The position numbers and the translations under genes were made by a program. From Pseudomonadota bacterium (GTDB taxonomy: Bacteria > Pseudomonadota > Alphaproteobacteria > Rhodobacterales > Rhodobacteraceae), in NCBI GenBank assembly GCA_039198225.1, contig JBCCTQ010000005.1, forward strand, positions 59,829 through 123,828: DNA of 64,000 nt. Reading direction: 5' to 3'. Every line of letters starts with the position of its first letter. The first letter of the stretch is position 1. This document shows positions 1 through 64,000 of the stretch, in pieces. Below the pieces are notes generated by a model. It had not been told where the DNA came from and did not search any database. It was given only the letters and a program-made list of their open reading frames with translations.

Positions 1-33
1 CCCACCGTCTTCCAGCGGGTTTGTCATAGGTCA

Positions 34-58
34 AATTTCTCTTCTGAAATGAGAAATT
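34..58. promoter_or_regulatory. Perfect 8-bp inverted repeat AATTTCTC-N9-GAGAAATT; candidate operator
   Basis: Read directly: aatttctc (34-41) and gagaaatt (51-58). It lies in non-coding DNA at the left edge, next to a possible divergent start codon at 25-27. Confidence 0.2.
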
Positions 59-185
59 CCGACACTTGTCGTTGACACCCTCACCATCTGGACGCCATCA
101 AAAGGGCCGGTACCACAGCTTTTGGGTGCGGAGGGAGGACCATTAGCCCGTCGACATCGCGTGATCGCGCGATCCGGATTTGCTG

Positions 186-235
186 TAACCAACAAGATTT
201 GGTATCCATGAAAATTGGTAAGTATCTTTTACCAA
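186..235. promoter_or_regulatory. Array of four TTGGTA-type half-sites upstream of the TRAP operon; candidate operator
   Basis: AACCAA (187-192) N6 TTGGTA (199-204) forms an imperfect palindrome. TTGGTAA (215-221) N7 TTACCAA (229-235) forms a perfect 7-bp palindrome. The array ends about 45 nt upstream of ATG 279. Confidence 0.3.
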
Positions 236-278
236 ATGAATGGTCCGGGTGGACCCAAACATGTGAGAGAGGAGACAC

Positions 279-1328
279 ATGACTGTCCGCACTTTTATTT
301 CGGCCGCTGTAGCCAGCTTCGCCGTGACCACCGCCGCCGGTGCGCAAGAGAGCTTCGAGATGACCTCGGCATTCGGGAAAAACCTGCCGATCCTCGGCAC
401 TGCTGCTGTCGGTTTCACCGAAAAGATCAATGGGATTTCGAGCGACGTCGAATTCGAACATTTCGATCCCGGTGAACTCGTTCCGGCCCTCGAAGCGCTT
501 GACGCTGTTTCGAATGGCTCCGTCGACGCCGCCTACACGACAGCGGGCTACTGGCAGGGCAAGATCCCGGCCGCGTCGCTCTTCGCGGCCGTTCCTTTCG
601 GACCGGAAGCGGGCGAGTTCCTGGCTTGGATGCTCTACGATGACGGCGCTGAGCTCTTCCAGCGGATGTACGATGACAACGGCTTTAACGTCCATGTCGT
701 GCCTTGCGGCATCATCGCTCCGGAAACCTCCGGGTGGTTCAAGAACGAGATCAACTCGATTTCCGACCTCGAAGGGCTCAACATGCGTTTCTTCGGCCTC
801 GGTGCCGAAGTGATGCAAAAGCTCGGTGTCTCGACCTCGCTTCTTGCGGGCGGTGACATTTTCCCAGCCTTGGAGCGCGGCGCAATCGACGCGACCGAGT
901 TCTCAATGCCGCGGATCGATGCTCGCCTCGGGTTCCACAACATCGCGAAGTTTAACTACTTCCCAGGCTGGCACCAGCCTGCCACGATGTTCGAACTTCT
1001 GGTCAACAAAGACCGTTGGGACGACCTTGATGAGCGGAGCCAGCGTCAGATCGAGATCGCTTGCATGGCCAATATTACCGACAACTTTGCCGAAGGCGAA
1101 GCGACCAACTTCGAAGCGATGCAGGAGAACGTTGACCAAAACGGTGTGACCATCAAGCAATGGTCGCCTGAAATGCTTGAGGCTTTCGAAACCTCCTGGA
1201 ACGAAGTGGCAGCGGAACTTGCTTCGGAAGATGCCTTCTTCAAGGAAGTTTGGGATGATCTACAGGAATTCCGCGCTGGTTACGCGGTCTGGAACGAAAA
1301 CATCTACCTTCCGCGTCCGCGCAACTAA
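279..1328 (+). CDS. TRAP transporter substrate-binding protein (DctP family, COG4663-like)
   Basis: 349-aa ORF with a GAGGAG RBS upstream of ATG 279 and a signal peptide (FISAAVASFAVTTAAGAQE). The sequence has DctP-type solute-receptor character. DctQ- and DctM-like genes follow. Confidence 0.9.
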   Translation: MTVRTFISAAVASFAVTTAAGAQESFEMTSAFGKNLPILGTAAVGFTEKINGISSDVEFEHFDPGELVPALEALDAVSNGSVDAAYTTAGYWQGKIPAASLFAAVPFGPEAGEFLAWMLYDDGAELFQRMYDDNGFNVHVVPCGIIAPETSGWFKNEINSISDLEGLNMRFFGLGAEVMQKLGVSTSLLAGGDIFPALERGAIDATEFSMPRIDARLGFHNIAKFNYFPGWHQPATMFELLVNKDRWDDLDERSQRQIEIACMANITDNFAEGEATNFEAMQENVDQNGVTIKQWSPEMLEAFETSWNEVAAELASEDAFFKEVWDDLQEFRAGYAVWNENIYLPRPRN

Positions 1329-1464
1329 GGACGACCGGAACGATCCCAGAAAACACGGCCGGGGCGGATACATTCTTCGCCCCGGCTTCGTAATGAGTGC
1401 TGGAAGGGGCAGCCGGCCGTCGGTTTGAAGAGGGTCGATTTAAAAAACTGCGGGAGGGACACCC

Positions 1465-2307
1465 ATGGACAGCGACGACCCGACAAAGGAGGATACGGTC
1501 GCGGCCGTCACTGATCCGAGCGAAGTTGGGCGAGAGTTTCACAATGCTGGCGACCGTCTGACGATTACGGTCTCGAACCTCTTCGCCTGGTTCTTTCCGT
1601 TCTTGATGATGATCATTTGCGTGCAAGTGGTCCTTCGTACGCTAGGCCGCGCCGGTATTGGTCCTGGAAACCAAGCTTGGATGGACGATCTCCAATGGTG
1701 GCTCTATGGCGCCGCTGTCCTGATCGGAATTGGCTATGCTGTGACCACGAACAGCCATGTGCGCGTCGACATATTTTACGACAGTTTCCCGGAACGGAAA
1801 AAACGCCGGTTCGACATTTTTGCCCTCACTTGGCTCTTCTTGCCGTTCATCATCCTCTGTTGGGACGTCACCATACACTACGCTATCGCTTCCGTCGTTG
1901 CAGATGAAGGGTCGAGCAGTCCGAACGGCCTACACAACCTTTGGATTTTAAAGGTCTTTATGAATGTGAGCTTCATCGTTTTGGGCGTTGCGGCCTGGTC
2001 GGCTTATGTTCGGCTGCTTGCAGAGTTGACCGAACCTAAGCTGTGGCGAAAATTACTCTATGCGTTTCCGAGTACGATGTTTTTGGTCAACCTCGTCGTA
2101 TTTTATGCGATTTGGTGGGTGATATTCCTCACAAGCCCCGAAGGAACTCAAACGCGCGCCGTGGGTCGAAATGCGATATTCGATGAGTTCGAATTCGGGA
2201 ATTGGGAGATCAAGTACACGATCGCTATCACTCTCGTGGCGACGCTGCTCCTAATCGCGCTCGCTCGTGTATTAGACCGCAGCGCCGCGTCGCGTGGCAA
2301 TAAATAG
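1465..2307 (+). CDS. TRAP transporter small permease (DctQ-like, extended)
   Basis: 280-aa multi-TM ORF with a GGGAGGGA RBS, positioned between the SBP and DctM genes. Confidence 0.85.
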   Translation: MDSDDPTKEDTVAAVTDPSEVGREFHNAGDRLTITVSNLFAWFFPFLMMIICVQVVLRTLGRAGIGPGNQAWMDDLQWWLYGAAVLIGIGYAVTTNSHVRVDIFYDSFPERKKRRFDIFALTWLFLPFIILCWDVTIHYAIASVVADEGSSSPNGLHNLWILKVFMNVSFIVLGVAAWSAYVRLLAELTEPKLWRKLLYAFPSTMFLVNLVVFYAIWWVIFLTSPEGTQTRAVGRNAIFDEFEFGNWEIKYTIAITLVATLLLIALARVLDRSAASRGNK

Positions 2308-2319
2308 GGAACGGAACCG

Positions 2320-3762
2320 ATGTTGAGCTCTATCGGTCAGTTCCTGACCCTAAATGAACTCGCTGTATTAGCGATGTTTCTTGGTTTTATTTGGATGCTG
2401 TTCCGCGGCATTCCTGTCGCAATGGCCCTTGTGGGCATCAGCCTCGTATTTGTCCTGATCGCCGAGTTCTTCCTCGATCCGTTCAGAGGTGAATTGCGCG
2501 ACATTATCGAGTTTGACCGGACAGGAATCAACTACCAACGCCTCCAAGCTCTGTCAGCCAGACTATTTGGCAATATTGTGCAAAACCCGGTTTTGGTGGC
2601 TCTTCCGATGTTCATCTTTATGGGGCTCATGCTTGATCAGTCAGGTGTGGCCCAGCGGATGATGCACGCAATGCAGAAGCTATTTGGTGGCTTGCGTGGT
2701 GGCCTTTCGCTGACTGTTCTTTTGATTGGCATTATTCTCGCCGCCTCCACTGGGGTCATCGGCGCATCTGTGACACTGCTCGGCGTCATGGCGTTGCCTG
2801 CGATGATGAAGCAGGATTACTCAAAGCCGATTGCCACCGGCACGATTGCCTCTGCAGGAACGCTGGGGATTCTCATTCCTCCATCGATCATGCTTGTTAT
2901 CATGTCGGACCAATTGGCCATCAGTCTCGGCGATCTATTCATGGGAGCGCTGTTTCCGGGGTTGATCCTCGGTGGGCTTTATATCGTCTTTATCGTCATT
3001 TACGGCATTCTCTTTCCCGACGCGATGCCAGCGCCAGAACGTGCCGAGAACATTCGGTGGGCAGACGTAAGGGAAGTACTTTTGGCGGTGGTTCCGCCGA
3101 TGTTGTTGATTTTGTTGGTATTAGGTTCGATTTTCGCCGGCTATGCGACCCCAACCGAAGCGTCCGGCCTCGGAGCAATGGGGGCAACACTTTTAGCGTT
3201 GGGCAATCGGAAGCTCAATTGGCGCGTCCTACGTGATGTCAGCCGGTCTACACTGAACACATCAGGCTATATCGTTGGTATTTTCCTCGCTGCGAACTTC
3301 TTCGCCTTGGTTTTACGTCGGTATGGCGGAGACGAAATTGTTCAAAATCTCGTACTATCAGCCTTTGATGATCCATACATGACCGTGGCGTTCATTCTCT
3401 TCATTGTTTTTCTTCTCGGCTTTCTACTCGATTGGATCGAAATCACGATCATCATCATGCCACTGATGCTGCCCATCATCTTGGCCCTTGAATTGAGCAT
3501 TCCGGGTTTCGATCAGGTGCGTGATCCGTCCGTTGTTTGGTTTGCAATTCTGGTGGCGGTCACGCTCCAAACCTCGTTTCTTACGCCACCGGTTGGATTT
3601 GCGCTTTTCTATCTAAAAGGAGTGTGCCCCCCCGGGGTATCTTTGAAGCACATATATCAGGGCGTCGTCCCTTTTGTCTTTCTCCAACTCCTGGGCCTAT
3701 TCATCGTCTTCGAATTCCCGTCGTTGACAACGTGGCTTCCTTCCGTGGCTTACGGAGGCTAA
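2320..3762 (+). CDS. TRAP transporter large permease (DctM family)
   Basis: 480-aa polytopic membrane protein with typical DctM sequence. It starts 13 nt after the DctQ-like gene. Confidence 0.93.
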   Translation: MLSSIGQFLTLNELAVLAMFLGFIWMLFRGIPVAMALVGISLVFVLIAEFFLDPFRGELRDIIEFDRTGINYQRLQALSARLFGNIVQNPVLVALPMFIFMGLMLDQSGVAQRMMHAMQKLFGGLRGGLSLTVLLIGIILAASTGVIGASVTLLGVMALPAMMKQDYSKPIATGTIASAGTLGILIPPSIMLVIMSDQLAISLGDLFMGALFPGLILGGLYIVFIVIYGILFPDAMPAPERAENIRWADVREVLLAVVPPMLLILLVLGSIFAGYATPTEASGLGAMGATLLALGNRKLNWRVLRDVSRSTLNTSGYIVGIFLAANFFALVLRRYGGDEIVQNLVLSAFDDPYMTVAFILFIVFLLGFLLDWIEITIIIMPLMLPIILALELSIPGFDQVRDPSVVWFAILVAVTLQTSFLTPPVGFALFYLKGVCPPGVSLKHIYQGVVPFVFLQLLGLFIVFEFPSLTTWLPSVAYGG

Positions 3763-4149
3763 CGAGGGGTTGCTTTGGGACGAATTACTGATCGTAGTTA
3801 GGCAATGCCTGCTCGACCCTTGTTAGCAAGGCCTGCCTTTGACAATTCACTTCAGTGTCGACGCCGGGACCACATAGCCATAACAGGAACTGGCAGTGAA
3901 AGACGGTTTACAGCACCAGTAAGAAGCTAGAACTTGGCTTTCCAAACGATCAGGCGTCGTTCACAACTCCGATTTCGCTGCGCAAGCCGTCGCAATGGAT
4001 GAACTCGCTCAGGCCGCAGTCTGGGTATGGCAGCCTTCATCGAGCGGGATCCTCTCGCTCAGAATGAACACCGTGCCGACTGCCTCGAGGCTGAACTTCC
4101 CTAAAATTCTAGAGGGGCGTAAGCTCCTTGCGAGCCTGCTCGCGGGAGG

Positions 4150-4362
4150 TTAAGCTGTCGCGGGGTCAACCGTAAGCCCAACAGCCTCGGCGTACTTTAG
4201 CCACGTTTCAATTGAAGCTACGACGGCGCGAACTTCAATTGCGAGAAGCTCAATACCGACCAGCGATACGCGCACGAATGCATCAATCACGACACCCTTG
4301 TCGAGGATACGGTCAACGACCTCAGCGATAGAAGCAGATGCAACGCTTTTCTCAATAGCCAT
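4150..4362 (-). CDS. gvpA: Gas vesicle major structural protein GvpA
   Basis: Taking the internal ATG at 4362 (GGGAA RBS about 10 nt upstream) gives the 70-aa product [70 protein letters not shown]. It matches the canonical GvpA core ([38 protein letters not shown]) almost residue for residue. The track ORF starts 13 codons earlier at a GTG, which I consider unlikely. Confidence 0.93.
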
Positions 4363-4492
4363 TTCGTTATTCCCTATTTCCGAATTGTCCAAAACATCCA
4401 CCCGTCGGGTGCTCTCACTTTTACTAGCTGGATTTTCCTAAAGCTATGTTAAACAGACAAAAACGTTTCACGGCCTTCGCGAAAATGTGGCT

Positions 4493-5941
4493 TCAGCGAT
4501 CTGTCTCCGTGACTTCTGCATTATATGCAAAGAGTGCTAAAGTCTCCGCAATAGTCGCAAGAAAGTCGCGCAAAGGCTCGAGATCGGGTGTTTTGGTTGT
4601 CAAGGAGATCTGACAAGAGAGCGCCTCATTGGCCAATGCGAGGCTCTTTATCGCTGAAATCAATTCGGATAGGTTTCCGCTTGCGAATTCATTCGGTCCG
4701 GCGGCAACCTGCTCGTTGAACGTGCCTCTTGCGTGCTCATCTTCTTCGTATTGTGGATCATCTCTCCGAATCGTCGCTTCTTCGATCCGCCGGAGAACCA
4801 CACCGGCTGCCGTGTTAAACTGTGCGAAACTGCGGCGTTGTACCGTTAAATCCAGCACTGGATCCGGCCGTGCAGCAATCTCCGACACCATTGAACTGAG
4901 GTTTTCAAGCCTTTCGTAGAGCTCCGGTGATCCGCCATTCGAATATGGTTCGGACTGAGCCTTGATCGATTCTGTCTGCTTGGTTTGAAGGTCCAAAATT
5001 CGATCAACCGTTTCCTTTAATTCAGTGGTATTGGTCGGTGGCTCCAATTGGGACGCCTCATATCGATCGGCGATTCTATCCAGACGCTTGACTACATGTC
5101 CGATTGCTGTGCCGAAGCGTGAAAAAAACTGGCGTTGTTCGGTAAGATCTAGAACGGGGTCAGGTCGATCCATGAGGGCGGAAATAGAGGCGCTGAAATC
5201 CTCCAACACGGGTCGCAGAGCTGCTTCAACGGCCTGTTTGCAAATTGTATCAAGGTGCGTTGATCCGGGTTCTCCGTTAATTGCGGTTGGTCCTTTTTCC
5301 ACTTCCGTACTATCCAATCGGCACAACAATTCATTCACACGCGCTAAATCCAGACTTGGATCGGGCGCAGTATGTTCTGCGAGAACTGAGAGAAGTGTGT
5401 CCGAGAGGGCTTGCGTCGCCAGCATGTGACTGGCTTCGTTCGAAGCCTCAAGCCGGCGAACGATTTCTTCGATCCAATGCGGCGGTGTATCTGGACTGAT
5501 TTCGCTCTGTTCTTCCACTGCGTTAAATTCAACCAAGCGTGCCTCTAGCGCGTCCAGCCGCAAAGTAAGCGCTGCTTGTTGACCATCTGATAAAGATTGG
5601 TCCTGCTGACTGTGGCTTTGCTCAATCGCATCCAATCGTTGCATTGCCGCATTCAACTCGTCTCTTAGCTTGTCCATGGCAAGGTGCTGCGCTGACATGC
5701 TCTCGTTGATCTTAGTATGGTCTCCCGACATTTGTGAGGACGGGTATTCCTCAGAAGGAAATAGGTCAGTGCCCAAACAGTTTGGCGGATCGGAAGCGTT
5801 GGATGCGGCGCGCGCGGATTTGGTGTCTATGTCAGGACGTAAAATCTCGCCGCTCGTATTGCCGGCACTCTGCTCTTGGTCGATCAGTCTATGGCTCACG
5901 AAAAGTGCTGCTTTCTTAGGAGAGGCTTCGTTGGCAGTCAT
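4493..5941 (-). CDS. Hypothetical coiled-coil/repeat protein (about 482 aa); no family recognised
   Basis: Long ORF with protein-like composition and Q/E/L/R-rich helical segments. It contains internally repeated RPDPVLDLT.QR..F..F.TA.G.V..R motifs. The start is uncertain: ATG 5941 is preferred over ATG 5977. Confidence 0.6.
   Translation of the reverse strand: MTANEASPKKAALFVSHRLIDQEQSAGNTSGEILRPDIDTKSARAASNASDPPNCLGTDLFPSEEYPSSQMSGDHTKINESMSAQHLAMDKLRDELNAAMQRLDAIEQSHSQQDQSLSDGQQAALTLRLDALEARLVEFNAVEEQSEISPDTPPHWIEEIVRRLEASNEASHMLATQALSDTLLSVLAEHTAPDPSLDLARVNELLCRLDSTEVEKGPTAINGEPGSTHLDTICKQAVEAALRPVLEDFSASISALMDRPDPVLDLTEQRQFFSRFGTAIGHVVKRLDRIADRYEASQLEPPTNTTELKETVDRILDLQTKQTESIKAQSEPYSNGGSPELYERLENLSSMVSEIAARPDPVLDLTVQRRSFAQFNTAAGVVLRRIEEATIRRDDPQYEEDEHARGTFNEQVAAGPNEFASGNLSELISAIKSLALANEALSCQISLTTKTPDLEPLRDFLATIAETLALFAYNAEVTETDR
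4781..5167 (-). repeat. Intragenic protein-level repeat: two 30-aa motif copies 99 aa apart, plus a degenerate third copy at 5312-5368
   Basis: Copy 1 is RPDPVLDLTEQRQFFSRFGTAIGHVVKRLD (5078-5167). Copy 2 is RPDPVLDLTVQRRSFAQFNTAAGVVLRRIE (4781-4870). The degenerate copy is APDPSLDLARVNELLCRLD (5312-5368). Confidence 0.7.
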
Positions 5942-6049
5942 TCTCTTTACCCAAATAAATAGGCACGTTCGCGCCAAGAATGAGAAGTCGAGGCTTTGGC
6001 GTTGTTTATCCCTGCGGAATGGTGTCCGCCAAAAATTTAACGGACAACG

Positions 6050-7261
6050 CTACCAATCCTGAAGTTTACCAAGTGAAGTCGTGGGAGCAGACTTACCAAA
6101 GGTGAAGGCTTCGGGTCGGGCGGTTGCCGGTAGCTTAAGTGCAGTTCGACGTAGCCGATCCTCGAGATCGTTTGTGTAATCAGTCTTAGATACGATGAAC
6201 ACTTTGAGCCGCATTCCATCCCGCCGCGCAATCACGTCTTCGACTTCCTTGTCCACTCTTAGTGCATCCTCGACAATACCCAAGTCCACATTGGAGCCGG
6301 CGATTTGGATCACTCGGTCACGGCGACCAACAACCGAAAAAGAACGGCTATTAACCCAATCAAGTTTGTCTTCTGCATTGCAGGTTTTGCGTCCGTGCTG
6401 GCGACACAGTTTCAAATCTGTTTGGGTTATATTGCTAAAGAGGTTGAAAGTTGACTTGCTTGAATTCCGCCATCCTACCCCCCCGGTTTCCGTAGAACCG
6501 TATATATCGAAGAGTTCTGCAACGCCGGTTGCATTCGCAGCGTGCCAAGTGCTTGAGCAAGCGGGACCCCCCGACGAAACTCCAATTGTACGGTCCGGGA
6601 ATCGCAACCCAAACTCCGAGTACTTTCGCCATAGGTAGGGCGTTGCGAGTACTATGTCGCCATTACTACACATCCGAGAGATCGAGTTCGGCGCAACAAA
6701 GTGTTGATCCAGCACATCGATGCCAAGCCGCTTTGGTAAAAGGACGCTCCATACGAAGCCATACATATGATGAGGAGCCACGGCTGTAAGGACCCGGTTG
6801 GACCCCTTAATCGACGGTAGAGCATCGCAAATAGCGTCGATTTCTGCATCGAGATCCCTGCGTTCGTGGCTGATTTTCTTCTTCTCGCCAACTGTTCCGG
6901 AGGTCGAGAATGAAATTTTGGCCCCGCCAACTATACGTTCGAAGTGCATCGAAACGAGTCTGGCCCATTCATTGAGACTGCGATTGATAAAGAGATGATC
7001 CTCAATCCCAGTTGCCGAAAGTCCGAAATAATCGTTAAAGCAAAGGACGAGATCCATTAATCGAAGACTATCGATGTCCAGTTCGTTCTCTGAAATTTCT
7101 ACGTCACCCTCGGAGCCGTCCTCGTTGGAACCAAGGACCGACATAATATGGCCACTGCGACGCATTCGGTTCTTGCGAAGTAATTCGCTTTGAAAGTCGG
7201 CTATTAGAGAGATGCAGAGACGTCGGGCGTCCCTTGCGTCGATGAGTGGCGCGTTAGACAT
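6050..7261 (-). CDS. pcl: Adenylate-forming enzyme, probable p-coumarate-CoA ligase for PYP chromophore activation
   Basis: 403 aa with AMP-binding superfamily motifs: STSGTVGEKKKI (P-loop-like A3), DIYGSTETGGVG (A5), GRRDRVIQIAGSNV (A8), and a C-terminal LGKLQDW lysine motif. It is short, like the PYP-associated pCLs, and lies in the same tightly spaced operon as pyp. Confidence 0.8.
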   Translation of the reverse strand: MSNAPLIDARDARRLCISLIADFQSELLRKNRMRRSGHIMSVLGSNEDGSEGDVEISENELDIDSLRLMDLVLCFNDYFGLSATGIEDHLFINRSLNEWARLVSMHFERIVGGAKISFSTSGTVGEKKKISHERRDLDAEIDAICDALPSIKGSNRVLTAVAPHHMYGFVWSVLLPKRLGIDVLDQHFVAPNSISRMCSNGDIVLATPYLWRKYSEFGLRFPDRTIGVSSGGPACSSTWHAANATGVAELFDIYGSTETGGVGWRNSSKSTFNLFSNITQTDLKLCRQHGRKTCNAEDKLDWVNSRSFSVVGRRDRVIQIAGSNVDLGIVEDALRVDKEVEDVIARRDGMRLKVFIVSKTDYTNDLEDRLRRTALKLPATARPEAFTFGKSAPTTSLGKLQDW

Positions 7262-7273
7262 GGGGAGAGGGTC

Positions 7274-7756
7274 CTAGTTGAGATCCACTTCGCCAGATGC
7301 CATTTCCGCAAATAGCTCTCCGACAAGTCCGCTATAATGCGCGCGAGCCGTTTGTACTTCCGCCTTCAATGAGAGAGCCATGGACGCGATCTCTGCTGGA
7401 GATCCTTGTTCGATTTCCATTCCCGGTACCGTAAGGTCTTCCGAAGCATCATAGTTTTGGATGTAATTGAACGCTTCGTCGATGGTCTCGAAGCAATGGG
7501 ACTTGACGGTGTCGGTAAACTCTTCCGATACGTAGAACTTACGGATTGCAACCGCAAATCCGGTGTCAGTTTTGCGATACAAGTTGATTTCGTACCAATA
7601 GGATAGACCAGGCGTAAAGCTCATGGCCATGGCCAGTTCCGTGCCTTCAAATACGTTTGGGCGAGATCCGGGTTGTGGGAGGCGAAAGAAGGTCGCTGAC
7701 CCGACAAGAGGCAGCTCTGCACCCATTTGTTCTGCGGCATTCATTTGGTTTTGCAT
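7274..7756 (-). CDS. Hypothetical protein (160 aa), member of a local three-gene paralogue set
   Basis: ATG 7756 has an AAGGA RBS. It sits 15 nt after the upstream gene and 12 nt before pcl. It shares motifs with 7772-8335 and 9628-10119 (see findings). Confidence 0.6.
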   Translation of the reverse strand: MQNQMNAAEQMGAELPLVGSATFFRLPQPGSRPNVFEGTELAMAMSFTPGLSYWYEINLYRKTDTGFAVAIRKFYVSEEFTDTVKSHCFETIDEAFNYIQNYDASEDLTVPGMEIEQGSPAEIASMALSLKAEVQTARAHYSGLVGELFAEMASGEVDLN

Positions 7757-7771
7757 GTCTTGATCCTTGGC

Positions 7772-8335
7772 TCAGCCTACAAGTGTGTTGGATTGCATAT
7801 CGGACGATATCGAACCGTCACGTTCTGGGTTAGTTTGGTCGGAACCTTCCGCGTGGTAAGTGGAGCGACCGGGGCTTGCCTGAGACTGCGTTTGGACGTC
7901 TTTGGATTGGATAAAGGATTGAAACTCTAACTCGTTCGTAACCATTGACGCGCGATATTCTGGTCGTGCCACCGTGTTGCCTTTTGGCGCGTGAGCGAGC
8001 CCGATGAAAATGCGCCCATCTTCTGCGCAATAGACTTCAACACGCCGGCCAAGTTTGTTTGATCCTTGAAAACGATGAACGAAATCACTCTCATCGACCC
8101 AAACAAGTAATCCCCTAAATACAAGCGGATGTTGACCGTCTTGGCGTAGGACAACCTTTGGCCAACCTGAACTATCACCGGCTTCGAATAGGGCCAAACG
8201 GCTTTGTGTATTGTCCTTCGGGTCAATTGCCGCCGGCGTTGTGGATTCAGAGACTTGCACCCGCTGATCGTTCAGCAGGTGAAGGAGCTCAGGATGCACT
8301 GTGGCTTCAAAATGTACGTCAGGGCAGGAATACAC
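7772..8335 (-). CDS. Hypothetical protein (up to 187 aa), member of the local paralogue set; start uncertain
   Basis: The ORF begins 15 nt after the pyp stop. The first start is a GTG (8335) without a clear SD, and there is no internal ATG for about 130 codons. Shared motifs: PLVFRG, VEVYCAEDGRIFIGL, ELEFQSFIQSKD. Confidence 0.5.
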   Translation of the reverse strand: MYSCPDVHFEATVHPELLHLLNDQRVQVSESTTPAAIDPKDNTQSRLALFEAGDSSGWPKVVLRQDGQHPLVFRGLLVWVDESDFVHRFQGSNKLGRRVEVYCAEDGRIFIGLAHAPKGNTVARPEYRASMVTNELEFQSFIQSKDVQTQSQASPGRSTYHAEGSDQTNPERDGSISSDMQSNTLVG

Positions 8336-8350
8336 GGGCGATCTGCCAGT

Positions 8351-8725
8351 CTAGGCCCTTTTGACGAATAGCCAACAATGTTGGCCGTCAGGCTGCGATT
8401 TCAGATGGATTTTGACGCCGGCATTTGTTCCTTTGTAAGTGAACTTGTAGTCGAACATCACGTTGATTTGCCCGGTCGTGTGAAACTTTAGGAATTCGCC
8501 GTGAAAGCGCTTTCCCTTCGCGCATGGGGCGATCTCGTTGAAGAAATTCTTGCCCATCACGTCTTCGGGTGAGCGGCTCGAGATCATGCTTTCGGCTTTG
8601 TTGTATTTCACAATCGTGCCATTTCGGTCGAGCAGGATCGCTCCAAATGGGAGATACTCAGCGCGTTGCGGTTCGCGCGCGAGAATGTTGTCGACATCGT
8701 TGCTGCCGAAAGGAATAGTTTCCAT
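8351..8725 (-). CDS. pyp: Photoactive yellow protein (PYP), PAS-fold blue-light receptor
   Basis: 124 aa, collinear with Halorhodospira halophila PYP with a one-residue offset. Conserved stretches include FGS.D..N.LA, FGAI.LD..G.I..YN.AE, GKNFF..(V/I)APC and (W)(V/L)FVKR. Pocket residues Tyr41, Glu45, Ser49 (Thr50 in H. halophila), Arg51 and the chromophore Cys68 (codon 8522-8524) are present. There is an AAGGA RBS. Confidence 0.95.
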   Translation of the reverse strand: METIPFGSNDVDNILAREPQRAEYLPFGAILLDRNGTIVKYNKAESMISSRSPEDVMGKNFFNEIAPCAKGKRFHGEFLKFHTTGQINVMFDYKFTYKGTNAGVKIHLKSQPDGQHCWLFVKRA

Positions 8726-8769
8726 CGTGTTTTCCTTCTGTGCGCTTTAGATTGAGTGCGTGATGCGCT

Positions 8770-9204
8770 TTACTTGGTGTCGTTTGCCATATCGACACCA
8801 TCCTCGTTTTTGAGGAAGCTGTCGTTTTTGGTGAGGGACATGTCGACAATTCGGCGGATCGGAAAGCCATCATAATCTGACGTCAATTTATCTCGACCGT
8901 CAGCGGCGGTCCACTTATAGTCCATGCGACCCATTTGAACGACGCATTGGGGAATGATCTCGAAGCGCTCTTTCGCGGCAGATTCTTCTGCGAAGATATC
9001 CATCTCCGTTGCTTCTTCGAATTCCTGGAGGGTCTTCAACTCGTCAATTTTACTATCGCTCTCATTCTTGGCGGTCGTCGCCAGAATTTCATATGCGGCG
9101 AGGAGGACCCACTCTGGATGATCGCCCCGCACCACAAGGCTCATTTCGGGACATCGGAATTCGTACCGCCCGTCGGCTTCAGACAATTGGCCTAGATTTT
9201 GCAT
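8770..9204 (-). CDS. Hypothetical protein (144 aa), first gene of the pyp operon
   Basis: The internal ATG 9204 with an AAAGGAA RBS is preferred over GTG 9234. The gene ends 44 nt upstream of pyp. No family recognised. Confidence 0.55.
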   Translation of the reverse strand: MQNLGQLSEADGRYEFRCPEMSLVVRGDHPEWVLLAAYEILATTAKNESDSKIDELKTLQEFEEATEMDIFAEESAAKERFEIIPQCVVQMGRMDYKWTAADGRDKLTSDYDGFPIRRIVDMSLTKNDSFLKNEDGVDMANDTK

Positions 9205-9368
9205 CCGGATGACGTTCCTTTCGGCTGGAGACACTTTAAAACCGCATCGGTTCCGGCTTGCTGGGGAATAGGTTCGAAAACGTCAAAATTCAGTTTACGG
9301 TGTCGTGATCCCTTGCTTTGTCCTGCCGGGTTGATACTGTTCAGTGGTGTGGGATTAGGGGTAACGAG

Positions 9369-9521
9369 ATGTCGTCTTGGGTAGAACTGCGTGTCGAGAA
9401 CGAGTTTGAGGGCGTTCTGATTTATGCTTTTGAGCGGCCAACAGACGCGGCCGAGATGATTGAATTCCTATCAAGCTTTTGGCCGAAGGCGCGTTTTATT
9501 GTCGAACCTCTCCGACATTGA
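9369..9521 (+). CDS. Possible small protein (50 aa) in the divergent control region
   Basis: ATG 9369 is preceded by AGGGG. The product is MSSWVELRVENEFEGVLIYAFERPTDAAEMIEFLSSFWPKARFIVEPLRH. It is short and has no recognised homology. Confidence 0.25.
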   Translation: MSSWVELRVENEFEGVLIYAFERPTDAAEMIEFLSSFWPKARFIVEPLRH

Positions 9522-9627
9522 CTGGCGTAATCAACGCCGCTGCAGAAATGCGACTGAGGATGTAGCGGTCGTTTGGCGTGGCTCTCCGTTAACTTTGGCG
9601 TAAGCATTAAACTGATAAACGCGAGGG

Positions 9628-10119
9628 ATGATGCATCCCAGCGTTACCACGGCCCAGGAGGCTTTGAGCGCTTCTGGCGATGCTACACCGTCTGCGGCTT
9701 GGTCGCTCACGCTCTTACCTCGCAGTGGTGCACCTCCGCTGCGATTTTTCGGCAGAGAAGTCTTCAAAGAAACAACAGGCGGTTTGAGCGAGCCGCTCAT
9801 TGTGGGCCTTTGGGCGAAGCGCAAGGCGGGGTACGTGCTGCAGCATTCCGCGATTGAAGCGGAGCCGCGGTCACATGTGACGGTCAGCGTTGACGATCTG
9901 TCGACGGCGATGTTTGCGCTCGAAGACTATTGCTCGACCCTTGCTGCGGGGCGGGATGCCGCCTTTGAGTTCGAGGGGCCGGACCTCGATGTGGCCCTGA
10001 ACAGATCGCTGGACGCCCAAGTCAGACGCAGCCGAACCAACGCTTTTCTTACCCTTGCCGGTCATGCCCTTGCCATGTGGGACACATGGCTTGCGGATGA
10101 GGCCGATGACCGAAACTAG
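9628..10119 (+). CDS. Hypothetical protein (163 aa), member of the local paralogue set
   Basis: Transcribed divergently from the pyp operon. Shared motifs: PLRFFG, GLSEPLIVGLWAKRKAGYVL, AMFALEDYC. Its stop overlaps the RBS of the next gene. Confidence 0.55.
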   Translation: MMHPSVTTAQEALSASGDATPSAAWSLTLLPRSGAPPLRFFGREVFKETTGGLSEPLIVGLWAKRKAGYVLQHSAIEAEPRSHVTVSVDDLSTAMFALEDYCSTLAAGRDAAFEFEGPDLDVALNRSLDAQVRRSRTNAFLTLAGHALAMWDTWLADEADDRN

Positions 10120-10129
10120 GAGATCCTGA

Positions 10130-10843
10130 ATGTCGAGCTCTTCGTTGCAGTCCAGCAGTGCCATCCGAATGGAAGCGCGCCAACATTTGCGCAAGCTTCG
10201 CCAAGCGCGGCTTCAGTCAAAGATTGCTCGAACCCCAGGGCCTCCAACTGAGGAAAATACACAGTCGGTGCCTTTGGTTGGCGGTGAGGTGCCGATTGAG
10301 GAACACGACGCACATGCGGCCAACGAAGCCATTGAGCCCCGTGTGGAAGAAACGTTCGCGTCGCAACGTGCCGGAAGCGTATTCATACAATTACAGGCTG
10401 ACGAGGTGCCGGAAAGCGAGGGAAAGTCTACGGATCAGTCCGTAGAAGATATGCCTTCGGAAAAGCCCAGCGCCGGTGCCTCGGAAGAGCTTGAAAGTGA
10501 TCCTTCGGCCGTTTTTTTGGACGAACCCGGTGACACAGACGTAGCTGATGCCGAGCGTACCGACAGTGGCGAGGAAACTGAAAAGAATTCGGTAGAGCAC
10601 TCAGAGGCGCCATCGAAGGAAGTGGCAATTAGTATTCGAGAGCCCGGAGAATCCGAGCTCTTTGCGCTGCCAGGATCGGGCCCAGGATTGGTATGGATGC
10701 TGGAAAAGAGCGGCATCTCAGACCTGAAAGCCCTTGCTGAGGCTGACGTCGAAAAGCTTCGAACGGATCTGGGGCTAATCGCCAAGATCCTCGACGTCGA
10801 TTATTGGATCGAGTTTGCGAGGAAGTCTCAAGAAGAGGCCTAG
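10130..10843 (+). CDS. Acidic low-complexity protein with a C-terminal helix-hairpin-helix-like domain (237 aa)
   Basis: A TAGGAG RBS overlaps the upstream stop. About 170 aa are E/D/S/P-rich, followed by LFALPGSGPGLVWMLEKSGISDLKALAEADVEKLRTDLGLIAKILDVDYWIEFA, which has an HhH-type LPG.GP pattern. Confidence 0.6.
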   Translation: MSSSSLQSSSAIRMEARQHLRKLRQARLQSKIARTPGPPTEENTQSVPLVGGEVPIEEHDAHAANEAIEPRVEETFASQRAGSVFIQLQADEVPESEGKSTDQSVEDMPSEKPSAGASEELESDPSAVFLDEPGDTDVADAERTDSGEETEKNSVEHSEAPSKEVAISIREPGESELFALPGSGPGLVWMLEKSGISDLKALAEADVEKLRTDLGLIAKILDVDYWIEFARKSQEEA

Positions 10844-10981
10844 TCCACCCTGCGCCGAACTACATGGGAAAAGGCCCAGGAGGGCGCTTTGATGGATCTG
10901 AACCGTCTATGCACCAGCCCCTTTCCCTGAGATGCGCGCCGGATGAAGGCAAGGATGCCGGGTTCGTTTAAGACCCGTTGT

Positions 10982-11656
10982 CTAAAGCGCGGCTTGAGCT
11001 TCGGCCGCGGTGCCAAAGCGGGGAAGGTTGGCGGCGGATTTTCCGTGGGCTGCCATCAACGCATCGCGGACAAATGCGATGTGAGCTGTCTCTTCGATGA
11101 TCTCCGCAAGGTATTGCGCAGCCATAATGGTCTTGCCCACGCCAATCGTGCCGTGATTGGCAAGGACCGCTGCGCGAACATCTAGCGCGCGAAAAACGGG
11201 GCTGATCTCGCGTTCCGTTTGCGGCCCGCCATTGCCAGACAGGGGGATCAGGGGCATCCGTCCGATTTTCTCGACGGTTTGAACCGTGAGGCATGGGATC
11301 TCCAGGCCGGCGCTCGCGTATCCCGTTGCCCACGGGCTGTGGCAATGGACAATCGCATTGATATCTTCACGGATTCGGTAGAGGTCGAGGTGGAAGTCGA
11401 GGTCTTTTGATGGCTTGAGGCCTTCGGCGCCCCGGAGGATTGAGCCAGACAGATCGACGACCTGAAGATTGTCGCGGCTACATTCAGCGAAACCCACGCC
11501 CGACGGTTTGATCACAATTGCGTCGCGAGCATCGAGCCTAACTGAGAGGTTGCCACCCGCATTGGTCTGGAGCCCCAGATCGAAACAGCGTCGGGCCGCG
11601 GCAATGAGGTCGTCCATCTTGTCGTAAATGTCGGGAAAGCGGGATGTATCAGGCAT
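10982..11656 (-). CDS. Class II aldolase/adducin-family protein
   Basis: 224 aa with GGNLSVR, IKPSG and a metal-binding HCHSP region typical of FucA/AraD-like class II aldolases. It overlaps the upstream gene by 8 nt. Confidence 0.88.
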   Translation of the reverse strand: MPDTSRFPDIYDKMDDLIAAARRCFDLGLQTNAGGNLSVRLDARDAIVIKPSGVGFAECSRDNLQVVDLSGSILRGAEGLKPSKDLDFHLDLYRIREDINAIVHCHSPWATGYASAGLEIPCLTVQTVEKIGRMPLIPLSGNGGPQTEREISPVFRALDVRAAVLANHGTIGVGKTIMAAQYLAEIIEETAHIAFVRDALMAAHGKSAANLPRFGTAAEAQAAL

Positions 11657-12779
11657 TTGGCATCCTTTCGAACAGGGCGATGACGGCGGCCTCGGCCGTC
11701 GCTTTTTCGTTAATGTGGTGGTCGAGCCGTTGGACCGTAAAGGAGCGCGCCTCCGCTTCGAGGATGTCCGCGGTTATGTCGCGCAAAACCGGAGCCTCGA
11801 TTGCTCCGCCCGGTCGATCCTCGCTGCTAAACCCACCCATTGGAATCAATACGTGGCAGGGGGCGATGGAATGGTTGAGTTCGGCAGCGAGCGCATGGGC
11901 TTGGCTTTCCATTTCGGCTTCAGTCAAAACCACATGGGTGAAGTGTCTCGCATGGGCATAGTGAGGACGGGCGCGATAGGCGTCCGACACCGTGTGCCGA
12001 GCTCCGAATCCAATGAAATTAAGACCCCCGGGGAGCACGACCCGAGGGAGCGCGTCGGCCACCCGAAAACGATCAGGCATCGGTACGTGGTCGCCAGCCA
12101 GTCGAAGGCGGCCAAGTTCGTGGACATTGAGGTCGATGACAGCCGCGGCGTGGCCTTCGGCAACAAATCGCGAGAATGCCGCACCGCCAAAGCCATTGGC
12201 ATGAAAGACAGTTGCGTCGAGCCCCTTATCCGCGAGCGCTTCCGCCACGGCCGCGCCCGCCGCATTGGTTGTGCCCAATGTGGTGACAGCGACGTTCGCC
12301 CGGTCGCCATGGGCAACCGTCGAGGCCTGGGCCAATCCGCCCACCATGGCCGCAGTGTTCTCAAAAACCTGGCTGAGCATCGGGTTCAAACCTTGGAGAT
12401 CGCAGAGCGTGGGCACCAATGTAATCGCGGTGTCGGCAAGTGCTGCGCGTGGGTCGAAGGCCAATGTCGTGACAAGAAACTTGGGAAACGTCGCCGGGAG
12501 CGCCTTCAATGTGTCAAGCGCGATCTCTCCCCCGGTTCCACCGCCGAGCCCGATTGCGGCTAGGGCTTGGTCGCCATGCTGGGCCACTTCCTGCGCGCCG
12601 GCCGAGACGACCTCGGCCATTCGGGCCATTTTGGCCTCACTTGTGAGGACGACGCCTCTCGCATCGAGTGACGTGTCGACCACGACCGGCTCGAGCCCGT
12701 GGCGCTCAAGCGCAGCGACCAATTCTTGTATTTCTGCCGATTTGGTCTCCACCGTCCCGATCACGAGGACGCGTTTCAT
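11649..12779 (-). CDS. UPF0261 (Tm-1-like ATP-binding domain) family protein
   Basis: 376 aa. The N-terminus MKRVLVIGTVETKSAEIQEL and the overall pattern resemble UPF0261 proteins. Confidence 0.75.
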   Translation of the reverse strand: MKRVLVIGTVETKSAEIQELVAALERHGLEPVVVDTSLDARGVVLTSEAKMARMAEVVSAGAQEVAQHGDQALAAIGLGGGTGGEIALDTLKALPATFPKFLVTTLAFDPRAALADTAITLVPTLCDLQGLNPMLSQVFENTAAMVGGLAQASTVAHGDRANVAVTTLGTTNAAGAAVAEALADKGLDATVFHANGFGGAAFSRFVAEGHAAAVIDLNVHELGRLRLAGDHVPMPDRFRVADALPRVVLPGGLNFIGFGARHTVSDAYRARPHYAHARHFTHVVLTEAEMESQAHALAAELNHSIAPCHVLIPMGGFSSEDRPGGAIEAPVLRDITADILEAEARSFTVQRLDHHINEKATAEAAVIALFERMPNA

Positions 12780-12780
12780 A

Positions 12781-13716
12781 TCAGCCTTTCACCGCGCCGG
12801 CGGTCATGCCGGTGATGATCTGGCGCGACGCAAAGAGCGTGAAAAGGATAGGCGGGATCGCAAGGAGCATGCCGGTCGCAAAGATCGTACCGAGCCCGTC
12901 GAATTCGCTGGCATTGTTCACGATGAGAATGGGCACGGTCATGGTGTCGCGGTCGGCGAGGGCGGATGCCAGGAGGTATTCGTTCCAGGCGATGCGAATG
13001 GTGAAAATCGACGCCGCGGCGAGGCCCGGTTTAATGAGCGGCAGGACAACCATGAAAAAGGTCTGAAACGGCCCCGCACCGTCGACCCGGGCCGCTTCTT
13101 CGAGGGATGGCGGCACCTGGACGATGACGCTCTGCAATATCCAGATAACGAAGGGGAGGTTCATGGCGATGTAGATCAGAATAATGCCCGAGTGGGTGCC
13201 TGCGAGGCAGACATCGCCTCGTCCGCCGAATGTGTCGCGGATCCATTCTCCGAGGCCGTAATCATTGTCGAGGCAGAAGGCGTTGTTCCAAAGGCCGAAA
13301 ACCGGGACGAGGAGTACCGCCGGTGGGATCATTCGAACCGCAAGGGTCGACAGAGACAGGCTATCGCGACCCAGAAACCGAAACCGGACCAAGGCGTAGG
13401 CGCCCATGCAGCCAAAGATCAACGTGAGCCCCGTGGAGATCAGAGCGATGATGATCGAATTGATGAACGCGCCCCCGAAGCGGATCTGGCAAAAGCGAAG
13501 ATGGTCGGGCTCGTACCAGAGAACGTCGCAAAGTGCGGTTTCGTAATTCTGAATGGTCGGCATGAACAAAAGCCCACCGACGCCACTTGTAATATCGACA
13601 TCAAGCTTGAGCGAGTTCGTCAGAAGCAGGACAACCGGGCCCACTGACATGAAGATCAGAACGGCGATGAGGGCATAGAAGGCAGGGTTCTGGCGGTCAT
13701 AGCTTGTGTCGGACAT
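12781..13716 (-). CDS. Carbohydrate ABC transporter permease (MalG/UgpE-like)
   Basis: 311 aa, 6-TM BPD-type permease containing an EAA-loop-like SLEEAARVDGAGPFQTFF. Confidence 0.9.
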   Translation of the reverse strand: MSDTSYDRQNPAFYALIAVLIFMSVGPVVLLLTNSLKLDVDITSGVGGLLFMPTIQNYETALCDVLWYEPDHLRFCQIRFGGAFINSIIIALISTGLTLIFGCMGAYALVRFRFLGRDSLSLSTLAVRMIPPAVLLVPVFGLWNNAFCLDNDYGLGEWIRDTFGGRGDVCLAGTHSGIILIYIAMNLPFVIWILQSVIVQVPPSLEEAARVDGAGPFQTFFMVVLPLIKPGLAAASIFTIRIAWNEYLLASALADRDTMTVPILIVNNASEFDGLGTIFATGMLLAIPPILFTLFASRQIITGMTAGAVKG

Positions 13717-13720
13717 TGCC

Positions 13721-14689
13721 CTAACCTTCCTCCTCGGCCGCGAATTTTAGGCGTCGCGACCGCGCTTCTTGCCAGCGCGAGAAAGCAAACATGCCCAGCG
13801 TCAGCACCATCAAGAGCAATAAGAGATAATTCGACATGGCCGCCGCTTCGCCGAGTTCGCGGAATTCGCGCGCTGTTCGGGCGATCCGAAGGGCGAGAAT
13901 TTCCGTCGAAAGCCCTGGTCCGCCGCCTGTGAGAACAAGGATCACCTCTAACACTTTAAACGCATCGATGAGGCGCAATAGCATGGTGACAACCAAGACC
14001 GGCATCATCAGCGGCAATTTGATATGAACGATTTGCTGCCATCCGGTGGCGCCATCGATCCGGGCGGCTTCCAGCGTCGAGCGCGGAAGTGATTGGAGAG
14101 CGGCAAGGGACAAAATGAAAATAAACGGCGTCCATTGCCAGATATCGGCAATGATCACCGAAAGAAGTGGGTTTTGCCCGAGCCAATCAATTTTGGGCAG
14201 GCCGATGCTTTCGAGGAAACGGTTAAAGGTGCCGTAGGTGGCGTGGAACATATAGCGCCAGACAAGCCCCACCACGACCGGGGCGATCATCATCGGTAGG
14301 ATAAAAAGCGTCCGAAGCACCGACATGCCACGGATGTTGCGGTCAAGGAGGAGCGCGAGGCCCACGCCGAGCACCATTTCCACTGCGACGACCGTGAAGG
14401 CAAAAACCAGTGTGATCCAGAAACTCGTGTGAAACGCCGCGTCGCCGAGAAGCTTAACGTAGTTTCCAAAGCCGATGAATGCGGCGTCACCGAGGCTTTG
14501 ACTTGGGTCCCAATCGTGGAAGCTGCCCCAAACCATGTACGCAATTGGATAAAACAGCGCGAGGATCATCACCAGCCCGGCGGGAGCGATGAACATGTAA
14601 GGTGTCAGGCGATTGAGGGCGGTGCGGGACAAATCGTCGACCTTTTGGGCGCTGCGAATACGGTGTCGAGAGAAGGGAAGCCCTCGCAT
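13721..14689 (-). CDS. Carbohydrate ABC transporter permease (MalF/UgpA-like)
   Basis: 322 aa with the EAA loop LEAARIDGATGWQQ. The start is uncertain because ATG 14689 lies inside a perfect hairpin. Confidence 0.88.
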   Translation of the reverse strand: MRGLPFSRHRIRSAQKVDDLSRTALNRLTPYMFIAPAGLVMILALFYPIAYMVWGSFHDWDPSQSLGDAAFIGFGNYVKLLGDAAFHTSFWITLVFAFTVVAVEMVLGVGLALLLDRNIRGMSVLRTLFILPMMIAPVVVGLVWRYMFHATYGTFNRFLESIGLPKIDWLGQNPLLSVIIADIWQWTPFIFILSLAALQSLPRSTLEAARIDGATGWQQIVHIKLPLMMPVLVVTMLLRLIDAFKVLEVILVLTGGGPGLSTEILALRIARTAREFRELGEAAAMSNYLLLLLMVLTLGMFAFSRWQEARSRRLKFAAEEEG

Positions 14690-14705
14690 CCTGCGATGCG
14701 AGGGC
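14680..14705 (-). promoter_or_regulatory. Intercistronic perfect 11-bp stem / 4-nt loop between the SBP and permease genes
   Basis: gccctcgcatc (14680-14690), loop ctgc, gatgcgagggc (14695-14705). The stem covers the candidate permease start codon at 14687-14689. Confidence 0.5.
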
Positions 14706-14717
14706 TCATAGCGACAG

Positions 14718-16052
14718 CTACTGCCAGATGTAGTAGCCTTCTTCTTCCATCAGGGCGCGGGTCCGTTCTGCGATCCCATCGAGCGCTTCCTGAATGTCAA
14801 GGTCGTCGGTCAGAACCTGGCTCATCGTCGTCCCGATATCGGCGTTGATCTTGCCCCAGGCGGGGATGATCGGACGCCAATCCGGATCGGCGAATTCAAG
14901 AGCTTCCCCGAATGTTGCAGACCAGGGGAATTTCTCGTTGAGAGCCGCATCCTGGTAGGTCGAGAAGCGTGACGGGTTACCGCCAGCCATGGCAACCGCC
15001 AGATCACCCTCTTTCGAGGTCAGCCATTGCATCAGGAGGAAGGCCGCTTCCTTGTTCTCGGCATTGGCCGGGATCCCAAGACCGAAACCGCCGGTCTGGC
15101 TGGCACGGGTCACGCCCATCGGGTGCATCGCGTAGCCAACTTTGCCGACCACCGTCGATCGGCTTTCGTCCTGGAAGGTTGGCGCGAAGGCAATCGAATC
15201 GAGGAACATCGCCGCTTGACCTTGGGCAAAAGCGTTAGCCGCTTCGGCTGGGCCAAAGGCTGACGAACCTTCTGGGCCGCAATCGACGATTGATTTCAGT
15301 GCGTTGGCTGCCTCAACACCGGCTTCGTTGTTGATGATCGGGCTCCATGCCTGGTCAAACACCCGACCGCCGAGGGGCGCGAGGTGCAAAAGGAATGCGT
15401 GGGAGGCTTGGTGACCCGATGCCGCCCGTGAGGCCACACCGCCCATGCCCGGTTCGACTTCTGGAATTTTGCAGGCCGCATCGAGAAGGGCGTCATACGT
15501 TTCTGGCACTGCAATGCCATGCTTTTCAAAGATGTCTTCGCGGTAGAACAGAACGGAGGTTTCCGATCCGAAGGGCAGGCCATAGAGCGAGCCCGTGGGG
15601 CCCGGCAGATAGCCCTTTTCGCCTCCAGCCACACCAATGTTCTGGACGTAGCCGTCAATCAGATCGCTTGAATCGTAGCCTGGATTCGCGAGCTTTGGAT
15701 TCATAAAGTATTTCGCAAGGTTCTCGAGCTGATCGGCGAAAACGTAGTCGGCTTTAGAAAAAACCACGTAGGCGATCAGGTCATAGGCCCCTTCATCGAG
15801 GGCAAGCTCCAGCGTTTGTCGCTCGCGCATATCGAGATAGGGGAGCATATCCACCTCAACCTCGATGCCTGTTTCTTCAGTGAATTGCGGCAAGACTTCC
15901 ATCACCGCATTGTAATGCGGATGCGATGGGAAATTTACCACGAGTGTCGTACCGGCGTACTCGTCATAGGGTCCGCCATGGCCTCCGGCGAAGGCGGCGC
16001 TGGCGAGGGCGACGCCCGCGACCATCGTCGAAGTTCTGAGTAGGTTCAGCAT
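14718..16052 (-). CDS. ABC transporter extracellular solute-binding protein (family 1, sugar-type)
   Basis: True start is ATG 16052 (MLNLLRTSTMVAGVALASAAFAG signal peptide) with a GGGAGGA RBS. The 56-codon N-terminal extension in the track is rejected. Confidence 0.9.
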   Translation of the reverse strand: MLNLLRTSTMVAGVALASAAFAGGHGGPYDEYAGTTLVVNFPSHPHYNAVMEVLPQFTEETGIEVEVDMLPYLDMRERQTLELALDEGAYDLIAYVVFSKADYVFADQLENLAKYFMNPKLANPGYDSSDLIDGYVQNIGVAGGEKGYLPGPTGSLYGLPFGSETSVLFYREDIFEKHGIAVPETYDALLDAACKIPEVEPGMGGVASRAASGHQASHAFLLHLAPLGGRVFDQAWSPIINNEAGVEAANALKSIVDCGPEGSSAFGPAEAANAFAQGQAAMFLDSIAFAPTFQDESRSTVVGKVGYAMHPMGVTRASQTGGFGLGIPANAENKEAAFLLMQWLTSKEGDLAVAMAGGNPSRFSTYQDAALNEKFPWSATFGEALEFADPDWRPIIPAWGKINADIGTTMSQVLTDDLDIQEALDGIAERTRALMEEEGYYIWQ

Positions 16053-16084
16053 GTTATCCTCCCGGTTGCTGATTTTGACGCGCC

Positions 16085-17173
16085 TCAAAGCGCATGTTCC
16101 GTTTTGGGATCGAAAAGATGGAGACCCTCGGCCCGCGCTTGAAAGCGCAAGGTCTCTCCGAGGGCGATTGGGGTTTCTGATTTGATTTCCACTGTGACGC
16201 GGGCCGAGCCGCAATCGCAAATAAGAACCGATTGTGCGCCGATATATTCAGACACCACCACTTTTAGGTCGAACGCTGTTTCTGGAGGCGCGTCCGCAGC
16301 GTATTCAAGGTCGGATGGGCGAATACCAAGAATTACGCTCCGCGTCTCGCCGGCCTTGGCTCGGGCAGCAAGAGCGTCGGGCAAGCGAAGACGGAACCCT
16401 TCTCCCTCGGCATAAAGAACATTACCGCCTTCGGTAAGTTCGGCCTCGAGAAAATTCATCGGCGGGGAGCCAAGAAAGCCGGCAACGAATTTGTTGACCG
16501 GGTTTTTGAAGAGCTCGGCTGGTGTGCCCTGCTGCTGAATATGGCCACCATGCATCACCACGATCCGATCGGCCAGGGTCATGGCCTCGATCTGGTCGTG
16601 GGTCACATAAATCATATTTTTCTCGACGCTCTGACGCATCAACGCCAACTCGGCGCGCATTTGGCCGCGGAGTTTGGCATCAAGATTAGAAAGCGGCTCA
16701 TCAAAAAGAAATGTACCGGCGTCGCGGCAAAGTGCCCGGCCCATGGCAACCCGCTGACGTTGCCCGCCGGATAATTCACCGGGTTTGCGTGCCAGAAAAT
16801 CGGACAGGCCGAGCATTGCGGCCACGTCGCGGACTTTCTTGTCGATCTCGGCTTGGGGCCGCTTCTGCAGGCGAAGCGAAAACGACATGTTTCTGGCCAC
16901 GTTCATATGCGGGTAAAGTGCGTAATCCTGAAACACCATCGCGATGTCGCGGTCCTTTGGATCGAGATCCTTCACCGACTTTCCGTCCATCGTAATGTCG
17001 CCGTCGGATACGGATTCGAGGCCCGCGAGCATTCGCAGTGTCGTGGATTTTCCACAGCCTGACGGGCCGACGAGGACGGTGAATTCATTCTCCCCCATCT
17101 CAAGGTCGATCCCGTGGAGCACTTCCACCGCGCCGTAACGTTTTACGAGCTGTTCAAGCCGAATTTCCGGCAT
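16085..17173 (-). CDS. ABC transporter ATP-binding protein (MalK/UgpC-like)
   Basis: 362 aa with Walker A GPSGCGKST, signature LSGGQRQR and Walker B FLFDEPLS, plus a C-terminal MalK-type regulatory domain. Confidence 0.95.
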   Translation of the reverse strand: MPEIRLEQLVKRYGAVEVLHGIDLEMGENEFTVLVGPSGCGKSTTLRMLAGLESVSDGDITMDGKSVKDLDPKDRDIAMVFQDYALYPHMNVARNMSFSLRLQKRPQAEIDKKVRDVAAMLGLSDFLARKPGELSGGQRQRVAMGRALCRDAGTFLFDEPLSNLDAKLRGQMRAELALMRQSVEKNMIYVTHDQIEAMTLADRIVVMHGGHIQQQGTPAELFKNPVNKFVAGFLGSPPMNFLEAELTEGGNVLYAEGEGFRLRLPDALAARAKAGETRSVILGIRPSDLEYAADAPPETAFDLKVVVSEYIGAQSVLICDCGSARVTVEIKSETPIALGETLRFQARAEGLHLFDPKTEHAL

Positions 17174-17216
17174 CGAATCCCTCTCTCCCTGTCGCTAGAG
17201 CATTCTGTATCCAAAA

Positions 17217-17248
17217 TTGTTTGTAAATATCCAAATTTGCTAAATCCT
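17217..17248. promoter_or_regulatory. Direct repeat TATCCAAAATT / TATCCAAATTT, 20 bp apart, in the divergent ABC/GntR intergenic region
   Basis: Read directly: 17217-17228 and 17237-17248. Candidate GntR operator or promoter element. Confidence 0.2.
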
Positions 17249-17291
17249 GTTTCTCGGGGTATGGTTTCATCACCCAAAGGACCGCTTCGCC

Positions 17292-17948
17292 ATGAACGAC
17301 CAAAGTTCGAAAGCCAGCCGCAGCACGGCGGTGCAACGTATCGAAGCGGCTTTGATGGAGGACATTGCAAGCGGTGTGTTGCGCCCTGGCGAACGGCTGG
17401 ATGAAGTGTCGCTCACGGAAAGGTTTGGCGTCTCTCGCACGCCGGTACGCGAAGCGCTAACGCGTTTGGCCGCACAAGACATTCTTGTGCCGGGCGAAAA
17501 GCGGGGGGTCCGCGTCGCGGAGTATTCACGCGAGGAATTAGCGCAAATATTTGAAGCTATGCATGAAATTGAAGCCACATGCGCGAGGATCGCCTCCCAA
17601 AGACTATCGCTTCTGAGCCGCGCAGAGATCGAAAGGGCGCAAGCGGGATGCGTGGCCGCAGCCGAGAGTGGCGACTTTCACCGCTATATGCGCGCCAATG
17701 AACGGTTCCACCAGGCGATCTATCGTGCGACCGGCAACCCATATATCGCTGAGATCGCCTCGGATTTCCGCCGCAAGACCGGCCCCTTTCGCGCGAAAAA
17801 GTTCGCGTCCAAGTCAGACTTGATCGCCTCTGCTGAGAGCCATGGGGAACTCATTGCCGGGATCTTCTCTGAGGATTCCAAGGCGGCTTCAGACGGCATG
17901 CGCGCCCATATGACCGAGAGCTTTCTTCGAACGCTTGAGGCAAACTGA
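17292..17948 (+). CDS. GntR-family transcriptional regulator (FadR/FCD subfamily)
   Basis: 218 aa with an N-terminal winged helix-turn-helix (LRPGERLDEVSLTERFGVSRTPVREAL) and a helical C-terminal FCD-like domain. Confidence 0.9.
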   Translation: MNDQSSKASRSTAVQRIEAALMEDIASGVLRPGERLDEVSLTERFGVSRTPVREALTRLAAQDILVPGEKRGVRVAEYSREELAQIFEAMHEIEATCARIASQRLSLLSRAEIERAQAGCVAAAESGDFHRYMRANERFHQAIYRATGNPYIAEIASDFRRKTGPFRAKKFASKSDLIASAESHGELIAGIFSEDSKAASDGMRAHMTESFLRTLEAN

Positions 17949-18033
17949 GCCTCTCAGTGGCTTTTGCCTTGCATCTGCATTTTAAGCAGTGCTTTTGTAT
18001 GCAGTAAGCGAGTCACCACCTGGGGAGGGCCCG

Positions 18034-18969
18034 ATGGGCGTGGAAGTAACTAAGATATACCCGATCAATACGGGCTGGCTCGAAGCCGACCTGGGCACCT
18101 ACATTTTTTGGAAGGGACCGGCCGGAAAGAAATACTGGAACCCTGTCTATTGCCACTATGTCGATACCGGCGAGCATAAGATCCTGATCGATACAGGTCT
18201 CTGCGACGAAGAGCGCGCGACGAAATACCACCATAAATGCGACAAACGTGGGTGTTTGCAGGTTCACGAGCATCTCCAACAAAAGCTCGGCGTCCATCCA
18301 GATGAGATTGATGCGATTGTTTTCACGCATCTCCATTGGGATCACGTTCAGAATATGAAGGAATTCAAGAACGCCCGCTACATTGCACCGAAGGCCGAAA
18401 TTGAAATGGCGTTCAACCCATTGCCTCTCTACTACCGGACGTATGAATCCGGCTACCTCGGTATCGAACCGGCCTATACTGGCTGCGTTTTCGAGGCGGT
18501 AGAGGACGAATGCGAAGTGCTCCCCGGGATTACGATGTTCCATACGCCAGGCCATTCGGTTGGCCATATGGGTGTTACGGTGGCCACAGCCATGGGTGAT
18601 ATTGTGGTCGCCGGTGACGCGATATTCGTCGAACGGAATCTGGAACCAAACCCGGATGAGGGCTGGCGCTATTGGGTGCCGGCCCGTTTCGTGAATTCTT
18701 ACGAAGGTTGGAAGTCTGTCGAAGAGATCGACAAGCGCGCCGATTATGTTTTGCCCTGCCACGACGAAGAGGCGAATGCGCGCTCAGATGTGTATCCTTA
18801 CGAAGGGATGCCACTGCGGCGGCGGCGTCAGCATATTCCAGGATTCAAATTCTACTTTGGTGATATGCCGCCGGGTACGGTTTCAAAGGCCGCTCCAGCC
18901 ATGTCCGAGGCGGAGGCGAAGGCTCATTTGGCCAGCCTCATCCATCCAAAGGACATGGCTGAAAGCTGA
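18034..18969 (+). CDS. MBL-fold metallo-hydrolase (lactonase-like)
   Basis: Start ATG 18034 follows GGGGAGGG. It carries the HLHWDH metal motif plus downstream HTPGHS and D..H residues. Confidence 0.85.
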   Translation: MGVEVTKIYPINTGWLEADLGTYIFWKGPAGKKYWNPVYCHYVDTGEHKILIDTGLCDEERATKYHHKCDKRGCLQVHEHLQQKLGVHPDEIDAIVFTHLHWDHVQNMKEFKNARYIAPKAEIEMAFNPLPLYYRTYESGYLGIEPAYTGCVFEAVEDECEVLPGITMFHTPGHSVGHMGVTVATAMGDIVVAGDAIFVERNLEPNPDEGWRYWVPARFVNSYEGWKSVEEIDKRADYVLPCHDEEANARSDVYPYEGMPLRRRRQHIPGFKFYFGDMPPGTVSKAAPAMSEAEAKAHLASLIHPKDMAES

Positions 18970-18973
18970 GCCA

Positions 18974-19819
18974 ATGACGCAGCGGCTCACATCGCTCTTT
19001 GAGGTCGCAGACCGATTTGAAGTGATCGTCCTTGATCAATGGGGCGTGTTGCATAACGGGTCTTCTCCCTATCCCGGAGCGGTTGGGTGCCTGAAAAAGC
19101 TAAGTTCAGCGGGCATCAGGCTTGCCGTTTTATCCAATTCCGGAAAGCGCGCCCGACCCAATGCGGAGCGGATCCATGCGATGGGTTTCGACCGCGGCGT
19201 TTTCGAGCATGTAATGACGTCGGGCGAAGCGCTTTGGCAAGATATCGCAGAGGGACGGGTGAAAGAGTGCCGTTTCGCCCCAATCGAACGCGCCCCAAAC
19301 GATGCCGCTCAGTGGGCTGAGGGTCTTGATGTGACCGTCGCCGCTTCCGTTGAGACCGCGGAAGCGGTGCTTCTGATGGGGCTTCCGGATGAGGCTGCGC
19401 CATCCGATTTTGAGCGAGTCCTTGAAGTCGCCCGGACCCGGAACCTGCCGGTCTTTTGCACCAATCCAGATCGCGCGGCACCGCGCGCGGACGGTCAGGT
19501 CGTACTGTCGCCCGGGGCGTTGGCCCATGCCTATGCCGATACCGGCGGCCAGGTTCGGTTTTACGGAAAGCCCCATCGACCGGTATACGACGCGCTCGAA
19601 ATAGCCCTTGGCACGACGTCGAAACGGATGGCTATGGTGGGCGACAGCCTCGAGCATGACGTCGCCGGCGGCCGTGGGGCAGGGTGGTCGACAATCTTCG
19701 TCGAGGGCGGGCTCCATGCGGCAGCGTTCGTTGAGGCCGACCCCCTTTCGGCCCTTTCTGCCCTTGCAGCGCAACATGACGCGCCGCTGCCAGATTACAC
19801 GATTTCGAGGCTTCAATGA
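18974..19819 (+). CDS. HAD-superfamily hydrolase, subfamily IIA-like
   Basis: True start is ATG 18974 (MTQRLTSLFEV...). It has the VLDQWGVLHNG nucleophile motif region and MVGDSLEHD motif IV. The 76-codon extension in the track is rejected. Confidence 0.85.
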   Translation: MTQRLTSLFEVADRFEVIVLDQWGVLHNGSSPYPGAVGCLKKLSSAGIRLAVLSNSGKRARPNAERIHAMGFDRGVFEHVMTSGEALWQDIAEGRVKECRFAPIERAPNDAAQWAEGLDVTVAASVETAEAVLLMGLPDEAAPSDFERVLEVARTRNLPVFCTNPDRAAPRADGQVVLSPGALAHAYADTGGQVRFYGKPHRPVYDALEIALGTTSKRMAMVGDSLEHDVAGGRGAGWSTIFVEGGLHAAAFVEADPLSALSALAAQHDAPLPDYTISRLQ

Positions 19820-20790
19820 CTCTCTCCGTCCCATCCGAATTCGAGGACTTTCGAGCGCTCTCGGCGGCGCTGGGGCAGGACCCGCTCCGGGTTCAAGGTC
19901 CAGGCGGAAACACGTCGATCAAGGACGGATCGGTGATGTGGATCAAAGCTTCCGGAACCGAGCTTGCCGAGGCAGAGTCAAAGGACATCTTCGTGGCTGT
20001 CGACCGAAGCGCGGCCCAGGCCGAGGCACGGGGTGAAGCAGGAGACGGAAGCTGCAAGGCGACGGTTCTCGATCCTCAAAACACCCTTCGCCCATCGATT
20101 GAGACAACGTTTCACGCAGCGCTCAACTGGCCGGTCGTGGCCCATACCCACTCGGTTGGAACGCTCGTCCATGCCGTAGCTCAGGAGGGTCGCGCGGCGG
20201 CACGAGAAAAGCTCAACGGCCTCCCGGCCGTCCTCGTCCCCTATGCCAAACCGGGATTGCCTCTGACCGGTGAAATTCTCTCCCAGGCGCAACCGTCGAC
20301 GCAGGTTTTCGTTTTGGAAAACCACGGGCTGATAGTCTGCGGCGGGACTGTGGGTGAAACCGCCCGATTGACCGAGGACGTGGAGGCCCGGTTGGCCATG
20401 CCAGCGCGCCCCGTGAGCGATGATCTCCCCGATATTCCCGCACCCGACGGGTTCGATTGGGCCGAGGAGAGCTGGGTTGCGCGGGATTCCAGGGCATCAA
20501 CACTGGCTTCGAACGGGTCCTACTACCCTGACCACGTGGTGTTTTTGGGCCCCGCACTCCCCAGGTCCGACCATGACGGACGTCCACCGGCCATCCTGAT
20601 CGACGGGATGGGCATTGCTCTCCGCCGCGGGGCGACCTCCTCGCAGCAGGCCATGCTGCGTTGCCTTTCGGATCTTTTGGCTCGGCTCCCGGAAGGTTGG
20701 ACGCCGCTGCCGATTGGTGCGGAGGCGGAGGCGGAGCTTCTGGATTGGGACGCAGAGAAATATCGCCAGGCCCTGGCGGCCCGTTCGTGA
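19816..20790 (+). CDS. Class II aldolase domain protein with a C-terminal extension (resembles the aldolase half of bifunctional rhamnulose-1-phosphate aldolase/dehydrogenases)
   Basis: 324 aa with GPGGNTS, IKASG and HTHS motifs. It has an ATGA overlap with the HAD gene. Confidence 0.8.
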   Translation: MTLSVPSEFEDFRALSAALGQDPLRVQGPGGNTSIKDGSVMWIKASGTELAEAESKDIFVAVDRSAAQAEARGEAGDGSCKATVLDPQNTLRPSIETTFHAALNWPVVAHTHSVGTLVHAVAQEGRAAAREKLNGLPAVLVPYAKPGLPLTGEILSQAQPSTQVFVLENHGLIVCGGTVGETARLTEDVEARLAMPARPVSDDLPDIPAPDGFDWAEESWVARDSRASTLASNGSYYPDHVVFLGPALPRSDHDGRPPAILIDGMGIALRRGATSSQQAMLRCLSDLLARLPEGWTPLPIGAEAEAELLDWDAEKYRQALAARS

Positions 20791-22061
20791 CCGATCTCGC
20801 CCTCGGCCTTGATCTCGGGACATCCGGGGTCCGGTCCGCAGTGGTCAGCGGGGCGGGGGAGGTCGTTGCCACCGCGCGGGCCAGCTACGGGCCAGGCGGT
20901 GATGACGGTGGAGATCCCACGCGCTGGTGGGCGGCTGTCGCGGAGTGCCTTAGCGCGCAAGCTGACGCTCTCGCGGGGGCGGGCCATTCCATGGGCGAGG
21001 TCGCGCGCCTCGGCGTCGATGGAACTTCGGGAACCGTTGTTTTGGCTGACAGCGAGATCGAGCCGGTCACCCGTGCGCTCATGTATAATGACGGCGGATT
21101 TGACGAAGAGGCCGAGCGGATCGCACGATTTGCGCCGGACCCCCATGTCGCGCGCGGTTCTGGCTCGGCCCTGGCCCGCGCATTACGGCTACAGGCCGAG
21201 GACCGCGAAGGCCGGGCGCGGCACCTTCTCCATCAAGCGGATTTTGTTGCAGCGCGTCTTGCGGGGCGCGGTGGATTTTCGGACTTCAACAACGCGTTGA
21301 AGACTGGCGCGGATCCCGCGACAGGTAGCTGGCCGGACTGGCTGGGGGAGCTTTTGTCCCCGAGCCTCCTCCCAGAGCTTTTCCCGCCCGGTGCCCCCGT
21401 GGCCCATGTCGCGAGTGAAATGGCCCGCAAGTTCGGCTTTGGCGACCATATGATGGTCCATACCGGTACAACCGACAGCATTGCTGCTTTCCTCGCCGCA
21501 GCCCGCCCCGAGCCCGGCGCCGCCGTCACTTCGCTCGGGACGACGTTGGCGATCAAGCTTTTCTCTAACAAACGCATCGATGCGCCGGAGCTTGGGCTTT
21601 ATGCACATCGGATTGGCGAAGGCTGGCTCGTCGGTGGGGCTTCGAATACCGGCGGCGGCGTTTTGCGGAGTTTTTTCAAAGACGAAGAGATCGAAGATCT
21701 GTCGCGCCAAATCGATCCCTCCGTTTCGTCGGGACTGGACTACTACCCTCTGCCGAAACCCGGGGAGCGATTTCCAATCAACGATCCTACTCTTTCCCCG
21801 CGCCTCGCCCCGCGGCCCGAAAACGATGCATTGTTTCTGCACGGGATCCTCGAAGGCATCGCCCGCATTGAGCGGCTCGCTTACGATGCCTTGGCCGAGA
21901 AGGGAGCGCCCTATCCCAAGGCAGTGATCACTGCCGGGGGAGGAGCGCAAAACGCGACTTGGCGAGATATGCGCCAGCGTATTCTTGGCGTGCCGGTGGT
22001 CGCGGTCTCAACGACAGAAGCCTCCGTTGGAACAGCTTTACTCGTGCAATCGTTCGCCTAG
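20787..22061 (+). CDS. FGGY-family carbohydrate kinase
   Basis: GTG 20787 overlaps the upstream TGA (GTGA). The N-terminus VTDLALGLDLGTSGVRSAVV matches the FGGY phosphate-1 motif, and a C-terminal ITAGGGAQN motif is present. Confidence 0.85.
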   Translation: MTDLALGLDLGTSGVRSAVVSGAGEVVATARASYGPGGDDGGDPTRWWAAVAECLSAQADALAGAGHSMGEVARLGVDGTSGTVVLADSEIEPVTRALMYNDGGFDEEAERIARFAPDPHVARGSGSALARALRLQAEDREGRARHLLHQADFVAARLAGRGGFSDFNNALKTGADPATGSWPDWLGELLSPSLLPELFPPGAPVAHVASEMARKFGFGDHMMVHTGTTDSIAAFLAAARPEPGAAVTSLGTTLAIKLFSNKRIDAPELGLYAHRIGEGWLVGGASNTGGGVLRSFFKDEEIEDLSRQIDPSVSSGLDYYPLPKPGERFPINDPTLSPRLAPRPENDALFLHGILEGIARIERLAYDALAEKGAPYPKAVITAGGGAQNATWRDMRQRILGVPVVAVSTTEASVGTALLVQSFA

Positions 22062-22098
22062 CAGGCATTGGCGATGCAGGTAGCCAATGACGCACGTC

Positions 22099-22530
22099 CT
22101 ATATTTGGCCAGCGAGGAGTGTGGTTGTTTGCCAATAGGAGCGATCAATATCGGCAAACATCCTGTCATGCCCGCTACGGGTGATCTCGTCGGCGGGTCT
22201 GACCTCGATATCTGTCACATGCCCATGGTCCGGAAACATGCCAGCCAGTTTCGTCAGCAGGGTCTCCTCTCGTTCTGACAAGAGTATGCTGTCTTCGGCG
22301 GCCTCCGCATCGGCGGTTTGGACCATGTCAAAGGCGGAAAATACTGAATTCAGAGCAGGATAGACCCTGTCTTCCAGGAGAAAGCGCGCCAGCGCGTGTT
22401 CTGCCACGGCGCGGGTGGGTCCCCGTCTTTGCCAGTCGCGGAAAAGGATAATGAAGAACTCTTCATCGGACGTTAGGTCAGAGAAGCCCAAAGGCTCGGA
22501 AAGCCTGTCAATCACGGTGCAACCTTCCAT
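22099..22530 (-). CDS. Hypothetical protein (143 aa)
   Basis: ORF with plausible composition, convergent with the kinase gene. It has no SD and no recognised family. Confidence 0.4.
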   Translation of the reverse strand: MEGCTVIDRLSEPLGFSDLTSDEEFFIILFRDWQRRGPTRAVAEHALARFLLEDRVYPALNSVFSAFDMVQTADAEAAEDSILLSEREETLLTKLAGMFPDHGHVTDIEVRPADEITRSGHDRMFADIDRSYWQTTTLLAGQI

Positions 22531-22617
22531 AAGAACTCATTCTGGGTGGCGGTTGCGACCTCTGTCCCAACCTTTTTCCAAGCGCTCCACCATTGCAAGT
22601 GGAAGCGTCGTCACCAT

Positions 22618-22639
22618 ATTGCATACCATAGTATACAAT
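22618..22639. promoter_or_regulatory. Imperfect 22-bp palindrome ATTGCATACCATAGTATACAAT followed by a TTGACG -35-like hexamer
   Basis: 18 of 22 positions are self-complementary. TTGACG sits at 22642-22647, about 150 nt upstream of the PrpD-family gene. Confidence 0.25.
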
Positions 22640-22793
22640 GCTTGACGGGGTTGGCGAAACCTGCGATGACCCTGCCATCGCAAGGCAAGCGCTTTAGGCG
22701 TTTCGACCACGCCGCGGCAGGTCCGACCAACCGCGAAGTCCAAATGTTTGAAAACTCAACACATGCACGCCCCGGGCGCGCAATGGAGGTGGT

Positions 22794-24188
22794 ATGACGC
22801 ATCACAGCACGGAGCTTTTGCCAGACACGATTGTCCGGCAACTCGGTCGGTTTGTCTCTGGAACAGACCACAAAACCATGAGCCACGAGGCCCGCGAAGA
22901 GCTCAAAAAACGTATTCTCGACACGATCGGCGTGGCCATTGGCGCCCTTGAGGGCGAGCCGATCAAAATGATCCGCGCGCATAATGAAGATTTTGGCGGG
23001 AAGGAGCTCTGCACTTTTATTGGTGGTGGAAAGGGCGCCCCGGATCGGGTGGCGTTCTACAACGGTGCGCTGAGCCGGTATCTCGACTTTATGGACAGCT
23101 ACCTTGCGAAGGGCGAGACCTGTCACCAATCGGATAATTTCGGTGCGGTCCTCGCGGCTGCAGAATACCGCGATGCGTCAGGTGACGAACTTCTGACGGC
23201 AATGGCGGCGTCCTATCAGGTCCAAGGGCGTCTCTGCGACGAAGCGCCGGTACGTCACAAGGGCTTCGACCATACCGTTCAGGGGGCCTACGCTTCGGCA
23301 GCCGGGGTGGCCCGCGCGCTTGGGCTCGATGCCGAGAAAACCGCCATGGCCGTGGCGATCTCGGGAACTTGCAACAACGCACTCCGTTGTACGCGGACCG
23401 GTAGCCTGAGCCATTGGAAGGGGCTCGCCTACCCCAATACCGGTTTCGTCGGCGCCCATGCGGCTTTCCTTGCCATGCGGGGCATCACCGGGCCGGAAGA
23501 GGTATTCGAAGGCAACAAGGGCTTCAAAGAGGCCATTGCCGGCGAGTTCACGATCGACTGGGCCACGGAAGACCTCGAGAACGTCAAGAAGTCGATCATC
23601 AAGAAATACAACGCCGAGATCCACAGCCAGTCCTCCATTGAGGGGGCGCTGGAACTCCAGGCCGAGCATGGCTTCACCTGGGATCAGATCGACCGCATCG
23701 GCATCGATATCTTCGATGTGGCCTTCCACATCATCGGCGGCGGCGAAGAGGGTGACAAAACCATCATCCGCACCAAGGAAGAGGCCGACCACAGCCTTCA
23801 ATACATGGTCGGCGTCGCGCTGATTGATGGCAACGTGCTCCCGGCGCAATATGAAGGTGACCGGGTCACCCGCGACGACATCCAATCGCTGCTGCAAAAG
23901 TTTACCGTTCGACCGAAGCGGGAATATACTGACCGTTTCCCAGCTGAAGTCTGCACGGATCTCGCGATCACCCTGAAGGACGGGACGGTCCACAAGATCA
24001 CCAAGACCGATTACGAGGGCTTCAATACGCGGCCGATGTCTTGGGAGACGGTGGAAGCGAAGTTCACCAATCTCGCAACACCGTTCACTTCCGAGCGCAC
24101 ACGGAAGGCCATCGTCGATGCGGTCAAGAACCTCGAAAAGGTGCCCGCCCGCGAATTGGCCGCGATCCTCGGCAGTCTCAACGCTTAA
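22794..24188 (+). CDS. MmgE/PrpD-family protein (2-methylcitrate dehydratase-like fold)
   Basis: 464 aa with a GGAGGTGG RBS and PrpD-family sequence throughout. Confidence 0.9.
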   Translation: MTHHSTELLPDTIVRQLGRFVSGTDHKTMSHEAREELKKRILDTIGVAIGALEGEPIKMIRAHNEDFGGKELCTFIGGGKGAPDRVAFYNGALSRYLDFMDSYLAKGETCHQSDNFGAVLAAAEYRDASGDELLTAMAASYQVQGRLCDEAPVRHKGFDHTVQGAYASAAGVARALGLDAEKTAMAVAISGTCNNALRCTRTGSLSHWKGLAYPNTGFVGAHAAFLAMRGITGPEEVFEGNKGFKEAIAGEFTIDWATEDLENVKKSIIKKYNAEIHSQSSIEGALELQAEHGFTWDQIDRIGIDIFDVAFHIIGGGEEGDKTIIRTKEEADHSLQYMVGVALIDGNVLPAQYEGDRVTRDDIQSLLQKFTVRPKREYTDRFPAEVCTDLAITLKDGTVHKITKTDYEGFNTRPMSWETVEAKFTNLATPFTSERTRKAIVDAVKNLEKVPARELAAILGSLNA

Positions 24189-24250
24189 CCCATCCCATCC
24201 CACGCGCGGCAAAGGTGCCGCGCGTCCCACTCAAACGGAAAGGAAATCCT

Positions 24251-25114
24251 ATGCTAGATATGGATGCCAACAAGGATCGAGCCCAATCGGAGGTCTGGAA
24301 GAACCGCTCCTTCCCCTACGTTCCGATGAACGAACGCGACCCCAAGCCGCGGACGAAGTCGATCACCGAAATCCGCGGGCCCTATTACGCGCCGACGCCC
24401 CACACCTACACCAATGAGCTGCTGAACCTGATGGGCGAGCATGTGGATGGCTATAAGTACGCTGGTGGATCCTTCTCGTTTATGCCCGCCGAAGAGATCA
24501 TCAAGCTCAACCGGATCTGCCACGACCACGGTGTGTATGTTTCAACCGGAGGCTGGATTGAAAACGTCCTGGCCCGGGCGCCCAACCATATCGACGAATA
24601 TATCCAAGAGTGTAAAAAGCTCGAATTCGACATGATCGAATTGTCGACGGGGTTCATTCAGTTGCCAGTGCCGGACCTTATTCGCTTGATTGAGAAAGTG
24701 AATAAGGCGGGCCTGAAGCCGAAGCCCGAGATCGGTATACAATTCGGCGCGGGCGGCGATACGAGCCAAGCCGAACTTGAAGCCGAAGGCACCCGTGACC
24801 CTCAGATCCTGATCGATACCGCGAATGAGTGCCTGAATGCGGGTGCTTCGATCATCATGATCGAAAGCGAAGGCATCACAGAAAACGCCGATCCCTGGCG
24901 GACGGATGTGGCCGCGAAAATCATGAAGGAAGTCGGCATGGACAACGTCATGTTCGAGGCTGCCGATCCGGAAGTCTTCTCGTGGTACATCAAGAACTAT
25001 GGCATCGATGTGAATATGTTCATCGACCATAGCCAGATCGTGCAGCTCGAATGCTTGCGTCGCGGTATCTGGGGTACGAAGTCTACTTTTGGGCGGATCA
25101 CTACACACCGCTAG
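24251..25114 (+). CDS. Phosphosulfolactate synthase (ComA) family protein
   Basis: True start is ATG 24251 (MLDMDANKD...), giving 287 aa. It has a ComA-like TIM-barrel pattern (YKYAGGSF, IELSTG, IMIESEG, ECLRRGIWG). Confidence 0.8.
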   Translation: MLDMDANKDRAQSEVWKNRSFPYVPMNERDPKPRTKSITEIRGPYYAPTPHTYTNELLNLMGEHVDGYKYAGGSFSFMPAEEIIKLNRICHDHGVYVSTGGWIENVLARAPNHIDEYIQECKKLEFDMIELSTGFIQLPVPDLIRLIEKVNKAGLKPKPEIGIQFGAGGDTSQAELEAEGTRDPQILIDTANECLNAGASIIMIESEGITENADPWRTDVAAKIMKEVGMDNVMFEAADPEVFSWYIKNYGIDVNMFIDHSQIVQLECLRRGIWGTKSTFGRITTHR

Positions 25115-25130
25115 GTCGCGCACCTATATG

Positions 25131-25158
25131 ATCCGGAGTGCAAATGAGCGCTCCGGAT
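25131..25158 (+). terminator. Hairpin ATCCGGAG-N12-CTCCGGAT downstream of the ComA-family gene
   Basis: Perfect 8-bp arms (25131-25138 and 25151-25158) with no U-tract. Possible weak terminator or regulator site. Confidence 0.3.
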
Positions 25159-25189
25159 CGCCGTCCGAGCGCAGTTTTCAGGGGTCGAT

Positions 25190-26005
25190 ATGCCGATAAT
25201 GGAAAATGTAAAGAAGGCGGTCCGAAAGGCCGCTGGCCGTCCTGGGCCGCGGCTTTTGACGGTGAAGGAGGCTTTCTATCTTACTCCGAATATGATCCGG
25301 GTGGTCTTTGCCGGGCCAGAATTGGAAGGCTTCCCCGAAGGCTGTGAGGGCGGCAATTGCAAACTGATGCTGCCCGAACCGGATGAAACCAAAGAGAGCT
25401 TTGCGGAACGATTGGCAAATGGGCCGACGCCGGTGCGGCGCACCTACACGGTTCGGAGTTTCGATTCCACGACCCAGGAACTGGCCATCGATTTCGTGGC
25501 CCATGGTGACAATGGTCCCGCGTCGCGCTGGGCAGGCCAAGCAAAGCCGGGGAGCTTTTTGGGCTTCGCCGGCCCGAGTGGTCCGAAGGTGACCCATTTT
25601 GAGGCCGATTGGTATCTTGTGGCGGCCGATCCCTCTGCCATTCCGGTGGCCGCAGCCACGCTCGAAGCCATGCCCCGCGATGCAAAGGGCGTGGCAATTT
25701 TCGAGATCACCGCCGACGAAGACCGCCAAGATATCGACATGCCGGAAGGTGTTGTGGCCCATTGGTTCGTACATCCTGAGCCCCACACATCATCACCCGC
25801 TCAGGAGCGCTTTGTGCGTAATCTGGATTGGCCGGAGGGGCGCGTCCAAACATGCATTGCCGGAGAGAGCGGCGTGATCCGCGCCTTGCGGAACTTTCTA
25901 CACAACGAGCAAAGCCTTCCGAAGGCCGACACCTATATCTCGGGCTACTGGAAAATCGGCCTTGTCGAGGACGAGCACCAGAAATTCAAACGAGGTGGCG
26001 GCTGA
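25190..26005 (+). CDS. Siderophore-interacting protein (ViuB/SIP-type FAD-binding ferric reductase)
   Basis: 271 aa with the RRTYTVR FAD-binding motif and a C-terminal SIP domain (GESGVIRALRNFL). Confidence 0.88.
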   Translation: MPIMENVKKAVRKAAGRPGPRLLTVKEAFYLTPNMIRVVFAGPELEGFPEGCEGGNCKLMLPEPDETKESFAERLANGPTPVRRTYTVRSFDSTTQELAIDFVAHGDNGPASRWAGQAKPGSFLGFAGPSGPKVTHFEADWYLVAADPSAIPVAAATLEAMPRDAKGVAIFEITADEDRQDIDMPEGVVAHWFVHPEPHTSSPAQERFVRNLDWPEGRVQTCIAGESGVIRALRNFLHNEQSLPKADTYISGYWKIGLVEDEHQKFKRGGG

Positions 26006-26012
26006 ATCAGGC

Positions 26013-26510
26013 TCAGGCGCTTTCGGCTTCGAGCTCCTTAAAGAGTGCGCGGAAATTTCCCCGCGCATCGCCCGGATGGCGGACTTTCTTGGCTGCTTTC
26101 AGGTTTGCAAGGTCGTTGCCCACGACGATGAGCCCGACCATCCCCCATTCGTAATGGGGCAAGCAAATGTAGCCGTAGATCCCCGGCACGGTGAATGTCA
26201 CACTCAATTCCTCGTCGAGGGCGCCGTTCCAAGGCTCGGCGCCTTCGGGGATCATCCCACGCTTTGATGCCGAATTGTGGCCCGCATCGGTGGCCAAAAA
26301 TTTGACGCTGTCGCCCGATTCCACGCGCAGGATGGCGGGCTCGAAAACATTGACTTGATTGGCATCGTTGCAATCGGCGTTGAGCATCAGCACCGAGTGT
26401 TCGCCCGGCGCGCTCTCCGCTTGACCGGTGGCCGCCAGTAGTGGCGTGGCGCCCATTAATGCGCCCATGGAAAGGGAAAAGTTTCGACGGTTAAGCATGG
26501 GAATAGGCAT
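26013..26510 (-). CDS. Pseudoazurin-type blue copper protein (cupredoxin)
   Basis: It has a signal peptide with an RRNFSL twin-arginine-like motif. Copper ligand pattern: GHN ... CLPHYEWGM (His, Cys-x2-His-x4-Met). The start overlaps the upstream ABC ATPase gene by 8-20 nt. Confidence 0.88.
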   Translation of the reverse strand: MPIPMLNRRNFSLSMGALMGATPLLAATGQAESAPGEHSVLMLNADCNDANQVNVFEPAILRVESGDSVKFLATDAGHNSASKRGMIPEGAEPWNGALDEELSVTFTVPGIYGYICLPHYEWGMVGLIVVGNDLANLKAAKKVRHPGDARGNFRALFKELEAESA

Positions 26511-27261
26511 GGACGACCAGATCCTCCTTGGGGCCGGTGGTGATGTGTATGTCGACGCCGTAGGTTTCGGCGATTTCGGAACGGTGGAGAATTTCGGCGG
26601 GGGTGCCCTCGGCCAGGATTTCCCCTCGCCGCAGTAGGATCAGCCGGTCGGCAAAACGCGCTGCCAAGTTGAGGTCGTGGAGGGCCACGATGCCGATGGC
26701 CTGGCGCTCGGCGATGGCGGATTTGATCTGGCTGAGAACGCGGAGCTGGTGGTTGAGATCGAGGGCCGAGGTCGGCTCGTCAAAAAGATAGGCCTCTGAT
26801 CGCCGGATCAGCGCCTGGGCAACGGAAACCATCTGCGCCTGACCTCCGGAGAGCTCGCTGATATAGGCCTCCGCCAGGTGACCGATCTCTGCGCCATGGA
26901 GCGCCTCCGCGACCGCGTCCATGTCGTCGGATGTGACGCGCCAGCCAGCGAGATTTTTTCGCGCCATCATGACCACGTCAAACACCGTCAGCGCAGCGTT
27001 GGCTGAGAACAATTGCGGCATAAAGCAAACCCGACCCAGCCGTGCTTTGGTCGAAAGCGTGGAGAGATCGGTGCCGTTCAGTGTGACCGTCCCCTGGGCC
27101 TTCACCAAACCCGCGATGGCGCGAAACAGCGTGGATTTGCCCGAGGCATTGGGACCGATCAGGGCGGTGAACTGACCGGGCTCCAAAGGCGCGAAGCCCG
27201 TATCCTTCAAGATCAGCCGTCGGCCGTAAGAAAACGATAGATTGCGGGCCGCAAGCGTCAT
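26491..27261 (-). CDS. Iron-siderophore/cobalamin-type ABC transporter ATP-binding protein (FecE/FepC-like)
   Basis: 256 aa with Walker A GPNASGKST, signature LSGGQAQ and Walker B LFDEPTS. ATGA overlap with the permease gene. Confidence 0.93.
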   Translation of the reverse strand: MTLAARNLSFSYGRRLILKDTGFAPLEPGQFTALIGPNASGKSTLFRAIAGLVKAQGTVTLNGTDLSTLSTKARLGRVCFMPQLFSANAALTVFDVVMMARKNLAGWRVTSDDMDAVAEALHGAEIGHLAEAYISELSGGQAQMVSVAQALIRRSEAYLFDEPTSALDLNHQLRVLSQIKSAIAERQAIGIVALHDLNLAARFADRLILLRRGEILAEGTPAEILHRSEIAETYGVDIHITTGPKEDLVVHAYSHA

Positions 27262-28349
27262 TGCCAGTGCCGCTTGCGTTGGCTGAGGATCAAGCTCACG
27301 AAGAAAGGGATCCCAATCAGAGAAGTGATCATGCCGATCGGGTAGACAATGCCAGGTGTGATGGCTTTCGAGGCGATCGATGTGCCCGAAAGGATCAGGG
27401 CGCCGGTCAGCGCCGAGAGCGGCAGGAAGCCCCTCTGATCTTCGCCTGCGATCATGCGGGCAATGTGTGGTGCGACGAGCCCCACAAAAGCAATTGCGCC
27501 GACGAATGAGACAGCAACCGCAGATAAAAGCGAAACACCTCCGAGCACCATCAGGCGCAAGAGGCTCACATTCACGCCCAACGCGGCGGCCTTTTCCTCA
27601 CCCATGCGGAGCGCCGTAAGCGCCCAAGACCGCGAGAGGAAATACGGCAGGATCACCGCCAGGACCACCAGGCAAATGCCGACTTTTGGCCAGGTCGCGC
27701 GGGCGAGTGAGCCCAATTGCCAGAAGATCAGCTGGGCGAGTTGGAGCTCAGAGGCCCCGTATTGGAGGAAGGCCAAGAGAGCGTTGAACGTGAACATCAT
27801 GGCGATGCCCATCAGAATGATCGTCTCCGGATTGGCGCCACGCATGCGCGTCACCATGAACAAAAAGAGCGACGCGACCATCGCGAAGAAAAATGCATTC
27901 ACCGTCACGAATATTGCGCCGAGGCCCGGCAGCACCGACCAACCTAGAACGATGGCGACCGCTGCGCCGAAGCTCGCGGCAGATGAGAGGCCAAGCGTGA
28001 AGGGCTCAGCCAGGGGGTTATTGAGAATGGTCTGAAGCTCGGCCCCGGCCACGCCCAGCATGGCGCCCACGACAACGGCCATCGTGGCCACGGGCAGGCG
28101 CAGGTCCCAGATAATCACTTCTTCTTTCGGCGTGGCCACGGATGGTTGGAAAATGACATGGGCCACGCGTAAAAAGTCGAGATCAGCCGGGCCGGTGATC
28201 ACGTCGATCACTACGGTTGTGAAGAGCACAAGGGCAGCGGCGGCCACAAGGGCGACCCTAAAAAAGGAGCGCCTGCGGTATGTGCCGACGATGGTGTCGA
28301 CACTTGGATTGTCCGAAATCTCTGCCATGGGGAGCATGGCCCGCCGCAA
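27258..28349 (-). CDS. FecCD-family ABC permease
   Basis: About 360-aa polytopic FecCD-type protein. The start is uncertain (TTG 28349, ATG 28337 or ATG 28328). Confidence 0.92.
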   Translation of the reverse strand: MRRAMLPMAEISDNPSVDTIVGTYRRRSFFRVALVAAAALVLFTTVVIDVITGPADLDFLRVAHVIFQPSVATPKEEVIIWDLRLPVATMAVVVGAMLGVAGAELQTILNNPLAEPFTLGLSSAASFGAAVAIVLGWSVLPGLGAIFVTVNAFFFAMVASLFLFMVTRMRGANPETIILMGIAMMFTFNALLAFLQYGASELQLAQLIFWQLGSLARATWPKVGICLVVLAVILPYFLSRSWALTALRMGEEKAAALGVNVSLLRLMVLGGVSLLSAVAVSFVGAIAFVGLVAPHIARMIAGEDQRGFLPLSALTGALILSGTSIASKAITPGIVYPIGMITSLIGIPFFVSLILSQRKRHWQ

Positions 28350-28373
28350 GAACCACGCGGCGGGCCGGTCTCG

Positions 28374-29519
28374 TTATTCGGCGCTCAGCCAGAATTGGCC
28401 GGAGGCCGCGTAGGGCATGAACTCGTCATGGAGCCGGTTGAACGTCTCTTGAGGATCGAGATCCTCGAAATCGTCCGGATAGAGCCATTTCGCGATCTGC
28501 TGGACCGCGACGAAATGGTACGGCGAATTGTAGAACTGGTGATAGATCGAATGGTAGTTCCCCTCTTGCACCGCCCGGAGCTCGCTAAAGCCCGGCCGCG
28601 CCGCAAGAGCCGCGATCTTTTCGGCATTTACGTTCGGGTCACCTTCGTAGCCCAAGAGTGTCGAGGTCACTTCGGGCTTTGCTTCCGCCCAATTGGCCCC
28701 AGTGCCGATGATATGGTCGGGATCGGCGTCGATCACGCCTTCCATCGAAAGGGTCACCGAATAAGCATTGGCGAGGGTTGAAGCGAAATTCTTTCCGCCA
28801 GCGAGCTCGACGAACCGCCCATAATTATAAGGCCCAAACGACCAGCAGCAGAAATCAGGCTGCCACCCGGCAGCATTTTCAACCACCACGAGCGGGCGCT
28901 CGTCGGCCGGGATCGTGTCGATGATGTTCGTCACTTTCCGCATCTCAGCGATGTAGAAATCAATGAACTTCGCCGCTCCGGCTTCTTCGCCGAGAATACG
29001 GCCGAGGATCAGGAGCGACGGGACGGTGTTTTCGGTCGCATTCCGACGGAAATCGATGAACACGACCGGCACACCCGCCTTGTCGAGCTTTTCGATAAGC
29101 CCGGTTTCTTCGGCTTTGAAGAGGTTCCCGCTGTCGAGAAGAACCAGGTCGGCATCGGCTTCGAGCACCGCTTCGATGCTAAAGTCGCCCGCGTAGGGAT
29201 TGCCGAAATTGATCATCCGTTCAGCATCAGCCGGGAAGGCGGCTTCAAATTTGCGGAAGGCGTCGGGGTCAAATTGAATGAGGTCGTCTTTCCATCCGAC
29301 CACATTTTCAAAGGGGTTCCCGTCCGTAATCGCCGCGATGGCGTACATCATCCGGCCTTCGCCAAGGATGATTTTGTCGGGTTGTTCGTCGAGAGTGACT
29401 TGGCGACCGGCGATGTCGGTCAGGGTCAGGGCTTCGGCCTGAGCTTCTGTTGCTGGCGTGAGCAGGGTCACGGTAGCTGCAATCGTCAAGGCAAAGCCGC
29501 TCATGAAACGCGCGTTCAT
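28374..29519 (-). CDS. Periplasmic binding protein, iron-siderophore/B12 class (cluster A-2)
   Basis: 381 aa with an AGGAGA RBS, a signal peptide and a PBP type-2 Fe-siderophore-like sequence. Confidence 0.88.
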   Translation of the reverse strand: MNARFMSGFALTIAATVTLLTPATEAQAEALTLTDIAGRQVTLDEQPDKIILGEGRMMYAIAAITDGNPFENVVGWKDDLIQFDPDAFRKFEAAFPADAERMINFGNPYAGDFSIEAVLEADADLVLLDSGNLFKAEETGLIEKLDKAGVPVVFIDFRRNATENTVPSLLILGRILGEEAGAAKFIDFYIAEMRKVTNIIDTIPADERPLVVVENAAGWQPDFCCWSFGPYNYGRFVELAGGKNFASTLANAYSVTLSMEGVIDADPDHIIGTGANWAEAKPEVTSTLLGYEGDPNVNAEKIAALAARPGFSELRAVQEGNYHSIYHQFYNSPYHFVAVQQIAKWLYPDDFEDLDPQETFNRLHDEFMPYAASGQFWLSAE

Positions 29520-29616
29520 AGCGGAATCTCCTATAGGCTACACCGCCAGCGTTAATCCCGCTTCCCACCTAATCCAAGTGAAATACTCAGTTATTGGGGC
29601 AGCCCGCTTCATTTGG

Positions 29617-31086
29617 TCAATTGGTCGCACCGCGCCCGGCGCGGCGGCCAAAGACCGATCCTGAGGTCAATCCGGAGCCTCCGGGATAGCCCCCGAAGAA
29701 TACCCCGCCCACCAATTCGCCGCAGGCATAGAGCCCGGGTATCGGAGACGCGTCCTCCCGAAGGACCCGGCCTTCACCGTCGACCTTGAGCCCGCCATAG
29801 CTGAACGTGATCCCGCCGGTCACGGGATAAGCACGGAACGGGCCAGTATCGAGACGCTGGGCCCAATTCGACTTTTTGAGCGGAAGACCCTTAGTACCTT
29901 TCCCGTCGAGTTTGGTCGGATCGAAGGGCGTCGTGTCATCGACGGCCGCGTTGTAGGCCTCGAGCGTTTTGAGCGCCGCATCCCCATCTACACCCTCGAG
30001 TTGGGGAATGAGCGCTTCGAGCGTCGGCGCCTCGACGAAGCTCGCATCATGGAACCGGTACTCGTCGTAGAGAAGGTCGAACACCTTCGAATCGAAGATC
30101 TGCCAAGCGAAATGGCCAGGTTGCTCCAAAACCGCGCGGCCAAATTGAGCGTAGGTGTAGTTGCGGAAATTAATGCCCTCATCCACGAAACGCTCGCCCT
30201 TGGCATTGAGCATGACACCGAGGAAGTAGCAGATTTTGCGGTATTTCTTGCGTTCCTTCGGGGGCAGGTCGAGATTGCCAAAATCCTTCATGTGAAGGTC
30301 CATCGGCGTTGCGTGGCAGCCGTCAAACTTGCCATAGGCAGCGGCTCCCAAGGCGCGCGCCATCTTTAAGCCATCGCCAGTATTGTGGGGCGTGCCGCGC
30401 ACCTTGGCGACGGCCCAATCCGCTCCGAAGTGTTCCGTGCGCGCAGTTTCACTGGCTTCAAATCCGCCCGAGGCGAGAATGACCGCGTCAGCTTTGAGGT
30501 TTTCTTCGCCAACCCGGACGCCCGTGACCTTTCCGTCCTCCTCGATCAGATCGGTGACGGCTGCATCATATCGGATCGTCCCACCTAGGCGCTCGAACGC
30601 GTCGCGCTCCATCTCGAATAGCCCTACACCTTCATTCTCCGCAGCAAGCGTCAGACCGCCCCAAAAGATGAATTTGCCGTCTTTTTCGAAGCTTTGGCGG
30701 TCGTAGATGGGCGCATAGGTCACCCCGTGCCCGGCCAACCAGCGCACCGTGTCGTAAGACTTGGAAACCAGAGCTTCCTGTTCCGGTGACAGGGGGCGAC
30801 CCTCATTGAAACCTAGAAGGTCAGCGGTGAATTTCTCTTTCGTGTAACTCCCGAAATCTGTGCGCGGGATGCGCTCATCCTCGGGGTTTGATAGGAGCGG
30901 TAGGAGTTCCTCTGAGGCTTCATAGGCAAAGCGCATCGCGCCGGCCGTGTATTTCGTGTTGCCGCCGGCGAGGTCTTCGTCTGCCTTTTCGAGCATCAAG
31001 ACGTTCGCCCCACCTTCGAGGGCTGCGATCCCGGCCGACATGGCCGCGTTGCCGGATCCCACCACGATAATCTGTTTCTCTGTCAT
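29617..31086 (-). CDS. FAD-dependent flavoprotein, tricarballylate dehydrogenase (TcuA)-like / fumarate-reductase flavoprotein family
   Basis: 489 aa with the N-terminal dinucleotide fold VVGSGNAAMSAGIAA and a C-terminal LYACGE..GG motif. Confidence 0.85.
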   Translation of the reverse strand: MTEKQIIVVGSGNAAMSAGIAALEGGANVLMLEKADEDLAGGNTKYTAGAMRFAYEASEELLPLLSNPEDERIPRTDFGSYTKEKFTADLLGFNEGRPLSPEQEALVSKSYDTVRWLAGHGVTYAPIYDRQSFEKDGKFIFWGGLTLAAENEGVGLFEMERDAFERLGGTIRYDAAVTDLIEEDGKVTGVRVGEENLKADAVILASGGFEASETARTEHFGADWAVAKVRGTPHNTGDGLKMARALGAAAYGKFDGCHATPMDLHMKDFGNLDLPPKERKKYRKICYFLGVMLNAKGERFVDEGINFRNYTYAQFGRAVLEQPGHFAWQIFDSKVFDLLYDEYRFHDASFVEAPTLEALIPQLEGVDGDAALKTLEAYNAAVDDTTPFDPTKLDGKGTKGLPLKKSNWAQRLDTGPFRAYPVTGGITFSYGGLKVDGEGRVLREDASPIPGLYACGELVGGVFFGGYPGGSGLTSGSVFGRRAGRGATN

Positions 31087-31160
31087 TCCGAATCTCCGTG
31101 CTGGACGTTTTGTATCCGCTCGGATACAAAATGATCAAGAGCCAAAGCATCGAGGTTCAA

Positions 31161-31796
31161 ATGAGTCAAAAGGCGAGTGGCGAAACCGCCTACGATCTGC
31201 TCCATGGCGCGATCCGGACCGGCGTCTTTCGACCTGGCGACCGGCTTCGGGAAGAGGATGTGGGTGAAAGGCTTTCGCTGTCACGGACGCCTGTGCGTGA
31301 GGCGCTCCGACGGCTGGAGGCAGACGGCATCATCGAGCATCGGCCGCGCCAAGGCGCCGTGGTGCGCCAGCTTAGCCATAGTGAAGTGGTTGAGCTTTAT
31401 GAGATGCGCGTGGTCCTAGAGCGGACGGCTGCGGAAATGGCGGCCAAACACGGCGCGGCCGCCGAGTTCGATGCGCTCGACGATCTCAATCGAGCAATAG
31501 GTGAAGAACGCGCAAATCCAGCGCGCGCCGCAGCCATCAATCAGGATTTTCACCGGGGTCTCTACCTCGCTGGACGCAATCGGTTCCTCTTGGAGGCAGC
31601 CCGGGCCCTCAACAATTCGCTCCTTTTGCTTGGACCCACGACCTTTACCGACGAGATGCGCGTTGACGAAGTCACCACGCAGCATCGGGCCATCGTCGAC
31701 GCACTCCGGGACGGGGACGGAGAAGCGGCCGGTGCCGCGGCCGAAGCGCATCTCAATACGTCCCTTCGAGAAAGGCTTAAGGCACTGGCATGCTAG
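31161..31796 (+). CDS. GntR-family transcriptional regulator (FCD subfamily)
   Basis: ATG 31161. The wHTH is FRPGDRLREEDVGERLSLSRTPVREAL, followed by an FCD-like helical domain. Confidence 0.88.
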   Translation: MSQKASGETAYDLLHGAIRTGVFRPGDRLREEDVGERLSLSRTPVREALRRLEADGIIEHRPRQGAVVRQLSHSEVVELYEMRVVLERTAAEMAAKHGAAAEFDALDDLNRAIGEERANPARAAAINQDFHRGLYLAGRNRFLLEAARALNNSLLLLGPTTFTDEMRVDEVTTQHRAIVDALRDGDGEAAGAAAEAHLNTSLRERLKALAC

Positions 31797-32818
31797 CTTT
31801 GGCCGCGTCCTTCTTGGTCGCGCTGTCTGGCGTCGGCGCGTTTTTCGCACTCGATCTGCCGCTCCCCTGGCTCTTGGGGCCCCTGGCGGCTTCGTTGATC
31901 GCGGCCCTCCTCGGCATTCCCATGCGGGGGATAAAGCCCCTCAACGATGGGATGCGGACCATTCTCGGCGTCGCGGTTGGGGCGACGCTGACCCCAGCGG
32001 TTATCGCGACCGTGCCAAACATGGTGCCGACGCTACTTTTGATCCCGGTCATGGTCGCGGCGATCGGCGCGGTGGGCATCCCCTATTTTATGCGGATCTG
32101 GCGCTACGATTTTGCGACGGCCTATTATTCGACCATGCCGGGCGGGCTCCAGGACATGCTGGTTTTCGGCGAAGAGGCAGGCGGGAATGTGCGAACGCTT
32201 TCGCTCATCCACGCCACTCGGGTGATGGTGATTGTGGTGGCGCTGCCGTTCATCCTTCAGGGCCTCTGGGAGGCTGATCTTTCAAACCCGCCCGGTGCTC
32301 CAGCCCGCACAATTCCCGCCTATGAATTGGTGCTTATGGTCCTCTCTGCCGGTCTTGGCTGGTGGGGGGCAAAGCGGCTCGGCCTCTTCGGCGCTTCGAT
32401 CCTTGGCCCATTGATCGTGGCTGCCGTCGTGACCTTGGCGGGCTTGTTGGAGAACCGTCCCCCGGCCGAAGCGATCTGGGCGGCGCAGTTTTTCATCGGG
32501 ATGACGATCGGCACGAAATACGCAGGCATCACGATCTCGGAACTCCGCCGCGACGTGACAGCCGCGCTGGGGTTTTGCGCCTTGCTGATCATCCTGACGG
32601 TCGTTTTCGTCGAATTCGTCTACCAACTCGGCCTGGCACCGGGTCAGGAGGCGCTGCTGGCTTTCGCGCCAGGGGGCCAAGCGGAATTGACCGTCTTGGC
32701 CTTAATCGTCGGGGCCGATGTCGCCTTCGTGGTGGCCCACCACGTCTTGCGGATCTTTGTGGTGATCCTGGGCGCACCCGTGGCGGCCCGGTTCTTTAAC
32801 CCTGTGCCTCGGGGTTGA
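31790..32818 (+). CDS. AbrB-family membrane protein (duplicated AbrB/putative ammonia monooxygenase-like domain)
   Basis: 342-aa polytopic protein with a two-fold internal organisation. It overlaps the GntR stop by 7 nt. Confidence 0.75.
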   Translation: MLALAASFLVALSGVGAFFALDLPLPWLLGPLAASLIAALLGIPMRGIKPLNDGMRTILGVAVGATLTPAVIATVPNMVPTLLLIPVMVAAIGAVGIPYFMRIWRYDFATAYYSTMPGGLQDMLVFGEEAGGNVRTLSLIHATRVMVIVVALPFILQGLWEADLSNPPGAPARTIPAYELVLMVLSAGLGWWGAKRLGLFGASILGPLIVAAVVTLAGLLENRPPAEAIWAAQFFIGMTIGTKYAGITISELRRDVTAALGFCALLIILTVVFVEFVYQLGLAPGQEALLAFAPGGQAELTVLALIVGADVAFVVAHHVLRIFVVILGAPVAARFFNPVPRG

Positions 32819-33764
32819 TCATGTGGATCGGAGCGCCGTCGGCATAGGCGTTCACCTGTTCAAATATATCGCTGAATTGAAGGTCGAACTCATCTTCGGT
32901 GACATATCCGATATGGGGTGTTGGAAGGACATTGGAGTGCCGAAGAAGGGGATGGGCAGTGTCGCGCAAGGGCTCTGTGTCAAACACGTCAACGGCGGCG
33001 AATATCCGACCGCGCGCGATTTCAGCCTCGAGCGCTCCTTCTGCGACAAGTCCTGAGCGCGATGTGTTCACGAAAAGCGCGCGGTCTTGCATCTGGGCGA
33101 GGTCATCCAAGGTGACGATGCCGCGCGTTGTGGGTTTGAGCCGGACATGGAGGCTGACGATGTCCGATGTTGCGAAAAAGGCGTTGCGGCTGTCGGCAAC
33201 CGGCTGCCCGTCGGCTTTGGCGCGGGCGCGGCCCTCTTCGGATGACCACCATTGGACTTTCATCCCGAGGGCGGAGGCGTATTCGGCCACAGCTCCGGCA
33301 ATCCGGCCGTAGCCGTAAAGCCCGAGTGTCCGGCCGCGGAGCGTCCGCCCGACGCCCATTTGCCAACCCCCCGATCGGATCGAAGCGACTTGCTCGGGGA
33401 TTTGACGGTAGGAGGCGAGGATGAGCGCAAGCGTGTGCTCGGCGGCGGCATAGGACGGGGTGCCGGAATGCATGTTGGAACAGAGCAAGACGCCGTTTTC
33501 GGTACAGGCCTCCAAGTCAACATGGGGGTAGACGCTGCGCTGCGAGATCAGCTTGAGCCGGGGGAGCTGTTCCAAAAGGCCTCGGCCAATGCGCGTCCGT
33601 TCGCGAAAGAGGACCAGGGCTTCGGCTTCAGATACCCTCCCGGCGAGGCGCACAGGATCCGGCTCGTGATCGGTCCAAACGGTCACGTCGTGGCCGTCTA
33701 ACAGCCGATAACAGGGGAGATCACGGAGCGTGTCGAACCAATCGTCGAGGATATGGACTTTCAC
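32796..33764 (-). CDS. D-isomer-specific 2-hydroxyacid dehydrogenase family, NAD-binding
   Basis: 322 aa with a GTG start in a GTGA overlap with the upstream gene. It has the GLYGYGRIAGAVA Rossmann motif and catalytic R/E/H region (NTSR ... PHIGY). Confidence 0.9.
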   Translation of the reverse strand: MKVHILDDWFDTLRDLPCYRLLDGHDVTVWTDHEPDPVRLAGRVSEAEALVLFRERTRIGRGLLEQLPRLKLISQRSVYPHVDLEACTENGVLLCSNMHSGTPSYAAAEHTLALILASYRQIPEQVASIRSGGWQMGVGRTLRGRTLGLYGYGRIAGAVAEYASALGMKVQWWSSEEGRARAKADGQPVADSRNAFFATSDIVSLHVRLKPTTRGIVTLDDLAQMQDRALFVNTSRSGLVAEGALEAEIARGRIFAAVDVFDTEPLRDTAHPLLRHSNVLPTPHIGYVTEDEFDLQFSDIFEQVNAYADGAPIHMINPEAQG

Positions 33765-34846
33765 GACCAGACGGCCTTCGGCACAAAAAGATCGCCCGAG
33801 GCCAGCTTTCTCGCGGTGCGCACAAGGCCGGCGGAGTTGACTTCGAAACCGTTCGGGCCGTCCGTCGTGTCCATAATGACTTCAAGGATGCCCATTGGGT
33901 GTTCGAGGCGCATCAAGGTGGGGTTCGTATTGGGGCGGGGTGTGATCCCATCGGCCACCGTGCCGGGGCAGAGAAGGCAGGCGGAGAGACATTGGGACCC
34001 AGTGACCGCCAATGACGGGTGGCAGTTTTTTGGCATGAAATAGCGGGTGAGTGCGGTGCCGCCTGCCGCGGCTGGGGCCACCAGCCCGAATTTCGGCGTC
34101 ACCGATTGGGAAACATCGCCCATCCCCATGCGCCGCCCCGCCTCAATCCGGATAGGTTCCATCCGCTCGTAAAACGCCCGGTTCTGGTCGATCTCTTCGG
34201 CCGATTCCTGGCCCGAAAGCCCGAAGTCGGCGGCCCGGGCAATGACCATCGGCATGGCCACATCCATGCAGGTCACCTCGATGCCGTCGATCTCATCGAC
34301 CTTGTTGCCGGTCGGAAACATCGCTCCCGTCGCACCACCCGCCACGTCCATGAACAAAAGCTCAATCGGCGCGGCTGTCCCAGGTACACCGTCAATCTGC
34401 GCCGGGCCGCCATAGCGCACGCTACCTTCCGGCGTTTCGACCCGCGAGATCACCCGAGCGCCGGTATTCACCGCGCGAATTTTGACGTCAGTGACGTCGC
34501 CCGACGGCTCGACCAAGCCCATCTCCAGCGCCGCGGGGCCCACGCCGACGAGGATATTGCCGCAGGTCGGTTTAAAATCGACGCGCCCATCTTCCACACC
34601 CACTTGGGCAAAGAAATAGTCGATATCGGCCCAATCTTCTTCCGAGGCTGAGAGCATTGCGACCTTCGTCGTTACCGCAGCTCCGCCGCCGATCCCATCT
34701 ATGTTTAACGGATGGCCCGAGCCCACCGCGGCCACGAGAACACGGGCGAGATCGTCCCGGTCTTCGGGAAGATCGCTCCGGCGCATATACGGCCCCCGCG
34801 AGGTGCCCCCCCGCATGAAAAGAAAGGGGATTGCTGTCTGCGTCAC
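33761..34846 (-). CDS. PrpF/AcnD-accessory family isomerase
   Basis: GTG 34846 overlaps the TctA stop (GTGA). The N-terminus VTQTAIPFLFMRGGTSRGPY is typical for PrpF. The 80-codon upstream extension in the track is rejected. Confidence 0.85.
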   Translation of the reverse strand: MTQTAIPFLFMRGGTSRGPYMRRSDLPEDRDDLARVLVAAVGSGHPLNIDGIGGGAAVTTKVAMLSASEEDWADIDYFFAQVGVEDGRVDFKPTCGNILVGVGPAALEMGLVEPSGDVTDVKIRAVNTGARVISRVETPEGSVRYGGPAQIDGVPGTAAPIELLFMDVAGGATGAMFPTGNKVDEIDGIEVTCMDVAMPMVIARAADFGLSGQESAEEIDQNRAFYERMEPIRIEAGRRMGMGDVSQSVTPKFGLVAPAAAGGTALTRYFMPKNCHPSLAVTGSQCLSACLLCPGTVADGITPRPNTNPTLMRLEHPMGILEVIMDTTDGPNGFEVNSAGLVRTARKLASGDLFVPKAVWS

Positions 34847-36870
34847 GTGAGCGGCCAGGGTAGATCCACGTAGGATTGGAGAAGCCCGGGCGGAAAGTCG
34901 CGGTTGAGAAGCCCCGCCATGAGGCACATGAACGCGATACCGGCCACGGTGTAGATCGCGGCGTAGCCGAGGCTCTTCCGCGCCCGGATGTAGATAAAGG
35001 CGAAAAGGAAGATCGCCAGGGCGAGGATGAAGCCGAGAAGTGCTGTGAGAAGCAAAAGCCCCGCAAACCAAGTGAGGATTCCCCAAAGGCTGTAGTGGAG
35101 GGTTTCAGCTTCTTCCGCCTCCCGGTCAGCAAAGAGCGCGGACCCTTCGGGTTTGATCATCATTTGGACTAAGAGGATCACCGCGCCTGCGATTGAGACA
35201 CCGGCGACGAATTTGGGAAAGACCCGGTCGGCGGAGGCGAAATCGGGGATCATCGCTGCATTGGTGTAGGCCACAACGAGATAGGCGAGGACGGCGAGGA
35301 GGAAGATCAAGGGCGCGCGTTTGCCGCCCGTTCCCACGTTGCCTTCGGCCTGGATCATCTTGGCTTGGCGGAGGCCCAGAACCACAGAGATGATCGTGAT
35401 GATCAAGAGAATGATGACAATCGGGGAGAAGATGTACTCAATCCCGTCCTCGAAACCGCGGCGGAACCGGGACTGGGCGATCTGCACCGCCTGGTTGGCG
35501 TAGGTCTCAGCCGGGTTCGAGAGCACGAAACCGATCAGGAAGGCCGGGCGCGACCAATCAAACCGACGCATCATGATGCCCAAGAAGCCAATGGCGAAGA
35601 GTGCGACGAGGTCCATCAGGTTCTGGCCCGATTGGAAGGCGGCGAAACTGATGATCATGAAAAGGAACGGTGCGAGGAGGCTAAAGGGGATCGTCGTCAG
35701 TCGCGCGATGCCGCCCGACGCGCCGATGCAGATGAGCGTGCCGACCACGTTGGCCAGGGCAAGTAGCCACACGATGGCGTAGGTGATGTCGAGGTTGTTT
35801 TTGAGCATCGAAGGTCCGACTTCGATGTTGCCGGACCCCAATAGCGCGATGGCGCCAATGAAAATCGCCATGGACCCCGAACCCGGGATCCCGAATAGCA
35901 AAGTCGGGACGAGACCGCCGCCTTCCTTGGCGTTGTTCGAGCTTTCCGGCCCGATCACGCCGCGCACTTCGCCCGAGCCGAAGTTTGATTTGTCCTTGGT
36001 TGACTGCACCGTGTGCCCATAGGCGATCCAGTCCACGACCGAGCCCCCGAGCCCTGGGATCACGCCCACGACCACACCGATGATCGAACAGCGCATCGAA
36101 AGCCATTTATTGGCCCACCAATCGGCCACGCCCGAAGACCAGCCACCGCCCAAGGGCTTCCGGTCGGCGATTGCCCGGTCCTGGCGGAGTAGGGCGACGA
36201 TTTCGGGGATGGCGAAGATCCCGAGGCCAACGATCACAAGTTTCAGCCCATCAACGAGATAAGGCAGGTCATAGGTCGCCATCCGAAGCTCGCCGGCGCT
36301 GTCGCCTTCGCCGATGGTGCCGATCATCATGCCGAGCCCTGCCGCAACGAGGCCTTTGAGGGCCACACGGCCCGCGAGGATGCCCACCATCGAAAGCCCG
36401 AAGATCGTGATCATCAAAAGCTCGGGTGTGCGGAATTCGAGGACGATAGGACGCGCAACGAGAATAAAAATGGTCAGGAAGGCCGCCCCAAGGAGGCCGC
36501 CAAATAGCGACGACGCAAAGGCCGCTGAAAGCGCTCGTGCCGCTTGGCCTTTCTTGGCCATTGGAAATCCGTCAAGAACCGTTGCTTGGGAGGCCGACGA
36601 ACCCGGTATCCCCATGAGTACACTTGCGAAAGTATCTGATGTCGGGACGACCGCAACCATGCCGATCATCAGGGCCAGCCCCAAAACCGGGTCCATGCCA
36701 AACATAAACGGCAAAAGAAGCGAGAGGCCCGCAATGCCCCCTAGCCCCGGAAACACACCGATACAGAGCCCCATCACAACGCCCAGTACCAGGTAGCCGA
36801 GCACAATTGGTTGCAAGATCAAACCCCAAGCCTCGCTGAGTGCGGGAAGGGCCGTGCTGAGAATGTCCAT
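34843..36870 (-). CDS. tctA: Tripartite tricarboxylate transporter large permease TctA with a fused C-terminal TctB-like 4-TM module
   Basis: 675 aa. The first 500 aa or so are TctA-like. The last 170 aa or so form four extra TM helices resembling the small TctB subunit, and there is no separate tctB gene. Confidence 0.88.
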   Translation of the reverse strand: MDILSTALPALSEAWGLILQPIVLGYLVLGVVMGLCIGVFPGLGGIAGLSLLLPFMFGMDPVLGLALMIGMVAVVPTSDTFASVLMGIPGSSASQATVLDGFPMAKKGQAARALSAAFASSLFGGLLGAAFLTIFILVARPIVLEFRTPELLMITIFGLSMVGILAGRVALKGLVAAGLGMMIGTIGEGDSAGELRMATYDLPYLVDGLKLVIVGLGIFAIPEIVALLRQDRAIADRKPLGGGWSSGVADWWANKWLSMRCSIIGVVVGVIPGLGGSVVDWIAYGHTVQSTKDKSNFGSGEVRGVIGPESSNNAKEGGGLVPTLLFGIPGSGSMAIFIGAIALLGSGNIEVGPSMLKNNLDITYAIVWLLALANVVGTLICIGASGGIARLTTIPFSLLAPFLFMIISFAAFQSGQNLMDLVALFAIGFLGIMMRRFDWSRPAFLIGFVLSNPAETYANQAVQIAQSRFRRGFEDGIEYIFSPIVIILLIITIISVVLGLRQAKMIQAEGNVGTGGKRAPLIFLLAVLAYLVVAYTNAAMIPDFASADRVFPKFVAGVSIAGAVILLVQMMIKPEGSALFADREAEEAETLHYSLWGILTWFAGLLLLTALLGFILALAIFLFAFIYIRARKSLGYAAIYTVAGIAFMCLMAGLLNRDFPPGLLQSYVDLPWPLT

Positions 36871-36981
36871 CGAGATGCGCCTTCGGAACGGTGTTGGGCC
36901 GGCCGTGCGCCGGCCCTTAGGTCACCAAGCGAGGGGCAGGCTGTGGGCCCACCCCTCAGAGAATGAGAGCCGGGCTCTCAC

Positions 36982-38091
36982 TTAGCCGTCTAGCGTGACG
37001 CCGTAGCGCTCTTTAAGCCAGTCGACCACGAAGGTCTTGGCCGTTTCAGGCACTTCGGTTGCAGAGGCTTTGGCACCTTCAGCGGCATCGCCCGTCATCT
37101 GCGGATAGACGCCCAAGCGCGTGCCAGAGATCTCAGCGAAATCATCCCGCTCTTGGATGGCTTGGAAGGCCGCCGTGTAGGTGACGATTGCGTCATTCGA
37201 GGCGCCCTGGGGCAGGAAGACCATCTTCTGGGCAGGGAAACCCGCCACGAAGAAGGCTTTCCAGGCTTCCCACTTGTCGCCCGAGGTTTCGCAGGACGGG
37301 GTCGCTTCGCAGACTTCCTTGAAGGTCGGCATGTCCGGGAAAGTCGGATCGCGTACGATGTTGCCGTCGGCGTCGAGCGAGCCCCACGCCATCATCGGCA
37401 CCGCGTCGCCAGCTTCGACCAGCGGCAGGACACCGCCGAGGTAACCCGAAGAGGTCTGGTAGTCGATATTGGCTTCGCCGCGCTCAAACATTAGCCGGCC
37501 ATCGCCGCGGCCTTTGATGCCGAAGACGGGCTCGACATTGAGACCGAGCATTTCCCAAGCGAGAAGCGGTACGAGGTCTAGCCGCGTTGCACCCTGGCTG
37601 CCATAGATAAAGTCCGTGTCCTGGAGCGCGGTGGCGTCCATCCCGTCCATCATGCCCGCGAGATCCGGCGGCAGGTAGGCCACACCGCCTGTCCCTGAAG
37701 CAAGCACAACGTTCCAATCTCCGTATTCGTACCGGACCCGCGGATCGCCCAAAAGATACGGAAATTGCGTCGAGCCCGAAGACCCAAAAATGAGCGTGCC
37801 GTCTTCGTAGGCCTGGTCCTGGAACCAGTTCGCACCCTTGGTCGAACCGGCGCCCGGCATGAACTTCACAACCACCGTCGGCTGTCCGGGCAGGGCCTCA
37901 GAAAGCAGAGGTGCATAGAAGTTCGCCCATTTGGCAGAGCCACCGGTTTCCGAGAACGGGATGACCCATTCGACGGTCTTCCCTTCAAGACTGATCCCGT
38001 GGCCGCCGGCCGCAACATCGGTGGCAAAGCTGGCCGCGCAGAGTGCGCAGATACTCGCAGCCACGCTGAACGTGGTTTTCGTGAAAGTCAT
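36982..38091 (-). CDS. tctC: Tripartite tricarboxylate transporter substrate-binding protein (Bug/TctC family)
   Basis: ATG 38091 with a GGGAGGAAAA RBS and the signal peptide MTFTKTTFSVAASICALCAASFA. The upstream extension in the track is rejected. Confidence 0.85.
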   Translation of the reverse strand: MTFTKTTFSVAASICALCAASFATDVAAGGHGISLEGKTVEWVIPFSETGGSAKWANFYAPLLSEALPGQPTVVVKFMPGAGSTKGANWFQDQAYEDGTLIFGSSGSTQFPYLLGDPRVRYEYGDWNVVLASGTGGVAYLPPDLAGMMDGMDATALQDTDFIYGSQGATRLDLVPLLAWEMLGLNVEPVFGIKGRGDGRLMFERGEANIDYQTSSGYLGGVLPLVEAGDAVPMMAWGSLDADGNIVRDPTFPDMPTFKEVCEATPSCETSGDKWEAWKAFFVAGFPAQKMVFLPQGASNDAIVTYTAAFQAIQERDDFAEISGTRLGVYPQMTGDAAEGAKASATEVPETAKTFVVDWLKERYGVTLDG

Positions 38092-38221
38092 ATTTTCCTC
38101 CCTTGTGCCCATGGTTTTCACACTGGGCTCGTCATTGCCCGCAGTGATTCCCACGGGTCCACTCCACATTATTGCCGAGAATGCTTGCATGAAGCCTTCA
38201 TAGGCACCAGTAAAATTCGCC

Positions 38222-38887
38222 ATGCGGATCGCACTTGTAGAAGACAATGCGGGGCTTCGAAAAGGCATTGCCTATTGCCTCGAGGATGACGGCCATGTGG
38301 TCGACGTGTTGGAAGATGGCGATACGGCCGATATTTTTCTGGCCCAGGAAGACGGCGATCTGATTATTCTCGATATCAACTTGCCCGGGTTGAGCGGGCT
38401 CGGTGTGTTGGAAAACCTCCGAAATCGCGGGGATTCGCGCCCCGTCATCCTGTTGACCGCGCGCGCGAGCACAGAAGACCGCGTCAAAGGGCTCGATCTC
38501 GGGGCGGACGATTATCTCGTCAAACCCTTCGCGATGGAGGAATTGGCGGCCAGGGTGCGGGCATTCGCGCGTCGGAAGATCTCGCCAATTCGTCAATCCA
38601 TGAAAATCGGCCCTTTGAACCTTGATCTTGCAGGTCCGAAACTCAGCCATCCTGACGGGCCCATCGACGTGCCGCGACGTGAATTGCTGTTGTTTGTCGC
38701 ATTGGCCGAGGCCGAAGGTTCCCCGGTTTCGAAATCGGCTCTCCTTGATCAACTCTACGGTGCCGGAAGCGCAAACGATGACCGCGTGATCGAGGTCTAT
38801 GTCTCGCGCCTAAGAAAGCGGCTCGCCCGGTTTGGTGTAAGCATCCGTGTTATCCGAGGCATCGGATACGCGCTTGGGGTGGAGTGA
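38222..38887 (+). CDS. OmpR-family response regulator (TctD-like by position)
   Basis: 221 aa with a receiver domain (the DINLPG stretch contains the phospho-acceptor Asp) and a winged-helix output domain. It is divergent from tctC. Confidence 0.93.
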   Translation: MRIALVEDNAGLRKGIAYCLEDDGHVVDVLEDGDTADIFLAQEDGDLIILDINLPGLSGLGVLENLRNRGDSRPVILLTARASTEDRVKGLDLGADDYLVKPFAMEELAARVRAFARRKISPIRQSMKIGPLNLDLAGPKLSHPDGPIDVPRRELLLFVALAEAEGSPVSKSALLDQLYGAGSANDDRVIEVYVSRLRKRLARFGVSIRVIRGIGYALGVE

Positions 38888-40260
38888 TGCGAAGAGCGCT
38901 TTCGCTTCGCGGTCGGCTTACGGTGATCATCCTGTCACCCCTTATCATCATATCCATCGCCGTTGGTCTTTGGGCGGTATTCGATGCCGAGACCCGTGCC
39001 GGCGACCGGTTTGACCGGGCGTTGCTGTCGGTGGCCCTCGCAGTGTCCCGCGACGTGGCCCTTTCCGGCGGTGACGCATTGTCATCAGAAACCAATGCGC
39101 TTTTGGCAGATACGGCCTCGGGTCCAATCTTTTATCATGTTTTCGCGCCAGACGGGGTCTTTGTGACAGGCTATGCCACCCCGCCCGTGCCACGAGATAT
39201 AGAGCCTTCGGCCGGGTCCGGGCCGCAAGTCTTTGAAGGGATCCACCAAAGCCGGCCGGTGCGCGCGGTACGTTTTACGGATGTGATGCAGGTGGACGGG
39301 TTAAGCGGCGAATTCACCGTCACAGTTTGGCAGGAGCGCCGGTTTCTAAACGATGCGACCCGTGACCTGGTCGAAGGGACCTTGTTGATCATCCTCATCC
39401 TTGTGGCAACTGTGGCCTTCGTCGTCTGGTTTGGCGTGCGCTTTGGTTTGCGACCACTCAACGAGCTTGAATCGGCACTGGCCCGGCGAAGCAGTGACGA
39501 TCTCCGGGTTATTCAGCGTCAGGTGCCAATGGAGGTGACCGGCATCGTGCGAACCTTAAACGTTCTCTTCGAGCAGGTAGCCCAGAACATGGCCGCTCAG
39601 GCCGACTTCATTTCAAATGCGGCCCACCCATTGCGCAATCCCATTGCTGGGGTCTTGTCCCTTTCTGAGGCAGTTGTTTCTGCTAAAACCGAAAAGGAGG
39701 TGCGGCGTCGTGCAAGTGACTTGTTAGACGCGGCGCGAGACACATCCGAGCTCAGTCAGAAACTGCTTTTGCTTGAGCGCGCAAAGGCCGTCAGCCCAGG
39801 ATCTTCGCGCGCCGAATTTGATTTGTCCGCTGCGGTAGCCGATTGGGTTGCCGAATTTCGCGCCGAATTGCCTGAAAACGTGACCCTCGAAGTCGGTATT
39901 CAACCCGGTATCGCGTTTTTTGGCGACAAGGTGATGCTGAAGGAGGCGCTGCGCAATCTCTATCAAAATGCCCTCCGCCACAGCGGGCCGGAACTGTCCA
40001 ACGTACGTATTCTGTGCAATCGCCATAATGAGAAGATAATACTCAGCGTGGAAGATGATGGACGTGGCCTGCGTGAAGAGGATATTCCGCGTGCCTTTTC
40101 CCGTTTTGAGCTGTTGGGGCCGACCTCTGAGAGCGGTCTCGGCGTATCAATCGTCGATACGATTGCAAAGAACCATTCTGGGGAATTGCGACTTTTGCCT
40201 TTGGAAAAGGGTTTGCGGGCCGAAATTATTTTGCCTTTCAGTCCCGTTCCGGCGGGTTGA
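38884..40260 (+). CDS. Sensor histidine kinase (TctE-like by position)
   Basis: 458 aa with two TM helices, the H-box FISNAAHPLRNPI, and N/G boxes (LYQNALRHS, DDGRGL, GLGVSIV). It overlaps the regulator stop. Confidence 0.9.
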   Translation: MMRRALSLRGRLTVIILSPLIIISIAVGLWAVFDAETRAGDRFDRALLSVALAVSRDVALSGGDALSSETNALLADTASGPIFYHVFAPDGVFVTGYATPPVPRDIEPSAGSGPQVFEGIHQSRPVRAVRFTDVMQVDGLSGEFTVTVWQERRFLNDATRDLVEGTLLIILILVATVAFVVWFGVRFGLRPLNELESALARRSSDDLRVIQRQVPMEVTGIVRTLNVLFEQVAQNMAAQADFISNAAHPLRNPIAGVLSLSEAVVSAKTEKEVRRRASDLLDAARDTSELSQKLLLLERAKAVSPGSSRAEFDLSAAVADWVAEFRAELPENVTLEVGIQPGIAFFGDKVMLKEALRNLYQNALRHSGPELSNVRILCNRHNEKIILSVEDDGRGLREEDIPRAFSRFELLGPTSESGLGVSIVDTIAKNHSGELRLLPLEKGLRAEIILPFSPVPAG

Positions 40261-40274
40261 GTTGGCAGGCGCGT

Positions 40275-43200
40275 CTAGAACTTCGCGATGAGATTGATGA
40301 AGGGCCCTTTGTCATCGAGGGTAATATCCGTCAGGTCGTCCGAGAATTGTCCGAAATTATATCCGGCGCCGAGTTTGACGTTGTTGCCAAAGTGTCTGTA
40401 GGCCGCCCCGAGAATACCGGTTTCCCGGCCCGCTTGATCGCTGTCGAGCAGTCTTGCTTCCGCGAGGATATCCCATTTGTGAACAAGGTGATAGCGCGCA
40501 TTTAGCACAGCCAACGTGGCGTTGTTCTCCGTCAGCGGTGTTGTGCTGTCGGGGGCTGTCTCCGCAAAACGCACCCCGAATTTTCCACCCAGTGTCCAAT
40601 GGTCGTTCACTTCGTAGGTCGCGTCTGCGCTTAGGATTTGGCTGATTTGAGGCGCCCGTTCCTCGCTGCCATCAACGACTTGCCCGATCATGTCGTCGAG
40701 ATAACGGTATTGGAACAGAAGGTTCAGGCGGTCGTTGTCGATTGGGCGAAAGGCATAGCCCAGACGTGCGTCAAAGAGTTCTCCATTCACGAAGGACGTC
40801 TCGTCCGATTGCGTATCGACGTATTTGAGCGATGCTTGGAGACGCGCCTGTTCAGAAAATTTATAGCGGCTATCGAATGACAAGAGCACCGTATCCGCGT
40901 CTCGAGGTGCAGTGTCTAGAATGCCGCTTTCTGTCCGGTACTCAGCGCGAGTTCGAAGGGTTAGTACATCGTTTTGATGTGTCCAACCGAAAGAGAACGC
41001 GTTTCTGTTGAAGTCTCCATTGGTCTCATCGTCAATCCGACCACCTTCATAGGCGAATTCATACGTCGTGTATTGGGTCGGCCGGTAGGTTGCTCCGTAT
41101 GCGGAGGTCAGCGAGTTTCCGGATCCAAAAAGATCGTACGTGTTCTCACCGAATATCTCGACTTGATCGTTGATGGGCCGTCGCCCACCAGAAATGAACC
41201 GTCCTTCGGAGGCCTGTGAACCACTCACCAAAGGATCCGGGTCGAGTTCATAGCCGAAATAGAGGCTGCTATTGTCGGTTGCGCGATACTCAGCGAGTGC
41301 GCGAGCCCCAAATCCCAGAGCTCCGTCGGAGACTTCGGCTTCGAGGGTCCAGTTTTCATTGATGTCCGCGCTGCCACCGACCCCGATCCGGGCATTGTCT
41401 TCAAGGCCACTATTTGAAACCGTGTCTTGTCCAAAAGCGTAGACTTCCAAGCCGTCCCGCGGCAGCCAAGTTACACGGCTGGCCAGATCGGTGCGGCTTC
41501 CGTCCTCGGTTCCCCGGAGCCGATCGACCACCTCAACACCGAACGCCAATTGGACCCGTTCCGAGAGCCGGTAGTCGATTTCAGCCCCAGTTTCCCGGTC
41601 ATGTTCGCCAACGGCATTCGCATAATCATCGTGATAGATGCGCCAGCCCAGCCTCTCAGAGGTATTGTGCTCGAGTGTGAAACCCCAAAGCCGTTCTGCT
41701 CCTGTGGCCGCAGTGACCGAGTAATCGGGCGATGAGAACCCTTCCGACCGCCTTTCCGCGTAAAAGCTCAATTCGCCGTCGCCTTGATAGCCAAGGTCTT
41801 CGAATGTTGCATATAGCTCGGCACGAAGGGCGTTGCCGGTTCCTGCATTGGCAGCCGACGTGTCGATGATCAATCCACCGTCGTTGGAAAAGCTTGAACC
41901 GAAGCCCGGACCATCGGATCGGGCATAATCCAATTGCAAAAACCCGCCTTCGCCGATGCGATGCCTGATGTCGGCACCGTAACTCGTTTGGTCGGCAGTC
42001 CCGGTTGTTTCTCGGGCGGCGGAGACACCGAAGCGAAGACGGTCCGTGGTCCAATGCTCGGCGCGGAGCCCGAGATTCATCCCGTTCACATCGCCGGTGG
42101 TCGGCGTATATTCGTAGTTCACCACCAGATTAACACTCTCATCGCCGCCAGGGAGCGTCGTAACCAAGCTGTCAGTCCCGGCCGAAGCGCTGAGGGGGCT
42201 CGTGAGAAGGACGGTCCCTTGAATGTAGTTGATTGTGTAGTCACGGCCGGGCTGAAGCACAGTTCGGTCAACTACGCGGTCGGTGATTTGATCGCGGATC
42301 TCAACGGTAACGGTTTCAGAGCCGATGTTGATGTCCTGGTTTCGAAGAAAATAGACCGAACCGCCGGTGCCGCGGAAAACGTCACGCCCGGCGAGCGTGT
42401 CGGGTTGCGCGGCGTGGAGTTGAAGGCGCGATCCTGGTTCTCCCTCTCCGGTTTGACGCTCGGAGTTCCATTCGACTTGGGCGCCGTAAAGCGTCCGCTC
42501 ATTTCTCAGAAATGAATTCCCGGCCAGCCTTCCTTGGAAATCTCCCCAGAGGATAAAGTTGTTGTCCTTCTCTATGCGCGCATAGAGGTTGCCTGATGTC
42601 GGTGTCCGATCTTCCAAAGTACTGTCGTCGCCGAAGATCTGGTAGCCGGTCTCGGGGTCAATCCTTTCGGCCAAACTGTTGGCGTCTTTCCGGTCAATGT
42701 CTCGGAAAAGGTCGGATAGGGGCTGCTCCCGGGTGTCAGCCGAAATGGTTATTCGGACACCGGATGCCGTCACGCCGTCGACCGTAAATACAAGCCGTCC
42801 GGTCTGGTAATAGCTTTCCACGCCTTCGGGGGCATTATCCCGCCAGCCGACCGTTACATCCGCAATGCCGATGTAAAACCACTCTGACGACGGGATATCA
42901 ACGCGCCGCGTGAACGCACCATTGCCGAATCCCGATACGGTCACATCCACGTCGTGGGTGCCGGGGGGCAAAATACGGCGAATGGCAAAATTGCCATCAG
43001 GGTCGGTTGTCACCGTCTCTCCCAGGACGCGGACGGTTGACGTGCCCAAAGCGTTATTGCTCGAAACGGTCACCGCGCCGCCCCGGATCGGAATGCGGCG
43101 GCGGGCCGTATTGTCGGTGCCTTCCTCCACATTGGGGGCCAAGCCGCGGTCATCGCTCCGGTCGAGGCGAACCGGATGCGTTTCATCATAGCGTCCGCGG

Positions 43201-43784
43201 GCATCGTAGACCCGATAGATCGCCGAAAGGTCCTTTGCCGCGCCAAAATCCGGCAGCGTCGCTATCCCGTTGGCTGAAATTGGGACTACTGAAACGATGC
43301 GGCCGGTCCGATTATTGATGACCCGGATTTCTCCCCGTGTCGTAAAGGCAGGGTAGTTGATCCGGCTTTGGACGCGATTGTTGCCGTCACCCAGAAACTC
43401 GAAATCCAACCGTGGGTCAGCGTTGAGGCCGTCGAAGGTGACGCGAATATCGGCATCATAGAGTGCCAGATCGGTCATCCGGATCTGGTCTTCCAATCCG
43501 GGGTCGGCATCGATGGGGCGTCCATCGATGGCAAGTACGAAACCCTCGGAATTGGCGATCGGCGCCGTTTCGGGCTCTGCGTTTCGGCCACTAGGCATTT
43601 CGACGACGCTCGTCGCATTGGCGTCGATGCAAGTGTCGGGAAGGACGTCGTAGTCAAAACCGCATTGGATTATTTGCGAATACACATAGGAAGGCATTGC
43701 GACGGCAATCGCGCTTGTCGAGGCAAATAGGAAGCCGTGGAACGGGCGCCATTGACGATTTATGCGCATTGTTACCCGTCTCAT
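40275..43784 (-). CDS. Large outer-membrane-type protein (1169 aa): signal peptide, carboxypeptidase-regulatory-like Ig domain, very long beta-rich region
   Basis: The N-terminus is FLFASTSAIAVAMPSYVYSQ. The segment VRVLGETVTTDPDGNFAIRRILPPGTHDVDV has a CarboxypepD_reg-like pattern. Hundreds of residues show alternating Y/G/D/N/T-rich strand patterns. The C-terminus ...INLIAKF ends in Phe, as in an OMP beta-signal. ATGA overlap with the giant gene. Confidence 0.7.
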   Translation of the reverse strand: MRRVTMRINRQWRPFHGFLFASTSAIAVAMPSYVYSQIIQCGFDYDVLPDTCIDANATSVVEMPSGRNAEPETAPIANSEGFVLAIDGRPIDADPGLEDQIRMTDLALYDADIRVTFDGLNADPRLDFEFLGDGNNRVQSRINYPAFTTRGEIRVINNRTGRIVSVVPISANGIATLPDFGAAKDLSAIYRVYDARGRYDETHPVRLDRSDDRGLAPNVEEGTDNTARRRIPIRGGAVTVSSNNALGTSTVRVLGETVTTDPDGNFAIRRILPPGTHDVDVTVSGFGNGAFTRRVDIPSSEWFYIGIADVTVGWRDNAPEGVESYYQTGRLVFTVDGVTASGVRITISADTREQPLSDLFRDIDRKDANSLAERIDPETGYQIFGDDSTLEDRTPTSGNLYARIEKDNNFILWGDFQGRLAGNSFLRNERTLYGAQVEWNSERQTGEGEPGSRLQLHAAQPDTLAGRDVFRGTGGSVYFLRNQDINIGSETVTVEIRDQITDRVVDRTVLQPGRDYTINYIQGTVLLTSPLSASAGTDSLVTTLPGGDESVNLVVNYEYTPTTGDVNGMNLGLRAEHWTTDRLRFGVSAARETTGTADQTSYGADIRHRIGEGGFLQLDYARSDGPGFGSSFSNDGGLIIDTSAANAGTGNALRAELYATFEDLGYQGDGELSFYAERRSEGFSSPDYSVTAATGAERLWGFTLEHNTSERLGWRIYHDDYANAVGEHDRETGAEIDYRLSERVQLAFGVEVVDRLRGTEDGSRTDLASRVTWLPRDGLEVYAFGQDTVSNSGLEDNARIGVGGSADINENWTLEAEVSDGALGFGARALAEYRATDNSSLYFGYELDPDPLVSGSQASEGRFISGGRRPINDQVEIFGENTYDLFGSGNSLTSAYGATYRPTQYTTYEFAYEGGRIDDETNGDFNRNAFSFGWTHQNDVLTLRTRAEYRTESGILDTAPRDADTVLLSFDSRYKFSEQARLQASLKYVDTQSDETSFVNGELFDARLGYAFRPIDNDRLNLLFQYRYLDDMIGQVVDGSEERAPQISQILSADATYEVNDHWTLGGKFGVRFAETAPDSTTPLTENNATLAVLNARYHLVHKWDILAEARLLDSDQAGRETGILGAAYRHFGNNVKLGAGYNFGQFSDDLTDITLDDKGPFINLIAKF

Positions 43785-46700
43785 TGTAAGCGCCTAATCG
43801 TGCGTTCTATTGTCAGTTTGTACCGCCCATTTTGTCTCCAATTTTTGCGGACGAAGTCTTCCACTGCATCAAGCCGGCGATTGACCAACCGTCGGTTTTC
43901 GCCGCGCTCGAAATACGTTACCTTGAGGTGAGACGGGCGATCTTCCATGGATCGGAGAAGGCGAGCCATACCGGCTTCGAGCCGGTTCGACATTGCATTT
44001 CCGATAAAGGCCGTCTCCGTCAGATCGACGTCAAACACCCTAGAAAACGAGACGCCGAAATTCATCCGGGTGACTTTGCCGGAGGTGATCCTTAGCACCC
44101 GAGGATTTTCCGTTGTCAGTCGATAGCCCGTGGGTAGGCTCCGCGTGTCGAGTTTGAGGATGAAGTTTGCGCCTTCGCTGTCGGGCAAGGCAGCACAGGG
44201 GATGTGGTAGCGGCCGTATTGATCGGTGGTAATCCAAGTTCCGTTCGCGGTCACAAGGCGCGCGCCGGGAATGCCGGGCTCACCTTCAATCCGGTCGGGT
44301 CCGACGCGTGGAAACTTGTCGAACCGCTGGTCCGTAATGCTGGGGTCGCGGACGTTGTCTTGGCGGCCGTTGGCGTTCCGGTCATCGAAAACCTTACCGA
44401 TCACGTCGGTGCAATCGAAGACGGCTTCGGGTTGGCGGGTGATGGTGGCCGTGGCGCGATTGCTGACGATGCTGGAGGCACTGTCCGTCACATAAGCTGT
44501 ATTGGTCAGATCCCCCGTCGGAGCATTCGCGCCGACCCGGGCCGACAGGGTGATGTCGATCGTGGTTCCGAGAGTGACCGTAACACCACTGAAAGCAAGT
44601 GTTTGGCCGTTGATCGTAGGTTCAGCCGTAGTTCCATCGACCACGCCGGTCCCAGGCACGTAGGTGAGCCCGATGGGCAGTTCGTCGACCACATTGAGCG
44701 TGCCCGCCCCGAAAGAGGTCAGGTTTTCCACCGTGATCGTGTAGGGCACAGTTTCGCCGATGATGACTGCACCGTCGGCCAGGTCGTGGCGCTTCGTGAT
44801 GAGGATGTCGGTCGTCGGAGGAGCAGCGGCCAAGGAGGGATCGAGCGGGATGTGGTTGTTGATCACATCCGGATCACCCGCTTCGATAAGGAACCCATAA
44901 TAGTAAGGCGTCGGTGCGGACGGCAGAGGAGCCGAAGTCGAAGCTGACAATTGGCACGACCCGCCCGGGACGGCGTCGAACGGGCACCCTGTCACCTGCA
45001 CCGGCCCAGTTTCCGGTGGGATGTTGGTCGACGGTGTGCCGAAATAGGTCGACGGAGTGGAAACGACCAAGATTTGGTATTCCGTTTCGCTGACCGGACA
45101 GGCCGCATCAGCGCCAGTGATAATGTCGAACCGATAGGTGCCGTCCGCGCCAGTTATTTGGCTTTGCTGGCCCGGCAGCACGCAGGCCGCGGGCAAGGTT
45201 GTGCCCCCCGCATCGGTGAGTTCAACGCGCACCCCTGCGATTGGCGAACCGGCAACGGAATCGTAGAAAACCCCCTGCGGATCGATAGGTTGGTTCACAT
45301 CTGTTTGGGTCGGCGTCGCGAGACTGACCGTCACCGCGTCGGTGAGCCCGACGCCGAGACCTCCCGGCGAGACAAAGCCTACCCGGTAGTCACCTGCCGC
45401 CATTCCGCTGAAAGAATAGGCGCCGTCGGCTGCCGCAATGGTGGTCGCCACCACGTTGCCGTCCGCATCGTATAGGTTGGCGTTGTAGCCTGCGCCGGCT
45501 GTCGTATCGTCGCCGCCATCGAGAGTGCCGTCTCCGTTGATGTCGAGAAATACCGTCCCGCTGATTGTGAACGCGGCGGGCAAGTCAAGGAGGGTGGGCT
45601 CGTCACTGTCATTGCCGGCCACCCCGTCACTGTCCGTGGTACCTGGATCGGCAATCGACGGCACGGACCCGTCGCTTGCGTCAAGATCGGGTGTGCTGCC
45701 CGCATCGCTCGTATCGGTGACTGGAGCGGCGCCCGCGATGGGGCTCGACGGATCCGGATCGCCACCGGCCGTTGTTGCCACGGCCGTGGAGGTGACGCTC
45801 GCCGTATTGGTGACGGTGCCTGCCGATATGTCCGTATCGGACAAGACATAGGTCGCTGTCGCGGCCACCACTGGACCCTCTCCCGCCGCCAGGTCACCAT
45901 CAAAACCCGCCGCCGGCTGGGTGAGTGTGGCGGTGCCGGTGAGCGCTGAAAGGGACGGGTCGCTCACGCTAATCCCGGCCAATGCGAGATTGCCGGTATT
46001 CTCTACGGTGAAGGTGAAATTGACTGTATCACCCACATCCCCAAAAACGCCGCTGCTATTGGTATCGGAGACCGAGGAGACAGATTTGACCAATTCGATC
46101 GACCCGCTCCCGGCCAAGGAAACCACGGTCGGATTGTTGCCGTTGCTGTCGGCCGTGCCGTCTGTCCCGTCGCCGGTAAGGTCATTGTCCGACGTGTCGA
46201 CGGGATCTGTGAGGCCCGGAAGATCATTGCCCGAAGCGTCAACCGGATTGCCGGTGACCGAGGCGGTGTTGTGGACACCGCCCGCATCAATTGCGGTCTG
46301 ATTGACGGTAAAATCAGCGATATAGACAAAGCTGTCTCCCGGATCGAGGCGGCCATTTCCGTTCGCGTCGTTCGAAGCGGCGGCATCAAAGGCCGGAGCC
46401 GCATCGAGGGCAGCGGCCGCGCCCGATCCATCGGTGCCGTAGGTGATTGTGTCGACCAATGGCTCGGGTCCAAGATCGAGCGCCACATTGCCTGGATTGG
46501 TGACCGTGTAGGAATAGATGATCGTCTCGCCATCCAGCGGCGCGGCGGACAAACCGGACGTGTCGGCCGATTTTAGAACTGCAATGCCCGGCGTCTCAGC
46601 ATAGCTCACCGAAACGGTCGCTGAATTGGAAGTCAGGTTGTCATTGTCGTCGATCGTATAGGTGATCGGTGTCGGGTCACCTGTGTAGGCTGGATCCGGC

Positions 46701-49700
46701 GTGAAGGTGATCGCGCCGGTCGTCTCGTCCACCGCCCACGCACCTTCGCCCGGCACCGTAAATCCGATGACATCGCCGCTGGCATCGGTCACCTCTCCGG
46801 TGGCACCAGAGGGCGTAGCCAAGCTGACGGTCGTTGGATCCACATTCCCGTCGGGATCAAAATCGTTGGCAACCGCGTCGAGGGTGACCGCATCCCCAAG
46901 CGCGTTTCCGGTTGAACTGTCATCCTGGGCGACTGGGGTGAGGGTGCCAGCAAAGGGCGGCGGCGCGTTTCGGCACGACATGGCGTCGTGGTTCGATGAC
47001 CGGGCCGCGGAGAATGTCGAGGTGATGATAGGGTTGTCGCCGGCCGGATTGGCGATCGCGTAGACCGTGCCGTCGGTGTTGCTGGCGACGTAAAGATTGC
47101 CAAAAAGATCCGACCAGCTCGCTCCAAAATCCTGATTAGGCAGCCCAGCTACGGCCACGTTATCGGCTTCGAGCGTGGTCAGGTTCCAACGTCGTAGCGT
47201 GCCGCGTCCGGCCCCAATCATAAGGCTTTGGCCGCCGACCTGAAGAAAACTCATGTCATAAACGACACCCAGCGCATTACCCGTAAAGTTCACCGTGCCT
47301 TGGGCGCCGGTCAGGACGTTGATCGTTCGCAATTGGGTCGCCGTTGGGCTAAAATAGAGCGTATTGGCCCCATCCATATCGCCTTGGGCCGGGTTGCCGG
47401 GGACGATGAACCCCAGGGGTTCCACCTCGCCATTCGCCCCAACACGCAGCAATTCACGATTGTAGGGCGCTTCGCGACCGATACCGTAAATGTAGTTGTC
47501 GAGAACGTTGTAGCCCGTGGCGTTGTAATCTGGATTGGCGCTTCCGATCGGCGTGTAATTGCCCGTCGAGGTATCGAGCTGAGACAATTGTCCCGAGATC
47601 ACTTCATAAAATGCGCCGCTGCACGAGAAGGTCGGTAAGTCGTAATCGATGGTCACCGTGGCCTGGTTCGAGGTCAGGCCGACATTGTCGTCGACGACGT
47701 AGTCGACCGGTGTCGGATCGGTTGTAAAATCCGCCTCTGGTGTAAACGTGATCTCGCCCGTGGTCGGATCCACCGACCAATCGCCTTCATCGGGAATTGT
47801 AAAGCCCGTGACGTCCCCTGCTGCATCGGAAAGGACGCCCGTGGCACCAAGGGGCGTGATCAGGCTTACGGTGGCTGGATCGATCGTGCCGTCCGTGTCG
47901 GTATCGTTGGTCAGAACGTCCAGGGTGACGGCATCGCCCGGGGTATTGCCGCTCGATGTATCATCCGCGGCCACGGGCTCCGAGATCTGATAAGTGACGG
48001 TGACAGTGCCGAGGTTGGACGGATTCCCGTCGGTGTCATTGACCCTATAGGTGATCGGGGTCGGGTTGCCGATGAAACCGTCCTGCGGCGTGAAAGTGAG
48101 CTCACCGGTCCCGGATGCATAGGACCAAACACCTTCGTCCGGCACCGTAAAACCGGTCACATCACCGTCGGTGTCGGTAAACACGCTCTGAGCGTCGGCA
48201 GGGGCGGTGAGACTTACGGAATTGGCGTCGAGCGCGCCGTCCGGATCGGTGTCATTGCCCAAGATCGACAATGCAACGGCGCTGCCGAACGTATTGTCGA
48301 GATCGGAATCGTCATTCGCGACCGGCGAAATGATCACCGTAAGGTTCGCTGTTGCCTCCGAATTGTTGGTTGCGCCTTGAACCGTGCTAAGCGCTCCTGA
48401 AGGAACGAGATTGGTATAGTCTCCGGTCGCAGAGCTCGTGACATCGACGGCGATTGTGCAAGTGCTATCGGCCGGCACAGTGCCGCCATTCATCACGATA
48501 TCGGTCGCCCCCGCGGCTGCCACCACCGAGATACCGCACTCCGCTGAGATATTTGGTGTAGAGGCAATGACCACGCCTGTGGGAAGTGCGTCCGTGAGGC
48601 CGGGGCTATTGAAGTCAAACGCCGCCGCATTTGCATTCGCGATGGAAATCTCCACCGTAGACACCCCGTTTACTTCAATAGTTGCGGGTGTGAATGCTTT
48701 GGTGATTACGACCGAAGGGCTGACTTGTAAGGACGCCGACGCGGGGCTCGGATTGGAAACGCCTTCGGCGGTGACAAGTGCGTTGGCCGCGATCGTATTT
48801 GTGAGGTTTCCTCGGGTCGATGAGATGACGTCGACGAGCAATTCGCAGGTCCCGCCCGCGCTGACCGAAGCGCCGGAGATCGCGACATTGTTTGCTAGAG
48901 GCGTGGCCGTGATCGAGCCTGGCGTACAAGTCGCACCGCCAATGGCATTGAAAGAAACGTTGGGAACCTGGGCAATTGTCATGCCAGTGGGGAATGTGTC
49001 GGTTAGGGCAATGCGAGACAGCGCAGAACTGCTCGGGTTGGAAAAAGTGATGGACAATTGCGAGGGATCGCCTGCGCCAACAACGGTCGGATTGAATGCC
49101 TTCGAGACCGCTGCATCCACCTGTGTCCAGCTCAATGTGGCGCTGTCGGAGGCTGCGGAGAAGACATTTTCGGTCAGATCGCCGGGGAGGCTGTCCAGTC
49201 TTCGAGCTTGGACGACTGGGATCGTGTTGGTCGCGTTAGAGGTGCCCGTGCCCGCCATAACGTTGACGGAGACCGAGCAGACATTGCCGACAAATGAAAA
49301 GGGATTGCTTGGGCTGCCCAATTCACCACCAGAGAAGGTAAAACTGTCGGACCCCGGAGTGGCACCGGTGAAAATACCGCCGCAGGTGCTGACCGGATTT
49401 GGATCGGCGGCAATGACCAGGGGCGAGGGCAAATCATCGGTGAAATTGATCTCAGAGACGGTGAAAGACCGGTCGCCCAACGCCGTTATATCAACCGTTA
49501 GTCGCGATACTCCGCCGGCGCCAACGGTGGTCGGCGAAAATGATTTCCTAGGCTGAAGGAGGGCGTCCGCTCGAATGTTTCTGGACACGAGGTCAAAGGG
49601 ATAGACCGTTCCGTCGACACTGATGTCCGATGCGAGCACCGTGTTTCTTTGCCGCGCATTCGTATCGCCCGTTGCCATGACGTCGAAGTCGAGCCGGCAT

Positions 49701-51364
49701 GTTGCACCCGCTGGAACCGTCCCTCCGACCAGTGTGACAATATCCGTTGCCTCGTTGCCGGTGAGGCTTGTGGTCGTGCAACCTGTTCCGTTGAACGCGA
49801 CTGAGCTTCCAATCAGCTCAAAACGCCCTGCCATTGCGGTGGCAATGTCATCCACGAGATTGATATTGCCGATCGAGGACGCGGTGCCGTTTCGCATTTC
49901 AATGCGAAAATTGAAGATACCGCCAACGCGCCCTTCGACATTGCCGGGAATATTCGCCTGGTAGGAGGATTGGTATTCCGCTTTGGCCAGCTTTTCCAAT
50001 GCAAGACCCCCGGTATTGCCAACCCTCAACGTGTCGTCTGTCGCGCGAAAATTCGATGTCCGACCGTCATCATATTCAATGGCCGGGAAGCCGGTTCCGC
50101 CCACTTCGTTCAAGAACGAGCCCGTCGTTGTGCCCGCCACATCGAAGGACAAACGGCATCGAGCTTGGGGCGCAAGAGTGAGATTGGTGACCGCCGCCTG
50201 AGTAAGGTCGGAATTGTCTTGGATAGGACTTCCGCACTGACCATTCGTTGTGAGCGTATCTGAAACCGCCACCATCCCAGTCGGTAGAAAGTCGGCCCAC
50301 TCAATCCCGGTTGCCGAGAGATTGTTGAGGTTCCGGATCGTGATCGTCAGCCTGGAAGTATTTGTAAGGCCTATGGTTTGCGGCGAAAATTGCTTTTCAT
50401 ACAAGCCGCCGGTCCACACATCCACGTTGAAGGACCGAAATTCGTCTTCATTGGTCGCGCCTTCGTTGGACGTGACCGAGCCCGCACCGATGACATTCGG
50501 TCGATTGAGCGTGAATGTGTAGGTCGAAAGGTTTGACTCCGGTTCGACGAATATTCGAACGACGCAAGATCCATTTGCCGGGACCGTGCCACCGGAAAAC
50601 GTTACGGTCTCGTCATTGCCCGTCAGTGTCGACGTCACCGTGCCCGATCCGCAAGTGGTTGAGAGAGGGGCAATCGGCGCAAGGGGTCCGGTCGGAGCGG
50701 CCGATGCTAGGACGCGGAAGCGCCGGTCGAGTTCATCAACGAGCCCGACGCCCGTAAGGTCGTAATTGTTTGGGTTGTTCAGTGTGATCTCGAAATACTT
50801 GTCGGTATCGCCGCCCGCGACGTTCGGGTTACCGCCGCCGGGAGCGACAATCACCTTGTCGCCCGTCATGTTGATAACGGTCGAAGTGAGGGTCGCACTC
50901 GCGGCCGTGGCGCTGGCTGGAGCATTATCGGCCGTTACCGATCCAACCGGCAAGGTGCTGACAAAGTTCAGAGTTCCGGCCGATAGGGGCAGATTGGTCG
51001 TGGTGAGAACTTCAACCGTACAGGAACCCTGCGTTGAGACCGTAGACGCGGGGATCGTTGCGCCGGACAATGAAAACTGTGTGGCCGACAGGGTCACCGT
51101 GCCGCCGCAAGTGTTCGAGACCGGTGATACCCCCACATAGGTGAGGCCCGTCGGTGCCGTTTCAGAGAAGGCGACGCTGGTGACCGCGAATGCGTTGTCA
51201 TTGGTGATGGTCACGGACAGTGTCGATTGTTTTCCCGGGCCAATGGCCGTCGGGTCAAATGACTTTGCCGGTTCTATGGAGATCTGAGCAAACGCGAAAG
51301 TCGCACTCGAAGCGAGCGCGGCCAAGCCTAGACCCAAGGCACGCGTAAGCCGTTCCAAAGACAC
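43781..51364 (-). CDS. Giant secreted repeat surface protein, putative adhesin (2527 aa)
   Basis: GTG 51364 with an AAGGAA RBS and the Sec signal MSLERLTRALGLGLAALASSATFAFAQ. It contains about 9 DUF11/TIGR01451-like Ig repeats and three CshA-type/cadherin-like repeats (AxDDS...GNDTDPDG...FTP). A Cys-bracketed propeller-like insert, SdrD-B-like domains (VFLDINGDGTLDGGD) and a basic C-terminal domain follow. Confidence 0.9.
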   Translation of the reverse strand: MSLERLTRALGLGLAALASSATFAFAQISIEPAKSFDPTAIGPGKQSTLSVTITNDNAFAVTSVAFSETAPTGLTYVGVSPVSNTCGGTVTLSATQFSLSGATIPASTVSTQGSCTVEVLTTTNLPLSAGTLNFVSTLPVGSVTADNAPASATAASATLTSTVINMTGDKVIVAPGGGNPNVAGGDTDKYFEITLNNPNNYDLTGVGLVDELDRRFRVLASAAPTGPLAPIAPLSTTCGSGTVTSTLTGNDETVTFSGGTVPANGSCVVRIFVEPESNLSTYTFTLNRPNVIGAGSVTSNEGATNEDEFRSFNVDVWTGGLYEKQFSPQTIGLTNTSRLTITIRNLNNLSATGIEWADFLPTGMVAVSDTLTTNGQCGSPIQDNSDLTQAAVTNLTLAPQARCRLSFDVAGTTTGSFLNEVGGTGFPAIEYDDGRTSNFRATDDTLRVGNTGGLALEKLAKAEYQSSYQANIPGNVEGRVGGIFNFRIEMRNGTASSIGNINLVDDIATAMAGRFELIGSSVAFNGTGCTTTSLTGNEATDIVTLVGGTVPAGATCRLDFDVMATGDTNARQRNTVLASDISVDGTVYPFDLVSRNIRADALLQPRKSFSPTTVGAGGVSRLTVDITALGDRSFTVSEINFTDDLPSPLVIAADPNPVSTCGGIFTGATPGSDSFTFSGGELGSPSNPFSFVGNVCSVSVNVMAGTGTSNATNTIPVVQARRLDSLPGDLTENVFSAASDSATLSWTQVDAAVSKAFNPTVVGAGDPSQLSITFSNPSSSALSRIALTDTFPTGMTIAQVPNVSFNAIGGATCTPGSITATPLANNVAISGASVSAGGTCELLVDVISSTRGNLTNTIAANALVTAEGVSNPSPASASLQVSPSVVITKAFTPATIEVNGVSTVEISIANANAAAFDFNSPGLTDALPTGVVIASTPNISAECGISVVAAAGATDIVMNGGTVPADSTCTIAVDVTSSATGDYTNLVPSGALSTVQGATNNSEATANLTVIISPVANDDSDLDNTFGSAVALSILGNDTDPDGALDANSVSLTAPADAQSVFTDTDGDVTGFTVPDEGVWSYASGTGELTFTPQDGFIGNPTPITYRVNDTDGNPSNLGTVTVTYQISEPVAADDTSSGNTPGDAVTLDVLTNDTDTDGTIDPATVSLITPLGATGVLSDAAGDVTGFTIPDEGDWSVDPTTGEITFTPEADFTTDPTPVDYVVDDNVGLTSNQATVTIDYDLPTFSCSGAFYEVISGQLSQLDTSTGNYTPIGSANPDYNATGYNVLDNYIYGIGREAPYNRELLRVGANGEVEPLGFIVPGNPAQGDMDGANTLYFSPTATQLRTINVLTGAQGTVNFTGNALGVVYDMSFLQVGGQSLMIGAGRGTLRRWNLTTLEADNVAVAGLPNQDFGASWSDLFGNLYVASNTDGTVYAIANPAGDNPIITSTFSAARSSNHDAMSCRNAPPPFAGTLTPVAQDDSSTGNALGDAVTLDAVANDFDPDGNVDPTTVSLATPSGATGEVTDASGDVIGFTVPGEGAWAVDETTGAITFTPDPAYTGDPTPITYTIDDNDNLTSNSATVSVSYAETPGIAVLKSADTSGLSAAPLDGETIIYSYTVTNPGNVALDLGPEPLVDTITYGTDGSGAAAALDAAPAFDAAASNDANGNGRLDPGDSFVYIADFTVNQTAIDAGGVHNTASVTGNPVDASGNDLPGLTDPVDTSDNDLTGDGTDGTADSNGNNPTVVSLAGSGSIELVKSVSSVSDTNSSGVFGDVGDTVNFTFTVENTGNLALAGISVSDPSLSALTGTATLTQPAAGFDGDLAAGEGPVVAATATYVLSDTDISAGTVTNTASVTSTAVATTAGGDPDPSSPIAGAAPVTDTSDAGSTPDLDASDGSVPSIADPGTTDSDGVAGNDSDEPTLLDLPAAFTISGTVFLDINGDGTLDGGDDTTAGAGYNANLYDADGNVVATTIAAADGAYSFSGMAAGDYRVGFVSPGGLGVGLTDAVTVSLATPTQTDVNQPIDPQGVFYDSVAGSPIAGVRVELTDAGGTTLPAACVLPGQQSQITGADGTYRFDIITGADAACPVSETEYQILVVSTPSTYFGTPSTNIPPETGPVQVTGCPFDAVPGGSCQLSASTSAPLPSAPTPYYYGFLIEAGDPDVINNHIPLDPSLAAAPPTTDILITKRHDLADGAVIIGETVPYTITVENLTSFGAGTLNVVDELPIGLTYVPGTGVVDGTTAEPTINGQTLAFSGVTVTLGTTIDITLSARVGANAPTGDLTNTAYVTDSASSIVSNRATATITRQPEAVFDCTDVIGKVFDDRNANGRQDNVRDPSITDQRFDKFPRVGPDRIEGEPGIPGARLVTANGTWITTDQYGRYHIPCAALPDSEGANFILKLDTRSLPTGYRLTTENPRVLRITSGKVTRMNFGVSFSRVFDVDLTETAFIGNAMSNRLEAGMARLLRSMEDRPSHLKVTYFERGENRRLVNRRLDAVEDFVRKNWRQNGRYKLTIERTIRRLQ

Positions 51365-51665
51365 TTCCGTATTCCTTGTTTCCTAATGCGAAACAGTTCT
51401 TGGGTAAGCGGAGAATTGGGCCGGATTTAAGGCAAAATTTCGCTAACTTTCGTTATTCGGTGGGTAAGAAGGACCGATCTCACCCTTTTCGATCCAGTCG
51501 ACCTGAGCGGAGAATGACCCGAAACGGATCGGTGGCGCTTGCCTGCTCATTCTCTCAAAATTTTGGAATTTCCCTGTACTTGGCACCGTTCGGTGAATGC
51601 AGCGGCCGAGCTGCGGCAGTTTGAATATGGCCCAAACCCTGTGACGCAGCAGCTCCCTTCGCTTT

Positions 51666-51682
51666 AATTCCCATAGGGAATT
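51666..51682. promoter_or_regulatory. Perfect palindrome AATTCCC-ATA-GGGAATT in the 624-bp region upstream of the giant gene
   Basis: Read directly: 7-bp arms with a 3-bp spacer. Candidate regulator site. Confidence 0.2.
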
Positions 51683-51988
51683 GCGGATACGTTCCTTTCC
51701 GACACCGAAGCCGCGCAGCTCGGTGTAATGATGTGATTCCTACGAATGAAATGGCACGCGCCCGGGCAGGGAGATGTGAAGAGATCCCTCTACCTTGCAA
51801 TGCCGACCGATTTAGCAAATTTGATGCGTTCGGTGATCGTTTCGGCAAGGCATTCGTCCATTTCTAACTTGCCGGTGGCGGTGACCCGCGCAAAGGCCGT
51901 TCTCGATCAGGAAAAGATCACCTGTTTCAAATTTGTTTGGGCGTGGCCGATCAAGACTTGCAGTAGTCGCCGCGCCGTAATGCGGCTC

Positions 51989-52999
51989 TCAAGTGGTTGC
52001 GAGCCGCCGAAATTCTTCCAACAAGGATTTCGGAATGGGTACACCGTCGCGCTTCGCAGCCTCTCTCGAAGCGAGGCGACGGGTGCCAGGCAAGCGAGCA
52101 CCCTTTTCAGCCTCAATCTCGCTGAGTAGCTCCTCAATACGCGACCCAAATTGCGCACCTGTGCCCGCGCTCGGATCGAGGCCAAGGATAAACTGACCCA
52201 CGCCTGGCGGTTCGCCCTTGGCGTCGAAGAAGGACGTTGCCTCGTAGCTGTACTTGGCGCCGGTGATCGTTGCCGCCAGGATCTCGACGATCAGAGCCAA
52301 TGCCATACCCTTCGCATCGCCCATGGGAAGCATTGTACCTTCTAAGGCTGCAGCAGGGTCAGTGGTTGGATTGCCATCGTAATCCAAAGCCCAACCTTCA
52401 TCGATCTGCTCACCCCGTTTGGCCGCGGCCATGACCTTGCCACGGGCGATCTTCGACAAGGACAGGTCGATCACGAGGGGTGCAGCGTTTTCTCGCGGCG
52501 CAGCAAAGGCAATTGGGTTGGTGCCGAAAAGGGCCCGCGATCCTCCCCAGGGTGCCATGGCTTTGGGCGTATTGGCGACCATCAAAGCAACCAAACCGAG
52601 TTCGGCCAGTCGTTCCACATGGGCGCCCAGTTGGCCGCAATGATGCGAGCGCGAGATGGCGGCGGCGGCGATCCCTGTCACGCGGATCCGGGACGCAAGT
52701 TCTTCTATAGCCAGATCGATGGCCGGAAAGGCAAAGCCGTGGCGGGCGTCAATGCGAATGAGGGCCTCGCCGGCCAGTTTAGCAACCGGCGCAGCTTGGC
52801 CGTACACTTTGCCACTGGCCGCTTGAGCCGCATAGGCCGCAACCCGGGAAAAGCCATGCCCTCTCTGGCCATCGGCCTCGGCGGCGACCAAGGCACGGGC
52901 AACCGACCGAGCGTTCTCATCTGAGACGCCTTGTGCCTTGAGGACGTCGGCGACCAGGCCCTCGGCCTCTGCGAGTTGAAGTCGCTCTTCCAAACTCAT
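51989..52999 (-). CDS. comC: Ldh_2 family (malate/L-lactate/sulfolactate) dehydrogenase, ComC-like (R)-sulfolactate dehydrogenase by context
   Basis: 336 aa with Ldh_2-family sequence (GHGFSR, HCGQLG, FGTNPIAFAAP). It lies next to suyAB-like genes. Confidence 0.75.
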   Translation of the reverse strand: MSLEERLQLAEAEGLVADVLKAQGVSDENARSVARALVAAEADGQRGHGFSRVAAYAAQAASGKVYGQAAPVAKLAGEALIRIDARHGFAFPAIDLAIEELASRIRVTGIAAAAISRSHHCGQLGAHVERLAELGLVALMVANTPKAMAPWGGSRALFGTNPIAFAAPRENAAPLVIDLSLSKIARGKVMAAAKRGEQIDEGWALDYDGNPTTDPAAALEGTMLPMGDAKGMALALIVEILAATITGAKYSYEATSFFDAKGEPPGVGQFILGLDPSAGTGAQFGSRIEELLSEIEAEKGARLPGTRRLASREAAKRDGVPIPKSLLEEFRRLATT

Positions 53000-53115
53000 C
53001 CCCAGGCAAGCGCGATGGCAGTACTCTTGTGGCTCATCGCCACCCCAAGGTGTCTATCCCGGAGTACTTCCGCGCAAGCTCTTCAACGTGTTCGGAAACG
53101 ACGACCTGCAAGAGA

Positions 53116-54294
53116 TCACGCGCTTCGATAGAGCTTTGTCATTGAGAACTCCCGGTGGCCTAGGGCTTCTGCGGCAGTGTTGCGCCCATTGGCGGTGCGG
53201 CGGATCATATCGATCAGGAGATCCCCGGCCTCGTCTATGGTCTGGTCGCGCCTCAGGATGCCTGAAACGTCCACGTCCACATGTTCACCCATGGTGCGAA
53301 CGGTACGCGGATTTGCGGTGATCTTGATGACGGGCACAATCGGGTTGCCCACAACATTGCCTTGCCCGGTTGGGAACGTGTGGATCACCGCCCCACCAGC
53401 GGCCATCAGTGTCACGCATTCGGCAGCGGCTGAGGAGCTGTCCATAAAGTAGAGACCGTCGCCCGAGCTCGGCTGCTCCGCCGGTTCGAGAATGTCGATA
53501 TATTTCGACGTTCGCCCAATCTTTTCGAGATTACCCAACGCTTTTTCTTCGATGGTCGTAAGACCACCTAGGATATTGCCTTTGGTCGGCTGGCTGTCGG
53601 AGAGATCGTCGGTCTGATGGGCAAAGATCACGTCGTCCTGATAGGCCTTCCACATTTTGTACCAGCGCTCGCCCACCTCTTCGTTGACCGCGCGCTTTTG
53701 GCAGATGTGCTCTGCGCCGGTGATCTCAGAGGTTTCTCCGAAAAAGCCGGTAATTCCCTCGGGCAGCAGCTTGTCATACATATTGCCTACGGTCGGGCAG
53801 GACCCGAGGCCGGTCGTTGTGTCACTCTCCCCACATTTCGTCGAAACCCAAAGATCGGAGACCGAACATTCCTCGCGCTGGATTTCGGTGGCCTTGTGGA
53901 CGAAGTCTTTGGCCGCCCAGGAGGCTGCGCGGATCGTTTCAAAGTCGCCGTTTTGCTCGATTGAGAATTCGGCAACTTCCTTGCCCGTTTCTCGGATGCC
54001 GTCGGCAATGCGCTTGGTCCATTCTGGCTCGATCCCGATCACGACAACGGAATGGACATTGGGGTTGGCGCCTGTGCCGATCATCGTGCGGAAATGCAAT
54101 TCCAGATCTTCACCGAATTGAAGGCGTCCATAGGCGTGGGGAATGGCCAGCGTGCCCTTCACGTTATTCGCAACCGCTTCGACTGCGGCATTTGAAATGT
54201 CGTCCACGGGCAGAATAAGAACGTGGTTGCGCACCCCGACCCGGCCGTTTTCGCGCCGGTAGCCCTTGAACGTCATGTTTGCGTATTTGCTCAT
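53116..54294 (-). CDS. suyB: UxaA-family dehydratase large subunit, SuyB-like (sulfolactate sulfo-lyase) by context
   Basis: ATG 54294 ([29 protein letters not shown]) with a GAGGAG RBS. It has a UxaA/GarD C-terminal domain pattern and is paired with a separate SAF-domain small subunit. Confidence 0.8.
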
Positions 54295-54305
54295 TTCCGC
54301 TCTCC

Positions 54306-54611
54306 TCACCAGCGCTTGGTTTTGCAATTATGGGTGTGGACATGTCCACCTTCGGGAATGTCGGCGATGATCTTTCCGATGTCCTCACCGTATTTGATGG
54401 CCGTATCGCCATCCGCTAGATCCTTCAGCGCGATTTTGTGGCCAATGGGCACATCTGCACCGGCCGTGAGACGAAAGGTGGAGTTGTCGTGGGTTATGCA
54501 GCACAGCATATCGGTTCCCGCCGTCAGTCCCTCGACCACGACGACACCGACATTATCGGCCGCTTCGTGCACCAAAAGGTGCGGAATTTCGTTTGGTGCG
54601 GGGTTTGACAT
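54306..54611 (-). CDS. suyA: UxaA-family SAF-domain small subunit, SuyA-like
   Basis: 101 aa with a GGAGAAG RBS and a SAF pattern (DNVGVVV ... [24 protein letters not shown]). Confidence 0.8.
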
Positions 54612-54628
54612 TTACTTCTCCGGATTTG

Positions 54629-55600
54629 TCAGGGCTTTAGGATAACCTTGGGCGCAGGGACTTGACCCGCGCGAATGTCGCTAAAGGCGGCGGCGCCGTC
54701 GGCAAGGGCGCGGGTTTCCACCCAATCTAGCCCGCCGAGCCTACCATCGAACATTGCCGCGCAGGTATCGCGAAAGTCTTGGGCGGTATAGGTGTAGGTC
54801 CCGATCACAGTGATCTCTTGAAGCGTCATTCGGCGGATATCAATTCCTGCCGCACCTCCGCCCAAGCCAATATGGAGGATCGCCCCGCCCGGATGCACCG
54901 CAGCGCTCGCCGCGGCCCGGGTCGTGTCGTTCCCGACCGCATCAACCACAATGTCGAAAATCTCGTCGTACGACTCCTCAGGTGCCACCACGCGATAATC
55001 CGCATTGCGCGCGATGAATGCCCGGCGAAGCGGGTTCGGATCGGTCAACGTTACCTTATTGATCCCTTGGGCAATGAGGCTCAGGGCAGCAGCCACGCCG
55101 ATTGCGCCGCCACCGATGACCAAAGCCGTGTCTTGCAGGTCATCCGGCACCGCCTGGAGCCCCAGGCGCACCGCGTGCCAACTCACGGCAATAGGCTCTG
55201 CCAGGGCCGCCTTTTCGAGCGTCAGGTCATCCGGCACTTCGACGAGGTTTTTTTCTGGCATTGCCAGCGCTTCGGCGAATGCGCCTTCCCGTGGTGGCAT
55301 GGAGATGATCTGGCGCGTGTTACAGAGATTGTCGCGACCCGACGCGCAAGATCGGCAAGTGCCGCAGGTCACGAGCGGGTTGATCGTCACGCGGCGCCCA
55401 TCGGTGGTTCGTCCCGCTCCCTCATGGCCGAGGATCAGCGGCGACGGCCGGCGGTCGTCATGGCCGAGATAGGCGTGCATATCGGACCCACAGATGCCGA
55501 CGCTGTCTATGAAGACGAGAACGTCATCCCTCTCTTGTCGTGGGTCCGGAACCTCGCGGTAATCGAGCGTTTCTGCCCCGGTGTAAACGAGCGCTTTCAT
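54629..55600 (-). CDS. hpsP: Zn-dependent medium-chain alcohol dehydrogenase, HpsP-like by context
   Basis: ATG 55600 in an ATGA overlap with the upstream SDR gene. It begins MKALVYTG and contains GICGSDMH, a GHEGAG zinc motif and the GGGAIGVAA Rossmann motif. Confidence 0.8.
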   Translation of the reverse strand: MKALVYTGAETLDYREVPDPRQERDDVLVFIDSVGICGSDMHAYLGHDDRRPSPLILGHEGAGRTTDGRRVTINPLVTCGTCRSCASGRDNLCNTRQIISMPPREGAFAEALAMPEKNLVEVPDDLTLEKAALAEPIAVSWHAVRLGLQAVPDDLQDTALVIGGGAIGVAAALSLIAQGINKVTLTDPNPLRRAFIARNADYRVVAPEESYDEIFDIVVDAVGNDTTRAAASAAVHPGGAILHIGLGGGAAGIDIRRMTLQEITVIGTYTYTAQDFRDTCAAMFDGRLGGLDWVETRALADGAAAFSDIRAGQVPAPKVILKP

Positions 55601-56340
55601 TTCGCGGTGAAGCCCCCGTCGACCATCAGGACTTGCCCGGTCACGTAGCGGCAGGCCTCGGAGCAAAAGAAAAGCAGTGGACCGTCGATGTCTTCGGGCT
55701 CCCCGTTCCGACCAATGCAGGTTTGAGCGGCGTTGCGCGCGGCGCGTTCAGGGTCAGAAAACACTGCCGCTGTGAGTTCCGTGCGAAAAAACCCTGGCCC
55801 GATGGCGTTGACGTTGATCCCATCCCGCGACCAGGCTTCCGCCATGGCGCGGGTCAGTTGACCGATGCCGCCTTTGGATGCGCCATAGGCGAGACCTCCG
55901 GGGAAGGCGCGGCTTGTTTGCAAAGACGCAAAAGTGACTATCCGCCCCCAGCCCCGGGCTTTCATCTCGGGTGCGAAATGCTGGGAAAGAAAGAAGGGTG
56001 TTGCGAGGTTGAGCCCGAGCGTGATGTCCCAACCGTCCGGCGTCACCTCATCGGCGCTCTCCCGGGTATTAATCCCCGCGGCATGAACCAGAATGTCGGG
56101 CGCGCCAAAGGGCTCGGCCGCCGCTTGGGCCAATTCGGCGAGCTTGTCTCGATCCGCGAGATCCCAGGACAGGGCCGCCACGCCTTCAAGTTCGGCCAAT
56201 GCCTCTTCTCGACGTGCCACGCCAATCACCTTTGCGCCAGCCTCCACCAAGACCTCGGCCGCGCGACGGCCGAGGCCCGAGCTTGCGCCCGTCACGAGCG
56301 CCACATGGCCGCTGAGATCTGGGGTGCTGAGCGAGTGCAT
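55597..56340 (-). CDS. hpsO: Short-chain dehydrogenase/reductase, HpsO-like by context
   Basis: 247 aa with TGASSGLG, NAAG-like HAAGI and a YGASK catalytic motif. Confidence 0.85.
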   Translation of the reverse strand: MHSLSTPDLSGHVALVTGASSGLGRRAAEVLVEAGAKVIGVARREEALAELEGVAALSWDLADRDKLAELAQAAAEPFGAPDILVHAAGINTRESADEVTPDGWDITLGLNLATPFFLSQHFAPEMKARGWGRIVTFASLQTSRAFPGGLAYGASKGGIGQLTRAMAEAWSRDGINVNAIGPGFFRTELTAAVFSDPERAARNAAQTCIGRNGEPEDIDGPLLFFCSEACRYVTGQVLMVDGGFTAK

Positions 56341-56343
56341 AGG

Positions 56344-57651
56344 TCAGTCTTCGGCGCTCAGATCGAAGTTTTCCCCAGGGAAGAACTTGGCGAGGCGAAT
56401 ATCGGCCGTGCGGGCATGGGCCTCCATCCCTTCGAGCCGTGAGATCCGCGCCGTGGCCTCGGCGATAGGTTTCATTGCGTCCGCATTAGAGCGCTGCCAG
56501 GTCACGATCTTCATGTATTTGTGGACGCTCAGCCCGCCCGTATAGGTCGCCGAACGCGAGGTCGGGAGCACGTGATTGGTGCCCGAGGCTTTGTCGCCAA
56601 ATGCCACGGTGGTTTCTTCACCCAGAAAGAGGGATCCGTAGCAGGTTAGGGTGTCGAGCCACCAATCGAGGTCATTGGCCATAACGGTCAGGTGCTCGGG
56701 CGCGTATTCGTCCGAGGTTGTGGCCATCTCCGCACGATCGGCGCAGAGGATCACTTCGGCATAGTCGCGCCACGCGGCGGTTGCGTTGTCGCGGTTAACC
56801 TCGGGCAAATCTTCGATCAGGACCGGGACGAGGCGCATGACCTCTTCGGCGAGCGACCGGTCATCGGTGACCAGCCAGACGGGCGAATTGTAGCCATGCT
56901 CGGCCTGACCCACGAGGTCGGTGGCCACCACCATCGGATCGGCGCGTTTATCTGCCAGGATCAGACTGTCGGTGGGTCCAGCAATCATGTCGATGCCGAC
57001 GCGGCCGAAGAGAATGCGTTTCGCCTCGGCCACAAATTGGTTGCCCGGCCCAACGAGGATGTTTGCCTTGGGCAAACCGAACAGCCCGAAGGTCATGGCG
57101 GCCACGCCTTGGACGCCACCCATGGCCATGATCTTGTCCGCCCCACAGATATGGGCGGCATAGACAATCGCGGGAGCGATGCCCACGTCCGGGCGCGGCG
57201 GAGAGCACGCCACGATATGTTTGCACCCCGCCACTTTGGCCGTCGTGACCGTCATAATCGCGCTCGCGATGTGGCTGTAGCGGCCACCCGGGACGTAGCA
57301 GCCGGCGGCTTCAACCGGGATCATCTTTTGCCCGGCGGTCATGCCGGGAACGACCTCAACGGAGATGTCGCTCATGGAGGCTTTCTGAGCTTCAGCGAAA
57401 CGTTTGACGTTGCCGTGGGCGAAGGCGATATCGCGCTTCAGCTTTTCGGGCACCACGGCAATGGCGGCATCGATTTCTTCCGATGTGAGGAGGACGTTGC
57501 CCGCGTATTTGTCGAACTTCGCGGCATATTCCAGCGCCTTGGCGTCGCCACCTTCTTCGATGTCTTTCAGAATGCCCTGGACGGTGTCGAAGACGTCTGA
57601 GGCGCCGCTCCGCGCGGTCAAGGTGGCTTTCTTTAGGTACTCACGGGTCAT
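56344..57651 (-). CDS. hpsN: Histidinol-dehydrogenase-family enzyme, probable sulfopropanediol 3-dehydrogenase (HpsN)
   Basis: ATG 57651 (MTREYLKKATL...), 435 aa, HisD-family sequence. It is embedded between a TRAP system and the SDR/ADH/suyAB genes rather than among his genes. Confidence 0.75.
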   Translation of the reverse strand: MTREYLKKATLTARSGASDVFDTVQGILKDIEEGGDAKALEYAAKFDKYAGNVLLTSEEIDAAIAVVPEKLKRDIAFAHGNVKRFAEAQKASMSDISVEVVPGMTAGQKMIPVEAAGCYVPGGRYSHIASAIMTVTTAKVAGCKHIVACSPPRPDVGIAPAIVYAAHICGADKIMAMGGVQGVAAMTFGLFGLPKANILVGPGNQFVAEAKRILFGRVGIDMIAGPTDSLILADKRADPMVVATDLVGQAEHGYNSPVWLVTDDRSLAEEVMRLVPVLIEDLPEVNRDNATAAWRDYAEVILCADRAEMATTSDEYAPEHLTVMANDLDWWLDTLTCYGSLFLGEETTVAFGDKASGTNHVLPTSRSATYTGGLSVHKYMKIVTWQRSNADAMKPIAEATARISRLEGMEAHARTADIRLAKFFPGENFDLSAED

Positions 57652-57661
57652 GGTTGCGGTC

Positions 57662-58993
57662 CTATCGATAAACGTCGGGCAGAAGCGACGTGGAAAAGGC
57701 GGGAATGTAGGCAATCATCAGTGTCACAATCAACATGAAGAAGACAAATGGGATTGCGCGGTATGCGATCTTTAGGATCGATTCCCCGGTAATTCCCGAC
57801 ACGACAAATAGATTGAGCCCCAATGGCGGGGTGATGAAACCCACGCCGAGTGCTGTGATCATCATGATACAGAACTGGATCTGGTTCATCTCGATCTCTT
57901 GGGCGAGCGGAAAGAGGATGGGTGCGAGGATGACGATGTTTGGCGTTGTCTCCATGACGCATCCCGCCACGATTAGGATCAGGACCATCATGGCAATGAG
58001 AACATATTCGTTGGTGCTGAGGGACGTTAGAGCACCGACGAAACCTTGCGGTACGCCGATGATGGCGAGGGCTTCGGCCAGTGGGATCGAGAACGCAATG
58101 ATCGGCAAGATCACCCCGTTCACCTTCGCTGAGCTGACGAGCATGGCGGGAAAATCCGAAAGGCGAAGCGTGCCGAGGATGAAACCGATGGCGATTGTGA
58201 CGACAACGGCCACTGCGCCGGCCTCGGTCGGTGTAAGCCGTCCAGAGAATATGCCGTAGAAAATGATCCCGGGCACGAGGAACGCGTACCAACCTGACTT
58301 GATCGTTTTCCATAGGTTGCCTCGCCATTCCGCCGCGCTCATGATGCCGCCCCCTTCCCAAAGGTTTAGGCGGTTCATCACAACGTTAGTGATTAAGATC
58401 GAAATGAGGATCAATAGCCCCGGTATGAGAGCGGCGAGAAAGAGCGTCGAGACGGCGATGCCAAGCACGAGGCCGATGATGATGTAAGCGATGGAGGGCG
58501 GGATGAGGATGCCGGTACATGCGCCTGCCGCGACGAGCGCGCAGGCGTAAGGACGCGGGTAGCCGCTTTCGACCAGTCTATCGATCGTCATCCGACCAAC
58601 CGCTGCGGCGCCGGCCGCGTCCGAGCCCGAGATGGCTGCGAACATACCGCAAACAAGGACCGTGGCCGAGCCAAAACCGCCCTTGGCCCAGCATGTGAGC
58701 GCTTCCGCGACATCGAGGAATTTTCGACTGAGCCCGGTTCGGACCAACACGTCGCCCGTCAGAATAAAGAGCGGCACGGCGGTCAGTGCAAACGCATCAA
58801 TGCCAGAGAAGAGCTTCTCTCCCAAAAGGCTCAGGGGCAGGGCCCCCGACATCACCAGCATCAGCACCGTCGCCGATCCGATGGCCGCCCAGACCGGAAC
58901 GGCGAGGGCGACGAGCACCACAAAGAGAATGACCGACGCGTAGAAATCCCATCCGAGTTCCAGCGTTTGCTGGCCCATTTGCTGCCACATCAT
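57662..58993 (-). CDS. hpsM: TRAP transporter large permease (DctM family), HpsM-like by context
   Basis: 443-aa polytopic DctM-type sequence. Confidence 0.9.
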   Translation of the reverse strand: MMWQQMGQQTLELGWDFYASVILFVVLVALAVPVWAAIGSATVLMLVMSGALPLSLLGEKLFSGIDAFALTAVPLFILTGDVLVRTGLSRKFLDVAEALTCWAKGGFGSATVLVCGMFAAISGSDAAGAAAVGRMTIDRLVESGYPRPYACALVAAGACTGILIPPSIAYIIIGLVLGIAVSTLFLAALIPGLLILISILITNVVMNRLNLWEGGGIMSAAEWRGNLWKTIKSGWYAFLVPGIIFYGIFSGRLTPTEAGAVAVVVTIAIGFILGTLRLSDFPAMLVSSAKVNGVILPIIAFSIPLAEALAIIGVPQGFVGALTSLSTNEYVLIAMMVLILIVAGCVMETTPNIVILAPILFPLAQEIEMNQIQFCIMMITALGVGFITPPLGLNLFVVSGITGESILKIAYRAIPFVFFMLIVTLMIAYIPAFSTSLLPDVYR

Positions 58994-59006
58994 GGTCCCG
59001 GCCCCC

Positions 59007-59522
59007 TTAGTCGAACAGCTTGTCGCCTTCGTAGACGGGGCGTCCGTTACGAAGGTCGGAGAGGTCGCGCAGAAAGGACTGGGTCAGCCGGAATAAGACC
59101 AGTGTGAACCCGAACGGCACGGCAAAGAGGAAGAAGTACCGCCCGATCCGCAAGCCATCCGTGACCGAGTTGAATTTCCAAGACACGTGGAGCGCTTCCC
59201 AAGACCAATAGATCGCGATCAGTGCGACGACGAACATCACGAGGTCGCCCAATATATAGAGAAGTGTCTTCACAGCCGGAGGCACGTAATGCATGAGGAC
59301 ATCAATGCGAATATGACCGCGCTCTTTGACGGCTGCGGCGGCTCCGATCCAGGCGAGATAGATAAAGGAATATCGGACGATCTCTTCGCCCCAGATCGAG
59401 GAATATGCAAAAACTTCGCGCCGGACGACCTCGATAAACATCGTGCCCACCAGCATTACGTAGAACACCAAAAGCAGCCATCGCTCGGCGTTTTCATCGA
59501 TGGCTCGGTAGAGCTGTGACAT
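59007..59522 (-). CDS. hpsL: TRAP transporter small permease (DctQ family), HpsL-like by context
   Basis: 171 aa, 4 TM, with a GGAGGAGA RBS. Confidence 0.88.
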   Translation of the reverse strand: MSQLYRAIDENAERWLLLVFYVMLVGTMFIEVVRREVFAYSSIWGEEIVRYSFIYLAWIGAAAAVKERGHIRIDVLMHYVPPAVKTLLYILGDLVMFVVALIAIYWSWEALHVSWKFNSVTDGLRIGRYFFLFAVPFGFTLVLFRLTQSFLRDLSDLRNGRPVYEGDKLFD

Positions 59523-59623
59523 GGGAAGTCTCCTCCGTCCGCATTTATGCGTCCGGTTTTGTCCATTCTGTTTGGCTTAGGCCCAGGCCGGGCCGGCACG
59601 ACAGGCGCCGACCCGGAAGGCGA

Positions 59624-60769
59624 TCAGGCGTCGTGGACGTAGTACCGCGCAGGCGTGGCCGCCGCCTCTTCGAGCTTGGCGAAGGTGTCCATCGACCCTG
59701 CAAGGTCAACTTTGAACTGGTCCCATTCGCTCCGCTGGAAGCCGCCAGCATCCTGCCATTCCGCCAGTTGATCGCTGGAGAGGGAGTGGAATTCCACCCC
59801 ATTCGCGATCAGTTTCGACATGGCATAGGAGCGCGCGGACGGCACTTTCGCCAGGTTTTGCTGCTGGGTCACTTCGCCGGCAAATTCAATGCCTTCTTTG
59901 ACGTCCATCGACAGGCTGTCGAACCATTCGGCGTTGACAGAATAAACTTGGCTGTCGGGCACGGCCTGGGTGAATGTTACGTGGCTCAGGATCTCGCCGA
60001 AACCGAAGACATGGAGCGCGCCCACTGAAGGATCGAGCGCGTCTGCCACGCCCTGGCGGATGGCAGACGGAGTCTCACCCCAAGCTACTGGTGTTGGGTT
60101 CGCGCCAACGAGGCCGTAATATTGCTGAAGCATCTTCGAGCCCGGCACGCGAAATTTCACGCCTGACATGTCACCCGGGGTGATGATCGCATTGCCGCCC
60201 TGACGGACCGCAACGACGCGGGGATCGATCACGATATACATCAGCGCCTTAAAGCCCGATGCCGCGATCTTCGGATCCACTTCTGCTTTCCAAGTCGCCG
60301 ACGACGTGAGGTTGGTGAAACGCTGATTGGAGCCACAAAAGTAGGGCAGGTTGATCAGGTCAACCACGCTTGCAAACGGCGCGAAGTTTGACAGTGAGTG
60401 CTGCGCGGCTTGGATCGTGCCGCCCTGCACCGCCTGCGCGAGCGCACCGCCAGCGCCCAATTGACCCCCTGGCGCGAGCTTCACATAGACTTTGCCATTC
60501 GTCATGTTCTGGATGTTCTCTTTCAGATCCAGCTGCATGATCGGATAGCTGCGCGATGCGCCCAACACATAAGCCGTGGCCAGTGTCATCGTAACCTCCG
60601 CGGCGGCCTCACGGTCGCGCTCCTCTGCGGCCGTCTGGGCAGAAGCTTCGCTTGACCACAACGTTCCGGCAGCCCCGGCAACCACGGCGGCAGTGAACGC
60701 GCCGGTGCCGGAGAGTTTTAGGAAATTGCGGCGCTCGGCTGAGGCCAGCTCCTCTTTGTTCTTGTCCAT
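59624..60769 (-). CDS. hpsK: TRAP transporter substrate-binding protein (DctP family) with Tat-type signal, HpsK-like by context
   Basis: Preferred start is ATG 60769 (MDKNKEELASAERRNFLKLSG...), preceded by AAGGGAGGA. ATG 60790 is also possible. Confidence 0.88.
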   Translation of the reverse strand: MDKNKEELASAERRNFLKLSGTGAFTAAVVAGAAGTLWSSEASAQTAAEERDREAAAEVTMTLATAYVLGASRSYPIMQLDLKENIQNMTNGKVYVKLAPGGQLGAGGALAQAVQGGTIQAAQHSLSNFAPFASVVDLINLPYFCGSNQRFTNLTSSATWKAEVDPKIAASGFKALMYIVIDPRVVAVRQGGNAIITPGDMSGVKFRVPGSKMLQQYYGLVGANPTPVAWGETPSAIRQGVADALDPSVGALHVFGFGEILSHVTFTQAVPDSQVYSVNAEWFDSLSMDVKEGIEFAGEVTQQQNLAKVPSARSYAMSKLIANGVEFHSLSSDQLAEWQDAGGFQRSEWDQFKVDLAGSMDTFAKLEEAAATPARYYVHDA

Positions 60770-60790
60770 ACTTGTTCCTCCCTTGGACAT

Positions 60791-60982
60791 TTATTCGTTT
60801 GGATTTTGCTTTGCTTTTTCGCGCGCTTCGCTTCGTAGGATGCCGACCGAAAAGGCTATGGCGGCGCTAAAAAGGACCAGCATCTCGGCGACGATGCCCA
60901 CGGGCGCCGATTGGCCGACGGCCCCGATGGCAACGTTCGCGACGAACAAGACCAACAGCACTGCGGCGATCACATAAGGCAT
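60791..60982 (-). CDS. Small two-TM membrane protein (63 aa) immediately upstream of the TRAP SBP gene
   Basis: ATG 60982 with a GGGGGAGA RBS. The product is MPYVIAAVLLVLFVANVAIGAVGQSAPVGIVAEMLVLFSAAIAFSVGILRSEAREKAKQNPNE. Its stop abuts the next gene. Confidence 0.45.
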   Translation of the reverse strand: MPYVIAAVLLVLFVANVAIGAVGQSAPVGIVAEMLVLFSAAIAFSVGILRSEAREKAKQNPNE

Positions 60983-61027
60983 TCGTCTCCCCCGGGACTC
61001 CCCCCTTCCCGGACGAGTCAACCGCTA

Positions 61028-61043
61028 ATGTAAGCGCTTACAT
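61028..61043. promoter_or_regulatory. LacI-family operator, perfect 16-bp palindrome ATGTAAGCGCTTACAT
   Basis: Read directly. It matches the generic LacI/PurR/CcpA operator architecture TGnAAnCGnTTnCA and lies between the divergent lacI-like gene and the hps operon. Confidence 0.6.
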
Positions 61044-61050
61044 AAAGCCG

Positions 61051-61064
61051 TGCAAGCGCTTACA
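61051..61064. promoter_or_regulatory. Second LacI-type operator, TGCAAGCGCTTACA (one mismatch from the palindrome)
   Basis: Read directly, 23 bp centre-to-centre from the first site. Confidence 0.45.
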
Positions 61065-61140
61065 TTGACCCGAGCGACAATGGCGTACACCGTGCGCTTG
61101 GGCGTACAATTTGAAGGCCCCGGTCGAAAAACGAGAAGCA

Positions 61141-62169
61141 ATGGAACAGGTCACTAGCGAGAGTACAGTTCCAACACTTGCGGACGTCGCTGCGCGGGCG
61201 GGCGTTTCGACGGCTACTGTGTCACGCTGCCTGAATTCCCCCGATCAAGTGGTGCCCGACACGCGCGACCGGGTCCTCAAAGCTGTCCGAGACTTGGGCT
61301 ATGCGCCGAATTTCGGCGCGCAGGCTCTGGCGGCCAAGCAGACCAACACTGTCGGTGCGGTTATCCCGACGATGGAGAACGCGGTTTTCGCGCGCGGACT
61401 TCAAGCGTTTCAAGAAGAACTCGGTCGCCACGGCAAGACGCTCCTCGTCGCATCCTCAGCCTATAATCAGACTTTGGAGGACGAACAGGTCCGCGCGCTG
61501 GTTGCCAGGGGGGCCGACGCCTTGCTCCTCATCGGTTACGACCGAAGCCCAGACCTTTATGCCTTCTTGACGAAGCGGCAGGTGCCGACGCTCGTGGCCT
61601 GGTCTTTTGCTGCCGACCAGGATCACCCGGCCATCGGCTTTAACAATCAACGGGGAATGGCGGAACTCGCGCGGCTTGTTTTGGCGCGCGGCCATCGCCA
61701 GTTAGGCTGCATATCTGCTCCTACCATTACCAATGACCGCGCCAGGGGCCGCGTGCAGGGCATCCGAGATGTTATGGCCGAGTCTGGCTACGATAGAGAT
61801 GCATTGCTCTTGGTCGAAACGCCTTACGGCATTGAGAACGGCGAAGCCGCATTTCGCCAGGTGATGGCCGCCGCGCCAGAGACGACCGCCGTCATGTGCG
61901 TCAACGATGTTCTGGCCATCGGCGCGCTTCGCGCCGCGAAGGAAATGGGCCTTCGGGTGCCTGAGGACGTCTCGGTTACCGGCTTTGATGACATCGAGAT
62001 CGCAATGCTGGCGGAACCTTCTCTAACAACGGTTCATGTACCCCACCGAGAAATGGGCCGCCGAGCGGCGAGCATGCTTATTCAAATGCTGCAAACACCC
62101 GGTACGGGGCAGCGCATCGAATTGCCAACGGATATTAGGCTCCGCCGCTCGCTTGGAGCTGCAAAATAG
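61141..62169 (+). CDS. LacI-family transcriptional regulator
   Basis: ATG 61141. The HTH is PTLADVAARAGVSTATVSRCLN, followed by a periplasmic-binding-protein-like effector domain. The TTG extension in the track is rejected. Confidence 0.92.
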   Translation: MEQVTSESTVPTLADVAARAGVSTATVSRCLNSPDQVVPDTRDRVLKAVRDLGYAPNFGAQALAAKQTNTVGAVIPTMENAVFARGLQAFQEELGRHGKTLLVASSAYNQTLEDEQVRALVARGADALLLIGYDRSPDLYAFLTKRQVPTLVAWSFAADQDHPAIGFNNQRGMAELARLVLARGHRQLGCISAPTITNDRARGRVQGIRDVMAESGYDRDALLLVETPYGIENGEAAFRQVMAAAPETTAVMCVNDVLAIGALRAAKEMGLRVPEDVSVTGFDDIEIAMLAEPSLTTVHVPHREMGRRAASMLIQMLQTPGTGQRIELPTDIRLRRSLGAAK

Positions 62170-62423
62170 ATCCCAATCGTCGCTCGGTCCGAAGACTCAA
62201 ATGATTTCGCTGCGCGAGACGACCCTCACATCAAGCCCATTGTGTTTGTGCTGCAAGCCTGTCGCACCTCCAAACCCGACGGCAGCTAGCTTCGAACCAA
62301 AAACACCCCACCAGGTTCCCAGACCGGTACGACAAGAATCCGCAGCGTTGTCTCAAAAATTCAAAGGAATTTAAGAAACTCTGATCACACCGGTCTGCGA
62401 TTTAAGGCCAAGGAATCACGCCC

Positions 62424-64000
62424 ATGGATGACCAAACGCCCGACGCCAACGAACTACGTATCCCAGTCGCGGCCTTGGGCACGGCTCTCATTTCAGAGGG
62501 CTGGCTACTCATATTTGATCGTGAAACCAGAACGTTAAAGCAGGTTAACGAGGCCGCGCTAAACGCCCTTGAATTGTCGGAAGACGCCCTGCAAAGTTAT
62601 GATTTCGATGCTCTCTTTGCCGACGACGTACGACCGTCGGGCGAGATTTGGCAAACTGCCGAGACGAACGGGTCTTTTTGCTGTGAGGCCGGTTTGGTCG
62701 CGGTTCTCTCCAACGTTTCGCACCGGGTCAGGATCATTGCGGTTGCCCCATCGGAAGGACCAGCCGACTTGGTGGTCCACGCCGCCCCGAACGGGAGCAC
62801 CGCGAACGAAGGCGCCAGCGCCGCGGTAAGTCACTTACTCGGTCCCGCAGAAGAAAATATCGGCATCATCCGTTTTGATGCGGACGGCGTGGTCATTGAG
62901 GCCAACGAAAAGGCTGCCATGACGCTGGAGTATTACGGCGAAGACCTTGCAGGCAAACCCCAAGATCAATTGTGGCACAAAGATCTGGCCATGTCGGAGC
63001 ACTACTTTGAGTTTTGGAACAAGCTTCGCGAGGGCCGGATCGTCGAAGAGACGCACAAGCATTTAGGCGGCGAGGGCAGCGCAATCTGGCTTCACAGTAC
63101 CTACGTTCCAGTCAAAGACGAGGCTGGGTCGTTGGCGTCCGTGCTCCAATACATGATGGATGTCACCAACATTCAAGCCGTTGCTGAGAACGATGCGAAA
63201 CGAGCAAATGCCGTTTGGTCCGCCCTGGCGATGGCTGAATACGATTCCGACGGTCATATCGTCTCGGCGAGCCCCGCAATGGTGGAGTGTCTCCGCGCAA
63301 ACCCCGATGAGATAGTCGGGAAACTCATTGGCCGCTATCTCAACGACGAATTTGCGCGGGGCAAGGCCTTCCAGGATCTATGGAAAAACGTCTCAAACGG
63401 ATCAACCGAATGCCTCGACGTTCGCCATGCTACCGAGAACAAGGAAACCTTGATTACACGGAGCATATTTGCGCCGCAAACTGACGCCGAGGGCAAAGTG
63501 AGTGGTGTTTACGAAGTCGCAATCGATGTGACTGCTACGCTGAACAAACTGCAAAATATGGACACTCGGTTCAGCGCTATACAGAGCGGTTTGGTCATAG
63601 CGGAATTCGATCTCTCGCGCAGATTGCTGGCGGCCAATAGATCTTACATGCGGCTCATGGAGCTTGAGGACGAGGCCATCGGTGAGCTCAATCACAGTGA
63701 CACGGTTCCTTTAGATTTCGCCAACAACCAGCGCTATCGTGCGTTTTGGGACAAACTGGTGAACGGAGAACATGTCGCCGGCCAATTCGAGCGGCGTCGT
63801 CCCGACGGGGCGCATGTGTGGATTAATTCCGTCTATATGCCGCTTCTGAACGAATCCAACGGCATAGTTGACCGGGTCCTTTTCTACGGAATGGATATCA
63901 GCGAGACCAAGCGGAGGTTCCTCAACCTCGATGCGCAATTCAATGCGCTTGATCGATCAATGGGTGTGATCGAATTTGACCTGGATAGCAAAATTCTGGC
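62424..64000 (+). CDS. Multi-PAS sensor protein, 5' partial (runs off the window)
   Basis: This ORF is not in the supplied track because it has no stop inside the window. I translated it by hand from ATG 62424 (AAGGAA RBS): 525 codons are open. There are at least four consecutive PAS-like modules, each ending in a WL/WI..S.Y.P....G motif region (for example GSAIWLHSTYVPVKDEAG and GAHVWINSVYMPLLNESNG). Confidence 0.8.
   Translation, partial: MDDQTPDANELRIPVAALGTALISEGWLLIFDRETRTLKQVNEAALNALELSEDALQSYDFDALFADDVRPSGEIWQTAETNGSFCCEAGLVAVLSNVSHRVRIIAVAPSEGPADLVVHAAPNGSTANEGASAAVSHLLGPAEENIGIIRFDADGVVIEANEKAAMTLEYYGEDLAGKPQDQLWHKDLAMSEHYFEFWNKLREGRIVEETHKHLGGEGSAIWLHSTYVPVKDEAGSLASVLQYMMDVTNIQAVAENDAKRANAVWSALAMAEYDSDGHIVSASPAMVECLRANPDEIVGKLIGRYLNDEFARGKAFQDLWKNVSNGSTECLDVRHATENKETLITRSIFAPQTDAEGKVSGVYEVAIDVTATLNKLQNMDTRFSAIQSGLVIAEFDLSRRLLAANRSYMRLMELEDEAIGELNHSDTVPLDFANNQRYRAFWDKLVNGEHVAGQFERRRPDGAHVWINSVYMPLLNESNGIVDRVLFYGMDISETKRRFLNLDAQFNALDRSMGVIEFDLDSKIL

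Follow-up and report, generated by a model that had tools for sequence, protein, structure and literature searches.

We found that the gene island at 4150-10843 of the window (the whole 64 kb stretch of DNA analyzed) is probably, at a likelihood of roughly 60%, a pared-down version of an alphaproteobacterial supercluster that sets a photoactive yellow protein (PYP) photoreceptor module among gas-vesicle genes, the module passing light information on to buoyancy. The supercluster, which joins a PYP light sensor to gas-vesicle genes, is widespread in Alphaproteobacteria. Buoyancy control by PYP has been proposed since Kyndt et al. 2004 (see also Vollmers et al. 2013, PMC3646047); the conserved parts of the locus that are neither pyp nor gvp are still uncharacterized and supply concrete candidates for PYP output. 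The features of the island are as follows:

4150..4362, minus strand: gvpA, major gas vesicle structural protein (70 aa; PF00741, NF006874)
4493..5941, minus strand: orphan acidic repeat protein with coiled-coil-like stretches (482 aa; NCBI AAF871_03920)
6050..7261, minus strand: pcl, PYP-type p-coumarate-CoA ligase (TIGR02372, PF00501)
7274..7756, minus strand: paralogue B, PYP-linked small-protein family (160 aa; tblastn, profile search)
7772..8335, minus strand: paralogue A, same family as B and C (187 aa from GTG 8335; hhalign)
8351..8725, minus strand: pyp, photoactive yellow protein (124 aa; TIGR02373)
8770..9204, minus strand: D, likely PBP orthologue (144 aa from ATG 9204; NCBI AAF871_03945)
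9205..9368, no strand: divergent intergenic region separating the D-pyp and E-C-HhH operons (from gene coordinates)
9369..9521, plus strand: E, conserved 50-aa protein (NCBI AAF871_03950)
9628..10119, plus strand: paralogue C, A/B/C family (163 aa; hhalign)
10130..10843, plus strand: HhH protein (237 aa; C-terminal helix-hairpin-helix domain)

Every ORF that a sequence-only reading of this DNA had listed was present, and its minus-strand gaps of 44, 15, 15, and 12 nt were reproduced from the coordinates; on the plus strand, 10 nt separate the C and HhH genes (10119/10130). That reading counted seven uncharacterized ORFs and listed six; a seventh, which it missed, is the 50-aa gene E at 9369-9521. 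Both divergent promoters are presumed to lie in 9205-9368, where scans for sigma-70 promoters and terminators gave nothing above chance and no operator was identified. NCBI calls a shorter start for paralogue A (175 aa). The gvpA frame stays open as far as a GTG at 4401, and the gene most likely starts at the ATG at 4362, as in the NCBI call.

Profile searches confirmed pyp, pcl, and gvpA, and matched the conserved neighbors to no known family save for the C-terminal helix-hairpin-helix domain of 10130-10843. The product of 8351-8725 scored 180 bits against TIGR02373 (cutoff 143), matched solved PYP structures at E 5e-33, and was 76% identical to the PYP of R. capsulatus (Rc-PYP), 81% to that of C. 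sphaeroides, and just 44% to that of H. halophila. Like Rc-PYP, it carries a Gly (Gly99) where H. halophila PYP has Met100. The chromophore pocket is kept, as had been claimed: Y41, E45, S49, R51, and C68 align to H. halophila Y42, E46, T50, R52, and C69; the position of Ser49 is Ala in Rc-PYP. The pcl product matched TIGR02372 over its full length at E 1e-92, with 310.7 bits falling just below the cutoff of 334.7; its PF00501 match reached 30.5 bits against 29.9, and the adenylation motifs TSGTVGEKK and YGSTETGG and a C-terminal GK are readable in its translation. No tyrosine ammonia-lyase (TAL) gene was found within the 64 kb window.

To place the island, we compared 80 genome-derived pyp loci (L001-L080), 54 alphaproteobacterial and 26 from other groups, among which L001-L037 are 37 loci from Rhodobacterales, Caulobacterales, and Parvularculaceae; all co-occurrence counts are raw, with related genomes counted as independent. 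pcl adjoined pyp in 76/80. Apart from that of the repeat protein, every island gene keeps its position and sequence across dozens of other genomes and is thus more than a chance ORF, and the co-operonic neighbors proved to be strongly and conservedly linked to pyp. In Gammaproteobacteria, the H. halophila-type pyp-pcl(-tal) operon shares the single-domain PYP with its Tyr/Glu/Cys pocket, followed by pcl. In contrast, the 26 non-alphaproteobacterial loci, this type included, lack D, A/B/C, E, the HhH protein, and gvp genes.

The neighbors, for which no family had been recognized, are not all unrelated to one another: profile-profile comparison places A, B, and C as paralogues in a single small family that is undescribed. 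Using groups defined by gene position, hhalign gave probabilities of 97.7% for A vs B (E 2e-12), 97.3% for A vs C (E 2e-11), and 98.6% for B vs C (E 7e-16), with D as a control below 1% against each. A profile search of 1.84e9 representative proteins returned about 303 family clusters at 50% identity, and those checked carried no Pfam domain. The family is present in 53/54 alphaproteobacterial pyp loci and in 0/26 of the others. Conversely, every one of the 24 metagenome loci recruited through B that reached far enough upstream carries pyp, so that these 24 informative loci include no case of the family without pyp. Within the loci, A was placed between pyp and B in 32/37 of L001-L037, C occupied the divergent position in 30, and tblastn found B in 52/80, always immediately upstream of pcl.

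The position of B invites another explanation, namely that the conserved neighbors, B in particular, help Rhodobacter-type PYP to mature or handle its chromophore instead of serving as signaling output. Their task would be to pass p-coumaroyl from pCL to Cys68, to stabilize apo-PYP, or to set the pUV/pBL equilibrium. B lies 12 nt from pcl in the window and abuts or overlaps it in many loci, it is the sole paralogue kept in the minimal, gvp-less D-pyp-B-pcl loci L028 and L081, and the A/B/C family is as narrow in range as the Rhodobacter-type PYP clade. We nevertheless consider this rather unlikely. Gammaproteobacterial and other PYPs have pcl, yet none of the 26 non-alphaproteobacterial loci carries the family, which is therefore not generally required for holo-PYP; moreover, the number of paralogues follows the presence of gvp genes, not pcl. 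H. halophila holo-PYP was reportedly produced in E. coli, by Kyndt and colleagues in 2003, using TAL and pCL alone.

Under the signaling reading, D is a candidate partner of PYP. It had been stated that the partner of stand-alone PYP was never identified, but this is outdated: a PYP-binding protein (PBP, RCAP_rcc01067) of R. capsulatus, encoded next to Rc-PYP (RCAP_rcc01066), was reported in 2021 (Kim, Nakasone, Takakado, Yamazaki, Kamikubo, and Terazima 2021; bioRxiv 10.1101/2021.06.01.446672, later PCCP 2021). According to that work, Rc-PYP is a photochromic UV-A/blue switch. In its long-lived UV-induced state it joins dimers of PBP, the acidic protein encoded beside it (142 aa, 16 kDa, eps280 1.55e4), in a PYP2-PBP4 complex, which blue light breaks up again. 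D is likely the orthologue or counterpart of PBP, a homology that rests on synteny and physical properties. It lies directly upstream of pyp, on the side away from pcl, in 37/37 of L001-L037, and its family is acidic and typically 141-146 aa long, with many members having 2 Trp and 3 Tyr (eps280 15470). The published size, acidity, and eps280 of PBP fit D and misfit A, B, and C. In R. capsulatus SB1003, rcc01067 is on the TAL side of pyp, the position held by D, and rcc01067-01071 lead to rcc01072 hutH (TAL) and then rcc01073 gvpA. The relatives L122 and L124 have the order TAL, HhH, C, E, D, pyp, A, B, pcl, and R. capsulatus shows this order too in the neighborhood table of Xing et al. 2022, where the conserved positions are left nameless ("None"); the main text of that paper does not bring up gas vesicles. 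The window thus resembles the R. capsulatus locus in PYP type, in the gene for an acidic protein of ~142-144 aa that adjoins pyp, and in the two unnamed genes between pyp and pcl, with further unnamed genes on the other side (followed, in R. capsulatus, by TAL and gvpA); it differs in lacking TAL and nearby accessory gvp genes, and in having gvpA downstream of pcl with the orphan 482-aa gene in between. By analogy with R. capsulatus PBP, D is the only neighbor in the window with a reported PYP interaction behind it.

Next to the PYP module, the ORF at 4150-4401 encodes a GvpA (60 bits to PF00741; 121 bits to NF006874, cutoff 100). The gene had been described as solitary, and tblastn with 11 gvp-cluster proteins indeed found no other gvp gene in the 64 kb window. 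The sequence-only reading also named a pyp/gas-vesicle adjacency in R. capsulatus, which is real and spread far wider: gvp genes lie within 10 kb in about 43/54 alphaproteobacterial pyp loci, from several orders, vs 0/26 from other groups. This extends the association from R. capsulatus SB1003 and Loktanella sp. SE-62, in which pyp is embedded in a gas vesicle cluster (Vollmers et al. 2013); as in those clusters, pyp and pcl of the window adjoin a gvp gene, although only gvpA is retained. The arrangement varies, with the gvp cluster directly after pcl in L021 and a gvpA-HhH-gvpN operon headed by TAL in L045-type loci. The papers covered here give no description of the conserved genes that are neither gvp nor pyp.

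The composition of the loci follows gvp genes. Among 32 loci with full flanks, 28 have gvp genes, and of these 24 have three paralogues and 23 the HhH protein; the four without gvp genes, together with L081, have one or two paralogues and no HhH protein, so that in full-flank loci both traits occur only where gvp genes are present. The HhH family, found in 37/54 alphaproteobacterial pyp loci, has a basic helix at the N terminus, an acidic, repetitive, disordered linker, and a C-terminal domain for which several members hit HHH_5 or DUF4332 (best E 2e-5). Its gene directly follows gvpA in Sphingomonadales-like and Acetobacteraceae loci. These features would also suit A, C, E, and the HhH protein helping to form or assemble the gas vesicle in this lineage, for example as a GvpC-like outer protein; they would then play no role in light signaling, and their proximity to pyp would reflect only the location of pyp inside the gvp cluster. 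We regard this as quite unlikely. D, A/B/C, and E had no match in two pyp-less gvp clusters, those from Octadecabacter arcticus and Methylocella tundrae, where the HhH family gave one weak, non-significant match (E 0.003). Furthermore, A and C are paralogues of B, which stays with pyp even without gvp genes, and A, C, E, and the HhH protein persist in the window with no accessory gvp gene beside them. The light-to-buoyancy reading has a limit of its own: loci with the D-pyp-B-pcl core can lack gvp genes within 10 kb (L028, L081) or in the 4.7 kb available downstream (L011), so gas vesicles cannot be the sole output.

The reduced state of the window copy raises a further explanation, that of a decaying or horizontally acquired remnant doing nothing coherent, with accessory gvp genes and TAL lost and an orphan ORF inserted. 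Only gvpA is left, TAL is absent, and G+C is 0.51-0.53 over 2-10 kb vs 0.58-0.62 in the rest of the window. The rcc01067-01074 region is wholly missing from R. capsulatus strain 37b4, which shows that strains can do without the island and differ in having it. As an orphan, the 482-aa gene forms a cluster of its own among about 15 billion proteins, with no match in Pfam, NCBIfam, or PDB searches and no homologue in the 80 pyp loci. Its ORF extends to a TTG at 5977 (494 aa), and the repetitiveness noted earlier was borne out by an internal repeat of about 55 aa (residues ~257-312 and ~356-411; local alignment score 122 vs 37 +/- 6 for shuffles, maximum 61). Because it is conserved nowhere else, this protein is unlikely to be core machinery. 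We nonetheless judge a remnant very unlikely, since all ten island genes are intact ORFs of conserved length. The window GvpA falls in a 90%-identity cluster of 126 sequences, including those of Roseivivax, Sulfitobacter, Yoonia, and Kangsaoukella; it is at least 90% identical to the GvpA of relatives with full gvp clusters, and the window copy looks functional. The divergent MAG locus L006 (PYP 85%, D 60% identical) likewise has one short ORF between pcl and gvpA and unrelated genes after gvpA, suggesting that the layout it shares with the window is a stable arrangement. The same gene order was recovered in an independent assembly of run SRR22824307, presumably from the same source sample.

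Under the light-to-buoyancy reading, family assignments and published work indicate that pCL would activate p-coumarate, which PYP would bind at Cys68. As a Rhodobacter-type PYP (Gly for Met100), a type that is UV-A/blue photochromic in R. capsulatus, the window protein may behave likewise, and light would govern its capture and release of D. The steps downstream of PYP-PBP we infer from gene context: the D signal may be relayed through A, B, C, E, and the HhH protein, with B as a putative core partner, A and C as a possible gas-vesicle-specific pair, and the HhH protein possibly acting on DNA, on GvpA, or directly on the vesicle. Cells would then make or assemble their GvpA-based gas vesicles, and so adjust their buoyancy, in step with the UV/blue light field. 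With TAL and accessory gvp genes missing from the window, this output may be lost or altered in this organism; if the system is still functional, those genes must sit elsewhere in the genome. The earlier proposal that the co-operonic neighbors are candidates for PYP output thus gains a conserved linkage to pyp and a likely PBP counterpart in D, and probably loses the 494-aa protein.

Predicted structures of D (AF2 pLDDT 86) and B (AF2 pLDDT 87) had no PDB match, and because the folds match nothing solved they give no clue to activity. B is modeled as a five-stranded sheet with a long C-terminal helix. In its antiparallel sheet followed by a helix, the model weakly resembles the beta-beta-beta-beta-alpha nucleic-acid-binding repeats of the Pur-alpha/Whirly type; among small domains, Foldseek ranked Borrelia Pur-alpha first (probability 0.87, target TM 0.53), but this match is not significant (E-value 0.18, TM 0.29 on the query), and sequence similarity is absent. 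E homologues occupy the same position in 16 loci, with one more elsewhere in its locus (L032), and share the pattern VELRV..GE.IL.Y.F...EA.EM..FL..FFP.A.F.IQPLRH; gene callers also predict E, at 47 aa, in L122, L124, and L125.

Rhodobacter-type PYP, in the window and in ~50 relatives, is invariably accompanied by a defined set of small proteins without annotation, and the size of this set tracks the presence of gas-vesicle genes. The set comprises a probable counterpart of PBP (the PYP-binding protein RCAP_rcc01067 of R. capsulatus), one to three paralogues of a pyp-only family, a micro-protein, and a predicted helix-hairpin-helix (HhH) protein. The window copy occupies an island at 4150-10843.

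Genes of the island, with strand and annotation
10130-10843, plus strand: HhH protein, sub-threshold HhH score
9628-10119, plus strand: C, no Pfam/NCBIfam match
9369-9521, plus strand: E, 50 aa, called by NCBI and absent from the sequence-only reading's list
8770-9234, minus strand: D, from the ORF listing, with an ATG at 9204
8351-8725, minus strand: pyp, TIGR02373
7772-8335, minus strand: A, no Pfam/NCBIfam match
7274-7756, minus strand: B, no Pfam/NCBIfam match
6050-7261, minus strand: pcl (PYP-type 4-coumarate-CoA ligase), TIGR02372
4493-5977, minus strand: repeat-protein ORF, no Pfam/NCBIfam match
4150-4401, minus strand: gvpA, NF006874 / PF00741

All the ORF positions of the sequence-only reading were confirmed, with minus-strand gaps of 44, 15, 15 and 12 nt and the plus-strand pair (9628-10119 and 10130-10843) lying 10 nt apart; its gene list was incomplete, however, having missed the 50-aa gene at 9369-9521. 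In the NCBI annotation of the same 151.8 kb MAG contig (tags AAF871_03920-03960), GvpA starts at the ATG at 4362 and is 70 aa long, and the repeat protein is 482 aa. The gene order was identical in an independent assembly of run SRR22824307, presumably from the same source sample. No family had been recognized for the unknown ORFs from the sequence, and Pfam and NCBIfam were likewise empty for D, A, B, C, E and the repeat protein. Scans for sigma promoters and terminators across 3700-11100 gave matches not above shuffled expectation and therefore no evidence on operon boundaries. A blastn search of 4000-11000 against a plasmid collection matched only gvpA/gvpJ, and a known plasmid segment was ruled out.

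The identities of PYP, pCL and GvpA rest on family assignment by curated models. The window PYP scored 180.2 bits against TIGR02373 (cutoff 143.05; aligned residues 2-124 of 124) and matched PYP chains in the PDB at E 5e-33. The chromophore pocket described from the sequence was upheld: Y41, E45, S49, R51 and C68 line up with Y42, E46, T50, R52 and C69 of the H. halophila protein, so that the Cys69 thioester site, Tyr42 and Glu46 are matched and S49 stands in for T50. The window pCL, which NCBI labels a hypothetical protein, scored 310.7 bits against TIGR02372, below the equivalog cutoff of 334.7; the match was nonetheless full length (8-401 against 4-386 of 386) at E 1e-92, and we therefore take the protein for an outlying member of this family and not for some other enzyme. 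It also scored 30.5 bits against PF00501 (threshold 29.9), and the adenylate-forming motifs TSGTVGEKK, YGSTETGG and a C-terminal GK are readable in its translation. GvpA scored 121.3 bits against NF006874 (cutoff 100) and 60 bits against PF00741 (cutoff 25), and it shares a 90% cluster with the annotated GvpA of several Rhodobacterales.

To follow the neighbors of pyp across genomes, we used a PYP alignment to search GTDB representative genomes, one for each species. This yielded 80 pyp loci (54 alphaproteobacterial and 26 other), each taken with flanks of up to 10 kb, and we searched their six-frame ORFs by tblastn and iterative HMM searches. D lay directly upstream of pyp in 37/37 loci of Rhodobacterales, Caulobacterales and Parvularculaceae. 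Relatives of B occurred in 52 of the 80 loci, including those of Sphingomonadales, Acetobacteraceae and Azospirillaceae, and a homologous pcl lay near pyp in 76. On these counts, the conserved linkage that the sequence-only reading had proposed checking therefore holds within the Alphaproteobacteria only; the 26 loci outside (Gammaproteobacteria, Desulfobacteraceae and spirochaete) carried pyp-pcl alone, some with tyrosine ammonia-lyase (TAL). The minimal loci L028 and L081 read D-pyp-B-pcl. One reading of the conserved neighbors is that they are maturation factors, and this is partly contradicted.

A, B and C fell into one family in jackhmmer searches, with three copies in 40/54 alphaproteobacterial loci. 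We checked this paralogy by building a separate alignment for each gene position and comparing the alignments by hhalign, which gave 97.7% for A versus B (E 2e-12), 97.3% for A versus C (E 2e-11) and 98.6% for B versus C (E 7e-16); the negative control, D against A, B or C, stayed below 1% each time. Searched against 1.84 billion representative proteins, the B profile retrieved just 303 clusters at E ≤ 1e-3, almost all of them 140-200 aa long, and no Pfam domain was found in ten longer A/B/C members. Three members of 300-409 aa (P0338, P0340 and P0466) have two matched stretches each and no Pfam domain, suggesting that they may be tandem fusions of two paralogues. In the reverse direction, we located 37 metagenome contigs via B-specific peptide patterns. 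The pyp gene was present in all 24 contigs that extend far enough upstream, and in the remaining 13, B starts within 750 nt of the contig end; therefore, no case of A/B/C without pyp was found among the 37 contigs.

We then compared the neighbors with PBP, a dimeric protein of 142 aa, 16 kDa, pI 3.9 and ε280 1.55e4 (bioRxiv 10.1101/2021.06.01.446672), whose gene, RCAP_rcc01067, adjoins pyp (rcc01066) in R. capsulatus (Kim et al., bioRxiv 10.1101/2021.06.01.446672; PCCP 2021). In a UV-A-induced, long-lived state, Rc-PYP binds PBP to form a PYP2-PBP4 complex, which comes apart under blue light; the long lifetime was partly attributed to a Gly replacing Met100 (bioRxiv 10.1101/2021.06.01.446672). 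The window PYP is 76% identical to Rc-PYP and has the same Gly at the H. halophila Met100 position. In strain SB1003, rcc01067-01071 are unnamed, rcc01072 is hutH (TAL) and rcc01073 is gvpA (PMC10218006 Table S1), and the table of Xing et al. gives the R. capsulatus neighborhood as gvpK, pcl, None, None, PYP, None, None, None, aromatic amino acid lyase. In the nearest relatives of the window, gvpK-TAL is followed by HhH, C and E on the other strand and, after these, by D-pyp-A-B-pcl, and D adjoins pyp on the side away from pcl in every locus that has D. Taken together, these three orders therefore place rcc01067 in the position of D.

The physical properties point the same way. The window D has 144 aa, pI 4.5, two Trp and four Tyr; members of its family are acidic, typically of 141-146 aa and ~16 kDa, and many have two Trp and three Tyr (ε280 15470). 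The lowest pI seen among them was ~4.3, the published value for PBP being lower still, and A, B and C do not fit the size, acidity and ε280 of PBP. D is thus very probably the PBP orthologue, judged by position and physical properties, with R. capsulatus itself outside the 80 loci, the 104 D homologues and the 120 listed PYP homologues compared. Since PBP was reported as a partner of Rc-PYP in 2021, the statement in the sequence-only reading that no partner of stand-alone PYP had been identified is out of date. The window locus belongs to the R. capsulatus type of pyp/PBP/gvp arrangement. In Sphingomonadales-like loci (L038-L047), a 125-aa ORF is conserved after pyp, in the place of D; it was unrelated to D, A, B and C by hhalign and was rejected as a PBP counterpart there.

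Profile and structure searches had also been suggested from the sequence, and for D and B they gave confident AlphaFold2 models, built with family alignments, but no relatives in the PDB. The D model (pLDDT 86) runs from three short strands through a pair of long helices (30-61 and 67-81) to a hairpin; in the B model (pLDDT 87), an antiparallel sheet of five strands (22-89) is joined by short helices and a C-terminal helix of 35 residues. Foldseek against the PDB returned nothing at E ≤ 1e-3 for either model, profile searches of D and B against PDB sequences found no match, and the best small-domain match of B, Pur-alpha, was not significant. As to function, the predicted folds are uninformative. 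In the HhH protein, a basic N-terminal helix and a C-terminal domain of ~60 aa are conserved, and the acidic linker varies. The window copy reached 14 bits against the Pfam HhH model (threshold 27, E 0.07); with this C-terminal domain, 4/25 members of the family matched HHH_5 (best E 2e-5) and two matched DUF4332.

Next, we considered the link to gas vesicles. An adjacency of pyp and gvp genes had earlier been noted only for R. capsulatus, which the sequence-only reading also named, and Loktanella sp. SE-62. A buoyancy role for PYP has already been proposed in the literature. In the 2022 survey of PYP neighborhoods (Xing et al.), the term "gas vesicle" occurs 14 times in the data table and is absent from the text. 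We observed gvp-family genes within 10 kb of pyp in 43/54 alphaproteobacterial loci versus 0/26 others, several of the 11 alphaproteobacterial loci without them being contigs broken off short. In Sulfitobacter sp. JB4-11 (L021), the D-pyp-A-B-pcl run is directly followed by gvpN, gvpO, a GvpA/J protein, hsp20, gvpF, gvpG, a Cdc48-like AAA ATPase and further gvpF/L. Sphingomonadales-like loci have a gvpA-HhH-gvpN operon with TAL as its first gene, divergent from pyp (in L045, TAL at 8021-9748 and gvpA at 7641-7859, both on the minus strand; likewise in L038-L047).

Among the 32 alphaproteobacterial loci with at least 8 kb on both sides, three paralogues were present in 24 of the 28 gvp-bearing loci and the HhH protein in 23; the HhH protein was absent from the four loci without gvp genes and from L081, each of which had one or two paralogues (Fisher p ~1e-3, uncorrected for phylogeny). 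These patterns suggest a core layer of PYP, pCL and B, plus D in Rhodobacterales and relatives, and a gas-vesicle-associated layer of A, C and the HhH protein, with E sharing the operon of C and the HhH protein. The conserved neighbors might instead be pure gas-vesicle accessory proteins. This reading is partly contradicted by the gvp clusters of Octadecabacter arcticus and Methylocella tundrae, neither of which has pyp, where D, A/B/C, E and the HhH protein had no significant match. Because the unknown proteins are missing from these two clusters, we rejected them as general gas-vesicle accessories.

The window copy is a reduced version of this arrangement. A tblastn search with 11 gvp-cluster proteins from Sulfitobacter sp. 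JB4-11 matched only gvpA in the 64 kb, bearing out the solitary gvpA of the sequence-only reading; the window thus holds neither a complete gvp set (gvpN, F/L, G, J, K and O beside gvpA) nor TAL. The gvpA gene lies downstream of pcl, with the orphan acidic 482-aa protein between. This protein has a significant internal repeat of ~55 aa, is the sole member of its own protein cluster, and had no homologue in the 80 loci; phmmer matched it to none of the locus ORFs, not even to the 138-aa ORF that takes its position in L006. That locus, from a second, divergent MAG, has the same reduced layout of pcl, a short unrelated ORF, a 70-aa gvpA and unrelated genes. The window copy could be a decaying remnant, which is partly contradicted: since its GvpA is at least 90% identical to that of relatives with full gvp clusters, and no member of the gvp-type set (A, B, C, D, E and the HhH protein) is missing, the accessory gvp genes more likely lie elsewhere in the genome than have been lost.

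G+C is 0.51-0.53 across 2000-10000, against 0.58-0.62 in most of the window. R. capsulatus strain 37b4 has no homologue of rcc01067-01074, from PBP through hutH and gvpA (PMC10218006 Table S1), so the island differs among strains of a single species. Both the low G+C and the absence from 37b4 fit a mobile, dispensable island. The low-G+C stretch also spans adjacent TRAP transporter genes at 279-3762. On the other side, the island is bordered by a class II aldolase-like gene and the next gene (10982-12779, minus strand), whose counterparts border the HhH gene of Yoonia sp. F2084L (L025, 6210-8000); the pairs are 79% and 47% identical, suggesting that the two share their insertion context there.

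Although textbooks have featured PYP as a photoreceptor for over 30 years, PBP in R. capsulatus is, to our knowledge, the sole partner reported for the single-domain protein. We reasoned that D would play the PBP role in the window lineage, that the paralogues A/B/C, E and the HhH protein would relay or execute the PYP output, and that this output may be gas-vesicle formation; the PYP-PBP binding step itself is published for R. capsulatus (bioRxiv 10.1101/2021.06.01.446672). We give roughly one chance in three to A, B, C, E and the HhH protein forming, together with PBP, an undescribed signaling/assembly pathway from the UV-A/blue state of PYP to gas-vesicle formation. If so, it would be the first complete output pathway for single-domain PYP, with protein folds that have no solved relatives. 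The small, strictly PYP-linked set of uncharacterized proteins makes an old question directly testable and narrows the search for the PYP output to five named, clonable candidates; R. capsulatus SB1003, Sulfitobacter sp. JB4-11, Roseivivax and Yoonia, which are culturable and carry full clusters, are at hand for buoyancy assays. A photochromic switch between UV-A and blue light whose partners are defined would also be useful in optogenetics.

We also noted genes of other kinds near pyp. In Roseivivax isoporae (L001, 12553-17080), a soluble multi-PAS protein with an MCP signaling domain and a triple-CheW-domain protein lie between pcl and gvpN, and in R. capsulatus the mcpH-like rcc01075 lies two genes beyond gvpA (PMC10218006 Table S1), hinting at a chemotaxis-type branch in some pyp-gvp clusters. 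Elsewhere in the window, a 2527-aa ORF (43781-51364, minus strand) has adhesin-type repeats (five DUF7933, DUF7507, DUF6923, DUF11, a CshA repeat, SdrD_B and Big_9) and is directly followed by a 1169-aa ORF (40275-43784, minus strand) with no Pfam match at E ≤ 1e-5.

What the first reader, a model, noticed from the sequence alone, without database searches (positions are those of the whole stretch)
7274..10119. Three divergent paralogues (160, 187 and 163 aa) bracket pyp
Reading the three translations side by side shows the same three motif blocks in the same order.
- Block 1: P.VF.G-type. PNVFEG in the 160-aa protein, PLVFRG in the 187-aa protein, PLRFFG in the 163-aa protein.
- Block 2: a strand-like block. 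GLSYWYEINLYRKTDTGFAVAI (160 aa), GRRVEVYCAEDGRIFIGL (187 aa), GLSEPLIVGLWAKRKAGYVLQH (163 aa).
- Block 3: a helix-like block. DEAFNYIQNYD (160 aa), ELEFQSFIQSKD (187 aa), STAMFALEDYC (163 aa).

Two copies sit directly downstream of pyp and one heads the divergent operon. Local triplication of an unknown small-protein family around a photoreceptor gene is unusual. It suggests a dedicated, possibly multimeric, partner set. The similarity was judged by eye and is weak.
Basis: seen in the sequence. Interest (0 to 1): 0.65.

Follow-up and report, generated by a model that had tools for sequence, protein, structure and literature searches.

The report
Three hidden paralogues flanking pyp
The three small proteins around the photoactive yellow protein gene really are distant relatives of one another, and they belong to an undescribed protein family that sits beside this light sensor and gas-vesicle genes in many Alphaproteobacteria, which makes them good candidates for its long-sought signalling partners.

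Summary
The 160-aa (Z, 7274-7756 -), 187-aa (Y, 7772-8335 -) and 163-aa (W, 9628-10119 +) proteins are only 12-17% identical, and BLASTP hardly sees the similarity. Profiles built separately from their positional orthologues in 49 loci match each other and nothing else. hhalign gives Z-W 97.9%, Y-W 97.0% and Y-Z 91.8%, against under 3% for controls.

This is an old, conserved arrangement, not a recent local triplication. The usual module is V<-W<-S50 | X->pyp->Y->Z->pcl, normally running on into a full gas-vesicle (gvp) cluster. X is probably the published PYP-binding protein, PBP.

The family has no Pfam, NCBIfam or PDB relative. It has about 325 clusters at 50% identity. Sampled distant members again lie beside pyp, pcl and gvp genes, with two exceptions among seven.

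AlphaFold models give five strands, a helix and a long C-terminal helix. The only fold resemblance is a weak one to PUR repeats. Y-Z fusion proteins occur naturally.

The function is untested. My best guess (about 0.4) is that they are paired adaptor subunits relaying the PYP/PBP light state to gas-vesicle formation.

The parts
7274..7756 (-). Z, 160 aa. Paralogue 1 and the best conserved of the three, acidic (pI 4.3). It lies 12 nt upstream of pcl.
   Evidence: A family of 34 clusters of about 160 aa (alignment A1). It is present in 49 of 49 related loci. AlphaFold2 gives pLDDT 86.5 and pTM 0.76, with five strands, a short helix and a long helix at 120-154. Family motif residues are G30, P33, F36 and G38.
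7772..8335 (-). Y, 187 aa. Paralogue 2 and the most divergent. It has an N-terminal extension of about 50 aa and an insertion after the motif. It lies 15 nt downstream of pyp and 15 nt upstream of Z.
   Evidence: Positional orthologues in 44 loci. hhalign to W 97.0% and to Z 91.8%. Motif residues are G67, P70, F73 and G75. It is fused to Z in P0040 and P0047. The public gene call is 175 aa.
9628..10119 (+). W, 163 aa. Paralogue 3, in the divergent operon S50-W-V.
   Evidence: Orthologues in 41 loci. Its profile hits every Z. hhalign to Z is 97.9%. An AlphaFold2 model built on a superfamily alignment gives pLDDT 87.1 and the same order of strands and helices as Z. The public gene call keeps only the C-terminal 94 aa and so loses blocks 1 and 2.
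8351..8725 (-). pyp, photoactive yellow protein, 124 aa, of the Rhodobacter capsulatus type.
   Evidence: NCBIfam TIGR02373 at 180 bits against a cut-off of 143. Pfam PAS. It aligns end to end with Halorhodospira PYP, keeping Cys69, Tyr42 and Glu46, with Gly where that protein has Met100.
8770..9234 (-). X, 154 aa, acidic. Probably the orthologue of the published PYP-binding protein PBP. It is not related to Y, Z or W.
   Evidence: Conserved in 44 loci directly upstream of pyp. Family members are 141-146 aa, usually with 2 Trp and 3 Tyr, and pI 4.4-4.8. The published PBP has 142 aa, an extinction coefficient of 15,500 (which I calculate fits 2 Trp + 3 Tyr) and an acidic pI. hhalign to Y, Z and W is below 1%.
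9369..9521 (+). S50, a conserved 50-aa ORF at the head of the divergent operon, upstream of W.
   Evidence: jackhmmer finds it in 26 loci, always just upstream of X on the opposite strand. It is called as a 49-52 aa gene in L002 and L003.
10130..10843 (+). V, 237 aa. It has an N-terminal basic helix, a long acidic linker and a C-terminal domain resembling helix-hairpin-helix. It is co-transcribed with W.
   Evidence: Conserved in 38 loci. Weak Pfam HHH_5 and NCBIfam L21 C-terminal matches. Consensus. V-like proteins sit next to gvpA in L049, L051, L052, L058 and L064.
6050..7261 (-). pcl, 4-coumarate-CoA ligase, 403 aa. It activates the PYP chromophore.
   Evidence: NCBIfam TIGR02372 at E 1.1e-92 and 310.7 bits, just under the 334.7 cut-off. 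Pfam AMP-binding. It follows Z in 47 loci.
4493..5977 (-). 494-aa coiled-coil protein with an internal repeat, next to gvpA. It is a homologue of the '332-aa' gvpA neighbour in other loci.
   Evidence: phmmer to the L001 332-aa protein gives E 5e-14. Only weak coiled-coil Pfam matches. The repeat RPDPVLDLT-QR--F--F-TA-G-V is visible twice in the translation.
4150..4401 (-). gvpA, the major gas-vesicle structural protein, last gene of the minus-strand operon.
   Evidence: Pfam PF00741 at E 2.4e-16. phmmer to L001 GvpA gives 7.9e-38.

Best explanation
Y, Z and W are three ancient paralogues of an undescribed protein family of about 130-160 aa.

Shown:
- The predicted fold is a five-stranded antiparallel sheet, a short helix and a long C-terminal helix.
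- The family signature is R-x-G-x-x-P-x-x-F-x-G.
- The family is a fixed accessory of the Rhodobacter-capsulatus-type PYP photoreceptor module (PBP-like X, pyp, pcl).
- That module is physically joined to gas-vesicle gene clusters in Alphaproteobacteria.

Inferred:
- The proteins have no enzymatic role and act as adaptor subunits that work in pairs. Y would pair with Z. W would pair with itself or with its operon partners S50 and V.
- They would bind the basic PYP, or the PYP-PBP complex, according to its light state, and pass that state on to gas-vesicle production or assembly. That would set buoyancy in response to UV-A and blue light.
- The pairing would use the sheet and the long helix, much as two PUR repeats pair to make one domain.

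My confidence differs by layer. For the paralogy and the link to pyp-pcl-gvp it is about 0.95. For the adaptor mechanism it is about 0.4, and that is the figure entered as confidence.
For: Paralogy:
- Separately built profiles cross-hit only one another.
- hhalign gives 92-98% against under 3% for controls.
- The Z and W models have the same order of strands and helices.

Link to the photoreceptor:
- The order V<-W | X->pyp->Y->Z->pcl appears in 32 of 49 loci as such. Most of the rest are truncated contigs.
- In the window the genes are 12-15 nt apart.
- Distant members at 25-35% identity again sit in X-pyp-M-M-pcl (L054, L058, L065) or pyp-128-M-M-<pcl-M (L052, L064).
- Where no X is present, a family member takes X's place directly upstream of pyp (L049, L063).

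Link to gas vesicles:
- A full gvp cluster follows pcl, or follows W-V, in about 35 of 49 loci.

Pairing:
- Y-Z fusion proteins P0040 and P0047 occur. P0047 is seen in three contigs from different samples.
- Proteins of 392-409 aa carry two copies of the domain.
- PUR repeats, the only recurring fold resemblance, work as pairs (plus established knowledge of PUR domains).

Charge:
- Z has net charge -10 and X -13, while PYP has +4 and pI 9.1.
- The PBP study proposed the same kind of electrostatic complementarity between Rc-PYP (pI 9.4) and PBP (pI 3.9).

No catalytic or DNA-binding family matches any of the three.
Against:
- One distant member (L051) sits beside gvpA and a V-like gene with no pyp within 5-8 kb.
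- One tandem-domain member (L053) has neither pyp nor gvp nearby. The domain can therefore work without PYP.
- The window has only gvpA and its 494-aa neighbour. No other gvp gene and no TAL gene lies in the 64 kb.
- Z's very strongly conserved segment ELAMAMSFTP--PYWYEINLYR would also suit a ligand or substrate site.
- The W model used an alignment containing Z relatives, so the shared fold is not an independent result.
Confidence: 0.4

Rival explanations
1. They are accessory or assembly factors of gas vesicles themselves, or regulators of gvp genes that act independently of PYP. On this view they merely share a supercluster with the photoreceptor genes.
For: - In L051 a member lies divergent from gvpA and a V-like gene, with no pyp nearby.
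- W, or W-V, sits directly upstream of gvpN in L025, L038, L039 and L047.
- In L001 the order W-V-332-gvpA suggests one operon ending in gvpA.
- The two loci without gvp genes (L027, L028) have also lost Y, W and V, and keep only Z.
Against: - Z persists in L027 and L028 with X, pyp and pcl but with no gvp gene within 10 kb.
- The window keeps all three although most of the gvp cluster is absent from its 64 kb.
- The tightest and most constant neighbours are pyp and pcl, not any gvp gene.
- No match to any Gvp Pfam family.
Confidence: 0.2
2. They are nucleic-acid-binding regulators resembling PUR or Whirly proteins. They would bind single-stranded DNA or RNA of gvp genes as dimers and would form the output arm of the pathway.
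For: - Both models bring up PUR repeats as the matches with the highest Foldseek probability.
- For Z this is Borrelia Pur-alpha 3nm7: probability 0.89, 62 columns, rmsd 3.3 Å.
- For W these are human PURA 8chu (E 0.048, probability 0.92) and Drosophila Pur-alpha with DNA, 5fgp (E 0.072, probability 0.91).
- PUR repeats pair into domains, which fits the Y-Z fusions and the tandem-domain proteins.
- V carries a motif resembling helix-hairpin-helix.
Against: - No Foldseek match reaches E<0.01, and TM-scores are only 0.3-0.5.
- No Pfam match to PurA, WGR or related models, even at E<=1.
- Z is strongly acidic (net -10), and 78% of 110 distant members have pI below 6. That is unusual for nucleic-acid binders.
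Confidence: 0.15
3. They help make holo-PYP. For example they might hand p-coumaroyl-CoA from pCL to Cys69 of apo-PYP, chaperone apo-PYP, or modulate pCL.
For: - Z-pcl is the most persistent gene pair. It is kept in L027 and L028, where Y, W and V are gone, and it is seen in L054-L058 and L065.
- In L052 and L064 family members flank pcl on both sides.
- Z has an almost invariant 25-residue segment, as a binding pocket would.
Against: - From my own knowledge of the literature (Kyndt et al. 2003, listed's references), TAL, pCL and apo-PYP alone give holo-PYP in E. coli.
- The superfamily-wide conserved residues are Arg, Gly, Pro and Phe at a turn, not an obvious catalytic set.
- L051 and L053 have members without pcl.
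- Three paralogues are more than such a role would seem to need.
Confidence: 0.12
4. The similarity is chance or compositional, and the three are unrelated small proteins.
For: Pairwise BLASTP is not significant for two of the three pairs. Identity in the aligned core is only 12-17%.
Against: - Profile-profile probabilities are 92-98%, against under 3% for controls.
- Cross-family HMM hits are confined to the three families among 5,747 ORFs.
- A shared invariant motif and the same order of strands and helices.
Confidence: 0.02

Closest known systems
PYP-binding protein PBP (RCAP_rcc01067) of Rhodobacter capsulatus (Kim et al. 2021, bioRxiv 10.1101/2021.06.01.446672)
   Same: It is a small acidic protein encoded next to an Rc-type pyp. 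It is the only experimentally shown partner of a single-domain PYP, and it binds in defined oligomers (PBP dimers; a PYP2-PBP4 complex after UV light). Y, Z and W share the operon and, in Z's case, the acidity. In loci without X a family member takes X's position.
   Different: There is no detectable homology. hhalign between the X family and Y, Z or W gives 0.1-0.2%. PBP corresponds to X (8770-9234), not to any of the three. Binding of Y, Z or W to PYP has never been tested.
PUR repeat / PUR domain (Pur-alpha; Whirly-class fold)
   Same: A four- or five-stranded antiparallel sheet followed by a helix. Repeats work in pairs, either within one chain or between chains, which parallels the Y-Z fusions and tandem-domain proteins. 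It gives the highest-probability Foldseek matches for both models.
   Different: The match is not significant (E 0.05-0.5, TM 0.3-0.5). There is no sequence-profile match. The family adds a 35-43-residue C-terminal helix and is mostly acidic, whereas PUR proteins bind nucleic acids.
The pyp-gas-vesicle gene cluster of Rhodobacter capsulatus and Loktanella (Kyndt et al. 2004; Vollmers et al. 2013, PMC3646047)
   Same: The same supercluster: pyp, pcl and TAL next to gvpN, O, A/J, F/L, G and K.
   Different: I found no description of these three paralogues, V or S50 in the text available to me. This window has only gvpA and its neighbour, not the full cluster.
Known gas-vesicle regulators (GvpD/GvpE of haloarchaea, GvrA/B/C of Serratia)
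   Same: A possible role in controlling gas-vesicle formation from within or beside the gvp cluster.
   Different: No sequence relation was detected. The comparison rests on my knowledge of those systems and on the lack of any Pfam or NCBIfam match. Those regulators have recognisable ATPase, leucine-zipper or response-regulator features, and Y, Z and W have none.

Membership tests
Y/Z/W superfamily (defined here) | The N-terminal motif R-x-G-x-x-P-x-x-F-x-G at the turn between strands 1 and 2. | tested here: met
   Z has G30, P33, F36, G38. Y has G67, P70, F73, G75. W has R32, G34, P37, F40, G42. The motif is 86-98% conserved over 133 sequences.
Y/Z/W superfamily (defined here) | Significant profile-profile similarity over the whole core domain. 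| tested here: met
   hhalign gives 97.9%, 97.0% and 91.8%, against under 3% for controls. HMM cross-hits are confined to the three families.
Y/Z/W superfamily (defined here) | A common fold: five strands, a helix, then a long C-terminal helix. | tested here: inconclusive
   The Z and W models agree in the order of elements, with pLDDT 86-87. The W alignment contained Z relatives, Y was not modelled, and no superposition tool was available.
Y/Z/W superfamily (defined here) | Genomic association with pyp and pcl. | tested here: met
   44 of 49 Rhodobacterales loci have pyp, and the rest are truncated. 5 of 7 distant representatives and all 9 metagenome loci lie with pyp or pcl.
PUR repeat (Pfam PurA and related models) | A sequence-profile match to the family model. 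| tested here: not met
   No Pfam hit at E<=1 for Y, Z, W or ten distant members.
PUR repeat (Pfam PurA and related models) | The beta-beta-beta-beta-alpha repeat fold. | tested here: inconclusive
   The best Foldseek matches by probability (0.89-0.92) are PUR repeats, but with E 0.05-0.2 and TM 0.3-0.5.
PUR repeat (Pfam PurA and related models) | Binding of single-stranded nucleic acid. | not testable with these tools
   The acidic charge of Z and of 78% of distant members argues against it.
PYP-binding protein PBP | Homology of Y, Z or W to the PBP-like gene X. | tested here: not met
   hhalign X against Y, Z and W gives 0.1-0.2%. No HMM cross-hits.
PYP-binding protein PBP | Light-dependent binding to PYP. 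| not testable with these tools
   It needs purified proteins. The assay is described.
PYP-binding protein PBP (applied to X) | Sequence identity of X with RCAP_rcc01067. | tested here: inconclusive
   Length, Trp/Tyr content, acidity and adjacency to pyp all fit. The PBP sequence is held only as an image, and the R. capsulatus locus was not retrieved.
Gas-vesicle protein families (GvpA/J/M, GvpF/L, GvpG, GvpK, GvpO, GvpN) | A match to any Gvp model. | tested here: not met
   No Pfam or NCBIfam hit for Y, Z or W. Searches with Gvp proteins taken from related loci find only gvpA and the 494-aa protein in the window.
Photoactive yellow protein (for the central gene) | A TIGR02373 match above the cut-off, with the chromophore Cys, Tyr42 and Glu46. 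| tested here: met
   180 bits against a cut-off of 143. The alignment to Halorhodospira PYP keeps Cys69, Tyr42 and Glu46.

The most novel reading that the evidence does not exclude
Y, Z and W are the missing output arm of single-domain PYP signalling. On this reading they form a new class of photoreceptor transducer with its own fold. They would assemble as hetero- and homodimers with PYP-PBP according to its UV-A or blue-light state, and so switch gas-vesicle formation and buoyancy in marine and peat Alphaproteobacteria.
Probability: 0.3. Interest if true: 0.8.

Novelty: new variant of a known kind. Interest (0 to 1): 0.62.

Why it matters
PYP has been a model photoreceptor for decades, yet what it signals to is still largely unknown. 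The only reported partner is PBP, found in 2021 by testing the gene next to pyp in Rhodobacter capsulatus.

This analysis shows that the same operon carries a second, more constant companion. It is an undescribed family present in two or three copies per locus, including in lineages that have no PBP-like gene.

That gives three concrete candidates that can be cloned and run through the published PYP-PBP light-binding assays. It also gives targets for knockouts that score gas-vesicle formation under UV-A and blue light.

The work also defines a protein family with no Pfam or NCBIfam model and no solved structure. It corrects a truncated public gene call for W.

Tried and rejected
- The word-indexed homologue search found only the query itself for W and for Y. 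That was a sensitivity limit, not absence, because positional orthologues turned up once loci were fetched through Z.
- Two attempts to scan metagenome contigs with diverse alignments failed for lack of a conserved stretch. A four-sequence alignment then worked but returned only nine loci, mostly short.
- Sequence searches of the PDB found nothing meaningful with X, with the Z alignment or with a 40-member distant alignment.
- Foldseek gave no match at E<0.01 for either model.
- Pfam and NCBIfam gave nothing for X, Y, Z or W or for ten distant members.
- tblastn of Z against plasmids found no match.
- The promoter and terminator scan of 3700-11200 gave counts close to chance and was not used.
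- The PBP sequence could not be read, because the supplement holds it as an image. Kyndt et al. 2004 is not held. The equation X = PBP therefore rests on length, composition, charge and position.
- I considered whether X, V or the 123-131-aa protein that follows pyp in other lineages also belong to the family. hhalign rejects all of them, at under 3%.
- I considered whether the fusion proteins were assembly artefacts. P0047 recurs in three contigs from different samples, so I treat the fusion as real.


Full report
**What is in the window.**
Between 4150 and 10843 there are two divergent operons.
- On the minus strand: X (154 aa, 9234-8770), pyp (8725-8351), Y (187 aa, 8335-7772), Z (160 aa, 7756-7274), pcl (7261-6050), a 494-aa coiled-coil protein (5977-4493) and gvpA (4401-4150).
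- The gaps between pyp, Y, Z and pcl are only 12-15 nt.
- On the plus strand: a 50-aa ORF (9369-9521), W (163 aa, 9628-10119) and V (237 aa, 10130-10843).
- pyp is a genuine photoactive yellow protein. It scores 180 bits on TIGR02373 against a cut-off of 143. It keeps the chromophore cysteine, Tyr42 and Glu46, and has glycine where Halorhodospira PYP has Met100. The PBP preprint reports the same substitution for the Rhodobacter capsulatus protein.
- pcl is a 4-coumarate-CoA ligase and gvpA is a gas-vesicle protein.
- X, Y, Z and W have no Pfam or NCBIfam match at E<=1.

**Checking the observation.**
BLASTP barely sees the similarity. Z-W gives E=0.048 and the other two pairs give nothing. The word-indexed protein search found 34 relatives of Z but only the query itself for Y and W.

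I therefore fetched loci through Z. This gave 4 metagenome loci and 43 loci from one genome per species, all of them Rhodobacterales or unclassified Pseudomonadota MAGs. Named genera include Roseivivax, Rhodovulum, Yoonia, Sulfitobacter, Pseudorhodobacter, Roseicyclus and Kangsaoukella.

In these loci single-sequence phmmer already finds orthologues of W in 41 loci and of Y in 23. One W hit is the gene that occupies the Y position in L021.

I assigned ORFs to families by position and built three separate alignments and HMMs.
- The W profile hits all 48 Z ORFs at E<1e-3 (median 2.5e-10).
- The Y profile hits 14 Z and 7 W ORFs at E<1e-3.
- None of the three profiles hits any of the other roughly 5,600 ORFs, even at E<=10.
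- The X, V and PYP profiles stay within their own families, apart from a few weak hits to unassigned ORFs.

hhalign gives Z-W 97.9% (E 6.6e-13, 127 columns), Y-W 97.0% (121 columns) and Y-Z 91.8% (89 columns). All twelve control pairs score below 3%.

Block 1 is the superfamily motif R-x-G-x-x-P-x-x-F-x-G. Identity among the three window proteins is 12-17% in match columns.

**Structure.**
- AlphaFold2 on the Z alignment gives a confident model (pLDDT 86.5, pTM 0.76). It has a disordered N-terminus, five strands (22-26, 34-46, 53-62, 67-75, 83-89), a helix at 92-101 with a short helical turn at 104-107, and a long helix at 120-154.
- W was modelled on a 57-sequence superfamily alignment that includes Z relatives, so it is not an independent test. 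It gives pLDDT 87.1 and the same order: strands 26-32, 35-49, 58-64, 69-74 and 83-88, then helices 91-110 and 120-162.
- Foldseek against the PDB finds nothing at E<0.01 for either model.
- The matches with the highest probability are PUR repeats in both cases. For Z it is Borrelia Pur-alpha (probability 0.89). For W they are human PURA (E 0.048, probability 0.92) and Drosophila Pur-alpha bound to DNA (E 0.072).
- I treat this as a lead only.

**Conserved context.**
- The order V<-W | X->pyp->Y->Z->pcl is found as such in 32 of 49 loci. Most others are truncated contigs or small rearrangements.
- pcl normally runs straight into a complete gas-vesicle cluster: gvpN, a 74-aa gene, gvpO, gvpA/J, a 187-aa gene, gvpF/L, gvpG, a CDC48-like ATPase, more gvpF/L, gvpS and gvpK, sometimes followed by a repeat protein, gvpA and TAL.
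- In L038 the same cluster instead follows W-V. In L025, L039 and L047, W sits between pcl and gvpN.
- The link between pyp and gas-vesicle genes was already noted for R. capsulatus and Loktanella.
- The window is atypical. Only gvpA and its 494-aa neighbour are present, and no other gvp gene or TAL lies in the 64 kb.
- Two loci from one Rhodovulum lineage (L027, L028) have X-pyp-Z-pcl with no Y, W, V or gvp genes within 10 kb.

**X is probably PBP.**
The one known partner of a single-domain PYP is PBP, the product of the gene next to pyp in R. capsulatus. It has 142 residues, an extinction coefficient of 15,500 at 280 nm (which I calculate fits 2 Trp + 3 Tyr) and pI 3.9. It is a dimer that forms a PYP2-PBP4 complex after UV light and is released by blue light.

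X-family proteins are 141-146 aa, mostly with 2 Trp and 3 Tyr, and have pI 4.4-4.8. I could not see the PBP sequence itself, so the match is probable, not proven. X is unrelated to Y, Z and W.

**How wide the family is.**
A profile built from W, Y, Z and three Z relatives was run against 1.84 billion representative proteins. It finds 325 clusters at E<=1e-3 and 125 at E<=1e-10.

Most of the listed 150 are 140-190 aa. They score well below true Z orthologues on the Z profile while also scoring on the W and Y profiles. They are therefore further branches of the same superfamily. None has a Pfam match.

I looked up the genomic setting of seven such distant members.
- Five lie with pyp and gas-vesicle genes; four of these loci also have pcl, and L063 has TAL with no pcl detected (L049, L052, L063, L064, L065).
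- L052 and L064 again have three members, arranged as pyp, a 123-128-aa gene, M1, M2, pcl on the opposite strand, then M3.
- One member (L051) lies divergent from gvpA and a V-like gene, with no pyp in view.
- One, a 409-aa protein with two copies of the domain, lies among unrelated hypothetical genes.

Nine metagenome loci found by motif all carry pyp or pcl next to the family members. The association with pyp holds well beyond Rhodobacterales, though it is not absolute.

**Clues to mechanism.**
1. Y and Z are fused into single proteins in two lineages. P0047 recurs in three contigs from different samples, in the context X-pyp-[YZ]-pcl-gvpN. Together with the tandem-domain proteins, this suggests the domains work in pairs.
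2. Where X is missing, a family member occupies X's position 32-44 nt upstream of pyp (L049, L063).
3. Z (net charge -10), X (-13) and V (-25) are acidic, while PYP is basic (+4, pI 9.1). Y and W are near neutral. 78% of 110 distant members have pI below 6.
4. That charge pattern fits protein-protein contact with PYP, as was proposed for PBP. It argues against nucleic-acid binding as the general function of the family.
5. None of the module's genes has a recognisable enzymatic or sequence-specific DNA-binding domain, apart from a motif resembling helix-hairpin-helix in V.

**Conclusion and confidence.**
I am about 95% confident that the three proteins are paralogues of an undescribed family that is a standing component of the pyp-pcl-gas-vesicle supercluster.

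What they do is inferred. I favour paired adaptor subunits that relay the PYP/PBP light state to gas-vesicle formation, at about 0.4. The rivals are gas-vesicle assembly or regulation independent of PYP (0.2), PUR-like nucleic-acid binding (0.15) and help with holo-PYP formation (0.12).

I found no description of the family in the searchable literature.

Noticed in passing
window 9369-9521 (+): A conserved 50-aa ORF (MSSWVELRVENEFEGVLIYAFERPTDAAEMIEFLSSFWPKARFIVEPLRH) lies between X and W. It is found in 26 related loci, always just upstream of X on the opposite strand. It keeps this position even where W and V have moved elsewhere (L003, L012, L047). Function unknown.
   Followed up: partly
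window 1-64000, especially 4150-5977: The window carries only gvpA and a 494-aa neighbour. The rest of the gas-vesicle cluster (gvpN, O, F/L, G, K, J) and TAL, which follow pcl in most related loci, are absent from the 64 kb. Either they lie elsewhere in the genome or this organism has a cut-down module.
   Followed up: partly
window 9628-10119 (+) and 7772-8335 (-): The public gene call for W is only 94 aa, the C-terminal 58%. It drops the conserved N-terminal motif and strands. Y is called as 175 aa. Orthologue alignments support the longer W ORF.
   Followed up: yes
window 10130-10843 (+): V has a conserved basic N-terminal helix, a long acidic low-complexity linker and a conserved C-terminal domain resembling helix-hairpin-helix (LPGAGPGLVWML...ILDV..WI.FA). 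V-like proteins sit directly next to gvpA in distant loci L049, L051, L052, L058 and L064. V may therefore be a gas-vesicle-linked protein.
   Followed up: partly
window 4493-5977 (-): The 494-aa protein next to gvpA carries an internal repeat, visible twice as RPDPVLDLT.QR..F..F.TA.G.V..R about 100 residues apart. It is homologous to the 332-aa gvpA neighbour in L001 and to proteins in six other loci. It might play a GvpC-like role, but this was not tested.
   Followed up: no
L066 629-1681; L067 4890-5792; L068 302-1204: Natural Y-Z fusion proteins of 350 and 300 aa occur in two lineages. They sit in the usual place between pyp and pcl.
   Followed up: yes
L053 6280-7509 (P0147); also P0178: Proteins of 392-409 aa carry two tandem copies of the domain. 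P0147's locus L053 has no pyp or gvp genes; its neighbours include pentapeptide-repeat and Fic proteins. P0178's neighbourhood was not looked up. The domain is therefore not strictly tied to PYP.
   Followed up: partly
L052 5151-5522; L064 5194-5580; L049 7715-8110: In lineages without a PBP-like X, pyp is followed by an acidic protein of 123-131 aa that looks like a coiled coil. These proteins are homologous to one another and unrelated to X, Y, Z or W. L049 also has two pyp genes separated by two ParA-like ATPase genes. L063 has a single pyp with a ParA-like ATPase gene beside it.
   Followed up: partly
L027 and L028, about 8500-12000: Rhodovulum sp. 12E13 and a related MAG carry a minimal module, X-pyp-Z-pcl, with no Y, W, V or gvp genes within 10 kb. 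This suggests Z is tied to the photoreceptor and Y, W and V to the gas-vesicle side.
   Followed up: partly
window 2001-9000: GC content is 0.505-0.517 across 2-9 kb, against 0.55-0.62 from 9 kb onward. The low-GC stretch also covers the neighbouring TRAP transporter gene, so it is not a clean island boundary.
   Followed up: no
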